DNA of 57,439 bases, taken from an uncultured Chitinophagaceae bacterium (lineage in GTDB: Bacteria; Bacteroidota; Ignavibacteria; UBA10030; UBA8401). This document shows, piece by piece, positions 1-57,439 of the stretch (position 1 is the first letter of the stretch; the number at the start of each line of letters is the position of its first letter). Position numbers and translations under genes: made by a program. Location of the stretch: contig CAZRWF010000010.1 in the NCBI GenBank assembly GCA_964603685.1, forward strand, positions 1-57,439, written 5' to 3'. The notes under the pieces were generated by a model. That model searched no databases, was not told where the DNA came from, and worked only from the letters and a program-made list of their open reading frames with translations.

Positions 1-1282
1 CGCGTTCTTTCATCGTGCGCGCATCGGTTTTACGGACGGAAAATCCCAACTTTTCGAACTCAACGGAGCGGACAGTGGCCTCCTCTGCGACCGGTTCTTC
101 CTCCTCGCCGTCATCGGCCGAAGCGAGTTGACCGGTCTCCGCACGGGGTCGCAGGGTGATCGTCTTTTCGATCTTTTTCTCGTCGCGCCAGATCACCAGC
201 TTCACTTTATCCCCGGGATGTTTCGAGGCAATATATGCCTGCAGTTCGTTCGGTGCGCGCATCGGTTTGCCGTCGATGGATAAGATGATGTCGCCGGACC
301 GGACGCCGGCCGCTTTTGCCGCTTCGCCGACCACTTCCTGCACGAACACTCCTTCCGGTTTTTCCAATCCGTTCGCTTTGGCCACTGTTTCGTCGACTAA
401 TGAAATCTGCACGCCGATATATCCCCGTTCCACTTTCCCGTGTTGAATCAGATCGCTGGCAACGCTTTTGGCCAGATTGATCGGGATCGCGAACGAATAT
501 CCCTGATATCGTTGGTTGGTAGTCGCAATGGCGGTGTTAATGCCGATAACCTCGCCGTAAATATTCACCAACGCACCGCCGCTGTTTCCGGGATTGACGG
601 CGGCATCGGTTTGAATGAAGTTCTCCACGCCGTAACTGTCGTCGATCAAATTTAATCCGCCGCGGCCGAGATAACTGATGATGCCGGCGGTCACCGTGGA
701 ATTTAATCCGAGTGGATTGCCGATCGCCAAAGCCCATTGACCGACCTGCACATTATCGGAGTTGCCGAGTACCGCCACCGGAAGATTATTCCCTTCAATC
801 TTGATCACTGCAACATCCGTCAGCGGATCGGAACCGACGAGTTTCGCCTTAAATCGGCGCGTATCGTCCAGACGGACTTCGATGCCGTTTTCATCGGCAT
901 TGTCGATCACATGGTGGTTCGTCACGATATATCCGTCCTTCGTGATAATCACACCCGAACCGGCCCCTTGAGCTTGTTCCGGCTGCCGGAGATCCGGGAA
1001 AAACCGGAAAAATTCATTTTCCCGGCGATCGGGACGACGGGCTTTGGTGGTAACGCTGATGAAGACGACGGATGGGGTCGCTTCTTTCGACACTTTTACG
1101 AATGCATCGTTCGCCGCCTGCAGATTCAAGTCGGTTTTTACGGCCGGCCGGTCCGCACCCAATTTAATCTGTGGCTGCTGGGCAAATCCGAGATCGACGC
1201 CGTCCAGATCCGAAACGAGCACACTGCCGAAGATGATTCCGATCGTGATAAAAAACAATGCCGCGGTGATGGAACGTTTCAT
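1..1282 (-). CDS. degP: Do/DegP/HtrA family periplasmic serine endoprotease with PDZ domains (3' end runs off the window)
   Basis: Not in the ORF track because it has no stop in the window. Manual translation from ATG 1282 (AGGAG upstream): MKRSITAALFFITIG..., with trypsin motifs VTNHHV, TDVAVIKI and NPGNSGGAL, then a PDZ domain (GYIGVQI...GDIILSIDG). Confidence 0.93.
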   Translation of the reverse strand, partial: MKRSITAALFFITIGIIFGSVLVSDLDGVDLGFAQQPQIKLGADRPAVKTDLNLQAANDAFVKVSKEATPSVVFISVTTKARRPDRRENEFFRFFPDLRQPEQAQGAGSGVIITKDGYIVTNHHVIDNADENGIEVRLDDTRRFKAKLVGSDPLTDVAVIKIEGNNLPVAVLGNSDNVQVGQWALAIGNPLGLNSTVTAGIISYLGRGGLNLIDDSYGVENFIQTDAAVNPGNSGGALVNIYGEVIGINTAIATTNQRYQGYSFAIPINLAKSVASDLIQHGKVERGYIGVQISLVDETVAKANGLEKPEGVFVQEVVGEAAKAAGVRSGDIILSIDGKPMRAPNELQAYIASKHPGDKVKLVIWRDEKKIEKTITLRPRAETGQLASADDGEEEEPVAEEATVRSVEFEKLGFSVRKTDARTMKER

Positions 1283-1302
1283 ATTCTTCTCCTGCAAAAA
1301 AT

Positions 1303-2085
1303 TCAATGTTTGTTCTGATCCATGGAATATAACAACGAAAGGGAGCGCAGAGTTCGAACGCCGTCGATATGATACCGCATGTAAGACGTCAGCACGGCGA
1401 ACAACTCTTCCTTCACCGAATCGACCATCGACAAACTAACGGATTTTTCGATGGGATGCATCATCAAATAGTAAAGGGATTTCACCCCTCCGGCCGAAAG
1501 CGGAACGCCGCCGGAAAATTGTTCTTCGGCGCACGCCGCACACAGAATCGAACCGTCGGACAATCGCAACAGCGCCGATGAAAATCCCTCCGACACCGGG
1601 TTTTTTCCGCACCCGGCACATGCCGAAACCGACAATCCGCATCCGAACTCGTCGAACAGTCTGATCAAAAACGCGGGCAACACATTGGTCACGTTCGACC
1701 GGGCGCTGTTCACCGCCGCCAGGGAACGCAACAGTTCGTCGAACAGCGCCGGATGTTCGTTCTCACCATGCATCACCATCGTCACCACTTCGACCAGCGC
1801 CAGACCGGTCAACAGGGACTCCGGCCGCGCTTGAATGCCGTTCATCGGCGTGACGATCTCGCTTTTCGAAAGCAAATGCAGGTCGCGGGATTCTTTTTTA
1901 TAGAACACCACGGAGGTGTGCGACATCGGTTCCAGGGACGAACCGAACGAGTTCTTCTTCGGATTGCGCGCCCCTTTCGCTACCACTTTGATCTTGCCGA
2001 ACTTTTTCGAATACAACGTCACGATTTTGCTCGTGTCGCCGAGATTCATCGAATGCAGCACGATCGCCTCCGTTTCGACGATCAT
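1303..2085 (-). CDS. recO: DNA repair protein RecO
   Basis: MIVETEAIVLHSMNLGDTSKIVTLYSKKFGKIKVVAKGAR OB-fold start; Zn-finger CAGC...CAAC; ATGA overlap with the mtnA stop. The ORF-track extension to 2457 is rejected. Confidence 0.92.
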   Translation of the reverse strand: MIVETEAIVLHSMNLGDTSKIVTLYSKKFGKIKVVAKGARNPKKNSFGSSLEPMSHTSVVFYKKESRDLHLLSKSEIVTPMNGIQARPESLLTGLALVEVVTMVMHGENEHPALFDELLRSLAAVNSARSNVTNVLPAFLIRLFDEFGCGLSVSACAGCGKNPVSEGFSSALLRLSDGSILCAACAEEQFSGGVPLSAGGVKSLYYLMMHPIEKSVSLSMVDSVKEELFAVLTSYMRYHIDGVRTLRSLSLLYSMDQNKH

Positions 2086-3116
2086 CGCGTCACCGCTGCG
2101 ATGGAAGTTGTGAACGGCGGACGAAGGACTCCATGTTCGGTGATGATTGCGGTTATCAGTCCGTTCGGTGTCACGTCGAATGCCGGGGCGAAGACCGCCG
2201 ATCCTTCCGGCGCCGTTCGGAGTCCGAAACCGTTGCTCACTTCCTCCGGATGCCGTACTTCGATCGGGATACCGCCGCCATCCGGCAACGTTCGATCGAT
2301 GGTGGATGTCGGTGCCGCGATATACATCGGAATCCCGTGCTCCTTCGCAAGAACGGCGAGACCGTACGTACCGATTTTGTTCGCCGTATCTCCGTTGGCC
2401 GCAATGCGATCGGCTCCGGTGATGATCAATCCCACTTTGTGAGTCCGGATCGCCCATGCGGCGGCATTATCGGCGATCAGCGTCGCCGGAATTCCGGCCT
2501 TCTGCAACTCCCACATCGTCAAGCGGGCACCTTGCAGCAGAGGGCGAGTTTCGCCGGCGATTACGGAAATTTTTTTTCCCGAACGAAACGCCGTCCACAA
2601 CACCCCGAACGCCGTACCGATCCCTCCCGTTGCCAGCGCTCCGGTATTACAATGTGTCAGAACAACGGTATGATCCGGTATCAACTCAGCGCCGAACCGT
2701 CCGATCGCCTCGCACATGCGCCGATCTTCCTCGTGAATCAGAACTGCTTCGGACCGCAATTTTTCGAACAGTTCCGGCGGTTGATCACGGTCATTTAGAC
2801 GCACGACCGATTTTAATCGTTCCAGAGCCCAGAAAAGATTGGTCGCGGTGGGACGCGTTGCCCCGATTATGCGCACACTGTCGTCAAATTGCTTCACGAA
2901 TTGCGCGCGGGTACCGTTCCTGACCGGTAGGAGACCAAGAAGAACTCCGTATGCGGCAGCGATCCCTAACAACGGTGCTCCGCGGATTTTTAAGGTTTTG
3001 ATCGCTTCGGCGAGAACGGAAATGTCCGCCGTTTGAAGATAGGATTCACGAAGCGGCAGCGCCGTCTGGTCCAAAAAAGTGACGGAATTATTTTCCCAGT
3101 GGATGGAACGGATCAT
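2082..3116 (-). CDS. mtnA: S-methyl-5-thioribose-1-phosphate isomerase
   Basis: Motifs IRGAPLLG, RPTATNL, THCNTGALATGGIGTA, ETRPLLQGARLT, GADRIAANGDTANKIGT, APAFDVTP. Confidence 0.95.
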   Translation of the reverse strand: MIRSIHWENNSVTFLDQTALPLRESYLQTADISVLAEAIKTLKIRGAPLLGIAAAYGVLLGLLPVRNGTRAQFVKQFDDSVRIIGATRPTATNLFWALERLKSVVRLNDRDQPPELFEKLRSEAVLIHEEDRRMCEAIGRFGAELIPDHTVVLTHCNTGALATGGIGTAFGVLWTAFRSGKKISVIAGETRPLLQGARLTMWELQKAGIPATLIADNAAAWAIRTHKVGLIITGADRIAANGDTANKIGTYGLAVLAKEHGIPMYIAAPTSTIDRTLPDGGGIPIEVRHPEEVSNGFGLRTAPEGSAVFAPAFDVTPNGLITAIITEHGVLRPPFTTSIAAVTR

Positions 3117-3206
3117 AGAAGAGAATGAGGGTGGAATGTACCACTGCGTCTCCGGTGACGGCGGTGTTGCACCAAACGGCGATGCTGCCGCGGTTCAATC
3201 TCCGGA

Positions 3207-4118
3207 TCATTCATCGAACTTCGACAACGCTTTAAACTCCCGGAACCGGTCTTGAATTTTCAGATACGAAAGGTCGCGCAGTCCGTCGATCGACACCTTT
3301 TCCACGCAGAACGAGGCCATCGTGCTCCCGTAAATCACAGCGCGTTTCATGTTTTCAAAGGAAAGGTCGTCGGTTTTCGCCAGCCAGGCCGTAAATCCGG
3401 AAGCGAACGTATCACCGGCGCCGGTGGGATCATAAATGTCTTCCAGCGGATATGCAGGCGCGGAAAAAATATGTTCTTCGTGGAACAACAACGCGCCATG
3501 TTCCCCTTTTTTAATGATCAACGTACGCGCTCCCATGGCGCGGATCTTCTTGGCGGCGCGCAGCAGATTGGAATCATTGGCGAGCATCCGCGCTTCGGAA
3601 TCGTTCAAAATGAAGACGTCGAAACAGGGGATCGTTTTGATCAACTCATCGCGCATCGTTTCGATCCAAAAGTTCATCGTGTCCCCGACCACCAGCGTGG
3701 TTTTTTCCACCTGTTCCAGCACCCGCCGCTGCAGGATCGGATCGATATTCCCCAGGCAGATGTATTTGGTCTTCTTGTATTGGTCGGGAATTTTCGGATT
3801 GAACTTTTCGAACACGTTCAAGTTTAAGGAGAGCGTGTCGCGATTGTTCAGATCGTAATGATACCGGCCGGACCACCGGAACGTCTTCGCCTCTTGCACC
3901 ACTTCAAGACCGGCGAGATCGATCCCGCGTTCATTTAAAAATTCGAACGCACTCCGCGGATAATCCCCTCCGACCACACCGACAAGGCGGACGGGCGTCG
4001 TAAAATAACTTGCGGCAACGGCAATATACACCGCCGAACCTCCGAGCACGTCTTTCGCTTTTCCGAAAGGCGTTTCGATATCATCAATGGCAACGGAACC
4101 GACAACGAGTATGGACAA
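3207..4118 (-). CDS. PfkB/ribokinase family carbohydrate or nucleoside kinase
   Basis: VVGSVAIDDIETPFG, LGGSA, and the PfkB signature DPTGAGDTFASG. Confidence 0.9.
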   Translation of the reverse strand: MSILVVGSVAIDDIETPFGKAKDVLGGSAVYIAVAASYFTTPVRLVGVVGGDYPRSAFEFLNERGIDLAGLEVVQEAKTFRWSGRYHYDLNNRDTLSLNLNVFEKFNPKIPDQYKKTKYICLGNIDPILQRRVLEQVEKTTLVVGDTMNFWIETMRDELIKTIPCFDVFILNDSEARMLANDSNLLRAAKKIRAMGARTLIIKKGEHGALLFHEEHIFSAPAYPLEDIYDPTGAGDTFASGFTAWLAKTDDLSFENMKRAVIYGSTMASFCVEKVSIDGLRDLSYLKIQDRFREFKALSKFDE

Positions 4119-4135
4119 AACGATCTCCTTCTTTC

Positions 4136-5800
4136 TTACTTTGGTGTACGTAACAATTCCGGCGGACGCGCCGGAGTGCGGAATGGTCCGATCTTCAGCA
4201 GCCGCAGTTGTTCATCCGACAGACTGGAGGCGGCAAACAAAATCACGCCGTGTGTTTGTAATTCCCGGCATTGTTCGATCTGTTGCAGCAACAACGCGGG
4301 GGACAGTTGTAAATACGGTGCCAATCCGACATACAACGGAAACTTTTCTCCGACCACCGATCGCATTTTACCGATCGCTTCGGTGATCCATTCCGTGTTG
4401 ACGGTGTAGGCCATCGGCGCCAGAACGTTGACGTACCCTTTAACCGCCCATTCGCCCCAATTCTGCATCTTCGTTTTATGCGCCTCCTCAATATCGGGAA
4501 AAATATCCGCGGATAAAAGAGTTTCGGGATTTTCCCAGCGGATTCTTTTGACGAAATTGGTAATCACCTGTTCGCGCCACCGCCTCCATTCCTCCCATTT
4601 CTCCGGATGGTCGGCCGGATTAATTTCCATCGGATCGACCCCGGCGACACGTTGAAATTCCGTGCGGGAATAATCGCTGTAGTCGGACGATTCTTCCAGC
4701 GGCACGTTCACCGGATACCGTATGTAATCAAGCTGAATGCCGGCCAGGTCGGAATAATTCGTCCGCACCTCCCGGTACAACGAGGCGATGAAATTCTGCG
4801 CATCCGGATTTGCCGGGTTGACGAATAAATATCCCTGTTCGGCTCGGGAAACGGACTCTCCGTTCCGTTTTATCAATTTCCACGAAGGGTTGGCTGTCAG
4901 AATCGGTCCCGTTCCCGAATCATCCGACGCGCCGACATATCCGACAAAAAAGGTGTGAATCCATGCATGAATCTCGATCCCCTGTTTTTTCCCTTCGTCG
5001 ATGAACACACGCAACGGATCGAAACCGAGAAACTCTTTTTTCTGCTGCGTAATAAATCCGGGATAGATCGTTTCGCCTCTCCAGATCGTTTCCAGAAAGA
5101 TCATGTTAAAACCGGCCTCACCCAATTTTTTTACCGTGGCGGCGATTTCTTCTCGGTTTTTTTCCCGGGGACGATGCCACACGCCCCTTCCTTCCACCGT
5201 TGTCGAAAGTGAAATACGATATTCGAGTTCGTCCAGCCGGCGCATGCCGTCGATGTACGCCGCGGAGTCCAATTCCGCGGAATAGTGCGGTGTCGATCGG
5301 AGAAGAAGGGAGATCGAATCGATCACCGGCCGGAGATCGGCAGCATCGGCGGACGACATCCGCAGTTTGATCCGTTCGAACTTTTTTATCAGTTCGCTTC
5401 GACGCATGGAAGAATAGAGAGCGAAGGACTCGCCGTCGAACGTGACGGTGACGGCTGAGTCGGACAACCGGATTTTTGCGCCGATCTTGATCGTCTTCTG
5501 CAGGAACACGCGCGCCCTGCCGTGGCCGGAGAGGACATATTCCCCTTTCCGGATCGGCGAGTTGTTCCCGCCGATCGCGATCACGACGTTTTCCCGGACG
5601 ATTGCTTCCACACCCCACTGATTCGTTCCGGTGGTGGGACGGCCGTAACCGCTCGTATAGACGATCAGCTGATGTTCCCCCCGGCCGCCGGGAAAATCGC
5701 GCGTGTTCTTCGGATCGACGGCCGTCACGGGGTACGATCGGTCGTCGGATTGTCCGAACGCGAACAGTGAGCAACTCAATAGTAAAAGAAAAATCTTCAT
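4136..5800 (-). CDS. Secreted glycoside-hydrolase-like GHL10 (DUF187/DigH-like) protein with an extra N-terminal domain
   Basis: Signal peptide [17 protein letters not shown]; RGVW, GFNMIFLE, EIHAW, GIQLDYIRYP, QNWGEW, PMAY; ATGA overlap with the NUDIX stop. Confidence 0.8.
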   Translation of the reverse strand: MKIFLLLLSCSLFAFGQSDDRSYPVTAVDPKNTRDFPGGRGEHQLIVYTSGYGRPTTGTNQWGVEAIVRENVVIAIGGNNSPIRKGEYVLSGHGRARVFLQKTIKIGAKIRLSDSAVTVTFDGESFALYSSMRRSELIKKFERIKLRMSSADAADLRPVIDSISLLLRSTPHYSAELDSAAYIDGMRRLDELEYRISLSTTVEGRGVWHRPREKNREEIAATVKKLGEAGFNMIFLETIWRGETIYPGFITQQKKEFLGFDPLRVFIDEGKKQGIEIHAWIHTFFVGYVGASDDSGTGPILTANPSWKLIKRNGESVSRAEQGYLFVNPANPDAQNFIASLYREVRTNYSDLAGIQLDYIRYPVNVPLEESSDYSDYSRTEFQRVAGVDPMEINPADHPEKWEEWRRWREQVITNFVKRIRWENPETLLSADIFPDIEEAHKTKMQNWGEWAVKGYVNVLAPMAYTVNTEWITEAIGKMRSVVGEKFPLYVGLAPYLQLSPALLLQQIEQCRELQTHGVILFAASSLSDEQLRLLKIGPFRTPARPPELLRTPK

Positions 5801-6264
5801 ACGGGTATCTCGGAATATTGAGCGGCTTTCGCACCGTTCACGATGAACGAATGGATGATCTCCAACGCAGTTCGTTGTCCGGGCCACACACACATCGCTT
5901 TCGCTTCTTCGAGAGTGTACCAGCCGAATTGATAATGTTCCTCCGACAGGACCGGATCGATACCCGGGGGGGCTTGAACGGCGAATACGACGGTGTGATG
6001 CACCGTATCGTTCTTCGCGGAGTAGAAGGTATTCATATGCGGAACGATCCACATCCGCAACGGATCAACTCCCGTCTCCTCTTTTACTTCCCGCCGTGCC
6101 GCAGCAACGGCGCTCTCCCCTTGTTCGATGGAACCGGTGACGATCTGCCACGCATCGGGATAAAGTTTTTCGGACAACGAGCGACGGAGCATGAGATACT
6201 TCGGCTCTTTGTTCGAAAACGAGAAGAGGCAGACCTCAACGATGGAACATTCGATCTTCGGCAT
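5797..6264 (-). CDS. NUDIX hydrolase (NudB/dihydroneopterin triphosphate diphosphatase-like)
   Basis: Intact Nudix box [22 protein letters not shown] preceded by WQIVT, as in NudB-like enzymes. Confidence 0.85.
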
Positions 6265-7039
6265 TTCCCTTTGAACCTTTCCGTGACGCAGACTGCAATC
6301 CGGCAATTTCTTCTTTTGTCAGCGACCGGATCTGTCCGGGCTGAAGATTTCCCAATTTTAACGAACCGATGGCGATCCTTCGCAACTCAATCACCGGAAA
6401 TCCGACGGCATCGAACATCCGGCGGATCTGCCGGTTTTTTCCTTCCACAACGGTGATCTCACACTGCGACACGTTGCCTTCGGAAAACATTTTGGCAATC
6501 GTGGCTGGGAGAGTCCGGTAACCGTCATCCAGCACGATACCGCCGGCCAATTCGGACAACACTTCCCGCGTCAGAATTCCCTCGCAGATCACTTCGTACG
6601 TTTTCGGCGTTTTGGATTCCGGATTGGTCAAAGTTTCCCCCAACTGTGAATCGTTGGTCATCAACAACGCTCCGGAGGTCTCTTTATCCAGCCGGCCGAC
6701 CGGGAAGATATGTCCGGAATCTTCCGTGCGGCGATACGCTGCGGAGAGGATATCATACACCGTTTTTCGTCCCCGCTCGTCGCTTCGTGTCGTCACGACG
6801 TCGGCCGGTTTGTTCATCAGAAGATAGAGGAACGTTTTTTCTTTTTTCACCGGTTCCCCCTCCACCGCGATTCGGTCCTTGAGCGGATCGACGCGGAAGG
6901 AGAGTGAATTTTTCACCGAACCGTTGACGGTAACTTTCCCGGCAGCGACCAATTTTTCCGCCTGACTGCGCGAACAAAATCCCAACTTGGATAGGGCGCG
7001 GGGCAGACTGACAACACGGGTGTCCTTTGGCGGTTTCAT
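6236..7039 (-). CDS. rRNA pseudouridine synthase, RsuA/RluB/RluE/RluF family, with S4 domain
   Basis: S4 domain ([16 protein letters not shown]), catalytic [22 protein letters not shown]. Confidence 0.92.
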
Positions 7040-7968
7040 CCTGCCAGCCCCGCAATTCCTCCGCGTGCAGAAGCGGACCGTGCCGCACGGCGGATCGCGT
7101 CGGACGCCGTTTCGGCGGCCAATTCCGCCACCACATCCACGGCAGCGGTGACCGTTCCGGTCGACAAAGCAAACGATACATCACCGTCAAAGGTAGTATG
7201 GCAGGGATGGATTGCCCGCGCCATTCCGTCATGCACCCGTTGAGCGACCTTGTGTGTGTCGACCTTTCGTAAGGCGGCGTTGGACGCCACCACGACCAGC
7301 GTGGTGTTCGTATTTCGGGTCAACAGATGTTCATGGCGGGACATGTTCAACCGTTCGTTCCGGGACGCGAACGTTCCGTTCATCCGTGCTCCGGCGATGG
7401 TTGTTCCGTCCGCATCGATCACATCGCCGACGGCGTTGACGACGGCCAGGGCGCCGACGATGAGATCACCGTTCTTCGCCGAAGACGAACCGATCCCTCC
7501 TTTCATCGCATTCGGAAACCCGTTCCATTTACCGAGCACCGCGCCGGTCCCGGCGCCGACACTTCCCTGAGCGAACGTTGTTCCGGCCGACCGGCATGCT
7601 TCATACGCATTCTCCGGTGTCGGGAAAACGGTCGAACTGCCGATATTCAGATCAAAAATAATCGCCGACGGAACGATCGGCACAATCGCCCAGGGGGTCC
7701 GGTACCCGATCTCCCGTTCCGCGAGGTATTTCATGACGCCGTTCGCAGCACCAAGTCCGAACGCACTGCCGCCTGACAGGAGGATCGCGTGAACTTCCTG
7801 CATCTGTTTTTCCGGAGCGAGCGAGATCAATTCACGCGTACCCGGCGACGAACCGCGCACATCGCACCCGGCAACGGTGCCGGGAGGTACAAGAATGACC
7901 GTGCAGCCGGTGATATTTTCCGCATCCGTATAATGACCGACCAGGATTCCGGGCACGTCGGTGATCAT
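7036..7968 (-). CDS. P1/S58 family peptidase (DmpA-like L-aminopeptidase/D-esterase)
   Basis: [60 protein letters not shown]. Confidence 0.88.
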
Positions 7969-8813
7969 CGGCTCCCCTTTCCTTCCGAAGTTTTTTTTGC
8001 CTGTTCGCTCCCCATCGCCAGCCGTGAAAGAATAATGCCGCATGCCATCGCAGCGTTCAGCGATTCGGCCTTGCCGAACCGGGGTATCCGGATACGATGG
8101 TCTGCCAACGCGGAAAGCGCCGTTGAAACTCCGTGCGATTCACTTCCGATCACGATCACCGATCGTTCGGCAAACGAAACATCGGCCACGTCGATACTTC
8201 CCTTCAATTCGGCGGAATAGATCGTGTGTCCGCTCGCGCGCAGTGCGTTGACCACCGCAACCGGATCGGCACGGTCGATCACCGGAAGATGGAATATGGA
8301 ACCCATCGAACTGCGGACCGTTTTCGGTTGATAGAGATCGGCCGAGTTCCGATCGATCACGACGCCGTCCATGCCGAACCAATCGCACGTCCGGACGATC
8401 GTTCCGACATTTCCCGGATCATTGATCCCTTCCAGCAGCACGATACGGGACCGGCCGCGGCGATCGGCGAATGTCCGTTCATTCGCCGAAGGTATCGGCA
8501 GTACGGCAACGATCCCTTGAGGAGTGACCGCATCGGAGACCGATCGCAGCACGGCGGGGGAAACGGCGTACATGGCAGTTGAAGTTTGTTCGAGCTTTTT
8601 CATCAACGGCGCAACACCGGCACGTGCTTCATCATAGAGTATCATCTCGAACCGCACGCCGGCATTCGCCGCTTCTTCGACGATTTTCCATCCTTCAATG
8701 ACAAAACGGCGTTCCGTTTCGCGATGTTTTTTTTGCAGCAACCGTTTCACCGACAACAACTGTGCTTTGGTCGGGACCGGCGCGGAAGGTATTCGGCGTG
8801 AACGTTCATTCAT
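7965..8813 (-). CDS. TrmH/SpoU family RNA 2'-O-methyltransferase
   Basis: [38 protein letters not shown] motifs. Confidence 0.9.
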
Positions 8814-10371
8814 AGACACCCCAAACTTCCCGGAGCGCATCCGAGATCTCGCCGACCGACGCGTACGCTTCCACGCACTCCAGAATATGCGGGACGACGT
8901 TACGGTCCGTTGCTGCCGCAGATCGGAGTGACGCGAGATGGCGGCGGACGACATCATTGTTTCTTTCGCGCCGGATTTTTTTCAGCGATGCAATCTGTTC
9001 CGTCCGGATCGATTCATCGACTTTCAACAGTTCGGGCGCCGCATCTTCTTCGACGATAAATTCGTTGACGCCGACGATCGTTTTTTTCTTTTCGTCGATG
9101 GCCCGTTGATAGAGATAGGCGCTCTCCGCGATCTCCGTTTGAAAATATCCCTGTTCGATCGCCTTCACCGATCCGCCGAGTGATTCGACAGTGGACAAAT
9201 ATTCCCGTACCCGCAGAATGATCTCGTTCGTCAGCGATTCCACGTAATACGATCCGGCCAGCGGATCAACCGTATCGGTCACCCCGGATTCGAAGGCGAT
9301 CACCTGCTGTGTGCGGAGCGCTAGCCGTGCCGAATCTTCCGTCGGCAGCGCCAGCGCTTCATCCTTCGCGTTGGTATGGAGCGATTGTGTTCCCCCCAAT
9401 ACGGCGGCGAGCGCTTGCAGAGTGACGCGCGGAACGTTGGTGTCGATCTGTTGTGCCGCCAGCGAAGAACCGGCCGTTTGCGTGTGGAACCGCAATTTCA
9501 TCGAGTCCGGATCTTTCGCGCCGAATTCTTCCTTCATGATGCCGGCCCATAACGCCCGTGCCGCGCGGAATTTCGCCACTTCTTCAAAGAGATTGTTGTG
9601 CGCGTTAAAAAAGAACGACAGCCGCGGTGCAAACGCGTCCACCGTCAATCCCGCCGCCAGGGCGGCGCGGACATATTCTTTTGCATTCGCCAGCGTAAAC
9701 GCCAGTTCCTGCACCGCGGTGGAGCCCGCTTCGCGGATGTGATAACCGCTGATGGAAATGGTATTCCATGACGGGAGATGTTCGCTGCACCAGGCGAAGG
9801 TATCGGTCACCAGCCGCAGCGAGGGCTGCGGAGGAAAAATGTGTGTTCCGCGGGCGATATATTCTTTGAGGATGTCGTTTTGAATCGTTCCGGAAATTTT
9901 TTTCAGATCCGCCTGTTGTTTTTTTGCCAGCGCCACATACATGCAGAGCAGGATCGCCGCCGTGGCGTTGATCGTCATTGAGGTGGTGATTTTTTGCAGA
10001 GTAATCCCGTCGAACAATATCTCCAGGTCCGCCAGCGTGTCGATCGCCACGCCCACTTTCCCGACTTCTCCTTCGCTCATCTCATGGTCGGAATCGAATC
10101 CCATTTGCGTCGGAAGGTCGAAAGCAACCGACAATCCGGTGGTTCCCTGGGAGAGCAAATACCGATATCGTTTGTTCGATTGTTGCGCCGTGCCGAAACC
10201 GGCATACTGCCGCATGGTCCACAAGCGAGAACGGTACATTGTCGGATGAACGCCGCGGGTGAACGGGTACGCGCCGGGTTCGCCGGCGGCGGAGGCGGGA
10301 TGGACATCCTGCGGATAGTACGCTTCTTTGACCGGAATTCCGGAATCGGTGCTGATCTGTTTTGCCGCCAT
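8806..10371 (-). CDS. Methylmalonyl-CoA mutase, stand-alone substrate-binding (large) subunit without a B12-binding domain
   Basis: [58 protein letters not shown]. The protein ends without a DxHxxG domain. Confidence 0.92.
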
Positions 10372-10482
10372 GGTATTCTCGTCGGTGTGCGCGTGTGTGT
10401 TCGGTGACCGGAAGGAAAATAAGAAAGAAGCGGACAAGATGAAACAGAAAGGGTGCCGAATCTGCACGGCGGAAAGAGGGAT

Positions 10483-12912
10483 CTAACGTGACCTCCAATC
10501 GATCCGTTCGAGTGAAATTCCGTCCGATTCGAAGTGAATCGCCCCCTCACGGTCGGTCCGGAGTACGGTCGCACCGGTGGACAACAACCGGTCGATCACC
10601 GTCGGCGAAGGATGGCGGAATTTATTGAACCGGGCGACGGAAACAACCACTGTGGCGGGCGACACTGCGCGCACAAAAGGTTCGGAACTGCTTGTGGAGG
10701 AACCGTGATGTCCCGCCTTCAGGATATCGGAACGGAGGAAATTTCCGTAGATGTGTGAGAGATGCTCCTCCGCTTCCCGTTCCGCATCTCCGGTGAAAAG
10801 AACGGACGTGCCGCCGTACACCAGCTTGAACACTACCGATGATTCGTTCAAATGGGAATATCCGTTCGTCGAATCGGTGTCGATGAACCGGCGGGAAGGA
10901 TGGAGTACGTAGATCCGGGCATTGCCGACGGGAATGATCGTACCGGCGCGGGCGGCGATCCTGTCCGTATGGCCCCTTTCCGATTCATATTCATAAAAAA
11001 GTTTCGACTGCGCCCTCTGACCGGCATCGATGGTGCGTCGGACGGTAAAATTTCGGAGCAGATGGGGAACTCCTCCCAGATGATCCGCATGCGGATGCGA
11101 GGTGATCACCGCGTCGATCGTCGCAACTCCGTTCCGGCGCAAAAACGGTGCGACGATTTTTTCACCGGCATCAAATCCGGGGGATGACGGGCCGGCGTCG
11201 ACCACCATCGTTTCCCCTTCCGGAAATCGGATCACCGCACCGTCTCCCTGGCCGACATCGAGAAACGTAATCCGCAGCCGCGCTTCGTCCGATGCGGCAA
11301 CGGCATTCCACAGTTGTATGTTGAGAAGGATAATCGCAATAAGGAGAATCCGTTTCTGCACCGCGGCATTTCCGGCCGTGAAGAGCAATCCGACCGCCGC
11401 GCCGTAGACAACCGTTTCCGTCCACCCGAACGTCGCGGTATCGACCACCGCATACGGAACCGTCTCCGCCCATTTCACGAATCGTAACGTGATGAAGGCG
11501 ATGATATTGTTCACTTCGCTGAAACAGGAAGCAATCCACAGCGAAAGCGTTCCCAACAGTGCGCCGGTTAATCCGATCGTAACAATTAATCCCACCAGCG
11601 GGACCACCAACAGATTGGCAAATAATGAAACAATCGACACTTTCCCGAAATAAAGGGCAGTGAAGGGCAGTGTCCCGATCTGGGCCGCGAGCGAAACCGC
11701 AAAGAGCTGCCAGAGCCATTTCATCATCGCCAGTTCTTCCCAGACTTCGGGAATTTTCGGAATGAGCGCGTTCAATTTCGGATAAAAGTACACGATCGAA
11801 AAGACCGCGGAAAAGGAGAGTTGAAAACCGACATCAAACAGTTGTTTCGGTTCAATCATCAGAATAATAATTGCGGAGGCGCCGAGGAGATTGTAGACAT
11901 CGGTTCTCTCTTCGCGGTATTGTCCGACAAAGAATATGATCATCATCAGCGTCGATCGGACGACGGACGGTGTTGCCCCGGTCAGGTACATGTAATAGAG
12001 CAGAATGACGATCGCCATGACGATCTGCGGTTTGCGCGGAAACCGCAGGATACCGAGCAGCACAAAGATGATCTCGGCCACCAGCACCACATGCGAACCG
12101 GAAACGGCCAGCACATGGATGGTACCGGTGTTCATGAATGCATTTTTGATCTCCTCACTGATCTCCGTCCTGTCCCCCAACAGCAATCCGATCAAAAAAT
12201 TGGCCTCATCCCCGCTCATTACCGTGCGGATCGTACGAATGATGAACTCTTTGGAGGGGAAAATGACAAACTCGAAAAACGGATTCCCCTCTCGTTCGTC
12301 GGACACGATCACCGACGAATACCCTTCCGCACTGACCATGGCAAAAATATCGTTCAATGCCAGATAGTCGCGATAACTGAATTCACCGGGATTTCGTTCT
12401 TCCGGCGGCGCTTGCAACAATCCGCGCAGCGTAATCACGGCCCCGTACGGTATTTGGACCGGCTCCTCGTTCGACCGTTTTTTCGGGAAAATGGTTACCG
12501 TGGCTTTCCCTGTGACGCGAATTGTATCTTCCGCATCGGTTCCGGAGATCGAGCGGAGTGAGGCAAGGAATTTCGTCCTTCCGTTCGACCATCGCGGCTG
12601 ATCAATCACCGTGCAACGGATCGACAGCGTGTCCGACCGGTCCAGATATTTCGTGATATGGTCGCTGTCGGGAAGCTGATGCCGGAGTGCAAAGGAGGCG
12701 GCGCTCGCCAGGAGTAAAGCGAGCAGCATGAAAGGTGAGCGCAGCAGCATCCTTCCGGCCGTTCGCCGGTCAAAAAAATACCGGATCATGGCAACAACAA
12801 GGCACACTGCTGCCGACACGGTGAAAACAATCCACGAGCCGCCGGTGTGGCGTGCGAGAAGAATCCCTGCGGCGATGGCGATCGCGCCGGTCAGGGCCGG
12901 TCTTCGTTTCAT
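10483..12912 (-). CDS. comEC: DNA internalization competence protein ComEC/Rec2
   Basis: DUF4131-like N-terminus, competence domain (HVLAVSGSHV, GFQLSF) and metallo-beta-lactamase domain (DVGQGD, SHPHADHLGG, KAGHHGS). Confidence 0.93.
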   Translation of the reverse strand: MKRRPALTGAIAIAAGILLARHTGGSWIVFTVSAAVCLVVAMIRYFFDRRTAGRMLLRSPFMLLALLLASAASFALRHQLPDSDHITKYLDRSDTLSIRCTVIDQPRWSNGRTKFLASLRSISGTDAEDTIRVTGKATVTIFPKKRSNEEPVQIPYGAVITLRGLLQAPPEERNPGEFSYRDYLALNDIFAMVSAEGYSSVIVSDEREGNPFFEFVIFPSKEFIIRTIRTVMSGDEANFLIGLLLGDRTEISEEIKNAFMNTGTIHVLAVSGSHVVLVAEIIFVLLGILRFPRKPQIVMAIVILLYYMYLTGATPSVVRSTLMMIIFFVGQYREERTDVYNLLGASAIIILMIEPKQLFDVGFQLSFSAVFSIVYFYPKLNALIPKIPEVWEELAMMKWLWQLFAVSLAAQIGTLPFTALYFGKVSIVSLFANLLVVPLVGLIVTIGLTGALLGTLSLWIASCFSEVNNIIAFITLRFVKWAETVPYAVVDTATFGWTETVVYGAAVGLLFTAGNAAVQKRILLIAIILLNIQLWNAVAASDEARLRITFLDVGQGDGAVIRFPEGETMVVDAGPSSPGFDAGEKIVAPFLRRNGVATIDAVITSHPHADHLGGVPHLLRNFTVRRTIDAGQRAQSKLFYEYESERGHTDRIAARAGTIIPVGNARIYVLHPSRRFIDTDSTNGYSHLNESSVVFKLVYGGTSVLFTGDAEREAEEHLSHIYGNFLRSDILKAGHHGSSTSSSEPFVRAVSPATVVVSVARFNKFRHPSPTVIDRLLSTGATVLRTDREGAIHFESDGISLERIDWRSR

Positions 12913-12913
12913 C

Positions 12914-13831
12914 TTACCTGTTCAGAGTGTGGAAATAATCGACTACGGCAGGGGTGATATGCGCAAGGTTTTTGATACGCGAGGAAAAAAATGAATGCAA
13001 CGATCCGACAAGAATCAGCGGAACGGGATTTTTTGTGTGCGTTTTTACCGAAAGGTCTTCGATGTTTCCGTGATCGCTCACCATCAACAGCATGTCCCGT
13101 TCCATGTCGAACGATTTCAGGATGCCGGAGAGAAATTGATCCATCCGTTCCAGCATCTTCACGGCCATTGCACGGTCTTGTGCATGTCCCGCATGGTCCG
13201 TGATGAAATATTCGAAAAAGATCAGGTCATTCTCTTGTCCCAAACGGAAGAACAGTTCTCCGGCATCACGAGGATCGGTCGGCGCCACCTCCGGATGCCC
13301 GAGTTCATGCCACCGGGTGCCGGCGATATCGGCGGAGACCGCCCGCTGTTGAATGATCTCTTCGTGCGTATTTAATGTTTTGCCGGTGGAAGTGTACGCC
13401 AGCGCAATGGTCGGCACACGCCCTTTGGGGCCGAAAATATGATCGAAATACCGCCGCGGATATCCGTTCGCAAAAAAATACCGTTTCCCCATTTTTTTCA
13501 ATTGAGCGAAGAGATTCCGTTCCTTAATGACCGGAACAAGCGTGGAGTACGGGTGCGGGCCGAAATGTTTTCCGACGAGTTTGGGGGCATTAACGCCGGT
13601 CATAATCGCGGTCTGGCCGGTTCCGCTTTGCGGCAGACCGGGAACGCGAAGCGTGGTGTTCACCGGCGAAAAAGAGACGGTGCGGGAAGCGAATCGTTTT
13701 CGCGACAATGACGGAAGGTCACCGTCGAACAGGCCACGCAATGTCGGCAACTCGGCGGCGAAGAACGGATTGGTTTCGGGATCCTTTTTTCCGTATCCGA
13801 CACCGTCCCAAAAAATGAAGTAGAAGGCCAT
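12914..13831 (-). CDS. Alkaline-phosphatase-superfamily metalloenzyme (iPGM/phosphopentomutase-like catalytic core)
   Basis: WDGVGYG, PQSGTGQ, TDHAGH, VSDHGNIED, HTKNPVP metal-binding motifs; only 305 aa. Confidence 0.75.
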   Translation of the reverse strand: MAFYFIFWDGVGYGKKDPETNPFFAAELPTLRGLFDGDLPSLSRKRFASRTVSFSPVNTTLRVPGLPQSGTGQTAIMTGVNAPKLVGKHFGPHPYSTLVPVIKERNLFAQLKKMGKRYFFANGYPRRYFDHIFGPKGRVPTIALAYTSTGKTLNTHEEIIQQRAVSADIAGTRWHELGHPEVAPTDPRDAGELFFRLGQENDLIFFEYFITDHAGHAQDRAMAVKMLERMDQFLSGILKSFDMERDMLLMVSDHGNIEDLSVKTHTKNPVPLILVGSLHSFFSSRIKNLAHITPAVVDYFHTLNR

Positions 13832-13870
13832 GGCAAAAAATAGAGAATTTCCCGTTGGAAATCTGCGGCG

Positions 13871-14350
13871 TCACATTGCCGAATCCGGTCCGGCGGCGGC
13901 AGGAGTTTTTGATTCGACAATCACCGTGACCGGACCGTTGTTGACGAGGGAGACATCCATCATGGCGCGGAACACACCGGTGGCCACTCGCTCCGTACCG
14001 ACGATGGATCGCAGATGATGAACAAAATGGTCGTAGAGCGGTTCTGCCGTTGCGGGGGGCGCGGCCTCGACGAAACTCGGTCGATTCCCTTTTTTCGTGT
14101 CGCCGTACAATGTAAACTGCGAGATCACCAGTATCGATCCCCCCGTCTCCTTCACCGACAGATTCATTTTCCCCTCCGCATCTTCAAAGATCCTCAGCGC
14201 GGCGCATTTTTCCGCGACGAACCGGGCATCGTCCGCCGTATCCCCCGTCTTCACTCCGAGCAGGATCACCACACCCGGCCCGATAGATCCCACCGTTGCA
14301 CTGTCGATCGACACCGATGCGGAGGAGACCCGTTGTATGACCGCTTTCAT
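13871..14350 (-). CDS. dtd: D-aminoacyl-tRNA deacylase
   Basis: [29 protein letters not shown]. Confidence 0.96.
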
Positions 14351-15243
14351 GAATTCACCGCGATGATGTGCCGTGGGATTTTTTGATAATCGGGTACGAT
14401 CGAATGGATCCGGAATCCATTGGACTCCAGTATTCGTCGGACATTGTCCGACTGGTCGAAGGCGTGTTCCACTGCCAGTATGCCATTCGGCACCAAAACG
14501 GATTTCGCCACTGCGGCGATGGCGGGGTAAAAACTGAGCCCGTCCTTCGCATCAGTCAACGCAACGGCCGGTTCAAAATCTTTCACTTCTCTGCTCACCA
14601 ATCGAAATTCCTCTTGTGAGATATACGGCGGATTCGAAACGATGCAGTGACAATCGGTCGGTATCGGCGTATGGTCATCCGACATCAGATCCCACTGCGT
14701 AAAGACGATTCTTTCGAGCACACCGTTCCTTTCCGCGTTCGATCGCGCCACGGTCAACGCCGCTTCCGAAATATCCGCAGCGATGATCTCTGCGTTCGGC
14801 AGCGCTTTGGCGAGACTGACGGCGATACATCCGCTTCCCGTCCCGAGATCGGCAATCCGCAGCGGCTGCTCGCTGCCGAACTGCGCCTTCAATGCCTTCG
14901 TTGTCTCCTCCACCAGCAATTCGGTTTCCGGCCGGGGGATGAGCACGTCGGGTGTCACACGGAACGAGAGTCCCATAAATTCCGTACTGCCGAGAATGTA
15001 CTGAAGCGGTTCGCGGTTCAACCGGCGCTGCAAAAAAGATTTCAGCCGGGTAAGTTCATCCTCGGCGAGCGGTTTGTCGAAATTGGTGTAGAGCTGAATG
15101 CGTGCCGTTTGCAGAACGGCGGAGAGGAGCAGTTCCATGGTGAGGCGTGCGTCGTCGATCTTTTTTTCCGTGAGATATCCCGTCCCCCAGGTGATCATCT
15201 CCAGAATGGTCCATGTCTTTTTGCCGTTGTCGCGTGCGCTCAA
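14347..15243 (-). CDS. prmC: Release factor glutamine methyltransferase
   Basis: [32 protein letters not shown]. Confidence 0.95.
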
Positions 15244-15246
15244 TCG

Positions 15247-15765
15247 TTATTTCTTTCCCCGTGAAGATTTGCCGATCTTCGGCGTCGCTTTGACATGTTT
15301 CGTTTTGGGAAGGACGGTCTTCTGCTTGGCGGCGTGGGTCGCCGGATGTTTCGCGGTGGAACGATTCCCCGAATTCACCGAATGCGCCGGGGAGGGCGTA
15401 TCGTCATCATCATCGTCGGCCGGCCGTTTCCGTTCGTACTTTTTCAAGCCAACAATCTGATCTTGATTGAATCCCAGTTTTTCCATCTTCTCCACTTCGA
15501 AAAAATCCTCTCCGACCTCGTATTCTCCTTCTTCTTCGCCGATATCGACATCATCCTCGATCTCTTCTTCGGTTTTTACGGCGACGAACACGAAACGTTT
15601 ATCCGCTTCGATCAGCATTTCGAAGTCACCGAGATTTTCCGGCATGTCGAAGGAATGTTCCTCCGCCCGTTCCGCCATCTCGTCCCACAGTTCGAGGATC
15701 GGCACCTCCTTTGTCCGATGCCCTTCCAGATATTTTTCGGCTTCCGAGAGTAATTTTTCGTACAT
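15247..15765 (-). CDS. Hypothetical protein: putative HTH N-terminus, acidic centre, Lys-rich tail (RNAP delta-like?)
   Basis: 172-aa ORF with SD-like GGAGG upstream, packed between the amidohydrolase (19 nt gap) and prmC (3 nt gap). Confidence 0.75.
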   Translation of the reverse strand: MYEKLLSEAEKYLEGHRTKEVPILELWDEMAERAEEHSFDMPENLGDFEMLIEADKRFVFVAVKTEEEIEDDVDIGEEEGEYEVGEDFFEVEKMEKLGFNQDQIVGLKKYERKRPADDDDDDTPSPAHSVNSGNRSTAKHPATHAAKQKTVLPKTKHVKATPKIGKSSRGKK

Positions 15766-15784
15766 ACAACCTCCGAACGATGTT

Positions 15785-17548
15785 CTATGGCCGTTGATAT
15801 TTCACCACGCCGCCGATGATCGTCATTTCCACAACGGTGTCGAGGATGCGCTTCGGTTCAATGGTCATGATATCCTGCGAAAGCATCACCAGGTCGGCGA
15901 GTTTCCCCTCTTCGATGCTCCCTTTTTCTTTCTCCATAAATTCCGCGTACGCGCCCCACATCGTGAAGGAACGGAGCGCTTCGGCCCGCGTCATTTTTTG
16001 CGGGGCATACCAGCCGCCGGTGAAATAGGACGAATCTTTCACCCCTTCGGGAGAAAGTTGAAACCGATCGATCACATCCGTTGCGTCACGGGGAATTCCG
16101 TTCACATCCTGCCGGGTCACCGCCGCGTAAAAGCCGAGAAGCGGGTTCGGCAGTTCGACGGGAAAATCGGAACCGGAGGGAATGATGTTCCCCTCCTCAA
16201 TCAGCGACCGCCAGGCATACGCACCGAGAATTCGGTCCGGACCGAGGCGTGCTTGCGCCCAATACATGTCCGACGTAGCATGTGTCGGCTGCATGCTGGG
16301 AATAACATTCCATTGTTTGAATCGGGGAATATCCTCCGGTGCGATCACTTGCGCGTGTTCGATCCGCAGCCGGGCGGACCGCACCTCGTCCGGAAACCGT
16401 TGTGCCGCCGACGCGAACGCGTCGAGCACTTTCCTGTTTGCCCGATCGCCGATGGCGTGAACGCACACCTGAAATCCGTGACGCAGCGCCTGTTCGGTGA
16501 TCGCCCGGACGGAATCCGGCGGTGTGGTGATCAATCCGCGGCTCCCCGGCTCGTCGGAATACGGTTCGATCAGCGCGGCGCCGCGCGATCCGAGTGCGCC
16601 GTCCATGTATAGTTTTATCGACCGGACGGACAACATCCTTCCGATATGGTCCACGAACGGCCCGGTACGGAGCATTTCGTTCCATAACGCGCCGTTTCCG
16701 CCGACCTGTGCATTGATCCGTACCGTAAGGCGCCGCTGTTCGAGCAGTTCGCGGTAGATCGCATAATCCTCCGCATCGATCCCCATATCGTGCACGCCGG
16801 TGATGCCGAGCCGCAGGCATTCGTTCAATGCCGCTTCGTACAAACGTTTTTTCTGCTCTTTGGAATAATCGGGTACGGCTTTGCGAATAAGCGTTTCGGC
16901 ATTGTCCACGAAAATGCCGGTCGGTTTGCCGAAGCGGTCCCGGAGGATCTTACCGCCGTCGACATCGATATTCATGTCTGACGACATTGCGGCGATGTTC
17001 ATCGCTTTGGAGTTCACCCAGATGGCATGTCCGTCAATGCGCGACAGTATGACGGGATTGTCGGGCGACACTTTATCCAACATCTCCGCCGTCGGGAACG
17101 GTTTTTGCCCCGCACCACTTCCCCAATCGTTTTGATCCCATCCGCGGCCGCGAATCCATTCTCCCGGTGCAGCAGCGCGGACTTTCTCGGCGAGTTTATT
17201 CGTGATCTCTTCGACGGAAGTAGTGCCGACAAGATTTAGTTCGGACAAACTTTGGCCGAGTCCCATCACATGCGCATGCGCATCGATCAATCCCGGAACG
17301 ATCGTCTTTCCTTTCGCATCGATCACATTTTGGGAAACATACTGATTTTGTATATCTTGCGAAGTACCGACGGCAACGATCCTGCTTCCGCGGATCGCCA
17401 CCGCTTCGGCGACGGAATTTTCCGCATCGACGGTGTAAAGAACGGCGTTGACGATCAGCAGATCAGCCGTTTGTTTGCGCGACGTGATCGTCCAAAATGT
17501 TCCGACGGTGACGGCGATGGAGAGGAGTATCAGGAGGAATTTTTTCAT
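15785..17548 (-). CDS. Amidohydrolase 3 (YtcJ-like) with N-terminal signal/anchor
   Basis: PGLIDAHAH, IKLYMDGALGSRGA, HAIGDRA, RIEHAQ, GSDFPVE. Confidence 0.9.
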   Translation of the reverse strand: MKKFLLILLSIAVTVGTFWTITSRKQTADLLIVNAVLYTVDAENSVAEAVAIRGSRIVAVGTSQDIQNQYVSQNVIDAKGKTIVPGLIDAHAHVMGLGQSLSELNLVGTTSVEEITNKLAEKVRAAAPGEWIRGRGWDQNDWGSGAGQKPFPTAEMLDKVSPDNPVILSRIDGHAIWVNSKAMNIAAMSSDMNIDVDGGKILRDRFGKPTGIFVDNAETLIRKAVPDYSKEQKKRLYEAALNECLRLGITGVHDMGIDAEDYAIYRELLEQRRLTVRINAQVGGNGALWNEMLRTGPFVDHIGRMLSVRSIKLYMDGALGSRGAALIEPYSDEPGSRGLITTPPDSVRAITEQALRHGFQVCVHAIGDRANRKVLDAFASAAQRFPDEVRSARLRIEHAQVIAPEDIPRFKQWNVIPSMQPTHATSDMYWAQARLGPDRILGAYAWRSLIEEGNIIPSGSDFPVELPNPLLGFYAAVTRQDVNGIPRDATDVIDRFQLSPEGVKDSSYFTGGWYAPQKMTRAEALRSFTMWGAYAEFMEKEKGSIEEGKLADLVMLSQDIMTIEPKRILDTVVEMTIIGGVVKYQRP

Positions 17549-17657
17549 CGAAGATCCGGAAAAACCGTTGCGAAAATATAGATGGAATTTTGACGAAAGT
17601 CCAATAAGGAATCGGGCGAATTTTTCGCCGCACGCTCACCGATCAACCGGGGAAACG

Positions 17658-18410
17658 ATGAAAGAATTCGATGAATTTGTCGCGATCATGAAACGCCTGC
17701 GGAACGAATGTCCGTGGGACAAGGAACAGACACACGAATCGCTCAAAAAACATTTCGTCGAAGAGGCGTACGAAGCGCTCGATGCGATCGACCGGAACCG
17801 GTACGACGAATTGAAGGGGGAACTGGGCGATGTGGCGCTGCAAGTGGCGTTCCACGCCATCATCGCCGAAGAACAGAACCGCTTCACGTTATCCGACGTC
17901 TTCACGGCGATCAATGAAAAATTGATCCGCCGGCACCCGCACGTGTTCGGCGATGCGGTCGTCCGGACCGGCGCGGAACAATCCGCACTGTGGGATTCGA
18001 TCAAAATGTCCGAAGGACGCCTTTCCGTGCTGGACGGCATACCGAACGCCCTCCCCGCTTTGATGAAAGCCGAAAAGGTGCAAAAAAAAGCGGCGAAGGT
18101 CGGCTTCGAATGGGAACACCGCGACGATGTCTGGAAAAAAGTGGAGGAAGAGTTGGGCGAACTCCGCGCCGCGGTGGAGAGCAACGACCGGCGGCACATG
18201 TCGGAAGAATTCGGCGACCTCCTCTTCTCTCTGGTGAACTACGCCCGATTTATCGCCGTCGATCCGGAAGAATCACTGCAATCGACCATCCGTAAATTTA
18301 CCGACCGGTTCCGGTACATCGAAGAACAACTCGCGCAACAGGGAAAGGATATCCACCATACCGGATTGCAGGAAATGGATGCGTTGTGGAACGAAGCAAA
18401 AAATCGATAA
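17658..18410 (+). CDS. mazG: Nucleoside triphosphate pyrophosphohydrolase MazG
   Basis: LRNECPWDKEQTHESL, EEAYE, ELGDVALQ, KLIRRHPHVFG, and a second domain EEFGDLLF. Confidence 0.94.
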   Translation: MKEFDEFVAIMKRLRNECPWDKEQTHESLKKHFVEEAYEALDAIDRNRYDELKGELGDVALQVAFHAIIAEEQNRFTLSDVFTAINEKLIRRHPHVFGDAVVRTGAEQSALWDSIKMSEGRLSVLDGIPNALPALMKAEKVQKKAAKVGFEWEHRDDVWKKVEEELGELRAAVESNDRRHMSEEFGDLLFSLVNYARFIAVDPEESLQSTIRKFTDRFRYIEEQLAQQGKDIHHTGLQEMDALWNEAKNR

Positions 18411-18413
18411 CGG

Positions 18414-19388
18414 TTACCTTCCCCGTTTCCCTTCTTTTTCGCCGAATACACCGTACGCCTCGATGATCTCCTTGACCAGCCGGTGGCGCACCACGTCGTT
18501 TTTGTCGAAATAGACAAAATCGATCCCTTCGATCTTCGTCAGCACCTCCTGGATTTGCACCAATCCTGAAACGACGTTGTTCGGAAGATCAATCTGCGTC
18601 ACGTCCCCGGTGATGATCGCTTTGGAATTATTGCCGAGACGGGTGAGAAACATCTTCATCTGCATCGCGGTCGCATTCTGCGCTTCGTCCAAAATGATAA
18701 ATGCGTTGTGCAGCGTGCGGCCGCGCATATACGCCAGCGGCACGATCTCGATGATCCGGCGTTCCATATATAACTTCAGCTTTTCGCTCGGCAGCATGTC
18801 GTCCAGCGCATCGTAAAGCGGACGGAGGTACGGATCGATCTTTTGTGCCATATCGCCCGGAAGGAATCCGAGCGATTCCCCCGCTTCCACGGCGGGCCGG
18901 GCGAGCACGATCTTGCTCACGTCGTTGTTTTTCAGCGCAGCCACCGCCATCGCCACCGCCAGATACGTTTTTCCCGTTCCGGCCGGTCCGATCGCAAACA
19001 GAATATCGTTCCGCTGCGCTTTGTCCAAATAATCCCGCTGCGTGGGTGTTTTCGCTTTGATGATCGAATTTTTCGTGAACAACACCGCTACATCGTTCCC
19101 TTTCAGTTTTGCCGCACCGAACGAAGGCGGAGTGATGTCCACGACGAGATCCAGCACGGTGTTGACATCATTTGCCGTCAGTGTTCCGTTTTTCCCGAGC
19201 AAAAATTGGAGTTCGTTGAACACCCGTTCCAGCTGCTCGAGCTCCTGTTCTTCTCCGCGGAGAGAGATGTGACTCCCCCGGGCGGTGATGGAAGCGTCGA
19301 AGCGTTGTTCGATGAGATGAAGGTGTGAATCATTATATCCCAGCAGCGACAACGGATCGACCTCTTTGATCGTTAATTTCTTTTCGAT
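18414..19388 (-). CDS. phoH: PhoH family ATPase/RNA helicase (PhoH-like)
   Basis: GPAGTGKT, RPAVEAGE, LGFLPGD, RGRTL, DEAQN, GDVTQIDL. No ATG start is available; probable ATC start at 19388 behind AAGGAG (fallback TTG at 19352). Confidence 0.9.
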   Translation of the reverse strand: MEKKLTIKEVDPLSLLGYNDSHLHLIEQRFDASITARGSHISLRGEEQELEQLERVFNELQFLLGKNGTLTANDVNTVLDLVVDITPPSFGAAKLKGNDVAVLFTKNSIIKAKTPTQRDYLDKAQRNDILFAIGPAGTGKTYLAVAMAVAALKNNDVSKIVLARPAVEAGESLGFLPGDMAQKIDPYLRPLYDALDDMLPSEKLKLYMERRIIEIVPLAYMRGRTLHNAFIILDEAQNATAMQMKMFLTRLGNNSKAIITGDVTQIDLPNNVVSGLVQIQEVLTKIEGIDFVYFDKNDVVRHRLVKEIIEAYGVFGEKEGKRGR

Positions 19389-19430
19389 GGTGTTCGTACT
19401 CCTTGGTATTGTTGTGACTAACGTCGGTAA

Positions 19431-19796
19431 TTAAAAACAATTTTTCAACACGCGGCAATGTGCTGTTCCGTTGACCGACAGCACGGTCACCACATCAAAT
19501 CGGCATTCCGTATCGGTGATATTCCGTTCCGCCACATATCCTTCCGCGGTGCGACGGAGCAATTCCTGCTTTTTCGGCGTGACCGACTCTTCCGGTTCGC
19601 CGAATCGATCGGAGGTTCGGTATTTTACTTCCACAAAAACGAGCGTTCCGCCGTCACGGGCGATGATATCGATCTCTCCCCGTTGAAAATAATAATTTTG
19701 TTCCACAATCTCATATCCGTTCTTCAACAGCCAATCGGCCGCAATCCGCTCACCCGTCCGACCGGCTTCCCTCCGGTTGTTCTTCTCCGCCGTCAC
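19431..19796 (-). CDS. yraN: YraN family (UPF0102) endonuclease-like protein
   Basis: GERIAADWL, GEIDIIA, FVEVKYR, CRFDVV; GTGA overlap with rnhB. Confidence 0.9.
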   Translation of the reverse strand: MTAEKNNRREAGRTGERIAADWLLKNGYEIVEQNYYFQRGEIDIIARDGGTLVFVEVKYRTSDRFGEPEESVTPKKQELLRRTAEGYVAERNITDTECRFDVVTVLSVNGTAHCRVLKNCF

Positions 19797-20395
19797 GGCG
19801 CCGGTTCCGCTCCGTCCACATGGAACGACCGTCGATGAATCGGGGAAAAACCGTGCGTCCGGATCGCATCAATGTGCGCTTTTGTTCCGTACCCTTTGTG
19901 CCGGGCAAATCCGTATTCCGGATACGCTTCATGCAGCTCCTTCATCAGCGCATCGCGCGTCACTTTCGCAACGATCGATGCGGCGGCGATGGAGTGAGAG
20001 AGCGCATCCCCTTTGACGATATTTTCCACCGGAAATCGTTCGTGCCGGAAAAAATTTCCGTCGACCAGCAATTGTTCCGGTGCGGACGAGAGCGCATCGA
20101 TTGCCTTGTTCATCGCCAGGAATGACGCCTGCAGGATGTTGATCCGGTCGATCACATCATGCGCGACAATTCCGACGCCGACACTCACTGCCCGGTCATG
20201 GATCCGATGGAACAGTGATTCCCTTTTCTTTTCCGTCAGCTTTTTGGAATCGTTCACACCGTCGATGATTTCACCCGGCGGAAATATTACGGCAGCCGCA
20301 ACGACCGGCCCCGCCAGCGGTCCGCGCCCCGCCTCATCCACGCCGGCGATCCGCAGAACTCCGGCATCCCAATATTTTTTTTCATACGTCAGCAT
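19793..20395 (-). CDS. rnhB: Ribonuclease HII
   Basis: GVDEAGRGPLAGPV, DSKKL, VDGN, KGDALS, AASIVAKVTRD, HKGYGT, HRRSF. Confidence 0.96.
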   Translation of the reverse strand: MLTYEKKYWDAGVLRIAGVDEAGRGPLAGPVVAAAVIFPPGEIIDGVNDSKKLTEKKRESLFHRIHDRAVSVGVGIVAHDVIDRINILQASFLAMNKAIDALSSAPEQLLVDGNFFRHERFPVENIVKGDALSHSIAAASIVAKVTRDALMKELHEAYPEYGFARHKGYGTKAHIDAIRTHGFSPIHRRSFHVDGAEPAP

Positions 20396-20396
20396 G

Positions 20397-21221
20397 TCAT
20401 CCGAGGAAGATCGCCGCCAGTCCGACCAGCATATCCCATTTCACGATGGTCGACAGCCGGTTCAGATTTTTGACCGATCGATCGCGCCACAACGATACGA
20501 TCACGAACAGCAGCACCGCATTGACGCCGATATTAACTGCGATAAAATAGTGCAGACCGTAGATCCCTTGCTGAAACGGAATTACTGTCGATGCGATCAC
20601 AAGCAAAAGAAACACGGTCGCGACGGCGGCCGCCGGTGTAGAACCATACTTCACAGGAAAGGTCACGGCACCATTCCGGGAATCCCCTTCCACATCCTCC
20701 ATATCTTTGATGATCTCCCGTCCGACATTAATAAGAAAGGCAAACAGTGCGGGGATAAATGCTTTTTCCATATTTCCGACAACGGCACCGCCGTACATAA
20801 ATGCCAATCCGGTCAGCGCCCCGACGATGATATTTCCGAACAGGGGCGTCCCTTTGAACACTTTACTATAGAGAACGATTGCCGGAACGGCGATAAACGC
20901 TATGATAAACGCCGGACGCGTGGTGTAGGCGCTCATGATTAAACCGAATCCGGTAAGTGCACCGTAAAACATCAACGCATCGTATTTTTCCACCGCTCCG
21001 CTCGGAATCGGCCGGTCCGGTTTGTTGATCCGGTCGATCTCCACATCCAAAATGTCGTTGATCACCATCCCGCCGGCACCGATCATGGCGCCGCCAAGTC
21101 CGGCAAAAATCATCAAGAGGAGTTGATCTTGCGTCCCTCCGGCGAGAAGGCAAGAAACAACAATGGACAAGGCGGTGATGACGAAGTTGACGGGGCGGAG
21201 TAACGTGATGTATGGTTTCAT
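20397..21221 (-). CDS. UbiA family prenyltransferase, DGGGP synthase (geranylgeranylglycerol-phosphate geranylgeranyltransferase)-like
   Basis: LLRPVN, NDILDVEIDRINKPDRPIPSG, YSKVFKGTPLFGNIIVG, GREIIKDMEDVEGD: the Asp-rich motifs typical of the DGGGPS clade. Confidence 0.8.
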   Translation of the reverse strand: MKPYITLLRPVNFVITALSIVVSCLLAGGTQDQLLLMIFAGLGGAMIGAGGMVINDILDVEIDRINKPDRPIPSGAVEKYDALMFYGALTGFGLIMSAYTTRPAFIIAFIAVPAIVLYSKVFKGTPLFGNIIVGALTGLAFMYGGAVVGNMEKAFIPALFAFLINVGREIIKDMEDVEGDSRNGAVTFPVKYGSTPAAAVATVFLLLVIASTVIPFQQGIYGLHYFIAVNIGVNAVLLFVIVSLWRDRSVKNLNRLSTIVKWDMLVGLAAIFLG

Positions 21222-22993
21222 TAGAATTCGTTGATGATGCCGACATGAATCTTTCCGGTGCTGAAACTATCCCCTTCCCCGAGCGCGAAGGTCACGTTCA
21301 TGATCCCCAGTCCCGTTTCGATCCGCGCGCCGGTGCCGTAGCCGTACACACTCCGTTCCTGTCGACTGGTTCCGCGGAGCGGATCGGAGGGACGGGAAAA
21401 GTATCCGCCGTCCGCAAAAACGAAGAAGGAGGATGCGCGACCGGAGAGAAACCGGTATTCCGCCGTAATGTACGCAATTTGTGATGCAAAAAATTGGTTC
21501 TCGCGGTACCCGCGCACCGATGTGGTGCCGCCGAACGGGAACAAATCGCTCACTTCCAATCGCGATCCGGTGATCTGTTTTCCGTGAAAGGCAATCAACA
21601 CCACATTCCGGAGAAAGGGAGAAAAGTACATTTCCGCATCGACCGTATATCGCTGCACGCCGAATTCCCGCTCGACGGATGGGGTCAAAAATTGCGGCGG
21701 ACCGGTGATGGATTTGGTACCGCGACGCACCGCTGCGGCGTATCGAACACCCTCCGAAGGATTCCGGAGATCATTCCGCGTATCGAACAACAGTTCTGCA
21801 CCGAACGAATACAATTCGCTTTCAAATACGGTGAATCGAAGACGATCCGCTCCCGGAATGACCGACTCTGTCGTAAAATTTCCGGAGAGGGTCAATTCAT
21901 CGGTTGCCGGCCATTCGAGCCGGAGTTCGAACCGTGTTTTTACGTACGAAGAATCCTGTTTTCTTTGAAAAAATGTCCCGCCGGCGTTCAACGGATATCC
22001 GTACAGCCACGGTTCGCGGTACTGGAGTTCCAATTCCTGCGTAATGTCGGTCTCCCGCTGCCAACGGATGAGCGCTTTTCTGCCGCTGCCGAACAAATTG
22101 CGCATCGCCACAAAAATATTGCCGGTAAAATATCCCTTCGTTGAAGGCGAAACGGCGGGAACATATCCTGCGATGCCGTCGAACGAGTTGTTTGCTCCTT
22201 CCTTCACCCTCCATCGTATTCCTCCGCGTTGCGTTCCGCTGTCCGACGGTGCGACAATGAACAACTCCGGCGGGGAGACCGACGAGAAGAGCTGCATCCG
22301 TTCCAACCGCCGAGTCATTTGCGTCAATCGTTGTTCACGGAACGGCTCCCCTTGCTTCCACCGTAATTCCCGGATAATCACCTCCGAATCGGTCGTGCCA
22401 TTGCCGGTGATGCGGATCTCGTCGATCGTCACCGCGGCCCCTTCGGAAACGACAAGGAGGACTCGGATCCGTTCGGGCGCACCCGGTTCCGTTTCTACGC
22501 CGCTGCTGTTGATGGAAGCGAGCGGAAATCCATTCTCGGAATAGAGGTGCAGCATCGACCGGATGTCCCGTTCCAATGCGGCAGGATCCAGCGGAGAACC
22601 GACCTCCGTTTCAAAACCGGACAATAAACGATCGGACGGAATGGAGACGTTTCCGGCGACCGAAATTTCGGATACAAGAGACCGGACCCCTTCCGTTAAA
22701 AAAAAATGGACTGCGACGGCGGAATCGACGCGCTCTTCGAGCAGTGAATCGATGCGAAACGAATAAAAGCCCGCCGCGGCATAGTGTCGCTGCAACAAAG
22801 TGCGCGACTCGGCAATGCCGGCACTTTCGCTCCCCGGTGTTGCCGGAATCAACTCCCGCAGTTCGCGTTCGGAAAAATACACATTACCGGTGAAACGGAT
22901 GGAAGCAACGGTGATTTGGGCAAACGCCGGGTACAGAGCCGAAAGAAAAAGATGGATGACGAGTACGGAAAATATCGGAAGGAATAATTTCAT
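21221..22993 (-). CDS. Omp85 family (TamA-like) outer membrane protein: 3 POTRA domains plus barrel
   Basis: Signal peptide; three POTRA starts (IRFTGN, ISVAGN, IRITGN); loop-6 motif VRGY; terminal F. Alternative TTG start at 23029. Confidence 0.85.
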   Translation of the reverse strand: MKLFLPIFSVLVIHLFLSALYPAFAQITVASIRFTGNVYFSERELRELIPATPGSESAGIAESRTLLQRHYAAAGFYSFRIDSLLEERVDSAVAVHFFLTEGVRSLVSEISVAGNVSIPSDRLLSGFETEVGSPLDPAALERDIRSMLHLYSENGFPLASINSSGVETEPGAPERIRVLLVVSEGAAVTIDEIRITGNGTTDSEVIIRELRWKQGEPFREQRLTQMTRRLERMQLFSSVSPPELFIVAPSDSGTQRGGIRWRVKEGANNSFDGIAGYVPAVSPSTKGYFTGNIFVAMRNLFGSGRKALIRWQRETDITQELELQYREPWLYGYPLNAGGTFFQRKQDSSYVKTRFELRLEWPATDELTLSGNFTTESVIPGADRLRFTVFESELYSFGAELLFDTRNDLRNPSEGVRYAAAVRRGTKSITGPPQFLTPSVEREFGVQRYTVDAEMYFSPFLRNVVLIAFHGKQITGSRLEVSDLFPFGGTTSVRGYRENQFFASQIAYITAEYRFLSGRASSFFVFADGGYFSRPSDPLRGTSRQERSVYGYGTGARIETGLGIMNVTFALGEGDSFSTGKIHVGIINEF

Positions 22994-23025
22994 CGGTTGT
23001 TCCGCTGCCGGAGATCGACCGCGGA

Positions 23026-24306
23026 TCAATATTTCAGCCGCTGCAAGAGATCGTAGATCGGCGTCAGCAGCCGGTAGTCGCCGAATCCCGTTTCATCCAC
23101 AAAAATGATATTGCGGTTAAAATCGTAATAGGACCACACTTCGTACGGTTTGGAATCGATGTCGAAGGGATGACGTTCCACATTGTTCGGCGAGCCGAAC
23201 AGAATAAAGACCATTCCCATATCGGTCTTCCATCCCTGCTGATAATGCGAAAAATGCTGGTTGGCGTACTCCACCCTGCTGTAGTACTCCTCCATAAACT
23301 CGTTCCGCTTTGTGTTCGGATTCGGATCGCGTTTGCGCCAAAATTCCTCGAACAATCTCCGTTGTTCTTCTTCGGACGGGGCATTGGTGATGATGTCGTA
23401 TTCGTCCGCCTTGGAGATATATCGCAATTGTTTGATCGCCATTGAAAGATCCGAAATAGAGATCGGCATATTGCCCCAGCGAACGATGAAGATCCTCTGT
23501 TTCACCACCGGCATAACGTCCGCCGAAACGTTGCGCTGCCGCACCTCCACCGTCAGTGCGTAGGCGCCGACGGGATAATCCGCGCTGTCGATGGCCATGA
23601 CCACCTGCGTTTTCGCACCGGCCGACCGCTGATACCGTTTTCCGGCCAGCACCAATTTTCCTTTTCCGTCGCTGACGGTGTAATTCACCTCGATCGATTC
23701 GGCCGCGGCGGTCGCATACACTTCAAAAAAAACGGAGAAGGTGGAACTTTTTTCGCCGATGTTGCCGGAGATATTGGGAGAAATATTCGTTTTTTCCCCT
23801 TCGACATTCATCCGGTTGAGCAGCATGATGTCGCTGACGGAAAGTGTCTTCAAGGAGTAGTTGTCGACGATGATCTTCCGGCTGATGAAGGAGACCTTTT
23901 TGGATTCGTAATCCCTCAACTGCGTCCGCACCGTGTAGATTCCCGGCGTGATGGAGACCGAACGGTGGGTAAAACTCGACGCTTTGCGCGATTCGGTTTC
24001 GGAAAACTCCTTTAACCGGATCTCTTCCGTCCACATCTTTTCCGAGACCGAGACGTTGTCGTCGGTGATAAAGTTGACCGTCACTTCATATTTCGCCGTG
24101 TAGGTCCCGCCGTTCTTCACAAATTGAACGGCATGATACGGCACCTGCACGTACACATCCACGCGCGACGACGACGAATCTCCGGAGGAAAAACTGATCG
24201 CATCGACGAAAAATTCCGGGTGTTCGAATCCGGTTTTCGGTTTCCGCGTTTCGACCTGTGCGAGAAGGGAAAGGGAAATCAGGAATATGGAAAGAATAAT
24301 TTTCAT
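23026..24306 (-). CDS. GWxTD domain-containing secreted protein
   Basis: Signal peptide MKIILSIFLISLSLLAQ; FWRKRDPNPNT, RVEYAN, GWKTDMG, GSPNNVE, EVWSY. Confidence 0.88.
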   Translation of the reverse strand: MKIILSIFLISLSLLAQVETRKPKTGFEHPEFFVDAISFSSGDSSSSRVDVYVQVPYHAVQFVKNGGTYTAKYEVTVNFITDDNVSVSEKMWTEEIRLKEFSETESRKASSFTHRSVSITPGIYTVRTQLRDYESKKVSFISRKIIVDNYSLKTLSVSDIMLLNRMNVEGEKTNISPNISGNIGEKSSTFSVFFEVYATAAAESIEVNYTVSDGKGKLVLAGKRYQRSAGAKTQVVMAIDSADYPVGAYALTVEVRQRNVSADVMPVVKQRIFIVRWGNMPISISDLSMAIKQLRYISKADEYDIITNAPSEEEQRRLFEEFWRKRDPNPNTKRNEFMEEYYSRVEYANQHFSHYQQGWKTDMGMVFILFGSPNNVERHPFDIDSKPYEVWSYYDFNRNIIFVDETGFGDYRLLTPIYDLLQRLKY

Positions 24307-25610
24307 GATGCCGGCGTGTTGATCACTTCTCCGTACAAATCGTACTCGGTGGCGTCGGTGACGGTAATCGGGACGAAATCCCCGACGTTCATTCCCGGAA
24401 TCCGCGTGATGAACACTTCGTTGTCCACTTCGGGCGCATCCCATTCGGTCCGACCGACGGCATTTCCCTCTTCGATCCGTTCGATCACCGCGCGCGTGTG
24501 TTTGCCGATGCGTGATTCGTTTTTTTCGAGCGAGATGGCGCGCTGAATCTCCATTACGTACTCTTTGCGGCGTTCTTTTTCCCCCTCGGGAATCGGATCG
24601 CCGAGTCCGTAGGCGGTCGTGTCATCCTCTTGAGAGTACGTAAAAACTCCGAGTCTGTCAAATTTTACCTGTTGAATAAACCGGACCAGTTCTTCGATAT
24701 CCGCTTCGGTTTCATTCGGATATCCGACGATCAGCGTGGTGCGCAGGGCAATATCGGGCACCGATGTGCGGATGCGTTCGATCAATTGTTCGGTGGTCCG
24801 GCGCGTAATGCCTCGGCGCATCGACTTTAAAACATTGTCCGCCGCATGCTGAATCGGCATATCGATATACCGGCAGATCTTCGGATGATCCGCGAATGAT
24901 TGCAGGATGTCCATCGGGAACTTGGCGGGAAAGGCATACATCAACCGGATCCATTCCAATTCCTTGATCGAGGCAAGCGAGGTGAGCAGCGATGCCAGTT
25001 TCCGTTCACCGTACAGGTCCAATCCGTAATAGGTTGTATCCTGTCCGATCACAATCAGTTCTTTCACCCCTTTGTCCACCAGCCGCATGGTCTCTTCCAT
25101 CACCTGTTCCACCGGCTTGGTTTTGTGTTTCCCCCGCATCAGCGGGATGGCGCAGAACGAACAGGGATTGTCGCACCCTTCGGAGATTTTCAGGTAGGAA
25201 AAATAGTTCGGGGTCGACAGCGCCCGTTCGCCGAGGAGTTCGTATTTATATTGCGCTCCCAGTGTTTCGAGGATCTTCGGCAATTCGTTTGTGCCGAAAA
25301 AATTGTCGATCTCCGGAATCTCTTTGTGCAGATCGTTCTTGTACCGTTCGACCAAACAACCCATCACGTACACTTTGTCCAGCTGTTTCGACGTTTTGCG
25401 TTCCACGGCGGAAAGGATCGTATCCACCGATTGCCGTTTGGCGGCATCGATGAAACCGCAGGTATTGATGATCGCAATGTCCGCGTCGTCAATCGAATCG
25501 GTGAGGGTGAATTCGTTGTGCAGCAGCTGGCTGTACAATGCCTCCGAATCGACCGTGTTTTTGGCGCAGCCGAGGGTGATGATGTTGATCTTTTGTTGTT
25601 TGGTATTCAT
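24303..25610 (-). CDS. rimO: Ribosomal protein S12 methylthiotransferase RimO
   Basis: TLGCAKNTVDSE, NTCGFI, radical-SAM motif EGCDNPCSFCAIP, and C-terminal TRAM (DAPEVDN). Confidence 0.94.
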   Translation of the reverse strand: MNTKQQKINIITLGCAKNTVDSEALYSQLLHNEFTLTDSIDDADIAIINTCGFIDAAKRQSVDTILSAVERKTSKQLDKVYVMGCLVERYKNDLHKEIPEIDNFFGTNELPKILETLGAQYKYELLGERALSTPNYFSYLKISEGCDNPCSFCAIPLMRGKHKTKPVEQVMEETMRLVDKGVKELIVIGQDTTYYGLDLYGERKLASLLTSLASIKELEWIRLMYAFPAKFPMDILQSFADHPKICRYIDMPIQHAADNVLKSMRRGITRRTTEQLIERIRTSVPDIALRTTLIVGYPNETEADIEELVRFIQQVKFDRLGVFTYSQEDDTTAYGLGDPIPEGEKERRKEYVMEIQRAISLEKNESRIGKHTRAVIERIEEGNAVGRTEWDAPEVDNEVFITRIPGMNVGDFVPITVTDATEYDLYGEVINTPAS

Positions 25611-25655
25611 GCAGGTTCGTTGTCGGAAAAACAAACGCCGGCGTCCGCCGGTGCG

Positions 25656-26618
25656 TCAGGACAGGACGACAAAATCAATATAGAGATACAACAGCGGCGA
25701 AATGAAAATGAGACTGTCGAACCGGTCGAACATTCCGCCGTGACCGGGAATCAACCCGGAAGAATCTTTCACTCCGGCGTCCCGTTTCATCAACGACTCG
25801 ATCAGATCGCCGATCTGGCCGAACACGCCGATGATGGTGCCGATCACCGCCGCTTGATGCAGCGTGAGATACGGCAAAAAGTACTGCTGCACGAGCACCA
25901 TCGTGCCGACCGCGCCGGCAAACCCCCACACAGCGCCTTCCCAACTTTTGTTCGGACTGACACGGGGAAACAATTTATGTTTTCCCATCGTCAATCCGCC
26001 GAAATAGGCCATCGTGTCGCACATCCACACGGAGACGAAAATGCCGATCACCGTCCACCCTCCCCAGGCATAGGTCGTCGCTTGCAGCACCTCGTCGGTA
26101 AAGGCGACGGTCGGCGGAAAATGCTGCATCGCCAAATAGTACGGGAATTCCGCACCGAACAATTCACGGATGCCGGTCAACGATGCGAGAAACATTCCCA
26201 CATACAAAACGCCGAAAACGGTGAATCCGGCATTCAGAAAGATCGAACCGTCGTTCCGGAACAATTCCACAAGAAGCACAAGCGTCAGGAACACAAAAAG
26301 AACGGTGGCAAAAAGCTGCAACTTCATCAACAACGCAATGCCGCCGCTGTCGAGAAAAAACGGAACGACGGCATTTTGTATCTGTTCGTGGAAAAACGAG
26401 AGATGGAGCGCCGTCATGCCGGCAACGGCGACACCGGTCTGCGGTTTCGCCCCTTTGGCGCGCGCCAGCGCAAAAAATTCGAGCAGCGCCGCCACGCCTA
26501 TTGCCAGCACGAACAACAGAAACACGATTCCTCCGGCATACGCCGCATACAGGATGAACGGTATCGCGACAATCGCGACGCCGACGCGGGGCGCAAGATT
26601 GGAAAATTTAGATGCCAT
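25656..26618 (-). CDS. cdsA: Phosphatidate cytidylyltransferase
   Basis: DTMAYFGG, SPNKSWEG, GDLIESLMKRDAGVKDSSGLIPGHGGMFDRFDS. Confidence 0.93.
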   Translation of the reverse strand: MASKFSNLAPRVGVAIVAIPFILYAAYAGGIVFLLFVLAIGVAALLEFFALARAKGAKPQTGVAVAGMTALHLSFFHEQIQNAVVPFFLDSGGIALLMKLQLFATVLFVFLTLVLLVELFRNDGSIFLNAGFTVFGVLYVGMFLASLTGIRELFGAEFPYYLAMQHFPPTVAFTDEVLQATTYAWGGWTVIGIFVSVWMCDTMAYFGGLTMGKHKLFPRVSPNKSWEGAVWGFAGAVGTMVLVQQYFLPYLTLHQAAVIGTIIGVFGQIGDLIESLMKRDAGVKDSSGLIPGHGGMFDRFDSLIFISPLLYLYIDFVVLS

Positions 26619-26874
26619 GACCGTTCGTAAAATCCATGAGGTCCAAAGTGGAAAGCAGTCTCCGCGCCTGTTCCTCTTGGGCGCGGGGGACGAATATGTG
26701 CGGCGGTTCCGTCGTTTCATCCGACGCATCGGTCGCCGTGGAACGGATCGTGATGCCGTTTAACTGAAGATTTTTCCCGATTAAATCCAACGCAAAAATG
26801 TGGGGAACCGTCAACAACGGAACAAATCCCTCCTCCGGCACTGCGCTCTCCGCCGCGGAATGTCCGTTCGGCAT
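26608..26874 (-). CDS. Small DUF2007-like (putative signal-transducing) protein
   Basis: 88 aa, TGATG-coupled to the upstream CPBP gene; pattern LQLNGI...IFVPRAQEEQARRLL. Confidence 0.6.
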   Translation of the reverse strand: MPNGHSAAESAVPEEGFVPLLTVPHIFALDLIGKNLQLNGITIRSTATDASDETTEPPHIFVPRAQEEQARRLLSTLDLMDFTNGHGI

Positions 26875-27794
26875 CAGTTCGCTCCTTCGTTCTGTTCGGT
26901 CGCTTTTCGGTATTGCACCAATACCAAATAAAAGATGATTCCGAAGACCGCCCCCGTTCCGACAACGGACGCCAGGCTCGGTTCCGCTTCAGCCCCCATA
27001 AACATGGTGGGAGTGGTCGAATCAACCGCACCGTACATATACACCCCCACCGTCGCCATACCGTTGTTGATCAGATGGGCGACGATCGGCAGCACGAGCG
27101 ACCCGGAACGATGCCGCAGATAACTGAAATATATCCCGAGCGCGATCAGCGGCACCAGCCAGAACGGATTCAGGTGGTACACGCCGAAGATCGTTCCGGC
27201 CAGCAGGAACCCTTTCCGGCTTCCATATTCCAAGGAAAAGTTCTTTTGAATCAATCCGCGGAACATCAATTCTTCGCAGAGGGAAGGGGTCACCGCGGCC
27301 ACGAGAAGCACAAACAGCAATTCGGGAACGGAATCGGCGCTGATCAGGACGCGGAACGCTTCTTCGATGGAGCGTTTGATCATGTCGATGTACGGCAGCC
27401 ATTGTTCCGGCACGGGAATTTTGCTCTGCACAAACAGATACATCTCCGCCGTCTGCATTAACGCGAACATGCCGACCACCGCAAGAAAAAATTCTTTCCC
27501 GCCCGGCAGACGCATCGGAAAAATTTCCGCCAGCGCCCCATGCTGCCGTCGGGCCAGCAGCAGCGTCGGTATCAACAAAAAGAGGATCTGCGAGATCATC
27601 GTCGCCGTCCGCGCCATGGCGGCATTTTCTTTCGTGATCTCCGCGCCGATCAGCAACACCGTGATGCCGCCGCCGATGAATTGGTACAACACGAACAAGA
27701 GAGCGAGCGCCACGAAGGCGAAGGAGCCCGGTGTGTAGCGTGTCCGCAGGGATTGAAAGATCCCCGATTCGTTTTCGATGGTGTCTGCGTTCAT
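26874..27794 (-). CDS. CPBP (CAAX/Abi) family intramembrane metalloprotease
   Basis: EELMFRG, FGVYHL, HLINN; multiple TM helices. Confidence 0.9.
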   Translation of the reverse strand: MNADTIENESGIFQSLRTRYTPGSFAFVALALLFVLYQFIGGGITVLLIGAEITKENAAMARTATMISQILFLLIPTLLLARRQHGALAEIFPMRLPGGKEFFLAVVGMFALMQTAEMYLFVQSKIPVPEQWLPYIDMIKRSIEEAFRVLISADSVPELLFVLLVAAVTPSLCEELMFRGLIQKNFSLEYGSRKGFLLAGTIFGVYHLNPFWLVPLIALGIYFSYLRHRSGSLVLPIVAHLINNGMATVGVYMYGAVDSTTPTMFMGAEAEPSLASVVGTGAVFGIIFYLVLVQYRKATEQNEGAN

Positions 27795-28576
27795 GGTACT
27801 TTGGACCGTAATTCTCCGTTGATGCCGGAATATTCCCGCAATTCGGCATCGATGGAACCGATGACGACCTTGGTGTTGACTTTCACCGGAATTTTCCGCT
27901 CGTCATCCGACAACCAGATCAATATCCGTCCCTCGCTTTTGAACAATCCCCCTTCTTTCACCATCGGTTCGACGATGATGCATTGAAAGGTTCCCGCCTC
28001 GACTTCCACTTTTTGTTTGCCGAGATATTTAATGTCCAGCGGATTCGTCTTCCCTTTGAAAAAATTCTGCAAATGCACCCGCTGACCGATCTTCATTTTC
28101 GAATAGTCGATCGTGCGGGCATAATAAAAGGCGGACATGATGTCGTGCACGTGCGTCGGAATATCGAACTCTCCCTCGTCGGTCAGCGCTTTTCCTCTCC
28201 GCTGGTCGAACACCGCCGTGTAATCCCGCTTGAATTTTCCCTCCCGAATGTGCTGTTCGAACCGCCAGGGAAAGATTCCTGCTGAATCGAGATACGTCTC
28301 GTACCGGTCCCGCACTTCAAAAAACAGATCGAACGTCGGCGTGGAGCGGACGGTGAACTGAACTTTATATGTGGTGTTGCCGAGCACCGTATCGAATTGC
28401 GGTATGCTCATTTCGGCATAGCCGGCGGTGATGATGCCGAAGTTGACGTCGAACAACAGCCGTTCGCCGACGGCGAACGCATTCTGTTTCTCCGCTTTCT
28501 GCGCGAACATTCCCGCGGCGGTCAGCGTCAACAAAAACAACAGCCGCCGAAAGCGGCGGAACGAATTATTGATCAT
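27791..28576 (-). CDS. DUF3108 domain secreted protein
   Basis: Signal peptide; FAVGERLLFDVNFGIITAG, DIMSAFYYAR, IWLSDDERKIPVK. Confidence 0.75.
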   Translation of the reverse strand: MINNSFRRFRRLLFLLTLTAAGMFAQKAEKQNAFAVGERLLFDVNFGIITAGYAEMSIPQFDTVLGNTTYKVQFTVRSTPTFDLFFEVRDRYETYLDSAGIFPWRFEQHIREGKFKRDYTAVFDQRRGKALTDEGEFDIPTHVHDIMSAFYYARTIDYSKMKIGQRVHLQNFFKGKTNPLDIKYLGKQKVEVEAGTFQCIIVEPMVKEGGLFKSEGRILIWLSDDERKIPVKVNTKVVIGSIDAELREYSGINGELRSKVP

Positions 28577-29585
28577 GAAGTAGTTCTTGAATTCCGGCAA
28601 CGACCTGTTCCACGGTAATTTGATCCATACACACCGACGAACGGCACGCTCCCCCCGTACAGAGCGGACATACCCGGTTGTCCGCCGTAAAAATTTTTTT
28701 CTTCTCCGTAAACGGCCCCCAGCGGACCGGACTGCATTGTACGATCGGCGGATAAAAGGCCGCCACCGGCGTTCCGCACATGGCCGCAATGTGGAGCGGT
28801 CCAGTGGAATTGGAAACAAACACGGCGGCTCGGCGGAACAATGCACCTAATTCCTTCAACGAAAACTTCCCGCACACATTCACCGGCGGCCGCTCCATCT
28901 TCTCTGCGACGGAACGCACCAGATCCGATTCGTTGTTGCCGCCGGTCAGAACCACGGAAAGTCCCAGCTGCCGTGACAGCGCATCGCCCAATTGGGCGAA
29001 TTTTTCCGGAGACCAATCGCGGGCGGAACCGCCGCTTCCGGCATGCAATACGGCAAACCGCTCCACCTTTTCCGCGGCGAGCATCCGGGCGACCGTCTGT
29101 TCCGCCTCCGGCGGAATCCGAAATTCAAACTCCGGACGGGAGATACGATCAATCCCGATCGCCGTCAGCAAATTCAGATTGTATTCGGCTTCATGGCGCT
29201 GTGCATCCTTCCGGTGTTCGAATACCCGGTGCGTAAAAAGGAACGAATACCATCGGTATCCCGTTCCCACACGCGTCAAAATCCCCGACAAAAACAGCAG
29301 CAGCGCGATGCGGAAACGCGGGTACGGCACGATGGCAACATCGAACCGTTGCCGGCGCAACCGGGAGACATATTCCGCAAACGTGTGCGTTTCATCCCAG
29401 AGAATCACTTCATCCACGTTTGAATGACCGTCCACCAGCTCTTTGGTGTACGGCCGGACCATCACGCTGATCTTCGCGGACGGATACTTCCGTTTCAGCA
29501 TGGGAAGCATCGGCAGCGACAATACCACATCGCCGATACGGTCGGTACGGACAAGCAGGATCTTTTTGACGGTGTAATCTTCCAT
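28566..29585 (-). CDS. Glycosyltransferase family 9 (LPS heptosyltransferase-like)
   Basis: VRTDRIGDVVLSLP, HAGSGGSARDW, VSNSTGPLHIAA. Confidence 0.9.
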   Translation of the reverse strand: MEDYTVKKILLVRTDRIGDVVLSLPMLPMLKRKYPSAKISVMVRPYTKELVDGHSNVDEVILWDETHTFAEYVSRLRRQRFDVAIVPYPRFRIALLLFLSGILTRVGTGYRWYSFLFTHRVFEHRKDAQRHEAEYNLNLLTAIGIDRISRPEFEFRIPPEAEQTVARMLAAEKVERFAVLHAGSGGSARDWSPEKFAQLGDALSRQLGLSVVLTGGNNESDLVRSVAEKMERPPVNVCGKFSLKELGALFRRAAVFVSNSTGPLHIAAMCGTPVAAFYPPIVQCSPVRWGPFTEKKKIFTADNRVCPLCTGGACRSSVCMDQITVEQVVAGIQELLHDQ

Positions 29586-29590
29586 CACCG

Positions 29591-30208
29591 TCAGAACGGT
29601 TCATCCAGAATATCGAACGATTCCCATCCCCGGAAATCGTAATGCCACCATTCGCTGCGGATCGCGATGAATCCGTGCCGTTCCATGATCTCTTTCAACA
29701 TCGCCCTGTTCCGGATCGCCGCCGGCGTATGGTCCATATTGTCATGCGACGCCTTTTCCGTAAAATCATCGTAGCCGGTCGGCATTTCCAGTTCGGCACC
29801 GGTCGAGTCGATGATCGTCAGATCCACCGCCGCTCCGCGATTGTGTTTGGAACCTTTTTTCGGATCGGCGACATATCGCGGATCGGCGACCACTTCCCAC
29901 AATTTTTTTTGGATCGACAAGGGACGGTATCCGTCGAAAATTTTCAGCCCCAATCCGCGCGAACGGAGTTCGCGCTGCACGGCGGCGAGGCTTTCGGCGG
30001 CGACGCGGCGCAGTTTCGCCGCTGCCACGGGATACAGAACGGTTCCGGTGAAATTATTGTCGGTGGCATACCGGATATCCAGCACCAGCGAGGAATCGAT
30101 CTCACGGAGATCGACGATCTCCTGCGGCGCGCCGTGTTGCGGAACCGCCGCTCCGCAGCCGGCGAAAACGAACAAAAAAAGCACAATGGCCGGGAGAAGT
30201 TTTTTCAT
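29591..30208 (-). CDS. ddpX: D-alanyl-D-alanine dipeptidase (M15D, VanX/DdpX) with lipoprotein signal
   Basis: DIRYATDNNFTG, DGYRP, SKHNRGAAVD, EWWHYD; lipobox FAGC. Confidence 0.88.
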   Translation of the reverse strand: MKKLLPAIVLFLFVFAGCGAAVPQHGAPQEIVDLREIDSSLVLDIRYATDNNFTGTVLYPVAAAKLRRVAAESLAAVQRELRSRGLGLKIFDGYRPLSIQKKLWEVVADPRYVADPKKGSKHNRGAAVDLTIIDSTGAELEMPTGYDDFTEKASHDNMDHTPAAIRNRAMLKEIMERHGFIAIRSEWWHYDFRGWESFDILDEPF

Positions 30209-30211
30209 AGT

Positions 30212-31378
30212 TCAGGAAACGAACACCTTTGCCACATCGATGATCATGGACGGTTGATTCCACAATGCGGAACGAAAGATCGCTCCGAGTGTCCGTTTTT
30301 CTTCGGGAAGTTTTAACGCGCTGTCGCAGATGTTATTGTATGTCCGGTCGTCGAATCCGCCGATGGCGTTCCGGATATTATAGAATACGTCATGACGCCA
30401 GCCGAGCCGTTTGTGCCATCGTTTTTCGTACTCGCGCAAGTGCGACACATCGCCCCGGAGAACCGCTTCGGCCGCCGTTTGTCCACCGATCATTCCGCCG
30501 ATCATTCCGGAAATGATCCCGCCGCCGGAAACAGGGTTCACCTGGTGCGCCGCATCCCCCACGAGGATCACATTTCCGTTGACGATCTCCGGATTTGTTT
30601 TGGCGCACGGCACACCGCCGGCAATATGCGTCAACATCGCGGCTTTCGGAAATTTTCGATCGACAAATTCCTGCAGATATTTGATCGCCGCTTTTTTCTT
30701 CGCCTGGTCGACCGAGATGCCGAGTCCGACATTCGCCGTATCCTTTCCTTTCGGGAACACCCAGAGGTATCCGCCGGGCGAAACCTGATCGCCGAAATAA
30801 AAATCGAGCACATCTTCTTCCACGTCGATGCCGGAAAGGGTCATCTGTGCGCAGCTCTCCATATCCTTGATGTGGCACGTCGTATCCATTCCCGCCCATT
30901 TCCCGACGCGCGATTCCACACCGTCCGCGGCAATAATCACCGTCGCGCGGATGTCGACCTTCTTCTCTTTAATCAAGGTCTTGACGCCGGTGATCTTCCC
31001 TTCTTCGCGCAGCAGGTCATACACATACGCTTTCGTGATCACTTCGGCTCCCTCGTGTGCCGCCAGTTTCGCCAGTTCATAGTCGAAGATCCTCCGCTCC
31101 AGCACATATCCTCCCCCATCCAGCTTCGGCAATACGCTGCTGCCGTTCGGAGAGATTAATCGAAACTTCGAAACGGAGGAGGCGATCCATTTCGGATCCG
31201 GAGTGATAAATTGTGCGACACCTTCATGGCTCACCGCTTCGCCGCACCGGACCGGATAACCGACATCCCGATCCTTCTCCAGCATCAACACACGCGCGCC
31301 GCCGGCCGCCGCATACCGCGCAGCAGTGGAACCGGCGGGGCCGGCACCGACAACGATAATATCATAATCAACATTCAT
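30212..31378 (-). CDS. Geranylgeranyl reductase family flavoprotein (DGGGPL reductase-like)
   Basis: GAGPAGS, PVRCGEA, ERRIFD, ADGVES, PGGYLWVFPKG (PxxYxWxFP), GDAAHQVNPVSGGGI. Confidence 0.88.
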   Translation of the reverse strand: MNVDYDIIVVGAGPAGSTAARYAAAGGARVLMLEKDRDVGYPVRCGEAVSHEGVAQFITPDPKWIASSVSKFRLISPNGSSVLPKLDGGGYVLERRIFDYELAKLAAHEGAEVITKAYVYDLLREEGKITGVKTLIKEKKVDIRATVIIAADGVESRVGKWAGMDTTCHIKDMESCAQMTLSGIDVEEDVLDFYFGDQVSPGGYLWVFPKGKDTANVGLGISVDQAKKKAAIKYLQEFVDRKFPKAAMLTHIAGGVPCAKTNPEIVNGNVILVGDAAHQVNPVSGGGIISGMIGGMIGGQTAAEAVLRGDVSHLREYEKRWHKRLGWRHDVFYNIRNAIGGFDDRTYNNICDSALKLPEEKRTLGAIFRSALWNQPSMIIDVAKVFVS

Positions 31379-31395
31379 GGAAAAATTTTTTCGTG

Positions 31396-31650
31396 TTAAG
31401 AAAAAGGAACCGCATCATTCACCATCTGCGGCATCTGTTTCGGCAGGTGCTCCACTCCGTCCCGGTGGAATTCGATGACTTCCCACGGACAGGCCCAAAC
31501 GCATTTCCGGCAGTTCGTACAACGATCCTCGATCAATGCGATTTTCGACTCCATCAGTTCAATCGCGTCTTCGGGACACACACCGACGCAGCATCCGCAA
31601 TAATCACATTTGCCGGGAACGATATGAATCATCAAATGGGGCTGCGGCAT
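31396..31650 (-). CDS. 2x[4Fe-4S] dicluster ferredoxin
   Basis: CDYCGCCVGVCP and CTNCRKCVWACP; TAATG-coupled to the FKBP gene (alternative start 31632). Confidence 0.9.
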   Translation of the reverse strand: MPQPHLMIHIVPGKCDYCGCCVGVCPEDAIELMESKIALIEDRCTNCRKCVWACPWEVIEFHRDGVEHLPKQMPQMVNDAVPFS

Positions 31651-32054
31651 TATTCAATCCCCAATAATTCTACTTCAAAGATCAACGTGGCATTCGGAGG
31701 AATCACGCCGCCGGCCCCTTGCCGGCCGTATCCCAATTCGGGCGGAATCGTCAATCGGCTTTTTCCGCCGACCTTCATTGTTCCGATGCCGTCATCCCAT
31801 CCTTGTATGACCTGGCCGACACCGAATTGATATCGGAACGGCTGACCGCGATCGACCGAACTGTCAAATTTTGTGCTGTCCGTCAGCCAACCGGTATAAT
31901 GGACGGTCACCAATTGGCCTTCTTTCGGTGTCACGCCATGGCCTTCCTTTAAAACTTCAACATTTACGCCAGATTTCGTCATAAATTTTTTGTTTCCGCA
32001 AGAAGAGACGAGAAGTGAAAACACTATCACGAAAATTATTGCTAGTTTTTTCAT
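31650..32054 (-). CDS. FKBP-type peptidyl-prolyl cis-trans isomerase (lipoprotein)
   Basis: Lipobox VSSC; VHYTGWL, FDSS, VIQGWDDG, IPPELGYG, IPPNATLIFEVELL. Confidence 0.93.
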   Translation of the reverse strand: MKKLAIIFVIVFSLLVSSCGNKKFMTKSGVNVEVLKEGHGVTPKEGQLVTVHYTGWLTDSTKFDSSVDRGQPFRYQFGVGQVIQGWDDGIGTMKVGGKSRLTIPPELGYGRQGAGGVIPPNATLIFEVELLGIE

Positions 32055-32074
32055 GAAATGTGAAATTTTTCCTT

Positions 32075-32103
32075 AAAATAAGGAAAAGAAGACCGACTTC
32101 CAA
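32075..32103 (-). promoter_or_regulatory. Putative sigma70 promoter for the FKBP-to-phoH operon
   Basis: Minus strand TTGGAA-N17-TATTTT, 20 nt upstream of the ATG at 32054. Confidence 0.5.
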
Positions 32104-32137
32104 AAATATTCCCGAAAACGGCATGTTTATTTAAAAT

Positions 32138-32169
32138 AAAAACTCCATTCATTTCTGAATGGAGTTTTT
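32138..32169. terminator. Rho-independent (bidirectional-type) terminator downstream of the HU gene
   Basis: Perfect 14-bp inverted repeat AAAAACTCCATTCA-tttc-TGAATGGAGTTTTT, 25 nt past the HU stop. Confidence 0.85.
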
Positions 32170-32194
32170 GAAAAATTACTGAATGATTCAGTAA

Positions 32195-32482
32195 TTACTT
32201 TTTACCAAGAATCGCATCTTTTGCAGCTTTTGCCACTTTGAATTTCACAACTTTTTTCGCAGGAATCTGAATCGTTTCGCCGGTAGCGGGATTGCGGCCA
32301 ATGCGAGCTTTACGATCCACCAAAACCAATTTACCGATTCCAGGGATGGTGAATTGATTTGCTGCTTCTTTATAGGCCAAAGTTGATAATTCTTCGAAGA
32401 ATTCCGTTACCACTTTCTTTTTCAATCCGAATTTATCGGCAAAATGGCTCGCGATTTGCGATTTCGACATTGCTTTTCCCAT
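32195..32482 (-). CDS. hup: HU family DNA-binding protein
   Basis: MSKSQIA..., IPGIGKL, RKARIGRNPATGETIQIPAKKVVKF; AGGAG upstream. Confidence 0.93.
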   Translation of the reverse strand: MGKAMSKSQIASHFADKFGLKKKVVTEFFEELSTLAYKEAANQFTIPGIGKLVLVDRKARIGRNPATGETIQIPAKKVVKFKVAKAAKDAILGKK

Positions 32483-32546
32483 ATGAACTCCTTTGATAAG
32501 TGAATTGGAAAATTTATTTAGTGTTTCTCTCTAACCAACTGGTGTA

Positions 32547-32575
32547 AATATATATTATTCATAAGGCAGTGTCAA
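32547..32575 (-). promoter_or_regulatory. Near-consensus sigma70 promoter of the HU gene
   Basis: Minus strand TTGACA-N17-TATATT with an AT-rich upstream tract. Confidence 0.75.
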
Positions 32576-32662
32576 TACAATGTTGAAAAAATCTTTATTT
32601 TATTGGTGTTTTTAAACCTTTCGCAAAAACTACGCCAATTCATTGAGGAAATTTTACCAACA

Positions 32663-32697
32663 AAAAACGGCTAATTTTATTCAAATTAGCCGTTTTT
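32663..32697. terminator. Rho-independent terminator between the membrane-protein gene and the HU promoter
   Basis: Perfect 15-bp inverted repeat AAAAACGGCTAATTT-tattc-AAATTAGCCGTTTTT. Confidence 0.75.
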
Positions 32698-32792
32698 AAT
32701 TGCCCGATTGAGTAAAAAATCACCGGTTTTCTACAGTAGAGGAAGAAAAAAATAATTCACTCTTTTCACCAATTATACCGGGATTTTGAGAA

Positions 32793-33149
32793 TTACCATA
32801 AAAAAGCAATAGCCGTAATAGTTATTGCTGAAACAAGGATGAGTATCAACGTCAACGGTTTTTGCGGTGCATTGTTCATCATCCTCTTCCGGTAGATCGT
32901 CGCCAGGACGGAAAGTTCTATCGCCAGTAACATTTTTATTCCCACTTTCATGTGGTTCACTTCGGACAACAGCAAAAAGAACAAAGCGAATCCGGTCAGC
33001 AATTGCGCATGGGAGGCGGACATGAGTACGGTGGCGAATTTTTTTCTCGTAGAGTCTGCCGCACTTTTATTGAGCAACAGTTGCAGTGAAAAAAGGATCA
33101 CGGCGGCCATTCCGGCCAGATGGAGAACGTACAATAGATGATGGATCAT
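32793..33149 (-). CDS. Hypothetical four-TM membrane protein
   Basis: 118 aa, four hydrophobic segments; HLAGM, SHAQLLTGF, HMKVGIK. Confidence 0.75.
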   Translation of the reverse strand: MIHHLLYVLHLAGMAAVILFSLQLLLNKSAADSTRKKFATVLMSASHAQLLTGFALFFLLLSEVNHMKVGIKMLLAIELSVLATIYRKRMMNNAPQKPLTLILILVSAITITAIAFLW

Positions 33150-33223
33150 GGTCACCCTTTCGAAATGATATATTGATTACAAAGGAATTTAACGATAATT
33201 TGTTGAAAACCTATTACAACCTC

Positions 33224-34291
33224 ATGTTTGAACAAGAGCTGGAAAATATTCAAAAAATCGCGGTCGGCCAGACGATCGGCAATACGACGGCGATCGCAAT
33301 GAAAACCATCCTGGAATCAAACATTCCGGCGAACATTAAAAGTTTCTTCCGGGCTGAGGTGGAAACGCAGTTGTTGCGGGAACGCCAAACCGAACGCCGT
33401 CCTTCCAAATTCGACTATTCGCAGCATGATGTACGGCTCCTGCAGGAGCAGATGGACGTGTTACTCGTCTATCATTATATTTTTTCGCGGGAAGAGTTTT
33501 TACGTGTACTGGATACCTGCACCCATTTCCTGTTTAACTACCTCTGCCGGCCGCAATGGACGCTGGAGAGTTATTTGTTTGAGGAAAAAAATATTCTCAC
33601 CGTTCCGGAACTGGCGGGCAAATTCCGGTATTGCTCCGACTATCCGTACTATTGGACGATCCTGGAAAAACATCTTTCCGCAAAGAACAAACAGGATCTC
33701 GAACGGGACGAAGCGGCGCGGCTTCTCCGCCGGATCGATGCGGAGGTCGTCGCTTCCCATTCGGCGGACGATCTGGCGAAGATGACCCTTCCGTTCTATG
33801 AATTTATCGGCTACATCCACCAGCATTCGTTTTCCGGCGGACGCGGCGACCTGCCCACGCGGGCATTGATCTATTTTTTTGAGGACAAAAAACTCCCCGC
33901 CGTGACGAACCATTTGACCTCGATGCGGGAACAGGGAAAACAATCGATCCTCTTCGACGAATTGGTGAACGCATTGAAAGATTCCTTCACGCAGAAAAGT
34001 TTTTCCGTGGCGGAAGAACTGGCGCAGGTCCGTCAGCCGCAGAAAAAAAGTTTTGCGCAGATACAGATCCCGGACCGGGATAAACTTTCCATCATTAAAT
34101 CCTTGTTCGGCAGCGATGAATCGAAGTATATTCAAATGATGGACAGCGTCCTCACCGCCCCCACCTGGGAGGATGCGGGATTGACTCTCGATCACTATTT
34201 TACGATGAATGACATCGATCCCTTTTCCCGGGAAGCGATCATCCTGACAAACGCACTTCAATCCTATTTCTCCAACAACCATTCCCGTTGA
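33224..34291 (+). CDS. Hypothetical cytoplasmic, mostly helical protein (355 aa)
   Basis: Long ORF with normal codon usage, divergent from the previous gene, 78 nt upstream of obgE; no recognised motif. Confidence 0.8.
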   Translation: MFEQELENIQKIAVGQTIGNTTAIAMKTILESNIPANIKSFFRAEVETQLLRERQTERRPSKFDYSQHDVRLLQEQMDVLLVYHYIFSREEFLRVLDTCTHFLFNYLCRPQWTLESYLFEEKNILTVPELAGKFRYCSDYPYYWTILEKHLSAKNKQDLERDEAARLLRRIDAEVVASHSADDLAKMTLPFYEFIGYIHQHSFSGGRGDLPTRALIYFFEDKKLPAVTNHLTSMREQGKQSILFDELVNALKDSFTQKSFSVAEELAQVRQPQKKSFAQIQIPDRDKLSIIKSLFGSDESKYIQMMDSVLTAPTWEDAGLTLDHYFTMNDIDPFSREAIILTNALQSYFSNNHSR

Positions 34292-34363
34292 AGGATGGCG
34301 GAGGAGAATTTTCCGTTCACCGGCACACTCACGCGCTCCACACACGGCGGCAAAAGAAAGTAA

Positions 34364-36401
<2,038 letters not shown>

Positions 36402-36402
<1 letters not shown>

Positions 36403-37034
36403 TGAATCCGCTTCCCCGTTCGTTTTATACGCGGCGGACATTGACCGTCGCCAAAGAGCTGCTCGGCAAATATATCGTTCGTACGCTCGGCCGGAAACGC
36501 CTGATCGGCCGCATTGTGGAAACGGAAGCCTATCTCCGGAACGATCCCGCCTCACATTCTTACCGTGGGAAAACCCGTCGGAATGCACCGATGTTCGAAC
36601 GCGGGGGATGTTTATACGTTTATTTTACGTACGGATTACACTATTGTGCCAATGTGGTCACGGCGGAAGAAGGGATCGGCGAAGCGGTTTTGATCCGCGC
36701 CGTTGAACCGATCGAAGGGATTGACGAGATGCGAAAGCGGCGCGGTCGCCCCGGAAAGGTGAAGTCCACACTCCGTGGTTTGTCGGCCGACGGCACGGCC
36801 GTTCCCGCCGAACTTCGGTTGTTGACGAACGGTCCGGCCAAATTCGCTCAGGCGTTCGGACTTACCGTGACTCAGTCGGGGATCGATCTGACCGGTACCG
36901 ATATTTTTCTGACGGAAGGGATCGCGGTACCGAAATCCCGAATCGGTGTGTCGGGAAGAATCGGCATCAGCACGGCACAGGAAAAACAGTGGAGATTTTT
37001 TCTCCGGGAGAATCCGTGGGTCTCTAAAACGTGA
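36402..37034 (+). CDS. mpg: 3-methyladenine DNA glycosylase (MPG/AAG family)
   Basis: RIVETEAY, LYVYFTYGLHYCANVV, VLIRAVEP, NGPAK, RIGIS. Confidence 0.92.
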
Positions 37035-37632
37035 ACGACGAGGCGACGCCGAGCGTTATTTCGTGAAAATCCGTACCGCCGAAATATTTATTGTATCGGT
37101 AGGTGATCCCGAAGGTGTGTTGCGGAAAAAATCCGAAATAATTCAACCACGGCGATTTCACCCACCCTCCGGCGCCGATGCTGTATCCATCCTCCGGAAA
37201 ATCCGTCAACAGTCCGGCGCTAACGTGAAAACCGGAAAGGAAAATTTTCCGCCGATCGACAAATTCGAAATGGAAGTCCCTTTTAATCTCCCCGCGGACG
37301 AAATCACGCACTGAGGCACTGACCACATACGTATAGCTGAACGCCAGCCGCCAATCGGAAAAAATCCCCGTCTGCCGGAAATCCCCGGTTCCGACGCCGG
37401 TTTCGATCGTCATTGCTCCGTAGCTCGTTCCGTTTTTCACCACCACGCCGGCACTCGGCGGTGCGGCACTGACCACGGTTCCGATGAGCGCCAGCGGAAT
37501 GATTATTCCCGTCATCGTAATCAACGCGATGTTCTCCTCCGTGGTGCTTTCGGAGACCCGCGTGGAATCCTGCGGAAACAGGCGCGACGCGCCGAAGAAC
37601 ACGATAAAAAAGAATAACAAAAATTTTTTCAT
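37024..37632 (-). CDS. Hypothetical secreted protein, possible small outer-membrane beta-barrel
   Basis: Signal peptide MKKFLLFFFIVFFGASRLFPQ; amphipathic strands; terminal ...ASSFTF; ATGA-coupled to the upstream gene. Confidence 0.65.
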   Translation of the reverse strand: MKKFLLFFFIVFFGASRLFPQDSTRVSESTTEENIALITMTGIIIPLALIGTVVSAAPPSAGVVVKNGTSYGAMTIETGVGTGDFRQTGIFSDWRLAFSYTYVVSASVRDFVRGEIKRDFHFEFVDRRKIFLSGFHVSAGLLTDFPEDGYSIGAGGWVKSPWLNYFGFFPQHTFGITYRYNKYFGGTDFHEITLGVASSFTF

Positions 37633-38297
37633 TGGAGAAAATCGATTGTGCCGAAAAATTGATACCGGTGGAAACATCGCTCGCCGGTCCCCGGCGGCGA
37701 CCACGCCAACAATTCATCGCCGTGGAATTTTCCCGACGCCCGGTAGAAATTGATGTTCCACTCGTCCGACGTCTTGTTGTTCAAACCAAAACAATTCCAC
37801 GGAAGTTCAATTACCGCGGACCAAATCTGCATTTCATGGTCGATGAACGACCGGCACCGGAATCCGGAATGCCAATAATGATTGGAAATGCCCAGCGGCC
37901 GGTGAACTTCAATGTCGAGCCAGCGACCGTCCGGCGCGACTTGAAATTCCTTATACAGTCCGGTCCGCGCCGCTTCTTTTCCGACGAACACTTCAAACAC
38001 ATCGCTCCGTTCCCACAATCGATGTGTCTTCGCCCCGCCCGGATCGGACGTGTCCGCGGGCATCAATCGCAGATGTTCAAAACGGCCGCGGAAGTACACC
38101 AGCAGGCCGAGATCGTTCCACTCCATACCGACGCGCGTGGCGATCGGCTGCGGCGGTTCGGTGCCGTCCGTATAGTGAAGCGGCTCGCTCATATCGATAT
38201 GCGCCAATGCATCGGCATCGATCGATTCGATCGACCGGAAGGCGGACCGGTGCGCGTGGATGATCTTTCGTTCCTGCGGTGTGGTCGGAAGAGTCAT
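37629..38297 (-). CDS. Carbohydrate-binding family 9 (CBM9/DOMON)-like protein
   Basis: W...LLVYF, LWERSDVFEVF, YKEFQVAPDG, WSAVIELPW, WNINFYR, LAWSP, FHRYQFFG; no signal peptide. Confidence 0.65.
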   Translation of the reverse strand: MTLPTTPQERKIIHAHRSAFRSIESIDADALAHIDMSEPLHYTDGTEPPQPIATRVGMEWNDLGLLVYFRGRFEHLRLMPADTSDPGGAKTHRLWERSDVFEVFVGKEAARTGLYKEFQVAPDGRWLDIEVHRPLGISNHYWHSGFRCRSFIDHEMQIWSAVIELPWNCFGLNNKTSDEWNINFYRASGKFHGDELLAWSPPGTGERCFHRYQFFGTIDFLQ

Positions 38298-38305
38298 GGC
38301 AAATA

Positions 38306-41203
38306 TTATTTCAGAGAAAGTTCTTTCCGCAAATAGACTCCGGTGTACGAATTGCCGTTGCGGGCGACGGCTTCCGGTGTCCCTTCGGCGATGATCGATC
38401 CGCCTCCGGAACCCCCTTCGGGACCGAGGTCGACGATCCAATCGGCCGTTTTGATCACGTCGAGATTGTGTTCGATCACGACAACGGTGTTTCCCTTCTC
38501 CACCAGTTTGTTCAACACATCCAACAGCATTTTTACGTCGTCGAAATGCAGTCCGGTGGTCGGTTCATCCAATATATAGAGCGTGTTGCCGGTGCCGACC
38601 TTCGACAGTTCCGTGGAGAGTTTCACCCGTTGCGCTTCACCGCCGGAGAGCGTCGTCGCCTGCTGGCCGAGATGAATGTAACCGAGACCGACATCGAACA
38701 ATGTTTGAATTTTCCGGTTCATCACCGGCATTTCGGTGAAAAAACCGAGCGCTTCTTCCACGGTCATTTCCAACACATCGGAAATCGACTTCCCTTTAAA
38801 GAGCACTTCGAGTGTTTCGCGGTTGTACCGCTTTCCCCGGCAGACATCGCACTGTACATACACGTCGGGGAGGAAATTCATTTCGATTTTTTTCACGCCG
38901 TCCCCTTCGCATGCTTCGCATCGTCCCCCTTTCACGTTAAAACTGAAGCGGCCCGACTTGTACCCGCGGATTTTGGACTCCGGCAGTTGAGCATACAGAT
39001 CGCGGATGAACGTGAACAATCCGGTATAGGTGGCGGGATTGGAACGGGGTGTCCGGCCGATCGGCGACTGGTCGATGTCGATCACTTTGTCGATCTCTTC
39101 CACGCCGGTGATGGCGGTGTAGGGATAGACGGGGATCTTCGTCTTATAAAATTTTTGAGAAAGAATCGGATATATCGTCTCGTTGATCAGCGTCGATTTT
39201 CCCGAGCCGCTCACGCCGGTGATACAAGTGAAGGTGCCGAGGGGAAGCGTGAGATCGACATTCCGAAGATTATTTCCTCGGGCGCCGGTGAGAGTCAACG
39301 TTTTTCCGTTCCCTTTTCGCCGGACGGGCGGTACGTCGATCCGTTTTTTCCCGGTCAAATACGAAATGGTCGAAGAACGATCGCCGACCGAAGAGGCCAG
39401 TCCGTTCCGGAATTGTTCGGGTGAACCGGCGGCGATCAATTCCCCGCCGTGTTCTCCGGCGCGCGGTCCGAGATCAACGATAAAATCGGCGTTTTCCATC
39501 ATCTCTTTATCGTGTTCCACCACCAATACCGTATTGCCGAGATCCCGCAAATGGTGCAGCGAGCTGATCAATTTAGTGTTGTCGCGTTGATGAAGTCCGA
39601 TGCTTGGTTCATCCAAAATATACAAGACGCCGACCAACTGGCTGCCGATTTGCGTGGCGAGCCGGATCCTTTGCGCTTCGCCCCCGGACAAAGTCCTCGC
39701 CGAACGGTCGAGCGTCAAATATCCCAATCCGACGTCGACCATAAATCCCAGCCGTTGTTTAATCTCTTTCAGGATCGGCCGGGCGATCTCCATCCGTCGT
39801 TCGTCGAACGACAGGGTTTGAAAGAAGGACAACGCATCCGCAAGGGAGAGTCGGACGACCGCCGCAATGGAATGACGAACACCCGATGCGGCATCCACCA
39901 ATTGAATGGAGAGATTTTCCTTCCGCAAGCGCCCGCCGCCGCAATCGGGACAGACTTTCGTGCTCATATAACTCTCCACCCATTCACGGATCTTCAACGA
40001 TGCGGTGTCGTTATAATATTCGCCGAGCATTTTCATCACGCCGTCGTACCGGTGTTTGTATTTCGTCACCCGCCCTCCCGCGTACACGTATTCGACCTCG
40101 ATTTTTTCGCCGTTCGTGCCGTGCAGCAGCTCGTCTAACGCCGTCGGAGAAAACCGGTCAATCGGCGTATCGTACGTATACCCGTGACGTTTCAGCACCG
40201 CTCGTACTTGCGCGTAAAACCAGGTGGACCGGGGTTTCCCCAGCGGCGCGATCCCTTCCTGTTGGATCGAGAGGGAACGATCCGGAATGATCAACGACAG
40301 GTCGAAATCCTTTTTCTCCCCCAATCCTTCGCAAGTCGTGCAGGCACCGGTGGTGGTGTTGAACGAGAAGGAATTCGGCGCCGGCTCTTCGTAACTCGTG
40401 CCGCAGGCCGGACAGGAATATTTTTTACTGAACAGCGTGTCCTGTTTTCCATCGTTGACGATCAACACCCCGTCGCCAAATTGCAACGCCACTTCCACGG
40501 AATCGGCCACCCGCGTCCGGATGTCCTTTTTGATCTGTATCCGGTCCACCACCACGTCGATGTTATGGATTTTGTACCGGTCCAGCTTCATCCCTTTGGT
40601 GATCTCCTGCACTTCATTGTCGACGCGGACGCGGAGAAATCCATCCTTCAAAATCTTTTCGAACAGTTCCCGGTAATGACCTTTTCTCCCCTTAATCACC
40701 GGTGCGAGGATCTGGATTTTCGTCCCGGCGGGGTACCGGAGAATGGCATCAATGATCTGGTCCACGCTTTGCCGCTGCACTTTGGTCCCGTCTTTCACGC
40801 AGAACTGCGTGCCGACACGGGCGTACAATAACCGGAGAAAGTCGTACACTTCCGTTACTGTTCCGACGGTGGAACGGGGATTGGTGCTGACCGTTTTTTG
40901 TTCGATGGAGATGGCGGGAGACAGTCCTTCGATATAATCGACATCCGGACGTTCCATCAATCCGAGAAATTGCCGCGCGTAGGCGGAGAGAGATTCCACA
41001 TACCGGCGCTGGCCTTCGGCGTAGATGGTATCAAAGGCGAGGGACGATTTTCCCGAACCGGAAAGCCCGGTGATCACCACCAGCTTATCGCGCGGGATTT
41101 CGACGTCGATATTCTTCAGATTGTGTTCGCGGGCCCCTTTGATGATCAGGGTATTCTGTTCGGATTCCACCGGAGGTATTGCGGCACGTCTCTTTATTTT
41201 CAT
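38306..41203 (-). CDS. uvrA: Excinuclease ABC subunit A
   Basis: GAREHNLKN, GLSGSGKSS, EGQRRY, two LSGGEAQR ABC signatures, GVSGSGKST, Zn fingers. Confidence 0.98.
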   Translation of the reverse strand: MKIKRRAAIPPVESEQNTLIIKGAREHNLKNIDVEIPRDKLVVITGLSGSGKSSLAFDTIYAEGQRRYVESLSAYARQFLGLMERPDVDYIEGLSPAISIEQKTVSTNPRSTVGTVTEVYDFLRLLYARVGTQFCVKDGTKVQRQSVDQIIDAILRYPAGTKIQILAPVIKGRKGHYRELFEKILKDGFLRVRVDNEVQEITKGMKLDRYKIHNIDVVVDRIQIKKDIRTRVADSVEVALQFGDGVLIVNDGKQDTLFSKKYSCPACGTSYEEPAPNSFSFNTTTGACTTCEGLGEKKDFDLSLIIPDRSLSIQQEGIAPLGKPRSTWFYAQVRAVLKRHGYTYDTPIDRFSPTALDELLHGTNGEKIEVEYVYAGGRVTKYKHRYDGVMKMLGEYYNDTASLKIREWVESYMSTKVCPDCGGGRLRKENLSIQLVDAASGVRHSIAAVVRLSLADALSFFQTLSFDERRMEIARPILKEIKQRLGFMVDVGLGYLTLDRSARTLSGGEAQRIRLATQIGSQLVGVLYILDEPSIGLHQRDNTKLISSLHHLRDLGNTVLVVEHDKEMMENADFIVDLGPRAGEHGGELIAAGSPEQFRNGLASSVGDRSSTISYLTGKKRIDVPPVRRKGNGKTLTLTGARGNNLRNVDLTLPLGTFTCITGVSGSGKSTLINETIYPILSQKFYKTKIPVYPYTAITGVEEIDKVIDIDQSPIGRTPRSNPATYTGLFTFIRDLYAQLPESKIRGYKSGRFSFNVKGGRCEACEGDGVKKIEMNFLPDVYVQCDVCRGKRYNRETLEVLFKGKSISDVLEMTVEEALGFFTEMPVMNRKIQTLFDVGLGYIHLGQQATTLSGGEAQRVKLSTELSKVGTGNTLYILDEPTTGLHFDDVKMLLDVLNKLVEKGNTVVVIEHNLDVIKTADWIVDLGPEGGSGGGSIIAEGTPEAVARNGNSYTGVYLRKELSLK

Positions 41204-41211
41204 ACGAAAGT

Positions 41212-41232
41212 GTGATGCGGAACTCGCATCAC
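41212..41232. promoter_or_regulatory. Inverted repeat just upstream of uvrA (candidate operator or 5' UTR hairpin)
   Basis: GTGATGCG-gaact-CGCATCAC, 8 nt from the uvrA ATG and next to an extended -10-like TGtTATCAC (41235-41243). Confidence 0.4.
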
Positions 41233-41352
41233 GGGTGATAACATCTCAAAAATGGGCGGAGTTCAAATGGCAAGATACGGAAAGAATGACGGAGAGGCAA
41301 AAAAATTGCTGCGTGGAGATTATCGAGATTCCCGCTCCGGATCTTTGAAGAT

Positions 41353-42267
41353 TTACCCGATCCGTTTCCGTTTGTTCAAATAATTCAGAAGCGCGACGTC
41401 GAACGGCACGGAAGTGTCTAATAAGAGGTAGTCGATCGAATTTTCGCGGCATTCGCGCTTATACCGTTCAATAAACTCCCGCATTGCGTGCTGATAGGCC
41501 TTTTGAACATGGTACGGTTGCGTCGTGATCATTTCCCCCGTTTCCACATCGCGGAACACGGCATCGCTGCCGAAAGCGAACGAACGTTCGAGCGGATCGA
41601 GCACGTGCATCACCAGCACTTCATGATGGGCATGCCGGAAATGTTTCAACGCCGCCATCACTGCGGCAGGGTCGTCGAACAAATCGCTGAGGACGATCAC
41701 CAGTCCGCGGCGTGTGATCCGCTCCGCTAAACGATGAAGCGCCGCGCCGGAGTTCGTTCCTTCGGCCGTCTTCAATTTTTCCAGTTCCACGAGAATCCGG
41801 CGCAGATGCTGTTTTGTGGCGTGCGGTGGAATGGAGGTCCGTATTTCCGTATCAAAGGTCGAAAGACCGACCGCGTCGCGTTGTTGAATCATCAAATACG
41901 ACAATGCGGCGGCGAGATATGAGGCATAGGTGATCTTCGATACCCGTCCGCCCGATGAGGGCGGAACATCGGACGCAAAACGCATCGACGCACTGGTGTC
42001 GATGACGATGTACGATTTGAGATTCGTTTCTTCCTCAAATTGTTTCACATAAAACCGGTCGGTCTTGCCGTACACGCGCCAATCGACCCGCCGGATCTCG
42101 TCGCCGGGCATATATTGCCGGTGTTCGGCGAACTCGACGCTGAATCCGTGATACGGACTTTTGTGCAAACCGGTGATAAATCCTTCCACCACCAGCCGTG
42201 CGCGCAGTTCCATGTTCGCTAAGGTGGAAACAACATCGGGTTGGAGATATGTCCGGGGATTTTCCAT
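41353..42267 (-). CDS. DUF58 domain protein (MoxR-associated, vWA-like)
   Basis: GLHKSPYHGFSVEFAEHRQYMPGDEIRRVDW, KQFEEETN, DTSASM, SDLFD. Confidence 0.92.
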   Translation of the reverse strand: MENPRTYLQPDVVSTLANMELRARLVVEGFITGLHKSPYHGFSVEFAEHRQYMPGDEIRRVDWRVYGKTDRFYVKQFEEETNLKSYIVIDTSASMRFASDVPPSSGGRVSKITYASYLAAALSYLMIQQRDAVGLSTFDTEIRTSIPPHATKQHLRRILVELEKLKTAEGTNSGAALHRLAERITRRGLVIVLSDLFDDPAAVMAALKHFRHAHHEVLVMHVLDPLERSFAFGSDAVFRDVETGEMITTQPYHVQKAYQHAMREFIERYKRECRENSIDYLLLDTSVPFDVALLNYLNKRKRIG

Positions 42268-42755
42268 TATTTTTTTACGATCGGACGTTGTTGGCCGGAG
42301 CGGAGTTCCAGCACTTCCTGCGGCGACATTCCGATCGTCTCCAATTCCAGTGTGACGGTCGGCGCCAGTTCATGGTCCGGGTATTTTTGCAGGAAAAATT
42401 CATAGTAGAACTTTGCACTGTCGTTCAACTGCAAATTATTCGCATACAAAAAGCCGACCAGGAAAGTTGAAACGGCCGCCGGCGGCATTGCCGGATACCG
42501 GTCGATGAAGATCTTATAGTTATCGAGCGCTTCGCGCGGCTGGTTTTTAAAGCGATAACTTTCGGCGACCGCAAACCGCGCCCATCCGCCGAACCGGCCG
42601 TCGGGATATTCGTCGAGGATTTTTTGCGCCACCTGCAAAGTGGAATCCCAATTGCTGCGGGACTTCGCCCCCTCCACTTTCAGCCACAACTCTTCGTCCG
42701 TGTAGGATGAACATCCGGCGGCGGTTATGACGATCAATAACAGAAGCAATCTCAT
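42267..42755 (-). CDS. TPR-repeat lipoprotein (BamD/CpoB-like)
   Basis: Lipobox AAGC; repeats ILDEYP, FIDRYP, FLQKYP with A...A/Y TPR pattern. Confidence 0.75.
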   Translation of the reverse strand: MRLLLLLIVITAAGCSSYTDEELWLKVEGAKSRSNWDSTLQVAQKILDEYPDGRFGGWARFAVAESYRFKNQPREALDNYKIFIDRYPAMPPAAVSTFLVGFLYANNLQLNDSAKFYYEFFLQKYPDHELAPTVTLELETIGMSPQEVLELRSGQQRPIVKK

Positions 42756-44044
42756 GAGTGTTCCTTTGTGGTTCGTTTAAACACGGCGGCAAAAAATCCG
42801 TCCGTGGAATGCCGGTGCGGCAACAGTTGAAAATACCGATCATTTCCCGCAAGGGAAAGCTGATACCGCTGAAGGATGGTCAACGGCGCCACCGTTTCAA
42901 ATTCCGGATGGTGCGACAAAAATCGCTCCACGACCCCTTCATTTTCCTCGCGAAACAACGAACAAGTGGCATACACCAGCCGGCCGCCCGGTTTTACGTA
43001 TGGTGCGTTCCGTTCGAGAATGGACAATTGTTTTTCGGTCAGTTCCGCGGTCATCGCCGGTGTCACGGTCCACTTCATGCCCGGATTCCGACGGATAGTG
43101 CCGGTGCCGGTGCACGGCGCATCGACCAAAACGGCATCGGCAACTCCGGTGAATTGTTCCAAAACCGTATCTTCTTTGATGACCGTTGTCCGCACGGTAT
43201 CCACGCCGTTTCGGCGAACCCGCTTTTGCAGTTCTTCCAAACGGACGGAGTGGACATCCCATGCGAAGATCTCTCCCCGGTTGTTCATGATCGACGCCAA
43301 CGCCAATGTTTTCCCTCCCGCTCCGGCACAGGCATCAATCACTTTGGATTTCGGTTTGGGGTCGACCAACAGAGCAAGAAGCTGGCTCCCTTCATCCTGC
43401 ACTTCAAAAAATCCATCCTGAAACGATTTCAGCTGAAATATGTTCATCCGTTTTTTCAGGTGGAGTGCGAAAGGAGAATATTCCCCCGGCAACGTTTCCA
43501 CTCCTTCGGCAGCAAGCCGTTGACGGCATTCCTCCCTGGTGGTTTTAAGGGTATTCACGCGGATGGTCAGCGGCGCCGGTGTGTTTAATGCGGCGCAAAG
43601 AGGATCGATCTGATCTTCGCCGAAATATTTTTTCCACTCGTCAATCATCCATTCCGGAAAAGAATATTTCAGCGCAACGGCGGCGGCCGGCGATTCGCCG
43701 TTCGGCTCCATCCGGACAGCCCGTTCGATCCGGTCCAGCACCTCTGCGGGAATCTGAAGTTCCCCGGCGAGCCGCTCCCGTTCGGTTGAACCGGTAAACA
43801 GGAGCGCGGCGGCACAACGATAAATATTTCCTTCCGTCTCTCCGGCCATCGTCAGGCTCCAATCGATCCGCGATCGATGGCGAAGCATTGCGTAGATCGT
43901 TTCGGAGATAAATCGCCGATCCTTGGAACCGAGATACTTCCGTTCACGAAAAAAGTGATCCATCAATCTGTCGGCGGGACGGCCGGAAGAAATGATGTCG
44001 GAGTACAGTTCCGTGACATGACCGACGAGGGATGATAATTTCAT
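42752..44044 (-). CDS. RsmB/NOP family m5C RNA methyltransferase
   Basis: EVQDEGSQL, DACAGAGGKT, DAPCTGTG, YATCS, TDGFF. Confidence 0.92.
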   Translation of the reverse strand: MKLSSLVGHVTELYSDIISSGRPADRLMDHFFRERKYLGSKDRRFISETIYAMLRHRSRIDWSLTMAGETEGNIYRCAAALLFTGSTERERLAGELQIPAEVLDRIERAVRMEPNGESPAAAVALKYSFPEWMIDEWKKYFGEDQIDPLCAALNTPAPLTIRVNTLKTTREECRQRLAAEGVETLPGEYSPFALHLKKRMNIFQLKSFQDGFFEVQDEGSQLLALLVDPKPKSKVIDACAGAGGKTLALASIMNNRGEIFAWDVHSVRLEELQKRVRRNGVDTVRTTVIKEDTVLEQFTGVADAVLVDAPCTGTGTIRRNPGMKWTVTPAMTAELTEKQLSILERNAPYVKPGGRLVYATCSLFREENEGVVERFLSHHPEFETVAPLTILQRYQLSLAGNDRYFQLLPHRHSTDGFFAAVFKRTTKEHS

Positions 44045-44088
44045 TGGGAATTCGATGGGCGAAGAAAAACGGTGTGTCCGTTGGATGG

Positions 44089-44117
44089 AATTTACTCAAT
44101 TAACCGGAGGTACGCAA
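44089..44117 (-). promoter_or_regulatory. Putative sigma70 promoter for the rsmB-like operon
   Basis: Minus strand TTGCGT-N17-TAAATT. Confidence 0.45.
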
Positions 44118-44164
44118 AAGAAGAACGTCGGCTGATTCACGAAGATTCTGCGAAATACGAACGA

Positions 44165-44884
44165 TCACTCGAACAAATATTTGACGCCGGCAGTAAATTG
44201 AAAGGATTGAATGCCGCTTACATTTTCCAGGTCCAGTTTAAGCGTCGGCCACAGTTCGCCGAGGATGATCTGATATTTTATCCCGACGGAGAGGAGCACC
44301 GGAGAGAACAGTGTTAACTCCGCATCTACGCCGAGATCGAGTCCGCCGCTCCAATCCCGCTGTGAAAGTGCGGGAACCTGAATATATTCGATCAATTTGA
44401 ATTTTTGCGATGTGGTTCCGGTATCAACCTTTACGGAATCGAAATACGCAGCCCGGGTAAAATTCCATTGATAAATCCCGAATCCCACTGTGGCGTTGAG
44501 ATCCGCAACGGCGGTCGACACCATGTTGTAGTTCGCCGTAACCCCGAGGGCGAAATATTCCATCTTCATATCGAACGATCGCAGCGGGAAGGTCAGGTCC
44601 CGCACTGTTCCATTCAGCGTGTCTTTCCGTTTAATGAAGAGTGCGTCCGTATTCTCCTTATCAAACACCGCATATTCCGCGAATCCGCCCCAGCGCGGAT
44701 TGTTATAACCGGCTTCGCGGCCGGAGAGGGCATAACCGAACGACGGCATCATCCGCCGTTCGAATGTTCCGGAGGGATGAATCGACATGAATTGACCGGA
44801 AAGAATTACGCTGCTGCTTTGCGACCATGTTACGGCCGGCAGGGCGGCCAAAACTGCGAACACTATGGATAATGTTGTTTTCAT
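44165..44884 (-). CDS. Outer-membrane beta-barrel protein (OmpA/OmpW-like, 8-stranded type)
   Basis: Signal peptide ...AVTWSQ; amphipathic strands; terminal VKYLFE; TGATG-coupled. Confidence 0.7.
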   Translation of the reverse strand: MKTTLSIVFAVLAALPAVTWSQSSSVILSGQFMSIHPSGTFERRMMPSFGYALSGREAGYNNPRWGGFAEYAVFDKENTDALFIKRKDTLNGTVRDLTFPLRSFDMKMEYFALGVTANYNMVSTAVADLNATVGFGIYQWNFTRAAYFDSVKVDTGTTSQKFKLIEYIQVPALSQRDWSGGLDLGVDAELTLFSPVLLSVGIKYQIILGELWPTLKLDLENVSGIQSFQFTAGVKYLFE

Positions 44885-45609
44885 CAATATCGGAAACTGA
44901 TCCCTCCGCCAATTGTTGCCGTTCCATTGAACGGATATTGATCGTATCCCCACTCTCCCGGCGTCGAGATCGTGAGACCGTACCGCACCGTGCCGTTAAG
45001 GTGGATAATCCTGGATACTCTCCAGACTGCGCCGACCGCAAGATGGGCCGTCACCGGATGTCCTGTTTTGGACGGGGCAAAATTGTGGAAGGTATATTCG
45101 AAGCGATGATTATCCGACGGAAATTTTTTAATCCAGCGTTCTTCATGATGAAGTTTCCGCGTGTAGAAAGAAACTCCCCCGCCAAGCGACGTGCGGAGAA
45201 ATAATTCTTCCGTCAACGGAAGATCGAGGATTGCGGAGAGTGTTACCGGCAGCACTTCCATCGATTGTACGGCGGTGACGCTGCCGGCATACGTCGCCGT
45301 GTCGCTGAGATAAATATTCACCCAGTTCCGGTACCGCCGATTCCAAATCTCCCATCCCCATTTGTTCGTTTCATCATCCTGATCGATCGCATATTGTTGA
45401 TATCCGAATCCGACGCTCCAGCGCAGATTGTCCGAAATCGCATATACCAATTCCGTCCCTCCGCCGATTCCCTGCGCATCGGTCACTCCGAATCGTTTTC
45501 CTATCGGCAGGCTGTAACCGGCTTGGGCGTTGATCTCCAGCAACTGAGCGGACGATCCGGATACCGCGAAAAGCAACATTGCAAAAATCACATATCGTTT
45601 GGCGATCAT
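44884..45609 (-). CDS. Outer-membrane beta-barrel protein (OmpA/OmpW-like)
   Basis: Signal peptide ...SGSSAQ; GYSLPIG, PVTLSA, LGGGVSFY; terminal ISFRY. Confidence 0.7.
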   Translation of the reverse strand: MIAKRYVIFAMLLFAVSGSSAQLLEINAQAGYSLPIGKRFGVTDAQGIGGGTELVYAISDNLRWSVGFGYQQYAIDQDDETNKWGWEIWNRRYRNWVNIYLSDTATYAGSVTAVQSMEVLPVTLSAILDLPLTEELFLRTSLGGGVSFYTRKLHHEERWIKKFPSDNHRFEYTFHNFAPSKTGHPVTAHLAVGAVWRVSRIIHLNGTVRYGLTISTPGEWGYDQYPFNGTATIGGGISFRY

Positions 45610-45610
45610 T

Positions 45611-46543
45611 TCACAGTCCTCCCGATACGCTGAAGCGGACGATCGTGCCCAGGCGTCCGTACGAAGAGAGAGAAAAATCGACTTCAACGGGAACAACAGC
45701 GCCGCCGTTGATCCCTATTCCTGCGTTGAATGATTCTTCATCGTAGAAAAATTTATACCCGCCGCGCAGCGATACCATCTTCATCCATCCGATCTCCGCG
45801 CCCACATTCACCCGCTCCGGCGCATCACTCGGATGCAGCGCCTCCCCCATCACGGTGATCCGCAGATCGGAATCCATCGTCCCCACCACTTCGGATGCGA
45901 CGCCGATGCGCAGCATCGTGGGCATGTGGAACGGATCGTTGATAAACTTTGCATCAGTTCCGAAATTGGACATGCTGGCGCCGAGACGGAGCGATTCGAA
46001 GCCGGTATAATAGATGATGCCGCCGTCGAACAAGATGTTCGATGCGCCGTATTCATGGATCTTTTCGTTCACATATTTCAGCCCGACGCCGAACGAAAAC
46101 CGGTCCGTTAATGCGGTGGAGTACGTAATTCCCATCGCCGTAGCATTGGCGGTAAAAGTTCCGGCAGCAAGAAACGATCGCGAGCCCGAAATTTTGTAGG
46201 TCAACGGAAACGTTCCGTAATCCAACATTACGGCATGGAAACCGAAATTTCCCGCTGCCGTCGCCACCGCATAAGCGGCGCCGTAATGTTTCGTCTCCGC
46301 AAACCAATCAGCGTAGGAGACCGTATAGGAATGCGCCGCCGTCATAAACCCGATCGATGCGGGATTCAGGAATAGACCTGCCGCTCCCATATCGGAGAGA
46401 GCAACGGTAGCTTCACTGAGAGCCGCCGTCCGCGCCGAAACAGGAATCTCCAAAAAAACGAATCCGGAGGTCGCCGTTTTCCGGAATTCCTGTCCGGCGG
46501 CGATCGTCACCAAGAGTGCAATATGGAGGAGTATTCGGTTCAT
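45611..46543 (-). CDS. PorV/PorQ (UPF0164)-like outer-membrane barrel
   Basis: ATSGFVFLEIPVSARTAALSEA, FLNPASI, GVGLKYV, NFGT, LRGGY. Confidence 0.82.
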   Translation of the reverse strand: MNRILLHIALLVTIAAGQEFRKTATSGFVFLEIPVSARTAALSEATVALSDMGAAGLFLNPASIGFMTAAHSYTVSYADWFAETKHYGAAYAVATAAGNFGFHAVMLDYGTFPLTYKISGSRSFLAAGTFTANATAMGITYSTALTDRFSFGVGLKYVNEKIHEYGASNILFDGGIIYYTGFESLRLGASMSNFGTDAKFINDPFHMPTMLRIGVASEVVGTMDSDLRITVMGEALHPSDAPERVNVGAEIGWMKMVSLRGGYKFFYDEESFNAGIGINGGAVVPVEVDFSLSSYGRLGTIVRFSVSGGL

Positions 46544-48612
46544 CGGATGATGGCGAATTTGCCGATCTTTTTTCCGGACGGGGCATCAACATGAAAGATA
46601 TAGACACCGCTCTCCGCAAACTGTCCGAAGTCGGTCTGTTGATTCCAGCCGACGATCCCTCCGAAGGAAGAAGAAACGTCGATCGTTTTCACCAAATCGC
46701 CCCGCACCGTATAAATCCGAATGGTGCACGGATTCGGGACATTCGTAAACAGAATCTCATCGTTGGCGCCGACTTGGGAAGATCCTTTCGAAATCACGAA
46801 GGGATTGGGAACGACAAGAATATCGTTCACGGCGGCTGCCGGCGGGATAGTCATTTTGAACGGACGGACCATCCGGTTGGCATAGATCGACGATTCGAGC
46901 GGCGGAACACGTTTCGACGGAGTTCCACCGGGAGTAAAGGTAATGTTGATCGTTGAACCGTTCACCACCCAGGCCGCTTTTCCCGTATCGTACGCCGTCA
47001 CGGCATAATAATAGTTCGTGCCGATGTCCCCCGTTGAATCGATGAAGGAATATTTTTGCGTCGTCGCGTTGTAATACGACGGATGACCTTTGACGACGGT
47101 GCCGACCAGCTGCCACGGTCCGGTCGGGAGATGGAACGACCGGTACACGCGGTATCCGGCAAGATCGAGCGTATTGTCGTCGGGATCGGGAATACTTTCG
47201 GATTCTGTTCCCCACGACAGCACCGTAGCGGCGAATTTTTCACGGATCCTCAGGAATTCCGTCGTGAACGCCGGCGGCACCGGTGGATCGGGGTGATTGA
47301 GATTGTAGTTCCAGGTGAGTTGGGCATTGTTGCTGGATTGGAAATATTTTTGATAACTTGCGTTCGCAAAACTCGGCCGCGATCCGAACCACAACGAATC
47401 CTCCACGCCGTCCACGATCTCTGCAAAACCGATCCGGATCGAATCGCCCGGCGCCAGCGTCCAGGGCCCGAGCTGCATCATGGACCACATGCGCGTCCTT
47501 CCCGGATAGGTGACGTCGGAATAATTTCCGACAAAGGCATTGGCGTTGGCGATGTCGGAGAGGAAATTGTACCGCGCTTCCAACGAACCGATATTCGTCA
47601 CCGGTCCGCTGAGATCGACCGAGTTGCTCCCACCCGACCAGCCGAAACGCGAAACAAAACTCGGTTCGCCGAACTGCGACTCCGGCGAAGCATACAGCAG
47701 TTTGATCCCCACGTAGGCCGGGGAGAGATATTCACCGACCGGATTTCCGTTCACGCGGTACCCCTGCGTGGAAACGTACCCCAGCGGCTGGTCCTCCGAT
47801 GATTCCTTGTAATCTCTTCCGTATCCGAAGATCATCCGTTGATTGGAATCGCTGCCGAAGAACCAATTGCGCGCACCGGCCGTCAGTTGCGGGAACATCA
47901 CCGACCAGGCGCGGGAGTTGCTGTGCAGCGCGTAATTGAAGACAATCCGCAATCCGAACAGCGTGTCGACGGTGTGGGAATTGACCGGAACGATCTCGTT
48001 CGAAATATTTTTAATGACATAGTCGTAGATGAGATAATTTTCGTCGCGGCGCGAACCGTTCCATTGATGGACGGAACGTGTGACCCGGACGGGAAGCACC
48101 GGAAACAGTTCATCCGGATCGACCTGTGAAATGAATCCCGGATTGTATTCCCATTGGCTTTCGATCACCTCTTCCCCTTCGCGCTGCGACCGCTGCATGC
48201 CCCAGTTCTCCCCGCGGGGATATTTGTGCCGGTGTTTCTTCAGTGAATATTTTGCATTCAGTTCGGCGGAGATCGTCGAACCATAAAGCGACCAATCCTC
48301 CACGGCGATGATGGTGTCACCCTGCTTTTTGGCGCCGATAAAAAATCCTCCGGTAACGAGATGCGATGCCGGGCCGCCGATATCTTCGCTGATCCATGCC
48401 GCATCAAAACCGGGCCAGTCCAACCCGATGCCGCGCCTTCCCCAGTTGGCGAAGTTCGGTCCGCTTTTTCCGTTAAATACGCTGTGCCAGAGCATTCCCC
48501 GCGTAAAACTGAGCGACGGAGAGGAGACAAGCGTATCGGTCTGCCCCGACAACGGCAAAAACGATACGATACACGCGGCAACCATCATTTTTGTAAAAAT
48601 CCGCACGGTCAT
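46540..48612 (-). CDS. Secreted 690-aa protein of unknown function with Fn3-like module and FlgD-Ig/T9SS-like C-terminal domain
   Basis: Signal peptide; Fn3-like VLSWG...DLAGYRVYRS...YAVTAYD; CTD ILVVPNPF...CTIRIYTVRGDLVKTI...SGVYIFHV...GKFAIIR; TAATG-coupled to the TBDR. Confidence 0.75.
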   Translation of the reverse strand: MTVRIFTKMMVAACIVSFLPLSGQTDTLVSSPSLSFTRGMLWHSVFNGKSGPNFANWGRRGIGLDWPGFDAAWISEDIGGPASHLVTGGFFIGAKKQGDTIIAVEDWSLYGSTISAELNAKYSLKKHRHKYPRGENWGMQRSQREGEEVIESQWEYNPGFISQVDPDELFPVLPVRVTRSVHQWNGSRRDENYLIYDYVIKNISNEIVPVNSHTVDTLFGLRIVFNYALHSNSRAWSVMFPQLTAGARNWFFGSDSNQRMIFGYGRDYKESSEDQPLGYVSTQGYRVNGNPVGEYLSPAYVGIKLLYASPESQFGEPSFVSRFGWSGGSNSVDLSGPVTNIGSLEARYNFLSDIANANAFVGNYSDVTYPGRTRMWSMMQLGPWTLAPGDSIRIGFAEIVDGVEDSLWFGSRPSFANASYQKYFQSSNNAQLTWNYNLNHPDPPVPPAFTTEFLRIREKFAATVLSWGTESESIPDPDDNTLDLAGYRVYRSFHLPTGPWQLVGTVVKGHPSYYNATTQKYSFIDSTGDIGTNYYYAVTAYDTGKAAWVVNGSTINITFTPGGTPSKRVPPLESSIYANRMVRPFKMTIPPAAAVNDILVVPNPFVISKGSSQVGANDEILFTNVPNPCTIRIYTVRGDLVKTIDVSSSFGGIVGWNQQTDFGQFAESGVYIFHVDAPSGKKIGKFAIIR

Positions 48613-51600
48613 TAGAATCCCAATCCGATCGTCAAGAAGATTTGCCGGGGAATGTTCCGGAACGCCCGGTACGGCGCGACGCGATAGCTGATCCTGTTCG
48701 GATCGAGGCCGGGATCTTCCATCGTAATCCCCCGCTCGATCCAATCGGCAACGTCATTCCGGATGTCCATCGGCGTCAAAAGTTTGTTGTTGAACAGGTT
48801 CATCACCCGGAGCCCGAGAAGAAAAGAAAATCCTTCCAGCGAAATACTTTTTTGCGCGCTGAAATCGAACAACGTCTCCAGCGGATACCGGCGGTTGTTC
48901 ACCACATCCTTCAGATCGAACGACGTCACATAAGTGAGCGGTGCGCCGGATTGCAGCGAATAGGTAAGGCCGACATTCATGTTTTCGAACGGATACAGCC
49001 CCAGGATCTCCGCCCCTTCTTCGTTCGACAATGAATAACTGATCAGCGCACGGAGGTTATGCGTTCGATCGGAATAAGAAAGATAATCGCCGATATAATC
49101 GCGCGAGACAAGATTGGTATTGGCGGGATAGATCGTCTGGTCGCCGTAATTTCCTTCGGTGGATTGGGAGAGATTGTAGCTCAGTCGGTATCCCCATCGG
49201 CTGATCCCGATTTTTTCGAAGGTCACTTCCAATCCGGTCGTCGCCCCGTACGCATTGTTCGCATACGTCGTATAATAATACAGATCGGTAAGATCGTTCG
49301 TTTTTCCGGCCGGGCGGTTGATGCTGCCCGAATACGCCGCCACTGTCTGCAGTCCCACCTGACTTACACGATCGTTGTAATACAACGCCACATCCAATCG
49401 ATGTGTTTCCCGGATCACTTGCTGCACGCCGAATTCATAATTGATCGTCTTTTTCGGACGCAAGTTCGGATTTCCGCGGCCTGTCCAGCCGTTTTCCGTT
49501 CGCTGCGACAGCGCCTGACTGAAGATCGGCATCGATGAAAAATGACCGTATTGAATCCGGAAGGCAGTGTTCTCTCCCACCGGGAACGACAATCCCAACC
49601 GCGGCAGAACGGTGTATTGCAGTTCGGATGTTTTGGTCAACGGATTTCCACGGATACCGGAGCCCGATTCGCCCTGATAGTATGGATTAAAAAGATCGAC
49701 GGGAGTCTGCACCTGAAAATTGTACGTTTCCAACCGCACACCGAGATTGGCAACCATGCCCGAATACTCCATCTTATCCTGAATATAGAGTGAGGCAGTG
49801 AACGGATATGCGCGGTAATGCTCCGCAAATCCGGTCCGCGAAACGTAGGCATTCGCGAGAAAATTGGAATTGACGCCGGTATTGGTCATGTCCCAATAAT
49901 AAAAACGGGCGCCGGCTTTGAAGAGATTCGTCGGCAACAATTGATTCGTGTAGTCGACGCTGATGTTGGTGTGGTCGGTCCGGTTATCCTGAAAATAATT
50001 CGTGCTGAAGTTGAACGGCGCCCGGAAATAATCCTTCTCCCACCATTGACCGTCCCGCAGCACCACTCCGCCGTCCCGGTCGTAGAGACTGTCCAGCCGG
50101 TCGGCGGACTGTTCGTACCCGTACAAAAATTCGTACGGGAGTTCATATTTTTCGTATTGATGCGAAACGGTCGCTTCGAGGAATGATTGCGGATTGACGG
50201 TGTAGACCCAATTGATGCTTTGCGTCGTGGTCTGTTCCGTCCGGACCGGGTCGACGGTGACGTAATATTTGGTGGAGGTTCCGGGCGGCGAGAATGCGAT
50301 CCCCGACCATCGGATATCGTCCGAACCGGACCAGATGCCGCCGCGGTACCGCTGGTACATCCCCATCAGTTTGATCTTGTGATTGGCAGCGGGAAGATAC
50401 GTGACGCTCAGAATGTAATTGTGGAAGACCTGATTTTTTTCCGGTGTCGGAAGCCGTGTCGGATTTTTCCGGTATTCGCCGGATAGATAAAATTTCAACA
50501 GCTCGGGATCGGCGCCGAGCGGTCCGCCGAATCCGAAGAGGATTCTGTTGTACGCGTATTGCCGATAGTCGTATACGCCGAACGGATTGTCATCCGCCGG
50601 CGTATGATTTTTTAACCACACACCGTGCGCCCATTCCAGTTCCCGGCGGACGATGGAATAATAGGCCGCGGAATCGGCGGAGGAGTTGTTCCGCCGGTCG
50701 AAAAGATATTTATACCGGTTCTGCGAATCCAATCCGAGTTCGGTCGCCAACGCGTCGCGGCGTTCCCACCATTTGTCGAACGTTCCCCACTTTTGCCACT
50801 CATAATTCGACCGATCGTACAAATATTTGTTGAAATGATATTGGCCGGGAGGACGATATTCCAGACGGACCTCTCCGGAAAATTTCGGCGTTCCGTCCTT
50901 CGTCACCACTTTGACGACACCCGCCTGGGCGTTTCCGTATTCCGCCGCGAAGCCGCCGGAGATAAGCTGCATTTGCTGCACTGCAATCGGGTTGACGTCA
51001 TACTTCCAGGAATTGTTCGCTTTGTCGCTCCCGAACGATCCGGGTGAACTGGTGGAAACGTTCACCTGATCAACGCCGTTGATCTGAAAATTCACTTCAT
51101 AGGAACCGGATCCCCGAACGCTGTAATTTCCGGTGGCGGTCTTCTGGAAACTGGCAGAGAGGTCCAACGCACCGCGGGTCCCTTCCACCGGCGCCGTCCG
51201 GATCTGCGTTGCGTCGATGGTCTGCGCCGTGGATGTTTGATCGCGAACGATCTTCGGCTTTTGGGCCACCACGACCACTTCGGTGAATTCCACCGTCGAT
51301 TCCTTCAGCAAAAAATCGAGATTCGTCGTCCGATCAATAAAGATGTCCACGCCGGTTTGCGTCGAACGGGCATACCCCAGCAGTGTGGCGGTGACGGAAT
51401 AATTCCCGGGGGGAATGTTTAAGATGAAATAATTCCCGTCGATGTCGGATATGCCTCCCAGTTTTGTCCCTTCCACGATGATATTCACGCCGGGTAGCGG
51501 ATCACCGGAGCGTTCATCGGTGATGGTGCCGGAAATTTTTCCTTTTTGTGACTGGGAAAAAAGTACACCGGCACACACAACGATCGGAAGGGTCAGAAAA

Positions 51601-51617
51601 AAAAGAGAACGGCGCAT
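48612..51617 (-). CDS. TonB-dependent receptor with N-terminal carboxypeptidase-regulatory-like domain
   Basis: GKISGTITD...LPGVNIIVEGT...GNYFILNIPPG; plug GGFAAEYGNAQAGVV; barrel PRLGLSFP, GNPNLRPKKT; terminal IGLGF. Confidence 0.92.
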   Translation of the reverse strand: MRRSLFFLTLPIVVCAGVLFSQSQKGKISGTITDERSGDPLPGVNIIVEGTKLGGISDIDGNYFILNIPPGNYSVTATLLGYARSTQTGVDIFIDRTTNLDFLLKESTVEFTEVVVVAQKPKIVRDQTSTAQTIDATQIRTAPVEGTRGALDLSASFQKTATGNYSVRGSGSYEVNFQINGVDQVNVSTSSPGSFGSDKANNSWKYDVNPIAVQQMQLISGGFAAEYGNAQAGVVKVVTKDGTPKFSGEVRLEYRPPGQYHFNKYLYDRSNYEWQKWGTFDKWWERRDALATELGLDSQNRYKYLFDRRNNSSADSAAYYSIVRRELEWAHGVWLKNHTPADDNPFGVYDYRQYAYNRILFGFGGPLGADPELLKFYLSGEYRKNPTRLPTPEKNQVFHNYILSVTYLPAANHKIKLMGMYQRYRGGIWSGSDDIRWSGIAFSPPGTSTKYYVTVDPVRTEQTTTQSINWVYTVNPQSFLEATVSHQYEKYELPYEFLYGYEQSADRLDSLYDRDGGVVLRDGQWWEKDYFRAPFNFSTNYFQDNRTDHTNISVDYTNQLLPTNLFKAGARFYYWDMTNTGVNSNFLANAYVSRTGFAEHYRAYPFTASLYIQDKMEYSGMVANLGVRLETYNFQVQTPVDLFNPYYQGESGSGIRGNPLTKTSELQYTVLPRLGLSFPVGENTAFRIQYGHFSSMPIFSQALSQRTENGWTGRGNPNLRPKKTINYEFGVQQVIRETHRLDVALYYNDRVSQVGLQTVAAYSGSINRPAGKTNDLTDLYYYTTYANNAYGATTGLEVTFEKIGISRWGYRLSYNLSQSTEGNYGDQTIYPANTNLVSRDYIGDYLSYSDRTHNLRALISYSLSNEEGAEILGLYPFENMNVGLTYSLQSGAPLTYVTSFDLKDVVNNRRYPLETLFDFSAQKSISLEGFSFLLGLRVMNLFNNKLLTPMDIRNDVADWIERGITMEDPGLDPNRISYRVAPYRAFRNIPRQIFLTIGLGF

Positions 51618-51638
51618 GGAGCGATGGGAAAGTGAGCA

Positions 51639-51664
51639 GCGCACCGGACCGGAATCCGGTGCGC
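51639..51664. other. Intergenic GC-rich stem-loop between the T9SS propeller gene and the TBDR gene
   Basis: 10-bp perfect stem GCGCACCGGA-ccggaa-TCCGGTGCGC, with no clear U-tract on the minus strand. Confidence 0.55.
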
Positions 51665-51672
51665 CGGTAAAA

Positions 51673-53106
51673 TCATTTTATCAACATCATTTTTTTGGTG
51701 TATGTACCAAGCGGAGTGATCAACGAATAAAAATAGACCCCCGACGGGAGTGCGCCGGCGGTAAAGACCTCGTTGTGTTTCCCGGCTTCCCGGTACCCCT
51801 CTGCGACGACGGCCACAGTCTGGCCGAGCGCATTAGACACCGTCAATTTTATGTTGCCGGAACGGGACAAGGTGTATCCGATCAATGTGGATGGGTTGAA
51901 CGGATTGGGATAGTTTTGCTGCAACGTGAACGAATGAGGGATATTTTTTTCCTCTTCCACAGAGGTGGTGGCGGTTGTGAACTTGTATTGATAAACCGAC
52001 CGGGTGTAAATATCGACTACGTACGCCGTGAGTGCATCCGGGGTTAAGGCGACATCTCCCGGCGCGCGCAGCGGTGCGCCGTTCGTGTCGGGATTGGCCC
52101 CGCTGTATTTGGAAGGAAGTTCATAACGTTCGGATGCGAACGAACCGCCGGCGACATCGAACGCCTTCACCCAGCGTTTGAGCGAATCGGTTCCGGCCAC
52201 CCAGAGCCGTTTATTTTTGTCGACGGTGATGCCGTACGGAATATTCGTCGAGAAGGTGAGATATCCGGTCAGATCCGCAACACGTTGGCTGGTGTAATTG
52301 GCGACACTGGTACCGGGAAATTGTTTACCCTCCGTCCAGCTGGCGATACCTCCCGTCACGTTCCCGTCCGACTGTGAATTACGCGAAGTGTACAACACCA
52401 TCGTCGAATCATAATAACTGCTCCCGGGAACGAGTGCCACATCACGAATCACATCCACACCGCCGGTGTGCGTGCCGCCGACTTCCACTTTACTTTCACC
52501 GATCCACGCGCCGCGGATCGGCGAGGTGATACTGTTGGTCAGATTATACGTTCGCACGAACGGACCCGGTCCACCCGCACCGGCGGTCACCCCGGTGAAA
52601 GCAATCGTGTCTTTCGACACCGCCACACCGTGGCTGAACGTTCCATGTCCGGGATTCGAAAAATAAAATCCGAACTTGGAGACTTTCGTCGTATCACCGT
52701 CGATATAATAGTACATGGAACTGACCGTACTCGGTTTCGACCGTTGGAAAGGAACGCTCGAATTGATGATAATGTCGTTATTCAGAGCCGAAATACCGCG
52801 GATGGAACCGATATTGCCGGTGAGAGTATCGGACTCTCCGTTTTTGTGGAAGTCGATCATCAATTTCATCACCGTGTCGGTGGAATCGGCGTAATAAATG
52901 GCATTGTGTGCTCCGACGGTCGTCGCGGCAGAGGTCGCCACATACAGCCGGCCGGATGCCGTCACCGTGCAGAGATACGGAACGGCAAACGAGGTGTCGC
53001 TCGCCGGAAACTTTATCTCCCGCATATACCGCCACTTGGGCAGCTGCGAATATGTAGAGGAAATCAACAGGACGGACAGCAGGACCAAAACATTGAAGCG
53101 TTTCAT
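51673..53106 (-). CDS. T9SS type A sorting domain protein with NHL-like beta-propeller
   Basis: AAGGAG SD; signal peptide; blades PYLCTVTASGRLYVA, PYGITVDKNKRLWVA, PGDVALTPD; canonical CTD LQQNYPNPFNPST...LPSGVYFYSL...KKMMLIK. Confidence 0.88.
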   Translation of the reverse strand: MKRFNVLVLLSVLLISSTYSQLPKWRYMREIKFPASDTSFAVPYLCTVTASGRLYVATSAATTVGAHNAIYYADSTDTVMKLMIDFHKNGESDTLTGNIGSIRGISALNNDIIINSSVPFQRSKPSTVSSMYYYIDGDTTKVSKFGFYFSNPGHGTFSHGVAVSKDTIAFTGVTAGAGGPGPFVRTYNLTNSITSPIRGAWIGESKVEVGGTHTGGVDVIRDVALVPGSSYYDSTMVLYTSRNSQSDGNVTGGIASWTEGKQFPGTSVANYTSQRVADLTGYLTFSTNIPYGITVDKNKRLWVAGTDSLKRWVKAFDVAGGSFASERYELPSKYSGANPDTNGAPLRAPGDVALTPDALTAYVVDIYTRSVYQYKFTTATTSVEEEKNIPHSFTLQQNYPNPFNPSTLIGYTLSRSGNIKLTVSNALGQTVAVVAEGYREAGKHNEVFTAGALPSGVYFYSLITPLGTYTKKMMLIK

Positions 53107-53143
53107 CGCAACTCCTTGAGGTTTTCGTGAGGAATGATATAAA

Positions 53144-53172
53144 ATGGTAGGGATTAATGGCGGAAAAAGCAA
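53144..53172 (-). promoter_or_regulatory. Putative sigma70 promoter of the T9SS/TBDR locus
   Basis: Minus strand TTGCTT-N17-TACCAT. Confidence 0.5.
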
Positions 53173-53267
53173 GTCGCCGATTATCGTTACGAGAAGTTGG
53201 GGTACATACCCGTATTTCAGTAAAAAAACAACAGAACGGAAGAGATCCCATGTTATTCCTTCCCAAT

Positions 53268-53289
53268 AAAAAAGGCGCCGAAGCGCCTT
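53268..53289 (-). terminator. Rho-independent terminator
   Basis: Minus strand AAGGCGC-TTCG-GCGCC followed by TTTTTT (cUUCGg tetraloop plus U-tract). Confidence 0.85.
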
Positions 53290-53316
53290 ATAAAGATATC
53301 CTTGGTGATGGTATTT

Positions 53317-53535
53317 CTATTGCTGCGGTGTCATCGAAATTTGCTTCAAAACATTTTTCGAATAACTCTTTTCTATTTTTTGCAGCACCGCAATAATGAT
53401 CACGGCAACGACAAAAAAGAGTTCGAGCGGAAGCATCAACAGCGCAATGGTGAATCCCGCAATAATGACCACCACCTTGAACAAGAGAACCGCATTGTGA
53501 CTCTGACGTAAAACAGTGGTATCGTTTTTGGTCAT
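53317..53535 (-). CDS. Small hypothetical membrane protein (72 aa)
   Basis: Hydrophobic hairpin; G-rich SD-like run upstream; a strong terminator 27 nt after the stop. Confidence 0.55.
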   Translation of the reverse strand: MTKNDTTVLRQSHNAVLLFKVVVIIAGFTIALLMLPLELFFVVAVIIIAVLQKIEKSYSKNVLKQISMTPQQ

Positions 53536-53696
53536 CCATTACCCCCCATAGTGTGAATTGTTTACCCTCAGTATAATTGAATTTACCATTTAGTCTGTGA
53601 CTAATATCATTGGAGGATGCAACCATCACTCGACATAGGTTTCAAATAAAAAAGGGGAAATTTCTTTCCGTTTTTTGTATCTTTAGTCAATATTTT

Positions 53697-56447
53697 ATGC
53701 TCACGAAACTCGACCGTCGCACCTTATTCATCATCGTTTTCTGTTTCCTCCTCATTGCTCCGTCGGCGGGCCAGGAAAAATCGTTGCGGATCACCCCTTC
53801 CGTTTCTTCATCGGGTATCGATTCCCTCTCAGGCATTTATTTTGCTCCGACACAACGGCCGAAAATTTGTCTCGTGTTGAGCGGCGGCGGTTCCCGCGGA
53901 TTTGCCCATTTGGGCGTCATCAAAGAACTGGAGCGCAACAATATCCCGATCGATTTTATCGTCGGCACCAGCATCGGCGGGATCATCGGCGGATTATATG
54001 CGTCCGGTTATTCGACCGATGATCTCCAACGTCTGGTCGATACCACCGATTGGGGATATATTCTCTCCCTCACGCAGGACAATGAACGTGAAGATCTCTA
54101 CCTCGCACACAAAGTATCGGCCGACCGGAAACAACTGACAGTCCGCTTCGACGGACTCACTCCGGTCCTCCCGTCGGCCATTTCCAGCGGACAGCGGCTG
54201 ACCAATTTTATCAATCAACTCACCCTGCAAAGCCTGTATCACCCCGTCCGCAATTTCGACGATCTGAAAATTCCGTTTCGTTGTGTGTCGACGGATCTGA
54301 TCTCCGGCACCCAAATGGTCTTTTCGTCAGGAAATCTCTCCGAAGCATTGCGGGCAAGCATATCGATTCCTTTGTTGTATCACCCGTTGAAAAAGGATTC
54401 TCTCTCGCTCACCGACGGCGGGTTGATCTCGAACATTCCGGTGGATGTGGCGCGGAAACTCGGCGCGGATATCATCATTGCGGTCAACACCGTCAGCCCG
54501 CTCCGCACGGCCGAACAACTCAACTATCCGTGGGAAGTCACCGACCAGATCGTCAACATCATGGCGCAGGAAAAGAACCGACGCTCGCTCGAAGAGGCGA
54601 CGATTGTCATCACTCCCGACCTCGGTTTTTATCCATCCGTCGATTTTTCCCAATTAAATTTTGTCGTACAACAGGGAGTGTATGCCGCCGGACAGCAGAT
54701 GAAGGCCCTTCGCGACAGCATACGATTCCGGCAGAACCGTTTGTGGACCGATCAGTCCCCCCTCACCTCCTTTTCGATGAATATCGGATCGGTGCGGGTC
54801 GATTCTGCGGTCGGACCGGATGAAAGAGCGATCTTCTCCCGCAATGGACGGAATGTCACGTCGCAACAATTACAACAGGCGGTCACCGCCGTGTATGCCG
54901 CCGGATGGTACTCCGAGGTGAGCGCCGACATTCGGTTCGCCGATACGTCCGCCGATGTTTCAATTTCCGCCCGACGAAATCCGGAATTGCGCCGGGTGAT
55001 GTTTCGGGAAAATTATTTGATTGATTCCGCAGCGCTGCACTCTCCGTTTGATTCCCTCGTCAACAAACCGCTGAACCTTCCGAAACTGCAGAAGGCGTTT
55101 GAACATCTGTTGTCCCGGTATCGCAGCGCCGGATATTCCCTCGCCCGCGTCCGGTCGACGTCGTTTGATTCCGCCAGCGGAACGTTGACCGTCACCCTTA
55201 ACGAAGGGAAGATCGCGAAGATCTATTTTCGCGGGAAAGAAACGACCCGGGACTGGGTGATCCGCCGGGAATTGGAGTTTCGCGACGGCGACCTCTTCAC
55301 GGTCGACAAAGGGAAACAAACGCTGGTGAACCTCTACGGCACAAACTTGTTCAATCAAGTATTGATGGATGTCAGCTTTGAGGATGCCGAACCGGTGATC
55401 ACCATCCACATGGATGAAAAACCGACGGAGGTTTCGCGGCTCGGATTCCGGCTGGACAATGAGCGAAATCTCCAGCCGTCGGTCGAGTTCCGGAACGAAA
55501 ACCTGCTCGGTACGGCGACCGAAGCCGGCGCCAGTTTCTCGGGGGGATTAAAAAACAGGAGGTATGTGGCTGATTTTCAGGCGAACCGGATCTTTAATTC
55601 GTACCTGACGTTCAACATGGACCTCTATTATGATGTCCGGGACATTTTCACCTACGAAAATGACCCGTTCCGCACGAACCGGAAGTCGTTCGACCGGTCT
55701 CGCGTGGGAGAGTACCGACAGATCCTCTACGGCGTTCTTTTCCAACTCGGGCAACAGGTGGAACGGCTGGGAACGGTGGACGTGGAATATAAACTTGAAG
55801 CGGACGAGATTAAATTTATTTCGGGACGCGGATATCAACCGGAAAAATTCACACTGCAGGCGATCCGGGTGAGTTCGACAATCGATTCCCGGGACCGGTA
55901 TCCGTTCGCCCGGAGCGGGTCGCTGTCGCATTTTTCGTGGGAGACCGCCATCTCCACACTGAAAAGCGTCGTCGGCGACGTCGGATATTCCAAAATCTAT
56001 TTTTCGTACGAAACGAATACCTCCTACGAACGATTTACGCTCCATCCGCGGCTCATCATCGGATTCGGCGATCAAACGCTTCCCCTGACGCAGCAGTTCG
56101 CCATGGGAGGCGAGGAATCGTTCTACGGATTGCGGGAATACAACACGCGCGGGCGGCAGATCTTTCTGACGAGTCTCGGGCTCCGAACCAAATTCCCTTT
56201 TACGCTCATATGGGATACCTACTTACGTTTGCGGTATGATTTCGGAAATCTCTGGCCGCAGCGTGAAGATATCCGCATCCGCGATTTTCATCACGGCATC
56301 GGAGCGGGGTTGTCGCTGGACACTCCCGCGGGCCCGGTGAATGTGTCGATCGGAAAAAGTTTTTATGTCCGTCGGGACCTGCTGGAACAACCGTTCACGC
56401 TCGGTCCGACGATCGCCTACTTCTCGCTCGGATATCCTCTTTTTTAA
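53697..56447 (+). CDS. Patatin-like phospholipase fused to POTRA domains and an Omp85 barrel (PlpD/type Vd-like)
   Basis: Signal peptide; LSGGGSRG, GTSIG (GxSxG), DGG; POTRA segments (RELEF...); terminal YFSLGYPLF. Confidence 0.88.
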   Translation: MLTKLDRRTLFIIVFCFLLIAPSAGQEKSLRITPSVSSSGIDSLSGIYFAPTQRPKICLVLSGGGSRGFAHLGVIKELERNNIPIDFIVGTSIGGIIGGLYASGYSTDDLQRLVDTTDWGYILSLTQDNEREDLYLAHKVSADRKQLTVRFDGLTPVLPSAISSGQRLTNFINQLTLQSLYHPVRNFDDLKIPFRCVSTDLISGTQMVFSSGNLSEALRASISIPLLYHPLKKDSLSLTDGGLISNIPVDVARKLGADIIIAVNTVSPLRTAEQLNYPWEVTDQIVNIMAQEKNRRSLEEATIVITPDLGFYPSVDFSQLNFVVQQGVYAAGQQMKALRDSIRFRQNRLWTDQSPLTSFSMNIGSVRVDSAVGPDERAIFSRNGRNVTSQQLQQAVTAVYAAGWYSEVSADIRFADTSADVSISARRNPELRRVMFRENYLIDSAALHSPFDSLVNKPLNLPKLQKAFEHLLSRYRSAGYSLARVRSTSFDSASGTLTVTLNEGKIAKIYFRGKETTRDWVIRRELEFRDGDLFTVDKGKQTLVNLYGTNLFNQVLMDVSFEDAEPVITIHMDEKPTEVSRLGFRLDNERNLQPSVEFRNENLLGTATEAGASFSGGLKNRRYVADFQANRIFNSYLTFNMDLYYDVRDIFTYENDPFRTNRKSFDRSRVGEYRQILYGVLFQLGQQVERLGTVDVEYKLEADEIKFISGRGYQPEKFTLQAIRVSSTIDSRDRYPFARSGSLSHFSWETAISTLKSVVGDVGYSKIYFSYETNTSYERFTLHPRLIIGFGDQTLPLTQQFAMGGEESFYGLREYNTRGRQIFLTSLGLRTKFPFTLIWDTYLRLRYDFGNLWPQREDIRIRDFHHGIGAGLSLDTPAGPVNVSIGKSFYVRRDLLEQPFTLGPTIAYFSLGYPLF

Positions 56448-57439
56448 TCCGACTTCTCCTTGAATCGTAGAACGCTGGCCGTCAACACCGCCAGACCCAT
56501 TCCCAGCAGCATCAACGCCTCAAACCACAACTGTTCGATTCCCGCACCTTTTAGAATAATCGACCGGATAGCGGTCAAATAATATTTCATCGGAATCAGC
56601 GCCGAGATCCATTGGAGCGGATCGGGCATGTTCTCCACCGGAAAAACGAATCCGGAAATGTACATCATCGGCAGCATGACGAAAAACATTCCCACCATCA
56701 TCGCCTGCTGCTGCGTTTTGGACACGGTCGAGACAAACAGTCCCAGTCCGAGCGACGTTAAAAGAAACAATCCGGACATCACATAGAGCAGAACAACACT
56801 GCCGCGAATCGGAATCGAAAAACCGAATGTCATCACCAGCAACGCCACCGACACCACGATGAGACCGATGACCGTGAACGGAATCAGTTTGCCGAGAATC
56901 AATTCCGCCGGACGCAGCGGCGTGACCATCAACTGTTCCAGCGTGCCGATCTCCTTCTCCTTCACGATGGCCATGGCGGTGAGATTGGTCGTGGTGATCA
57001 GCAGGATCAGCACAAGTATCCCCGGCACCATAAAATTCCTGCTGCGCAAACTCGGATTGTACCAGGCCCGGATCTCTGCCGAAACACCTCCCGGGGGCGA
57101 AGCACCGATCGTCGCGACAAGAATGGACTGTGAAAAACCGGCGATGATCTGCCGGGCGTATCCGGCGGCGATTGCCGTTGAATTTCCCTCACTGCCGTCC
57201 AAAATCAACTGCACCGATACCGGTTCGGATCGGATAAGGGAATTTCCGAATCCCGGAGGGATCACCAACGCCATCGCGGCATCGCTGTTGTCCAGATAGT
57301 GACGGAGGCCGCCGTACTCCTCCGTAGCATATTCTTGCGTAAAGTAGCCGGAGTTTGTAAACGAGCGGACAAAATCACGGCTCGGTTTGGTTTTGTCCAG
57401 ATCCGACAGTACAAAGGAGATATTCTTCACATCCAACGA
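56444..57439 (-). CDS. ABC-2 type transporter permease (YbhR/YbhS-like), 5' part outside the window
   Basis: WYNPSLRSRNFMVPG, AIVKEKEIGTLEQLMVTP, ELILGKLIP, SGFVFPVENMP. Confidence 0.92.
   Translation of the reverse strand, partial: SLDVKNISFVLSDLDKTKPSRDFVRSFTNSGYFTQEYATEEYGGLRHYLDNSDAAMALVIPPGFGNSLIRSEPVSVQLILDGSEGNSTAIAAGYARQIIAGFSQSILVATIGASPPGGVSAEIRAWYNPSLRSRNFMVPGILVLILLITTTNLTAMAIVKEKEIGTLEQLMVTPLRPAELILGKLIPFTVIGLIVVSVALLVMTFGFSIPIRGSVVLLYVMSGLFLLTSLGLGLFVSTVSKTQQQAMMVGMFFVMLPMMYISGFVFPVENMPDPLQWISALIPMKYYLTAIRSIILKGAGIEQLWFEALMLLGMGLAVLTASVLRFKEKSD

Follow-up and report, generated by a model that had tools for sequence, protein, structure and literature searches.

Candidate genes of an archaeal-like isoprenoid ether-lipid pathway within a housekeeping and envelope gene run of an uncultured Ignavibacteria-related bacterium

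Here, we report that a stretch of DNA of 57,439 nucleotides (the window) from an uncultured bacterium related to Bacteroidota/Ignavibacteria (with one relative labelled UBA10030) probably carries genes for three components of the "archaeal-like" isoprenoid glycerol-ether pathway of FCB bacteria, i.e., a DGGGPS-family UbiA prenyltransferase, a geranylgeranyl reductase (GGR), and a ferredoxin, with the other genes of the run serving housekeeping or envelope roles. The evidence comprises the identity of the genes, their catalytic residues, the linkage of ferredoxin, GGR, and UbiA, and GGGPS in relatives. An earlier note on this DNA had proposed a dedicated ether-lipid gene set; its module of DGGGPS, GGR, and ferredoxin stands, but not the extension to CdsA and the whole run, and the novelty of the trait was overstated. 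Homologues of GGGPS, DGGGPS, and GGR in FCB bacteria including Ignavibacteria were published in 2019-2021 (PMC6431249, PMC7852524), and NCBI and JGI already label relatives of the window UbiA (77-80% identity) as DGGGPS. As the trait is already published for this bacterial superphylum, we regard the window as a well-supported new example, not a discovery.

All genes named in the earlier note were located where it had placed them, by Pfam and motifs (Table 1). In the direction of reading, the run consists of FKBP, ferredoxin, GGR, M15 dipeptidase, GT9, DUF3108, CPBP, an 88-aa ORF (26608-26874), CdsA, RimO, GWxTD, Omp85, UbiA, RNase HII, UPF0102/YraN, and PhoH. The count of 16 same-strand genes is correct provided that the 88-aa ORF is included, which is without a Pfam match and is kept in 17 related loci at 34-51% identity. 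Neighbouring genes overlap by 1-11 nt or are separated by 1-45 nt, with the sole exception of UPF0102 and phoH, which are 78 nt apart with canonical start codons; the claim of gaps of 45 nt or less was thus a slight overstatement. The run begins after a strong terminator, the hairpin that ends the upstream HU gene, which sets its 5′ limit. The TTGGAA-N17-TATTTT promoter claimed in front of it is indeed present in the sequence, but it is weak, agreeing with the sigma-70 consensus at only 8/12 positions, and was not among the sites listed by a promoter scan. It is the tight packing of the genes that suggests a single transcript.

Table 1. Features of the gene run and its upstream boundary in the window.
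Feature	Coordinates	Strand	Basis
Co-directional 16-gene run	18414..32054	-	Pfam + NCBIfam; junctions; order kept in relatives
DGGGPS-family UbiA, predicted second ether bond (GGGP + GGPP -> DGGGP)	20397..21221	-	Pfam UbiA PF01040, 8.5e-41
Omp85-family outer-membrane protein with POTRA domains	21221..23029	-	Pfam POTRA (3 stretches) + Omp85
Bacterial CDP-diglyceride synthase CdsA	25656..26618	-	Pfam CTP_transf_1, 1.2e-57
GT9 (heptosyltransferase-like) glycosyltransferase	28566..29588	-	Pfam Glyco_transf_9, 1.5e-28
GGR, euryarchaeal (Thermoplasma) type, FAD-dependent	30212..31378	-	Pfam GGR_cat, 5.6e-28
2x[4Fe-4S] ferredoxin, presumed GGR electron donor	31396..31650	-	Pfam Fer4 + Fer4_7
TTGGAA-N17-TATTTT promoter-like site (weak)	32075..32103	-	read directly in sequence
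Intrinsic-terminator-like hairpin, 14-bp stem + T run	32138..32169	-	ends upstream HU gene

Judged by its sequence, the UbiA protein is a member of the DGGGPS family, as the earlier note had supposed. Its best NCBIfam models are those of DGGGPS (216 and 214 bits, vs 83 for ChlG and 80 for EboC), both under their equivalog cut-offs (216 vs 296), which were built on archaeal sequences. The best PDB match is MjDGGGPS (6m31, 3.4e-39, 32.5% identity), with ChlG at 1.4e-12. Residues N55, D59, D63, Y118, and K123 align with Mj N62, D66, D70, Y125, and K130, and D173, D176, and D180 with Mj D180, D183, and D187, i.e., the mutationally important residues of the Mj enzyme, as listed in PMC9385802, are all kept, including both Asp-rich motifs and the Y..K motif, together with F148 of lipid tunnel 2. 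The tree that the earlier note had called for, a simple neighbor-joining tree that leaves the branching order within bacterial and archaeal DGGGPS unresolved, groups the window UbiA with archaeal DGGGPS, Poribacteria UbiAs, and a Cloacimonadota UbiA that adjoins GGGPS (L194), and splits it from ChlG, EcUbiA, EcMenA, and EcCyoE in 166/200 bootstraps (83%). The L194 protein (33% identity to the window UbiA) has the same NCBIfam pattern at lower scores (192 and 182 bits). NCBIfam scores, PDB matches, and the tree place the window UbiA outside the families of quinone, haem, and chlorophyll prenyltransferases.

The GGR likewise was correctly recognized as a geranylgeranyl reductase, with the Thermoplasma DGGGPL reductase, an archaeal enzyme, as its closest match in sequence. 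It exceeds the cut-off of TIGR02032 (239.8 vs 158.8 bits) and scores 256 against an equivalog cut-off of 780 that was built on archaeal sequences; the models of MenJ (65 bits), ChlP (89), and FixC (37) are far under those of DGGGPL reductase. It matches TaGGR (3oz2) at 3.9e-68, shares with this T. acidophilum enzyme the catalytic RCGE cysteine and the PxxYxWxFP motif, keeps LVGDAA, and has homologues in 80 species-level genomes at 66-89% identity. The ferredoxin, encoded upstream with 17 nt between its end and the GGR start, carries the CxxCxxCxxxCP motif twice, is of the dicluster type assigned earlier, and is a conserved partner of GGR: on the same strand and no more than 500 nt upstream, a ferredoxin is present in 67 of the 71 testable related loci (68-94% identity). 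A small 4Fe-4S ferredoxin is also encoded beside GGR in M. acetivorans, A. fulgidus, and T. acidophilum (PMC10821996), and the M. acetivorans GGR requires its neighbouring ferredoxin (PMC9385802, PMC10821996), which is encoded downstream there, unlike in the window. The consulted sections of PMC7852524 and PMC6431249 do not discuss a ferredoxin partner for bacteria.

Three other gene arrangements also link the UbiA, ferredoxin, GGR, and GGGPS families directly. Ferredoxin-GGR-UbiA are contiguous in some Ignavibacteriaceae; Omp85-ferredoxin-GGR-UbiA-RNase HII stand together in three loci (L244, L245, L256), and ferredoxin-GGR-UbiA also in two short contigs (L255, L259); GGR is beside UbiA in divergent orientation in two more (L022, L033). 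Poribacteria have UbiA-ferredoxin-GGR-GGGPS on one strand (L099) or the same four genes (L086), with the ferredoxin adjoining GGR in both; their proteins are homologous to those of the window and its clade (UbiA 35%, GGR ~41%, ferredoxin 38-41%), but they form a compact dedicated cluster, whereas the window clade has them divided between a housekeeping run and a second locus. In the synteny check proposed earlier, ferredoxin-GGR, Omp85-UbiA, and the GT9 neighbourhood are kept in relatives; the UbiA of KSB1 and Calditrichota stands among unrelated housekeeping genes. We consider the module of DGGGPS, ferredoxin, and GGR to be real and functionally linked.

Neither GGGPS nor G1PDH was found in the window (Pfam; tblastn), in agreement with the earlier note. 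In the assemblies of relatives, as distinct from the source organism itself, GGGPS is present in 8/8 of those holding the closest UbiA loci, unlinked to UbiA, and 31 assemblies contain it alongside the clade GGR. It satisfies Pfam PcrB and clears the equivalog cut-off of the NCBIfam GGGP model; in a complete relative chromosome (OY970334.1), ~2.4 Mb separate it from DGGGPS, unlike in Cloacimonadota, where the two are adjacent (L194). In our proposed pathway, a group II GGGPS, which would be encoded at another place in the genome, would attach geranylgeranyl to glycerol phosphate, UbiA would add the second geranylgeranyl chain to give DGGGP, and GGR would saturate the chains, drawing electrons from the ferredoxin, after which the product may pass to CdsA, an ordinary bacterial enzyme, and to head-group enzymes; what we infer are the enzyme activities, the stereochemistry of the glycerol, and whether and in what amount the lipid occurs in vivo. 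Such a pathway resembles the one described for FCB bacteria (Villanueva et al. 2021, PMC7852524; Coleman et al. 2019, PMC6431249) in its group II GGGPS, DGGGPS-family UbiA, euryarchaeal-type GGR, and bacterial CdsA without CarS. Both papers count Ignavibacteriae among the phyla with both genes, and a Ca. Cloacimonetes GGGPS and DGGGPS pair yielded unsaturated archaeol-PG in E. coli (PMC7852524). Unlike in those papers, DGGGPS and ferredoxin-GGR of the window share one housekeeping gene run, and unlike in archaeal systems, these genes belong to a bacterium that also has a gene for fatty-acid lipids (CdsA). An archaeol-type lipid from a native FCB bacterium is not reported in the literature; a 2024 Black Sea culture study makes no mention of archaeol (PMC11129491), and PMC7852524 states that a natural mixed membrane was yet to be demonstrated.

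CdsA itself is an ordinary housekeeping enzyme. Its PDB matches are only Thermotoga CdsA 4q2e/4q2g (1e-23), with no match to CarS at E<=1, and CarS was not found in the window. It could also activate DGGGP; E. coli CdsA is reported to replace CarS (PMC7852524, citing Caforio 2015). Compared with the E. coli cluster dxr-ispU-cdsA-rseP-bamA-skp-lpxD-fabZ-lpxA-lpxB-rnhB, the window has the same order and orientation of cdsA, an Omp85-family gene, and rnhB, and an intramembrane protease adjoining cdsA. It differs in that the protease is CPBP instead of RseP, RimO and a GWxTD protein stand between cdsA and the Omp85 gene, and a single DGGGPS-family UbiA takes the place of the lpx and fabZ genes. 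The Omp85 protein, with three POTRA matches, also differs from BamA, scoring 133 bits (cut-off 297), and only 25 with the TamA model (cut-off 625). Since this is the common bacterial order, the position of CdsA is uninformative on ether lipids, and UbiA and GGR beside CdsA reflect genome history, perhaps with co-regulation with envelope growth, rather than a dedicated 16-gene pathway.

It is nevertheless conceivable that all 16 genes form one dedicated envelope pathway, in which CdsA CDP-activates the diether, GT9 glycosylates it, and DUF3108, CPBP, and Omp85 handle an outer-membrane isoprenoid-ether glycolipid, possibly heptosylated. GT9, CPBP, and Omp85 do lie between the lipid genes as noted earlier; GT9 is <=2.6 kb downstream of GGR in 59/80 related loci; and the Omp85 and UbiA genes share 1 nt, stop to start, an adjacency kept in Zixibacteria (L046, L048, L049) as well as in Ignavibacteria-like genomes. 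At the unlinked GGGPS, a GmhA-like heptose-phosphate isomerase gene follows directly with a 4-nt overlap in 35/38 clade loci, a pair that recurs in Calditrichia, Zixibacteria, Marinimicrobia, and Ignavibacteria, so that ether-lipid genes are tied to heptose genes twice, independently. However, both GT9 (117 and 111 bits with the models of heptosyltransferases II and III) and GmhA are usual genes of the LPS core and score under their equivalog cut-offs, the run also carries the unrelated RimO, RNase HII, YraN, PhoH, FKBP, and M15 dipeptidase, its cdsA ... Omp85 ... rnhB order is generic, and UbiA is without these neighbours in Poribacteria, Cloacimonadota, KSB1, and Calditrichota; we find this extended pathway improbable.

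That UbiA and GGR act on other substrates, i.e., a quinone, pigment, polyprenol, or other glycerolipid, or in menaquinone/polyprenyl saturation, with the archaeal likeness reflecting ancestry and not function, seems to us rather unlikely. Both proteins score under equivalog cut-offs, UbiA-family enzymes cluster by acceptor yet often switch function (PMC6431249), GGRs are promiscuous in vitro (PMC9385802), and FCB bacteria have no known native lipid product (PMC7852524), with Villanueva et al. raising the possibility of divergent activity for a separate Bacteroidetes cluster. The window UbiA, however, is outside that cluster, whose Spirosomataceae member (L062; NF009513, 362 bits) branches apart, and groups instead with the L194 UbiA, which adjoins GGGPS as in the experimentally verified pair. 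The GGGPS in every close relative, its physical clustering with UbiA, ferredoxin, and GGR in Poribacteria, and the low MenJ, ChlP, and FixC scores also favor the ether-lipid pathway. Very improbable is the idea, raised in PMC6431249, that the genes are relics or serve the catabolism of archaeal lipids from the environment and not the cell's own membrane, to which the G1PDH reported missing from most FCB phyla in that paper and the lack of a known native product would be suited. The strong conservation of GGR and ferredoxin over the 80 species-level genomes, the intact catalytic residues in UbiA and GGR, and the location inside core housekeeping and envelope operons all speak against it. Prenyl transfer, being driven by the release of diphosphate, does not easily run backwards, which counts against catabolism as well.

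An ORF scan and Pfam/NCBIfam annotation agree on 16 same-strand genes between 32054 and 18414 (the count includes an 88-aa ORF), as the earlier note had described. The tight packing it reported is found throughout the run, with overlaps of 1–11 nt or gaps of 1–45 nt, with the exception of one 78-nt gap before phoH. The proposed TTGGAA-N17-TATTTT promoter is indeed present at 32103–32075, but it keeps 8 of the 12 consensus positions and was not listed by the promoter scan. Judged from the gene packing, transcription of the run as a single unit is plausible. Internal terminators dividing the run were considered and rejected, i.e., terminator-like sites are not commoner than in shuffled sequence (29 vs 23.6 ± 4.4). 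The 88-aa ORF is conserved at 34–51% identity in 17 related loci. A low-GC stretch at 32055–33085 (GC 0.28–0.41 vs ~0.54 for the window) contains the HU gene (32195–32482) and a 120-aa hydrophobic ORF (32793–33155) without clear family.

Genes of the minus-strand run and the hairpin preceding it, in order of transcription
Feature	Coordinates	Strand	Basis or remark
Terminator-like hairpin (intrinsic type), 14-bp stem	32169-32138	-	ends HU gene upstream of run
FKBP	31650-32054	-	Pfam/NCBIfam
Dicluster ferredoxin	31396-31650	-	Pfam/NCBIfam
GGR	30212-31378	-	Pfam/NCBIfam
M15 D-Ala-D-Ala dipeptidase	29591-30208	-	Pfam/NCBIfam
GT9 glycosyltransferase	28566-29588	-	Pfam/NCBIfam
DUF3108 protein	about 27791-28576	-	Pfam/NCBIfam
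CPBP protease	26874-27794	-	Pfam/NCBIfam
88-aa ORF, without Pfam family	26608-26874	-	between CPBP and CdsA
CdsA	25656-26618	-	Pfam/NCBIfam
RimO	24303-25634	-	Pfam/NCBIfam
GWxTD protein	23026-24306	-	Pfam/NCBIfam
Omp85 protein, three POTRA hits	21221-23029	-	Pfam/NCBIfam
UbiA	20397-21221	-	Pfam/NCBIfam
RNase HII	19793-20395	-	Pfam/NCBIfam
UPF0102/YraN	19431-19796	-	Pfam/NCBIfam
PhoH	18414-19352	-	Pfam/NCBIfam

The UbiA protein has a UbiA domain (Pfam PF01040, 8.5e-41, residues 18–251), and its best NCBIfam models are three archaeal models of DGGGPS (EC 2.5.1.42), the enzyme that forms the second ether bond by converting GGGP and GGPP to DGGGP (216, 214, and 169 bits), followed by ChlG (83) and EboC (80). 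It stays below the DGGGPS equivalog cut-offs (216.1 vs 296 for NF009521, 214.2 vs 269 for NF009523), and the third model is likewise missed. The Cloacimonetes GGGPS/DGGGPS pair has been verified in Escherichia coli (Villanueva et al., PMC7852524), and in a Cloacimonadota locus (L194) UbiA lies beside GGGPS in the arrangement of that verified pair. This UbiA shows the same NCBIfam pattern and is also under the cut-offs (192 and 182 bits), so these cut-offs appear to exclude bacterial members generally, and missing them is therefore no evidence against DGGGPS function. The nearest solved structure is Methanocaldococcus jannaschii DGGGPS (6m31, 3.4e-39), with chlorophyll synthase at 1.4e-12. The three motifs of the window UbiA, N55/D59/D63, Y118/K123, and D173/D176/D180, align with N62/D66/D70, Y125/K130, and D180/D183/D187 of the M. 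jannaschii enzyme, which is crippled by mutation of N62, D66, D70, D180, D183, D187, or the motif 2 pair Y125/K130 (PMC9385802). Please note that these motifs are common to much of the superfamily and would therefore indicate a working enzyme, not acceptor specificity.

A neighbor-joining tree was built from 38 sequences, covering archaeal DGGGPS, FCB homologues, ChlG (PDB 9sau), and E. coli UbiA, MenA, and CyoE, the last three each verified to score above its own NCBIfam equivalog cut-off; bootstrap support was obtained by counting splits over 200 replicates. The four outgroups split from the 34 DGGGPS-like sequences in 166/200 replicates, and the window UbiA groups with its clade in 200/200. 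Its identity is 32.5% to M. jannaschii DGGGPS and 18–21% to the outgroups. The window UbiA thus sits with characterised DGGGPS and apart from the subfamilies ChlG/BchG, UbiA/COQ2, MenA, and CyoE/COX10, in agreement with the NCBIfam ranking, and the suggestion of the earlier note is borne out on this point. Placement in a divergent Bacteroidetes prenyltransferase cluster was rejected: the Spirosomataceae UbiAs match another NCBIfam model and branch apart, and the one in locus L062 (NF009513, 362 bits) shares 27% identity with that of the window. NCBI and JGI already list proteins 77–80% identical to the window UbiA as "geranylgeranylglycerol-phosphate geranylgeranyltransferase".

The reductase passes the TIGR02032 GG-red-SF model (239.8 vs a cut-off of 158.8) and misses the narrower archaeal GGR equivalogs (255.8 vs 780 and 173.6 vs 580); its top model is the Thermoplasmatales DGGGPL reductase. 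Over 352 residues it aligns with TaGGR (3oz2, 3.9e-68), and VVGAGPAGS (N-terminal FAD GxGxxG), RCGE with the catalytic cysteine C45, SPGGYLWVFP (PxxYxWxFP cavity motif), and LVGDAA (LxGD) are all matched. An archaeal-type geranylgeranyl reductase (DGGGPL reductase, EC 1.3.7.11/1.3.1.101), as first proposed, is what the passed model and the kept TaGGR motifs point to; the candidates MenJ, ChlP, and FixC were discarded at much lower scores (65, 89, and 37 bits, respectively). The low MenJ and ChlP scores, together with the linkage to UbiA and GGGPS, indirectly suggest that GGR may reduce DGGGP/archaetidyl lipids and not only quinones or chlorophyll. Taken alone, the gene assignments are, on the sequence comparisons, very probably correct.

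The ferredoxin has two CxxCxxCxxxCP motifs in translation, and 17 nt separate the end of its gene from the start of GGR. In a genome-collection scan, GGR homologues at 66–89% identity were found in at least 80 species-level genomes; among the matches listed, 71 loci have enough sequence upstream of GGR, and 67 of these carry a same-strand ferredoxin (68–94% identity) within 500 nt. The GGR of Methanosarcina acetivorans needs the ferredoxin encoded beside it, and those of Archaeoglobus fulgidus and Thermoplasma acidophilum likewise have a 4Fe-4S neighbor (PMC9385802, PMC10821996); a small 4Fe-4S protein next to GGR is therefore a likeness between these archaea and the window. The bacterial GGR is thus accompanied by its own ferredoxin, which is probably required for heterologous reconstruction of the saturated lipid.

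UbiA recurs with ferredoxin-GGR in four arrangements. The window type, with ferredoxin-GGR heading the run and UbiA near its tail, is kept in the closest relatives. In three loci (L244, L245, and L256) Omp85-ferredoxin-GGR-UbiA-RNase HII are contiguous, and ferredoxin-GGR-UbiA is also contiguous in two short contigs (L255 and L259). GGR adjoins UbiA divergently in L022 and L033. In a Poribacteria locus (L099), UbiA (3456–4310), ferredoxin (4499–4690), GGR (4723–5865), and a GGPS-family GGGPS (5932–6663) lie on one strand, and L086 from Poribacteria has the same four genes. That these families are found side by side repeatedly and independently is a good argument for a single pathway containing UbiA, ferredoxin, and GGR. 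The comparative work thus describes a conserved module of ferredoxin, GGR, and DGGGPS, plus unlinked GGGPS, in a large uncultured clade, to which at least 80 species-level genomes belong. For expression, the most promising choices are the compact clusters, i.e., those of Poribacteria and the contiguous ferredoxin-GGR-UbiA of some Ignavibacteriaceae.

GGGPS, the supplier of GGGP, was said to be missing from the window, and this is so: the window ORFs have no match to the PcrB family, to which group II GGGPS belongs (Pfam PF01884, 57-kb window), and tblastn with MtGGGPS, BsPcrB, and the clade GGGPS gave chance matches only (E ≥ 0.9). The BsPcrB and MtGGGPS queries had been checked against the PDB, with full-length matches of 501 and 543 bits. 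Nor does phmmer with Bacillus subtilis PcrB find GGGPS beside UbiA in any of 80 related UbiA loci. GGGPS was then located by a two-motif DNA pattern (EAGSGA-N66-GGGI), which gave at least 120 loci, all those listed being true GGGPS homologues. One of them (L171) is the GGGPS of MAG GS28, whose GGR (L254) is 78% identical to that of the window; GS28 therefore belongs to the clade, and its GGGPS served as query in the relatives' assemblies. All eight assemblies with the closest UbiA loci have GGGPS (JBMOHT01, JBAYJG01, JACPGG01, CAYHZL01, CAIOTF01, JAJYOI01, CAISDA01, and DATGXR01), and among the matches listed, GGGPS and the clade GGR occur together in 31 assemblies. The clade protein matches Pfam PcrB at 5.8e-48 and passes the NCBIfam GGGP equivalog (236 vs 161.6). 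In the closed chromosome of a relative (OY970334.1), GGR and GGGPS are ~2.4 Mb apart. Judged from these relatives, a genome of the window organism without GGGPS is therefore very unlikely.

The inclusion of CdsA as a dedicated part of the ether-lipid set is not supported by the comparison. At E ≤ 1, the window cytidylyltransferase matches only bacterial CdsA (4q2e/4q2g) and no CarS chain such as the solved structure of Aeropyrum pernix CarS (ApCarS, PMC9385802); a CarS-like CdsA is thus rejected, and we saw no other CarS candidate among the scanned window ORFs. The E. coli order dxr-ispU-cdsA-rseP-bamA-skp-lpxD-fabZ-lpxA-lpxB-rnhB and the window order CPBP-(88 aa)-CdsA-RimO-GWxTD-Omp85-UbiA-RNase HII share the backbone cdsA ... 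Omp85 ... rnhB, and the orthologous UbiA of KSB1 and Calditrichota sits among dtd, maf, rodZ, Mur ligase, and R3H genes, with no lipid genes among its neighbors. In our reading, the linkage of CdsA is therefore a matter of inherited gene order: of the synteny proposed, the UbiA link to ferredoxin-GGR stands, whereas that to CdsA is generic. According to PMC7852524, which cites Caforio 2015, DGGGP can be activated by a bacterial CdsA; this would hold for whichever CdsA the genome encodes, and the position of this one therefore adds nothing. The window is a warning against inferring function from co-direction alone. The Omp85 protein (602 aa) was called TamA-like; its three POTRA hits support a resemblance but not membership (24.6 vs 625 bits for TamA NF047950), and BamA TIGR03303 is also missed (133 vs 297). 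An Omp85-family gene, only 22–24% identical, lies directly upstream of a DGGGPS-family UbiA outside the clade as well (L046, L048, and L049, from Zixibacteria and an "Ignavibacteria" MAG), so this adjacency is older than the clade or recurrent.

GGGPS and DGGGPS orthologues occur in all 12 FCB phyla surveyed, Ignavibacteria included, and G1PDH in only two (Coleman et al., PMC6431249); across the FCB group there are euryarchaeal-like GGRs, CarS and G1PDH are absent, and the two synthase genes are co-localized only in Cloacimonetes (PMC7852524 and its supplement). Given these homologues and the names already carried by the relatives' UbiA, the window gene set is a further case of a known FCB trait. 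As far as could be told from the parts of the pathway literature consulted, the near-universal ferredoxin partner of bacterial GGR, the contiguous ferredoxin-GGR-UbiA with the Poribacteria four-gene cluster, and the pairing of GGGPS with a GmhA-like gene are not spelled out for bacteria. This last, SIS-domain gene follows the unlinked GGGPS with a 4-nt overlap in 35 of 38 clade loci, e.g., L303 of OY970334.1 (4944–6328), and scores 198 bits with TIGR00441, below the cut-off of 209. The pair is also found in Calditrichia, Zixibacteria, Marinimicrobia, and Ignavibacteria (further loci: L318, L326, L332, L334, L336, L129, L131, L119, L139, L152, L162, and L175).

We consider the full ether-lipid mechanism, as read from the genes, somewhat favored. 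The pathway literature has no native FCB bacterium with a demonstrated isoprenoid diether (PMC7852524), and none from native Ignavibacteria is reported there or in a 2024 study of Black Sea cultures and enrichments (PMC11129491); the pathway may yield a minor or conditional product, or another one altogether. In a more novel reading, the archaeal-like diether isoprenoid lipid would anchor a heptose-containing outer-membrane glycolipid instead of serving as bulk membrane phospholipid. This idea comes from two independent linkages, the first being the overlap of GGGPS with the GmhA-like gene in several FCB phyla, and the second the GT9 gene following ferredoxin-GGR together with the overlap of the Omp85 and DGGGPS genes; of the 80 related loci among the matches listed, 59 have the heptosyltransferase-like GT9 gene no more than 2.6 kb downstream of GGR. 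The heptose-gene neighbors of GGGPS and GGR may merely mirror co-regulation of envelope genes, and we regard the anchor as quite improbable; if true, bacterial envelopes would have a new class of glycolipid with an archaeal-type core. Under the ether-lipid pathway itself, archaeal-type diether and fatty-acid lipids in one living bacterium would make a natural mixed membrane and bear on theories of the lipid divide, a question that the window does not answer and for which the comparative work sharpens the test.

Several public MAGs with the clade-type GGR, GGGPS, and operon at 72–79% identity bear ill-fitting taxonomic labels, Synechococcus sp. (L239/L287, CALRIY02), Acidobacteriota (L262/L300, JBLMZA01), and Chitinophaga pinensis (L286, CALROS02), which suggests that these bins are mislabelled or contaminated. 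Elsewhere in the window, long ORFs lack a Pfam match at 46540–48744 (minus strand, 734 aa), 33086–34291 (plus strand, 401 aa), and 37024–38441 (minus strand, 226/270 aa). The 734-aa ORF lies amid outer-membrane and type IX secretion-type genes, its neighbors being a weak PorV-like match (45611–46543), a TonB-dependent-receptor-like gene (48612–51644), and a Por_Secre_tail protein (51673–53172). On the plus strand, 53610–56447 encodes a 945-aa protein in which a patatin-like phospholipase is fused to POTRA domains and an Omp85 barrel; this protein resembles the PlpD-type (type Vd) secreted lipases.

Follow-up and report, generated by a model that had tools for sequence, protein, structure and literature searches.

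A candidate TonB-dependent import cassette with a putative T9SS-exported surface partner in Ignavibacteria

On the minus strand of the window, the whole 57,439-nt stretch of DNA analyzed here, six co-oriented open reading frames (A to F, 53172..44165) all encode envelope proteins, as an earlier note on this DNA had claimed. With moderate confidence, the locus can be read as encoding a TonB-dependent import complex in which the surface partner leaves the cell through the T9SS and is anchored by a dedicated PorQ-like barrel rather than by lipid. The evidence comes from the TonB-dependent transporter (TBDT) encoded by gene B, the CTD of protein C, the PorV/PorQ-family barrel D, and the recurrence of this triad in other loci.

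Layout of the locus and genes A and B

An intrinsic terminator on the minus strand (53272..53289; a 7-bp stem with five GC pairs, then TTTTATT) ends the transcript of an upstream small ORF and marks the upstream boundary of the locus. The downstream flank consists of housekeeping genes (RsmB, TPR, DUF58 and UvrA). All six proteins start with an SPI signal peptide in which position +1 is Gln. The last five genes are joined as had been described, by TAATG between B and C, ATGA between C and D, TGA-A-ATG with a gap of 1 nt between D and E, and TGATG between E and F, and this overlap of start and stop codons argues for the co-translation of B to F. The further proposal of a single promoter gained no support: a search of the minus strand upstream of A found no sigma-70-like site, and a strong hairpin parts A from B. 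The hairpin (51636..51666, minus strand) is a perfect 13-bp GC stem without a U-run that overlaps the GTG codon at 51644. Its dG of -27.8 kcal/mol (z -4.2) was equaled by 0 of 200 shuffles, and it has no second copy in the window. In the closest relative (L003), a canonical terminator with a U-run lies at the matching position.

Gene A (51673..53106, minus strand) begins at ATG 53106 behind an AAGGAG ribosome-binding site and encodes a secreted protein of 477 aa that had been called a T9SS beta-propeller. The first part of that description stands: TIGR04183 recognizes a T9SS type A CTD at 37.4 bits (cut-off 23), and 26 of 26 orthologs have a Por_Secre_tail. The propeller-like N-terminal region is represented by sub-threshold matches to SGL, NHL, SBBP and Reg_prop, found in 10 of the 26 orthologs at best. 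A adjoins B upstream in 36 of 62 relatives and occurs elsewhere in the locus in five. It is a loosely attached accessory gene, with a hairpin or terminator between it and B, and its product may be ordinary propeller-like T9SS cargo that serves as an accessory surface factor.

Gene B (48612..51644, minus strand) encodes a TBDT of approximately 1000 aa with an Oar/SusC-type architecture of NTE, TonB box, plug and barrel. ATG 51617 (MRRSLFF...) is more likely the true start than the mechanically assigned GTG 51644. The earlier identification of B as a receptor of this size is confirmed by matches above the Pfam cut-offs to CarbopepD_reg_2 (71 bits), Plug (29.2 bits) and OMP_b-brl_3 (42 bits). A TonB-box-like motif, EVVVVA, can be read in the translation between NTE and plug (51264..51281, minus strand; residues 122-127 counted from the GTG), and (Q/E)VVVVA is kept in at least 70 of 76 orthologs. 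TBDT loci that lack SusD are known, among them the CUT loci of Xanthomonas. B and its cassette share with these loci and with Oar-class TBDTs an NTE-plug-barrel architecture and the organization of a carbohydrate locus around a TBDT without SusD; however, those systems are not known to have an obligatory T9SS-type partner or a PorV-like barrel, and Oar is implicated in secretion.

Oar, a TBDT of B-like architecture, is needed for protein secretion (PMC6434023), which counts against the import reading. By analogy with Oar and PopC in Myxococcus, B could draw on TonB energy for the export of some protein, be it C, A or another, with D, E and F as outer-membrane accessories, and the CarboxypepD_reg NTE, plug and barrel of B match the Oar domain architecture. 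This direction of transport is highly unlikely, since the same architecture dominates the TBDTs of Bacteroidetes, the importer SusC included, C and A already bear T9SS export signals, and the enzymes and sugar-catabolic genes found nearby fit import.

Protein C, its CTD and the barrels

Gene C (46540..48612, minus strand) encodes a secreted, all-beta protein of 690 aa that is the proposed surface partner of B. An AF2 model (pLDDT 74, pTM 0.74, with about 110 residues below pLDDT 50) examined with Foldseek divides it into an N-terminal beta-supersandwich (residues ~30-440), an FN3 domain (~445-545) and the CTD. Foldseek matches include FN3 domains and the N-domain of GH94 phosphorylase (E 7e-6), the latter with a weak TM of 0.21-0.27 that counts against the import reading. 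C has no match in Pfam, and its homologs form more than 120 clusters at 46-72% identity. A SusD fold was considered for C and rejected on the all-beta model and the Foldseek results. No partner in the locus has that fold, since both E and F form barrels and only propeller-type matches were obtained for A. Searches of the six genes with Pfam and other family models likewise gave no match to SusD, CAZyme or regulator families. The reported absence of SusD and of a regulator from the six genes therefore stands, while that of a CAZyme is true only locally, as most relatives have GHL10 genes after F.

The CTD of C (approximately residues 595-690; 46543..46830, minus strand) is the proposed tether to D and represents a distinct class. 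The window copy reaches 14.9 bits with TIGR04183, under the cut-off of 23, but the model matches 19 of 30 C-family members at E<0.01; by this model, the earlier description of C as a 690-aa CTD protein is borne out by the family and not by the window copy. The CTD is the most conserved part of C, with a mean column identity of 0.73 against 0.55 for the rest. In contrast, the CTDs of A (0.52 against 0.51) and GHL10b (0.46 against 0.56) are no better conserved than the rest of their proteins. With an HMM of the C-class CTD, C orthologs reach 125-184 bits, compared with 1-25 bits for the CTDs of A and GHL10b; the A-class and GHL10b-class HMMs cross-score at about 100 bits. These scores distinguish two CTD classes, with that of C separate from the CTDs of ordinary T9SS cargo. 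The C-terminus of PorZ is matched by 22 of 30 C-family members (best E 5e-10) and that of PorU by 16 of 30. PorZ and PorU are the two T9SS proteins with retained CTDs, bound by PorQ and PorV respectively (PMC10202324). The CTD of C resembles these retained CTDs, and this likeness together with its conservation is the argument that it may be retained as well.

Turning to D (45611..46543, minus strand), this 310-aa FadL-like outer-membrane barrel is the proposed anchor for C. Its earlier designation as PorV-like is upheld by a score of 162 bits with the PorV/PorQ family model NF033709 (cut-off 90). With 103 bits for the PorQ equivalog (cut-off 220) and 54 bits for the PorV equivalog (cut-off 250), D is a family member that reaches neither cut-off and is therefore a paralog, one closer to PorQ than to PorV. 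The nearest solved structure is the SprA-bound PorV of F. johnsoniae (6h3i_F, E 5.5e-5). As in the PorZ-PorQ and PorU-PorV pairs, a surface protein would keep its CTD and be held on a FadL-like barrel of the PorV/PorQ family (PMC10202324), although here both proteins fall short of equivalog level, C has a body unrelated to that of PorZ or PorU, and the two genes are joined to that of a TBDT and occur in many paralogous versions. It is very improbable that C and D are no more than PorZ and PorQ of Ignavibacteria, core genes of the T9SS attachment complex placed beside a TBDT by chance. The match of the CTD to the PorZ model and the preference of D for PorQ would agree with this identity, but C reaches only 18.5 bits of the 260 set for the PorZ equivalog, over its last ~95 residues, and D falls as far short of PorQ as given above. 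Moreover, with its supersandwich and FN3 domain, C differs in body from PorZ (5m11 ranks 47th in Foldseek, probability 0.38), and many divergent triads with bodies of 620-1250 aa would not be expected of a single core component.

Two other systems offer partial parallels. In SprB-SprF, a special CTD class (type B) is served by an adjacent cognate outer-membrane barrel of the PorP/SprF kind and not by the general PorV (PMC10202324). D, however, belongs to the PorV/PorQ family, family-model searches of the six genes gave no PorP/SprF match, the C-class CTD is a type-A-like beta-sandwich by its TIGR04183 matches, and the cassette is associated with uptake instead of gliding adhesins. In the BamG-BamH pair of the Bacteroidota BAM, a 14-stranded FadL-like barrel uses its extracellular loops to hold a surface protein and is itself packed against a larger barrel (PMC12578637), which by its arrangement is a structural precedent for D, C and B; unlike C, BamH is a lipoprotein, and that complex serves OMP assembly.

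The remaining two genes encode the small outer-membrane beta-barrels of approximately 240 aa that had been recognized earlier. E (44884..45609, minus strand; 241 aa) is assigned to the OmpA/Ail/OmpW class from an AF2 model (pLDDT 91.3, pTM 0.82) that shows two long strands and, at residues ~80-100, a helical insert, and from Foldseek matches to the OmpA transmembrane domain, Ail, NspA and OmpW (E 4e-9 to 1e-5). F (44165..44884, minus strand; 239 aa) aligns with E over its full length in hhalign (probability 94%, E 1e-7) and with Pfam OMP_b-brl over residues 8-238 (E 9e-4); it is a remote, ancient paralog of E. In the distant loci L086 and L089, F-like barrels are also found upstream of the TBDT.

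Conservation and genomic setting

Gene order, set beforehand as a test, is conserved among 80 species-level relatives, nearly all of them Ignavibacteria: B lies directly upstream of C in 70 of 70 loci, D directly downstream of C in 76 of 76, and D, E and F follow in order in 68 of 68. Outside the orthologous set, seven loci were picked either by C-like bodies or by the C-class CTD alone, and in all seven an NTE-TBDT lies upstream of the CTD protein and a PorV-like gene downstream. The proteins of these triads are 25-35% identical to B, C and D, and the counterparts of C have differing bodies of 620-1250 aa, while ordinary cargo in the same loci bears the ordinary CTD class. The C-class CTD is a dedicated class tied to a neighboring PorV-like gene, and both this link and the recurrence of the triad strengthen the core idea of the earlier note.

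This pairing bears on the role of D, which probably holds C at the surface. Alternatively, B may import alone and D may be a dedicated PorV-type shuttle that picks up C, and possibly A, at the T9SS translocon. Like ordinary cargo, C would then be cleaved and either released or glycolipid-anchored, acting as a binding protein or enzyme that is free or loosely attached, and the genes would be linked only through serving one pathway. A literature source that cites Glew 2017 has PorV shuttling many cargos, the nearest solved relative of D is an SprA-bound PorV, and the ordinary CTDs of A and GHL10b in these loci indicate normal T9SS traffic. A shuttle is nevertheless unlikely, if not negligibly so: unlike the general PorV, D stands one-to-one beside a single cargo in every orthologous and non-orthologous locus, it is nearer to PorQ, and the CTD of C is better conserved than its body and resembles those retained by PorZ and PorU.

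GHL10 glycosidase-like genes follow F in 56 of 66 relatives. The lineage of the window has lost them from this site, and its want of a CAZyme is a lineage-specific local loss. Most relatives have, 3' of the cassette, one GHL10 enzyme that lacks a CTD and is probably located in the periplasm, together with one to three candidate surface GHL10 enzymes that carry Golvesin_C and a CTD. DUF5009, which we take to be NagX-like, NanE and a ROK/NagC-like regulator are recurrent neighbors. Against the import reading, GHL10 has no settled standing as a CAZy family, and the two activities reported for it are not alike: Cwp19 is a lytic transglycosylase acting on the cell's own peptidoglycan (PMC6016235), and DogH converts starch to maltose (PMC9967864). 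In the window, no enzyme, regulator or inner-membrane transporter adjoins the cassette, and no core T9SS gene lies within the 57-kb contig, which is coextensive with the window; both observations also count against the import reading.

The cassette is single-copy and class-wide, with mean column identities of 0.56-0.60 for B, C and D. Since typical PULs are patchy, such strong conservation makes a housekeeping role in the envelope possible. The module could turn over or remodel the cell's own peptidoglycan or exopolysaccharide, or form an adhesive or structural surface complex, with the TBDT either salvaging breakdown products of the cell itself or serving as no more than a scaffold. Its position among RsmB and UvrA in the window, the FN3 domain of C and the action of Cwp19 would all agree. 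Even so, this role is rather unlikely, because paralogous triads sit in plainly catabolic settings, as in L087 (GH106, PfkB and the mutarotase FucU) and L092 (LacI, NPCBM and GH98), and the NanE, ROK regulator and NagX-like genes of the relatives have catabolic and salvage functions. The triads of L083 and L089 adjoin GFO_IDH and FGE-sulfatase, respectively.

A model for uptake and its relation to SusC/SusD

Concerning import itself and its direction, the contacts of C with B and D, the retained CTD and the substrate, we infer the following scheme. Sec would carry all six proteins over the inner membrane, and the T9SS would export C over the outer membrane by means of its CTD. As with PorZ-PorQ and PorU-PorV, the CTD would escape the cleavage and glycolipid anchoring undergone by ordinary cargo and stay docked on its cognate D, with the supersandwich and FN3 body positioned over or beside B. 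There, C would bind and possibly process a glycan and pass it to B, as SusD does for SusC, and TonB would energize uptake. E and F, both small OmpA-like barrels, may belong to the complex; their roles have no explanation in the model, which counts against it. In relatives, the putative periplasmic and surface GHL10 enzymes could complete a PUL-like logic. The likeliest substrate would be an amino-sugar-containing glycan, such as peptidoglycan debris or exopolysaccharide, because of the DUF5009, NanE and ROK/NagC-like neighbors and the peptidoglycan lytic-transglycosylase activity reported for GHL10.

The scheme parallels SusC/SusD (RagA/RagB) in having a TBDT of approximately 1000 aa, with a CarboxypepD_reg-type extension, TonB box and plug, directly upstream of an obligate surface partner; in relatives and paralogous loci, these are followed by surface and periplasmic glycosidase-like genes, by regulators and by genes of sugar catabolism. 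It differs in that the SusC model TIGR04056 matches B at the N-terminus only (72 bits against 368) and the barrel departs from it, and in that the partner is all-beta, 620-1250 aa long, and has a T9SS-type CTD and no lipobox, whereas SusD is an all-helical lipoprotein. The cassette also adds an obligatory third gene, the PorV/PorQ paralog, along with small barrels. A search of the literature found no description of such a cassette.

The earlier idea of an alternative utilisome gains from the conserved order and the recurring triad, but not as a replacement for a missing SusD, since the clade does possess susCD, with SusCDE present in M. roseus (PMC3534657) and susCD PULs predicted for Ignavibacteriae by PULDB (PMC5753385). 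The cassette looks like a real, Ignavibacteria-wide and previously undescribed alternative to the SusC/SusD uptake pair, and it would be a parallel solution, not one imposed by a lack of SusD.

Organisation and expression signals of the locus

The locus comprises six minus-strand envelope genes, A to F, defined from mechanical ORF calls and given their likely true starts. Gene A (53106..51673, 477 aa) encodes T9SS cargo, gene B (51644 or 51617..48612, about 1000 aa) a TonB-dependent receptor (TBDR), gene C (48612..46540, 690 aa) a protein with a C-terminal sorting domain (CTD), gene D (46543..45611, 310 aa) a PorV/PorQ-family barrel, and genes E (45609..44884, 241 aa) and F (44884..44165, 239 aa) two small barrels. 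Read directly from the sequence, the junctions are those that an earlier note had described, namely TAATG for B/C, ATGA for C/D, TGA-A-ATG for D/E and TGATG for E/F. All six proteins, and likewise their orthologs, carry an SPI-type signal peptide with Gln at position +1, and none has a conserved lipobox. This pattern is consistent with the "Q-rule", under which the Q-value of Ignavibacterium album is 77% (PMC5837995). The GC content of the locus equals that of the remaining window.

The single promoter that the earlier note placed before all six genes is putative. The scan for sigma-70-like promoters found no minus-strand site upstream of A; since it returned fewer sites in total than the shuffles did (9 versus 12), it is uninformative for this organism. 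An intrinsic terminator (53289..53272, minus strand) closes the transcript upstream of A. Immediately after the stop codon of A, the A/B gap holds a hairpin with a perfect 13-bp GC stem (51636..51666, minus strand; dG -27.8 kcal/mol, z -4.2), the only one of its kind in the window. Because it overlaps the GTG at 51644, the true start of B is probably the ATG at 51617 (MRRSLFF...). In the closest relative, L003, a canonical U-run terminator occupies the same position (6941..6975), with the start of B only about 25 nt further on. Together, the two structures suggest that A is a unit of its own, expressed differently from B-F, or that B-F are expressed through attenuated read-through. Genes B to F are a firmly coupled unit, and A is wholly missing upstream of B in about 40% of relatives.

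A weak hairpin 3' of F (44082..44068) was rejected as the operon end since its stability is not above that of shuffles, and Rfam and tRNA scans across the window gave no matches. The co-oriented genes downstream of F (RsmB, a TPR protein, DUF58 and UvrA) were not accepted as operon members, as they are housekeeping genes that show synteny with the cassette only in the closest relative.

Elsewhere in the window, an ORF that diverges from the six genes (53610..56447, plus strand) encodes a 945-aa protein in which a patatin-like phospholipase is fused to POTRA repeats and an Omp85 barrel, an arrangement known from PlpD-like type Vd autotransporters. On the minus strand, 21221..24444 holds another POTRA and Omp85 protein, of 602 aa, whose ORF overlaps that of a 472-aa protein with a GWxTD domain. 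At about 31400..34300, GC is low (0.42 versus about 0.54); the ORFs there are an FKBP-type isomerase-like one, an HU-like DNA-binding one, a small membrane one and one of 401 aa (33086..34291, plus strand) that matches nothing in Pfam. This stretch gave no tRNA, Rfam family or tandem repeat.

Conservation of the cassette and its enzyme neighbours

For gene C, over 120 cluster-level homologs share 46-72% identity with it; those that carry a name belong to Ignavibacteria, Ignavibacteriales or Melioribacteraceae MAGs. When one genome per species was scanned, 171 genomes had a relative, and the best 80 of these were analysed by tblastn counts. Within these best 80, B lies immediately 5' of C in 70 of 70 loci, D lies immediately 3' of C in all 76, and the order D-E-F is kept in 68/68. 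Gene A is immediately 5' of B in 36 of 62 loci and elsewhere in the locus in five, while one or more GHL10 genes come straight after F in 56 of 66. Conservation of gene order, which the earlier note had offered as a test of its proposal, is therefore borne out for B-C, C-D and D-E-F, and synteny over 80 species-level loci rules out chance adjacency of the cassette genes. Several cassette-bearing MAGs go under the labels Chitinophagaceae, Acidobacteriota or Synechococcus (L003 = CAYJMS010000001.1, L047 and L082), yet their cassette is Ignavibacteria-typical; probably the bins were mislabelled or the contigs are contaminants.

Typically, F is followed in relatives by one 373-aa GHL10 protein without a CTD (GHL10a) and then by one to three proteins of ~627 aa that combine GHL10, Golvesin_C and Por_Secre_tail (GHL10b). 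The earlier statement that the locus has no recognisable CAZyme is thus true of the window, where RsmB follows F and no CAZyme is co-localised with the transporter as a broad-sense PUL would have it, but it does not carry over to the relatives. There, and in paralogous triads of TBDR, C-like protein and PorV-like barrel, such co-localised enzymes are present (GHL10 in the former, GH106 and GH98 in the latter). Since the window and L003 both run A-B-C-D-E-F-RsmB, the missing CAZyme reflects a lineage-specific loss. The only GHL10-domain gene of the window (6052..4136, minus strand) lies 38 kb from the cassette and may be a relocated enzyme partner of the locus. Its 638-aa product carries the domain (PF02638, E 3e-22) behind a ~300-aa N-terminal region without assignment and is 29% identical to GHL10a of the relatives' cassettes; a PfkB sugar kinase gene (3207..4118, minus strand) adjoins it.

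Further recurrent neighbours in relatives are the NagX-like DUF5009, as well as NanE and a ROK/NagC-like regulator. A block consisting of a 491-aa protein without a family, a ~720-aa hydantoinase/oxoprolinase-like ASKHA protein and PF12831 FAD oxidoreductases accompanies the cassette in about 26 loci (e.g. L002 1..5228, L034 3822..5297 and L082 488..3635). It is mostly divergent and upstream of A, lies downstream of F in L011-L016 and L032, and is absent from the examined part of the window.

Protein families, folds and sorting-domain classes

Protein A exceeds the cut-offs for a T9SS type A CTD (37.4 bits versus 23 for TIGR04183; 27.2 versus 27 for PF18962), Por_Secre_tail is matched by 26 of its 26 orthologs, and in NCBIfam it matches generic cargo CTDs only. 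Of its earlier description as a T9SS beta-propeller, the T9SS part is secure while the propeller appears as sub-threshold SGL, NHL, SBBP and Reg_prop matches and weak WD40 matches. A cyanovirin-N match (E 0.002) was taken as spurious because the ortholog profile instead yields weak WD40 and propeller matches.

Protein B has the plug and the 22-strand-type barrel of a TBDR (Plug, 29.2 bits versus 23.9; OMP_b-brl_3, 42.2 versus 27). CarboxypepD_reg, too, exceeds its Pfam cut-off, and relatives and paralogs of B additionally match TonB_dep_Rec_b-barrel. Between the N-terminal extension (NTE) and the plug lies the motif EVVVVA, a candidate TonB box by inspection and position, kept as (Q/E)VVVVA in at least 70 of 76 orthologs. 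On the SusC/RagA model TIGR04056, B scores 71.9 bits against a cut-off of 368 and aligns only with model positions 2-216 (NTE and plug); it does not belong to the SusC family. Its sequence relatives in the PDB are isolated NTE domains only.

No Pfam family is matched by C. Its AF2 model (pLDDT 74, pTM 0.74, about 110 low-confidence residues) is all-beta: a large sandwich at the N-terminus is followed by an FN3 domain and, at the C-terminus, by a sandwich of seven strands. With Foldseek, the N-domain resembles the N-terminal supersandwich of GH94 cellobiose, chitobiose and laminaribiose phosphorylases and of dextran dextrinase, although these matches are weak (E about 1e-5, TM 0.21-0.27), and numerous FN3 proteins are also found. 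The all-beta model rules out C as a SusD-like protein. Family searches with all six proteins gave no SusD match, and the fold of C, the barrel fold of E and the SPI sites without a lipobox agree with this, so that the claim of a locus without a SusD lipoprotein stands. Searches of PDB sequences with C, E and F returned nothing informative.

Protein D scores 162.2 bits on the PorV/PorQ subfamily model NF033709 (cut-off 90, residues 25-307) but falls below the equivalog cut-offs of both PorQ (NF033711, 102.7 versus 220) and PorV (NF033710, 53.7 versus 250). It is a paralog within this family that scores closer to PorQ than to PorV; among solved structures, F. johnsoniae PorV is the nearest to it. 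The model of E, built from 58 homologs found by profile search (pLDDT 91), is a small beta-barrel of the OmpA/OmpX/OmpW class, matching the OmpA transmembrane domain (9fzd_A, E 3.9e-9, TMt 0.70) as well as NspA, Ail and OmpW in Foldseek. Protein F was assigned to the same class by hhalign to E (probability 94%), the Pfam OMP_b-brl scores of the small barrels being under the cut-off. A recent duplication of E and F was rejected, since blastp gives no match and the two are related at the profile level only; F is an ancient paralog of E.

The CTD sets C apart from the cargo proteins. On TIGR04183, C of the window scores 14.9 bits versus a cut-off of 23, 19 of 30 family members match at E<0.01 (best 3.7e-5), and two orthologs carry the NCBI name T9SS type A. 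Mean column identity of the CTD versus the rest is 0.73 versus 0.55 in C, 0.52 versus 0.51 in A and 0.46 versus 0.56 in GHL10b; the CTD is the most conserved part of C, unlike the CTDs of A and GHL10b. With HMMs built from the last 95 residues of each protein, the CTDs of A and GHL10b reach about 100 bits on each other's HMM, whereas the CTDs of C reach 125-184 bits on their own HMM and only 2-21 bits on the others. These scores separate two classes, a C class and an ordinary class (A, GHL10b).

The triad recurs in distant loci. Searched with a profile, 1.84 billion representative proteins yielded 7425 matches, 116 of them below 1e-30, and many of the 7425 cover the distal part of C or the CTD alone. 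In every match with readable genomic context, the order is NTE-TBDR, C-like protein and PorV-like barrel. Each component of the distant triads is 24-35% identical to B, C or D, so the parts have diverged together. In L083 the triad is followed by 198-aa and 1112-aa unknowns, GFO_IDH oxidoreductases and an FG-GAP protein. L086 holds an OMP_b-brl gene, the TBDR, the C-like gene and a PorV-like fragment at the contig end. In L087, an ABC sugar transporter, a CBM9+CTD protein and ADH precede the triad, and GH106, PfkB, RbsD/FucU, an aldo-keto reductase and a GH follow it. An A-like fragment and an A-like protein flank the triad in L090/L091. In L092, it stands between LacI and an NPCBM, GH98 and sensor kinase group, with a partner of 1025 aa, and in L093, where the partner has 1248 aa, it comes after an ordinary-CTD cargo gene and a 358-aa protein. 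L089 runs from an FGE-sulfatase through a small barrel and the triad to a TPR/GWxTD protein (11777..14329), and a recurring link of GWxTD proteins with these envelope modules is possible. F-like barrels lie 5' of the TBDR in L086 and L089. In each of the seven distant triads, the partner has a C-class CTD (45-77 bits), and ordinary cargo within these loci carries the ordinary class. The triad is a general module.

Many proteins of 600-1250 aa that are unrelated in their other parts also have the C-class CTD (P0201-P0265). Since the two that were checked (L092 8001..11078; L093 6646..10392) each lie between a TBDR and a PorV-like gene, this CTD may mark a large family of such loci.

A proposed T9SS-dependent uptake complex and its implications

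The most economical reading is that B, C and D would form a SusCD-like import complex. In such a complex, C would be exported by the T9SS as the substrate-binding partner and, retaining its CTD, would stay docked on the cognate barrel D beside its transporter (TBDT), B, with which it would also make contact. E and F may be small structural barrels, and A, together with the GHL10 enzymes where present, would act on the polymer as ordinary T9SS cargo. In NCBIfam searches, 22 of 30 members of the C family match the PorZ C-terminus (best E 5e-10) and 16 of 30 the PorU C-terminus. PorZ and PorU are T9SS proteins with retained CTDs, bound by PorQ and PorV, and protection of CTDs from cleavage by cognate PorV-like barrels has been explicitly suggested in a review (PMC10202324). 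A role for D as a shuttle only was considered beside this retention. True orthology of C and D to PorZ and PorQ is excluded by the equivalog cut-offs (C scores 18.5 bits versus 260 on the PorZ model NF052228, over the CTD only), by the fold of the body of C and by the many paralogous triads. The import complex would borrow the tethering principle of PorZ-PorQ, although C and D are not those proteins; likewise, the locus may be likened to SusC/SusD in its working, but membership in both families fails.

With respect to direction, an Oar-like export by B was considered, for which there is precedent (PMC6434023); the preferred reading remains import. A housekeeping envelope role for the cassette was considered as well. 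As for the substrate, the GHL10 protein Cwp19 is a peptidoglycan lytic transglycosylase (PMC6016235), and the GHL10 protein DogH converts starch to maltose (PMC9967864). From the NanE, ROK and DUF5009 neighbours, we lean towards an amino-sugar glycan. None of the T9SS core components (SprA/Sov, PorK, L, M, N) is among the scanned ORFs of the 57,439-bp window, itself the whole contig. A T9SS in Ignavibacteriae has been suggested by BLAST only (PMC5837995), and Por sorting domains occur on M. roseus CAZymes (PMC3534657). M. roseus also has SusCDE (PMC3534657), and PULDB predicts susCD PULs in the phylum Ignavibacteriae (PMC5753385); since Ignavibacteria thus have canonical susCD too, the cassette would be a parallel system and not a replacement.

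In its broadest form, the proposal is that Ignavibacteria and other bacteria with T9SS-type sorting domains hold a widespread, undescribed class of TonB-dependent utilisomes, in which variable all-beta, T9SS-exported surface proteins with a dedicated CTD take the role of SusD and stay permanently attached to a cognate PorQ-like barrel whose gene adjoins that of the transporter. We rate this at slightly under an even chance. The literature searched, with incomplete coverage, contains no description of a module of TBDR, T9SS-CTD partner and PorV-like barrel, and its novelty is therefore provisional.

Almost all that is understood of TonB-dependent glycan uptake in Bacteroidota comes from SusC/SusD and lipoprotein partners. 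Since the susCD pair is the key of PUL prediction tools, loci of this kind are invisible to them. If the proposal is true, a C-class CTD with a PorV-like neighbour would be a genomic marker of such loci, and the combination of NTE-TBDR, C-class CTD protein and PorV-like barrel would serve as a search key for carbohydrate-uptake loci in Ignavibacteria, which are common scavengers of polymers and necromass in sediments, bioreactors and hot springs. The GHL10-linked cassette could, in turn, indicate the natural substrate of the poorly characterised GHL10 family. The model would further show that a surface-capped TBDT can be built in a second manner, with a dedicated barrel to which a protein is tethered by its T9SS sorting domain. 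Nutrient importers would then depend on the T9SS for their assembly, a task beyond the release of enzymes, and T9SS and TBDT, the signature machineries of the group, would be joined in one assembly pathway.
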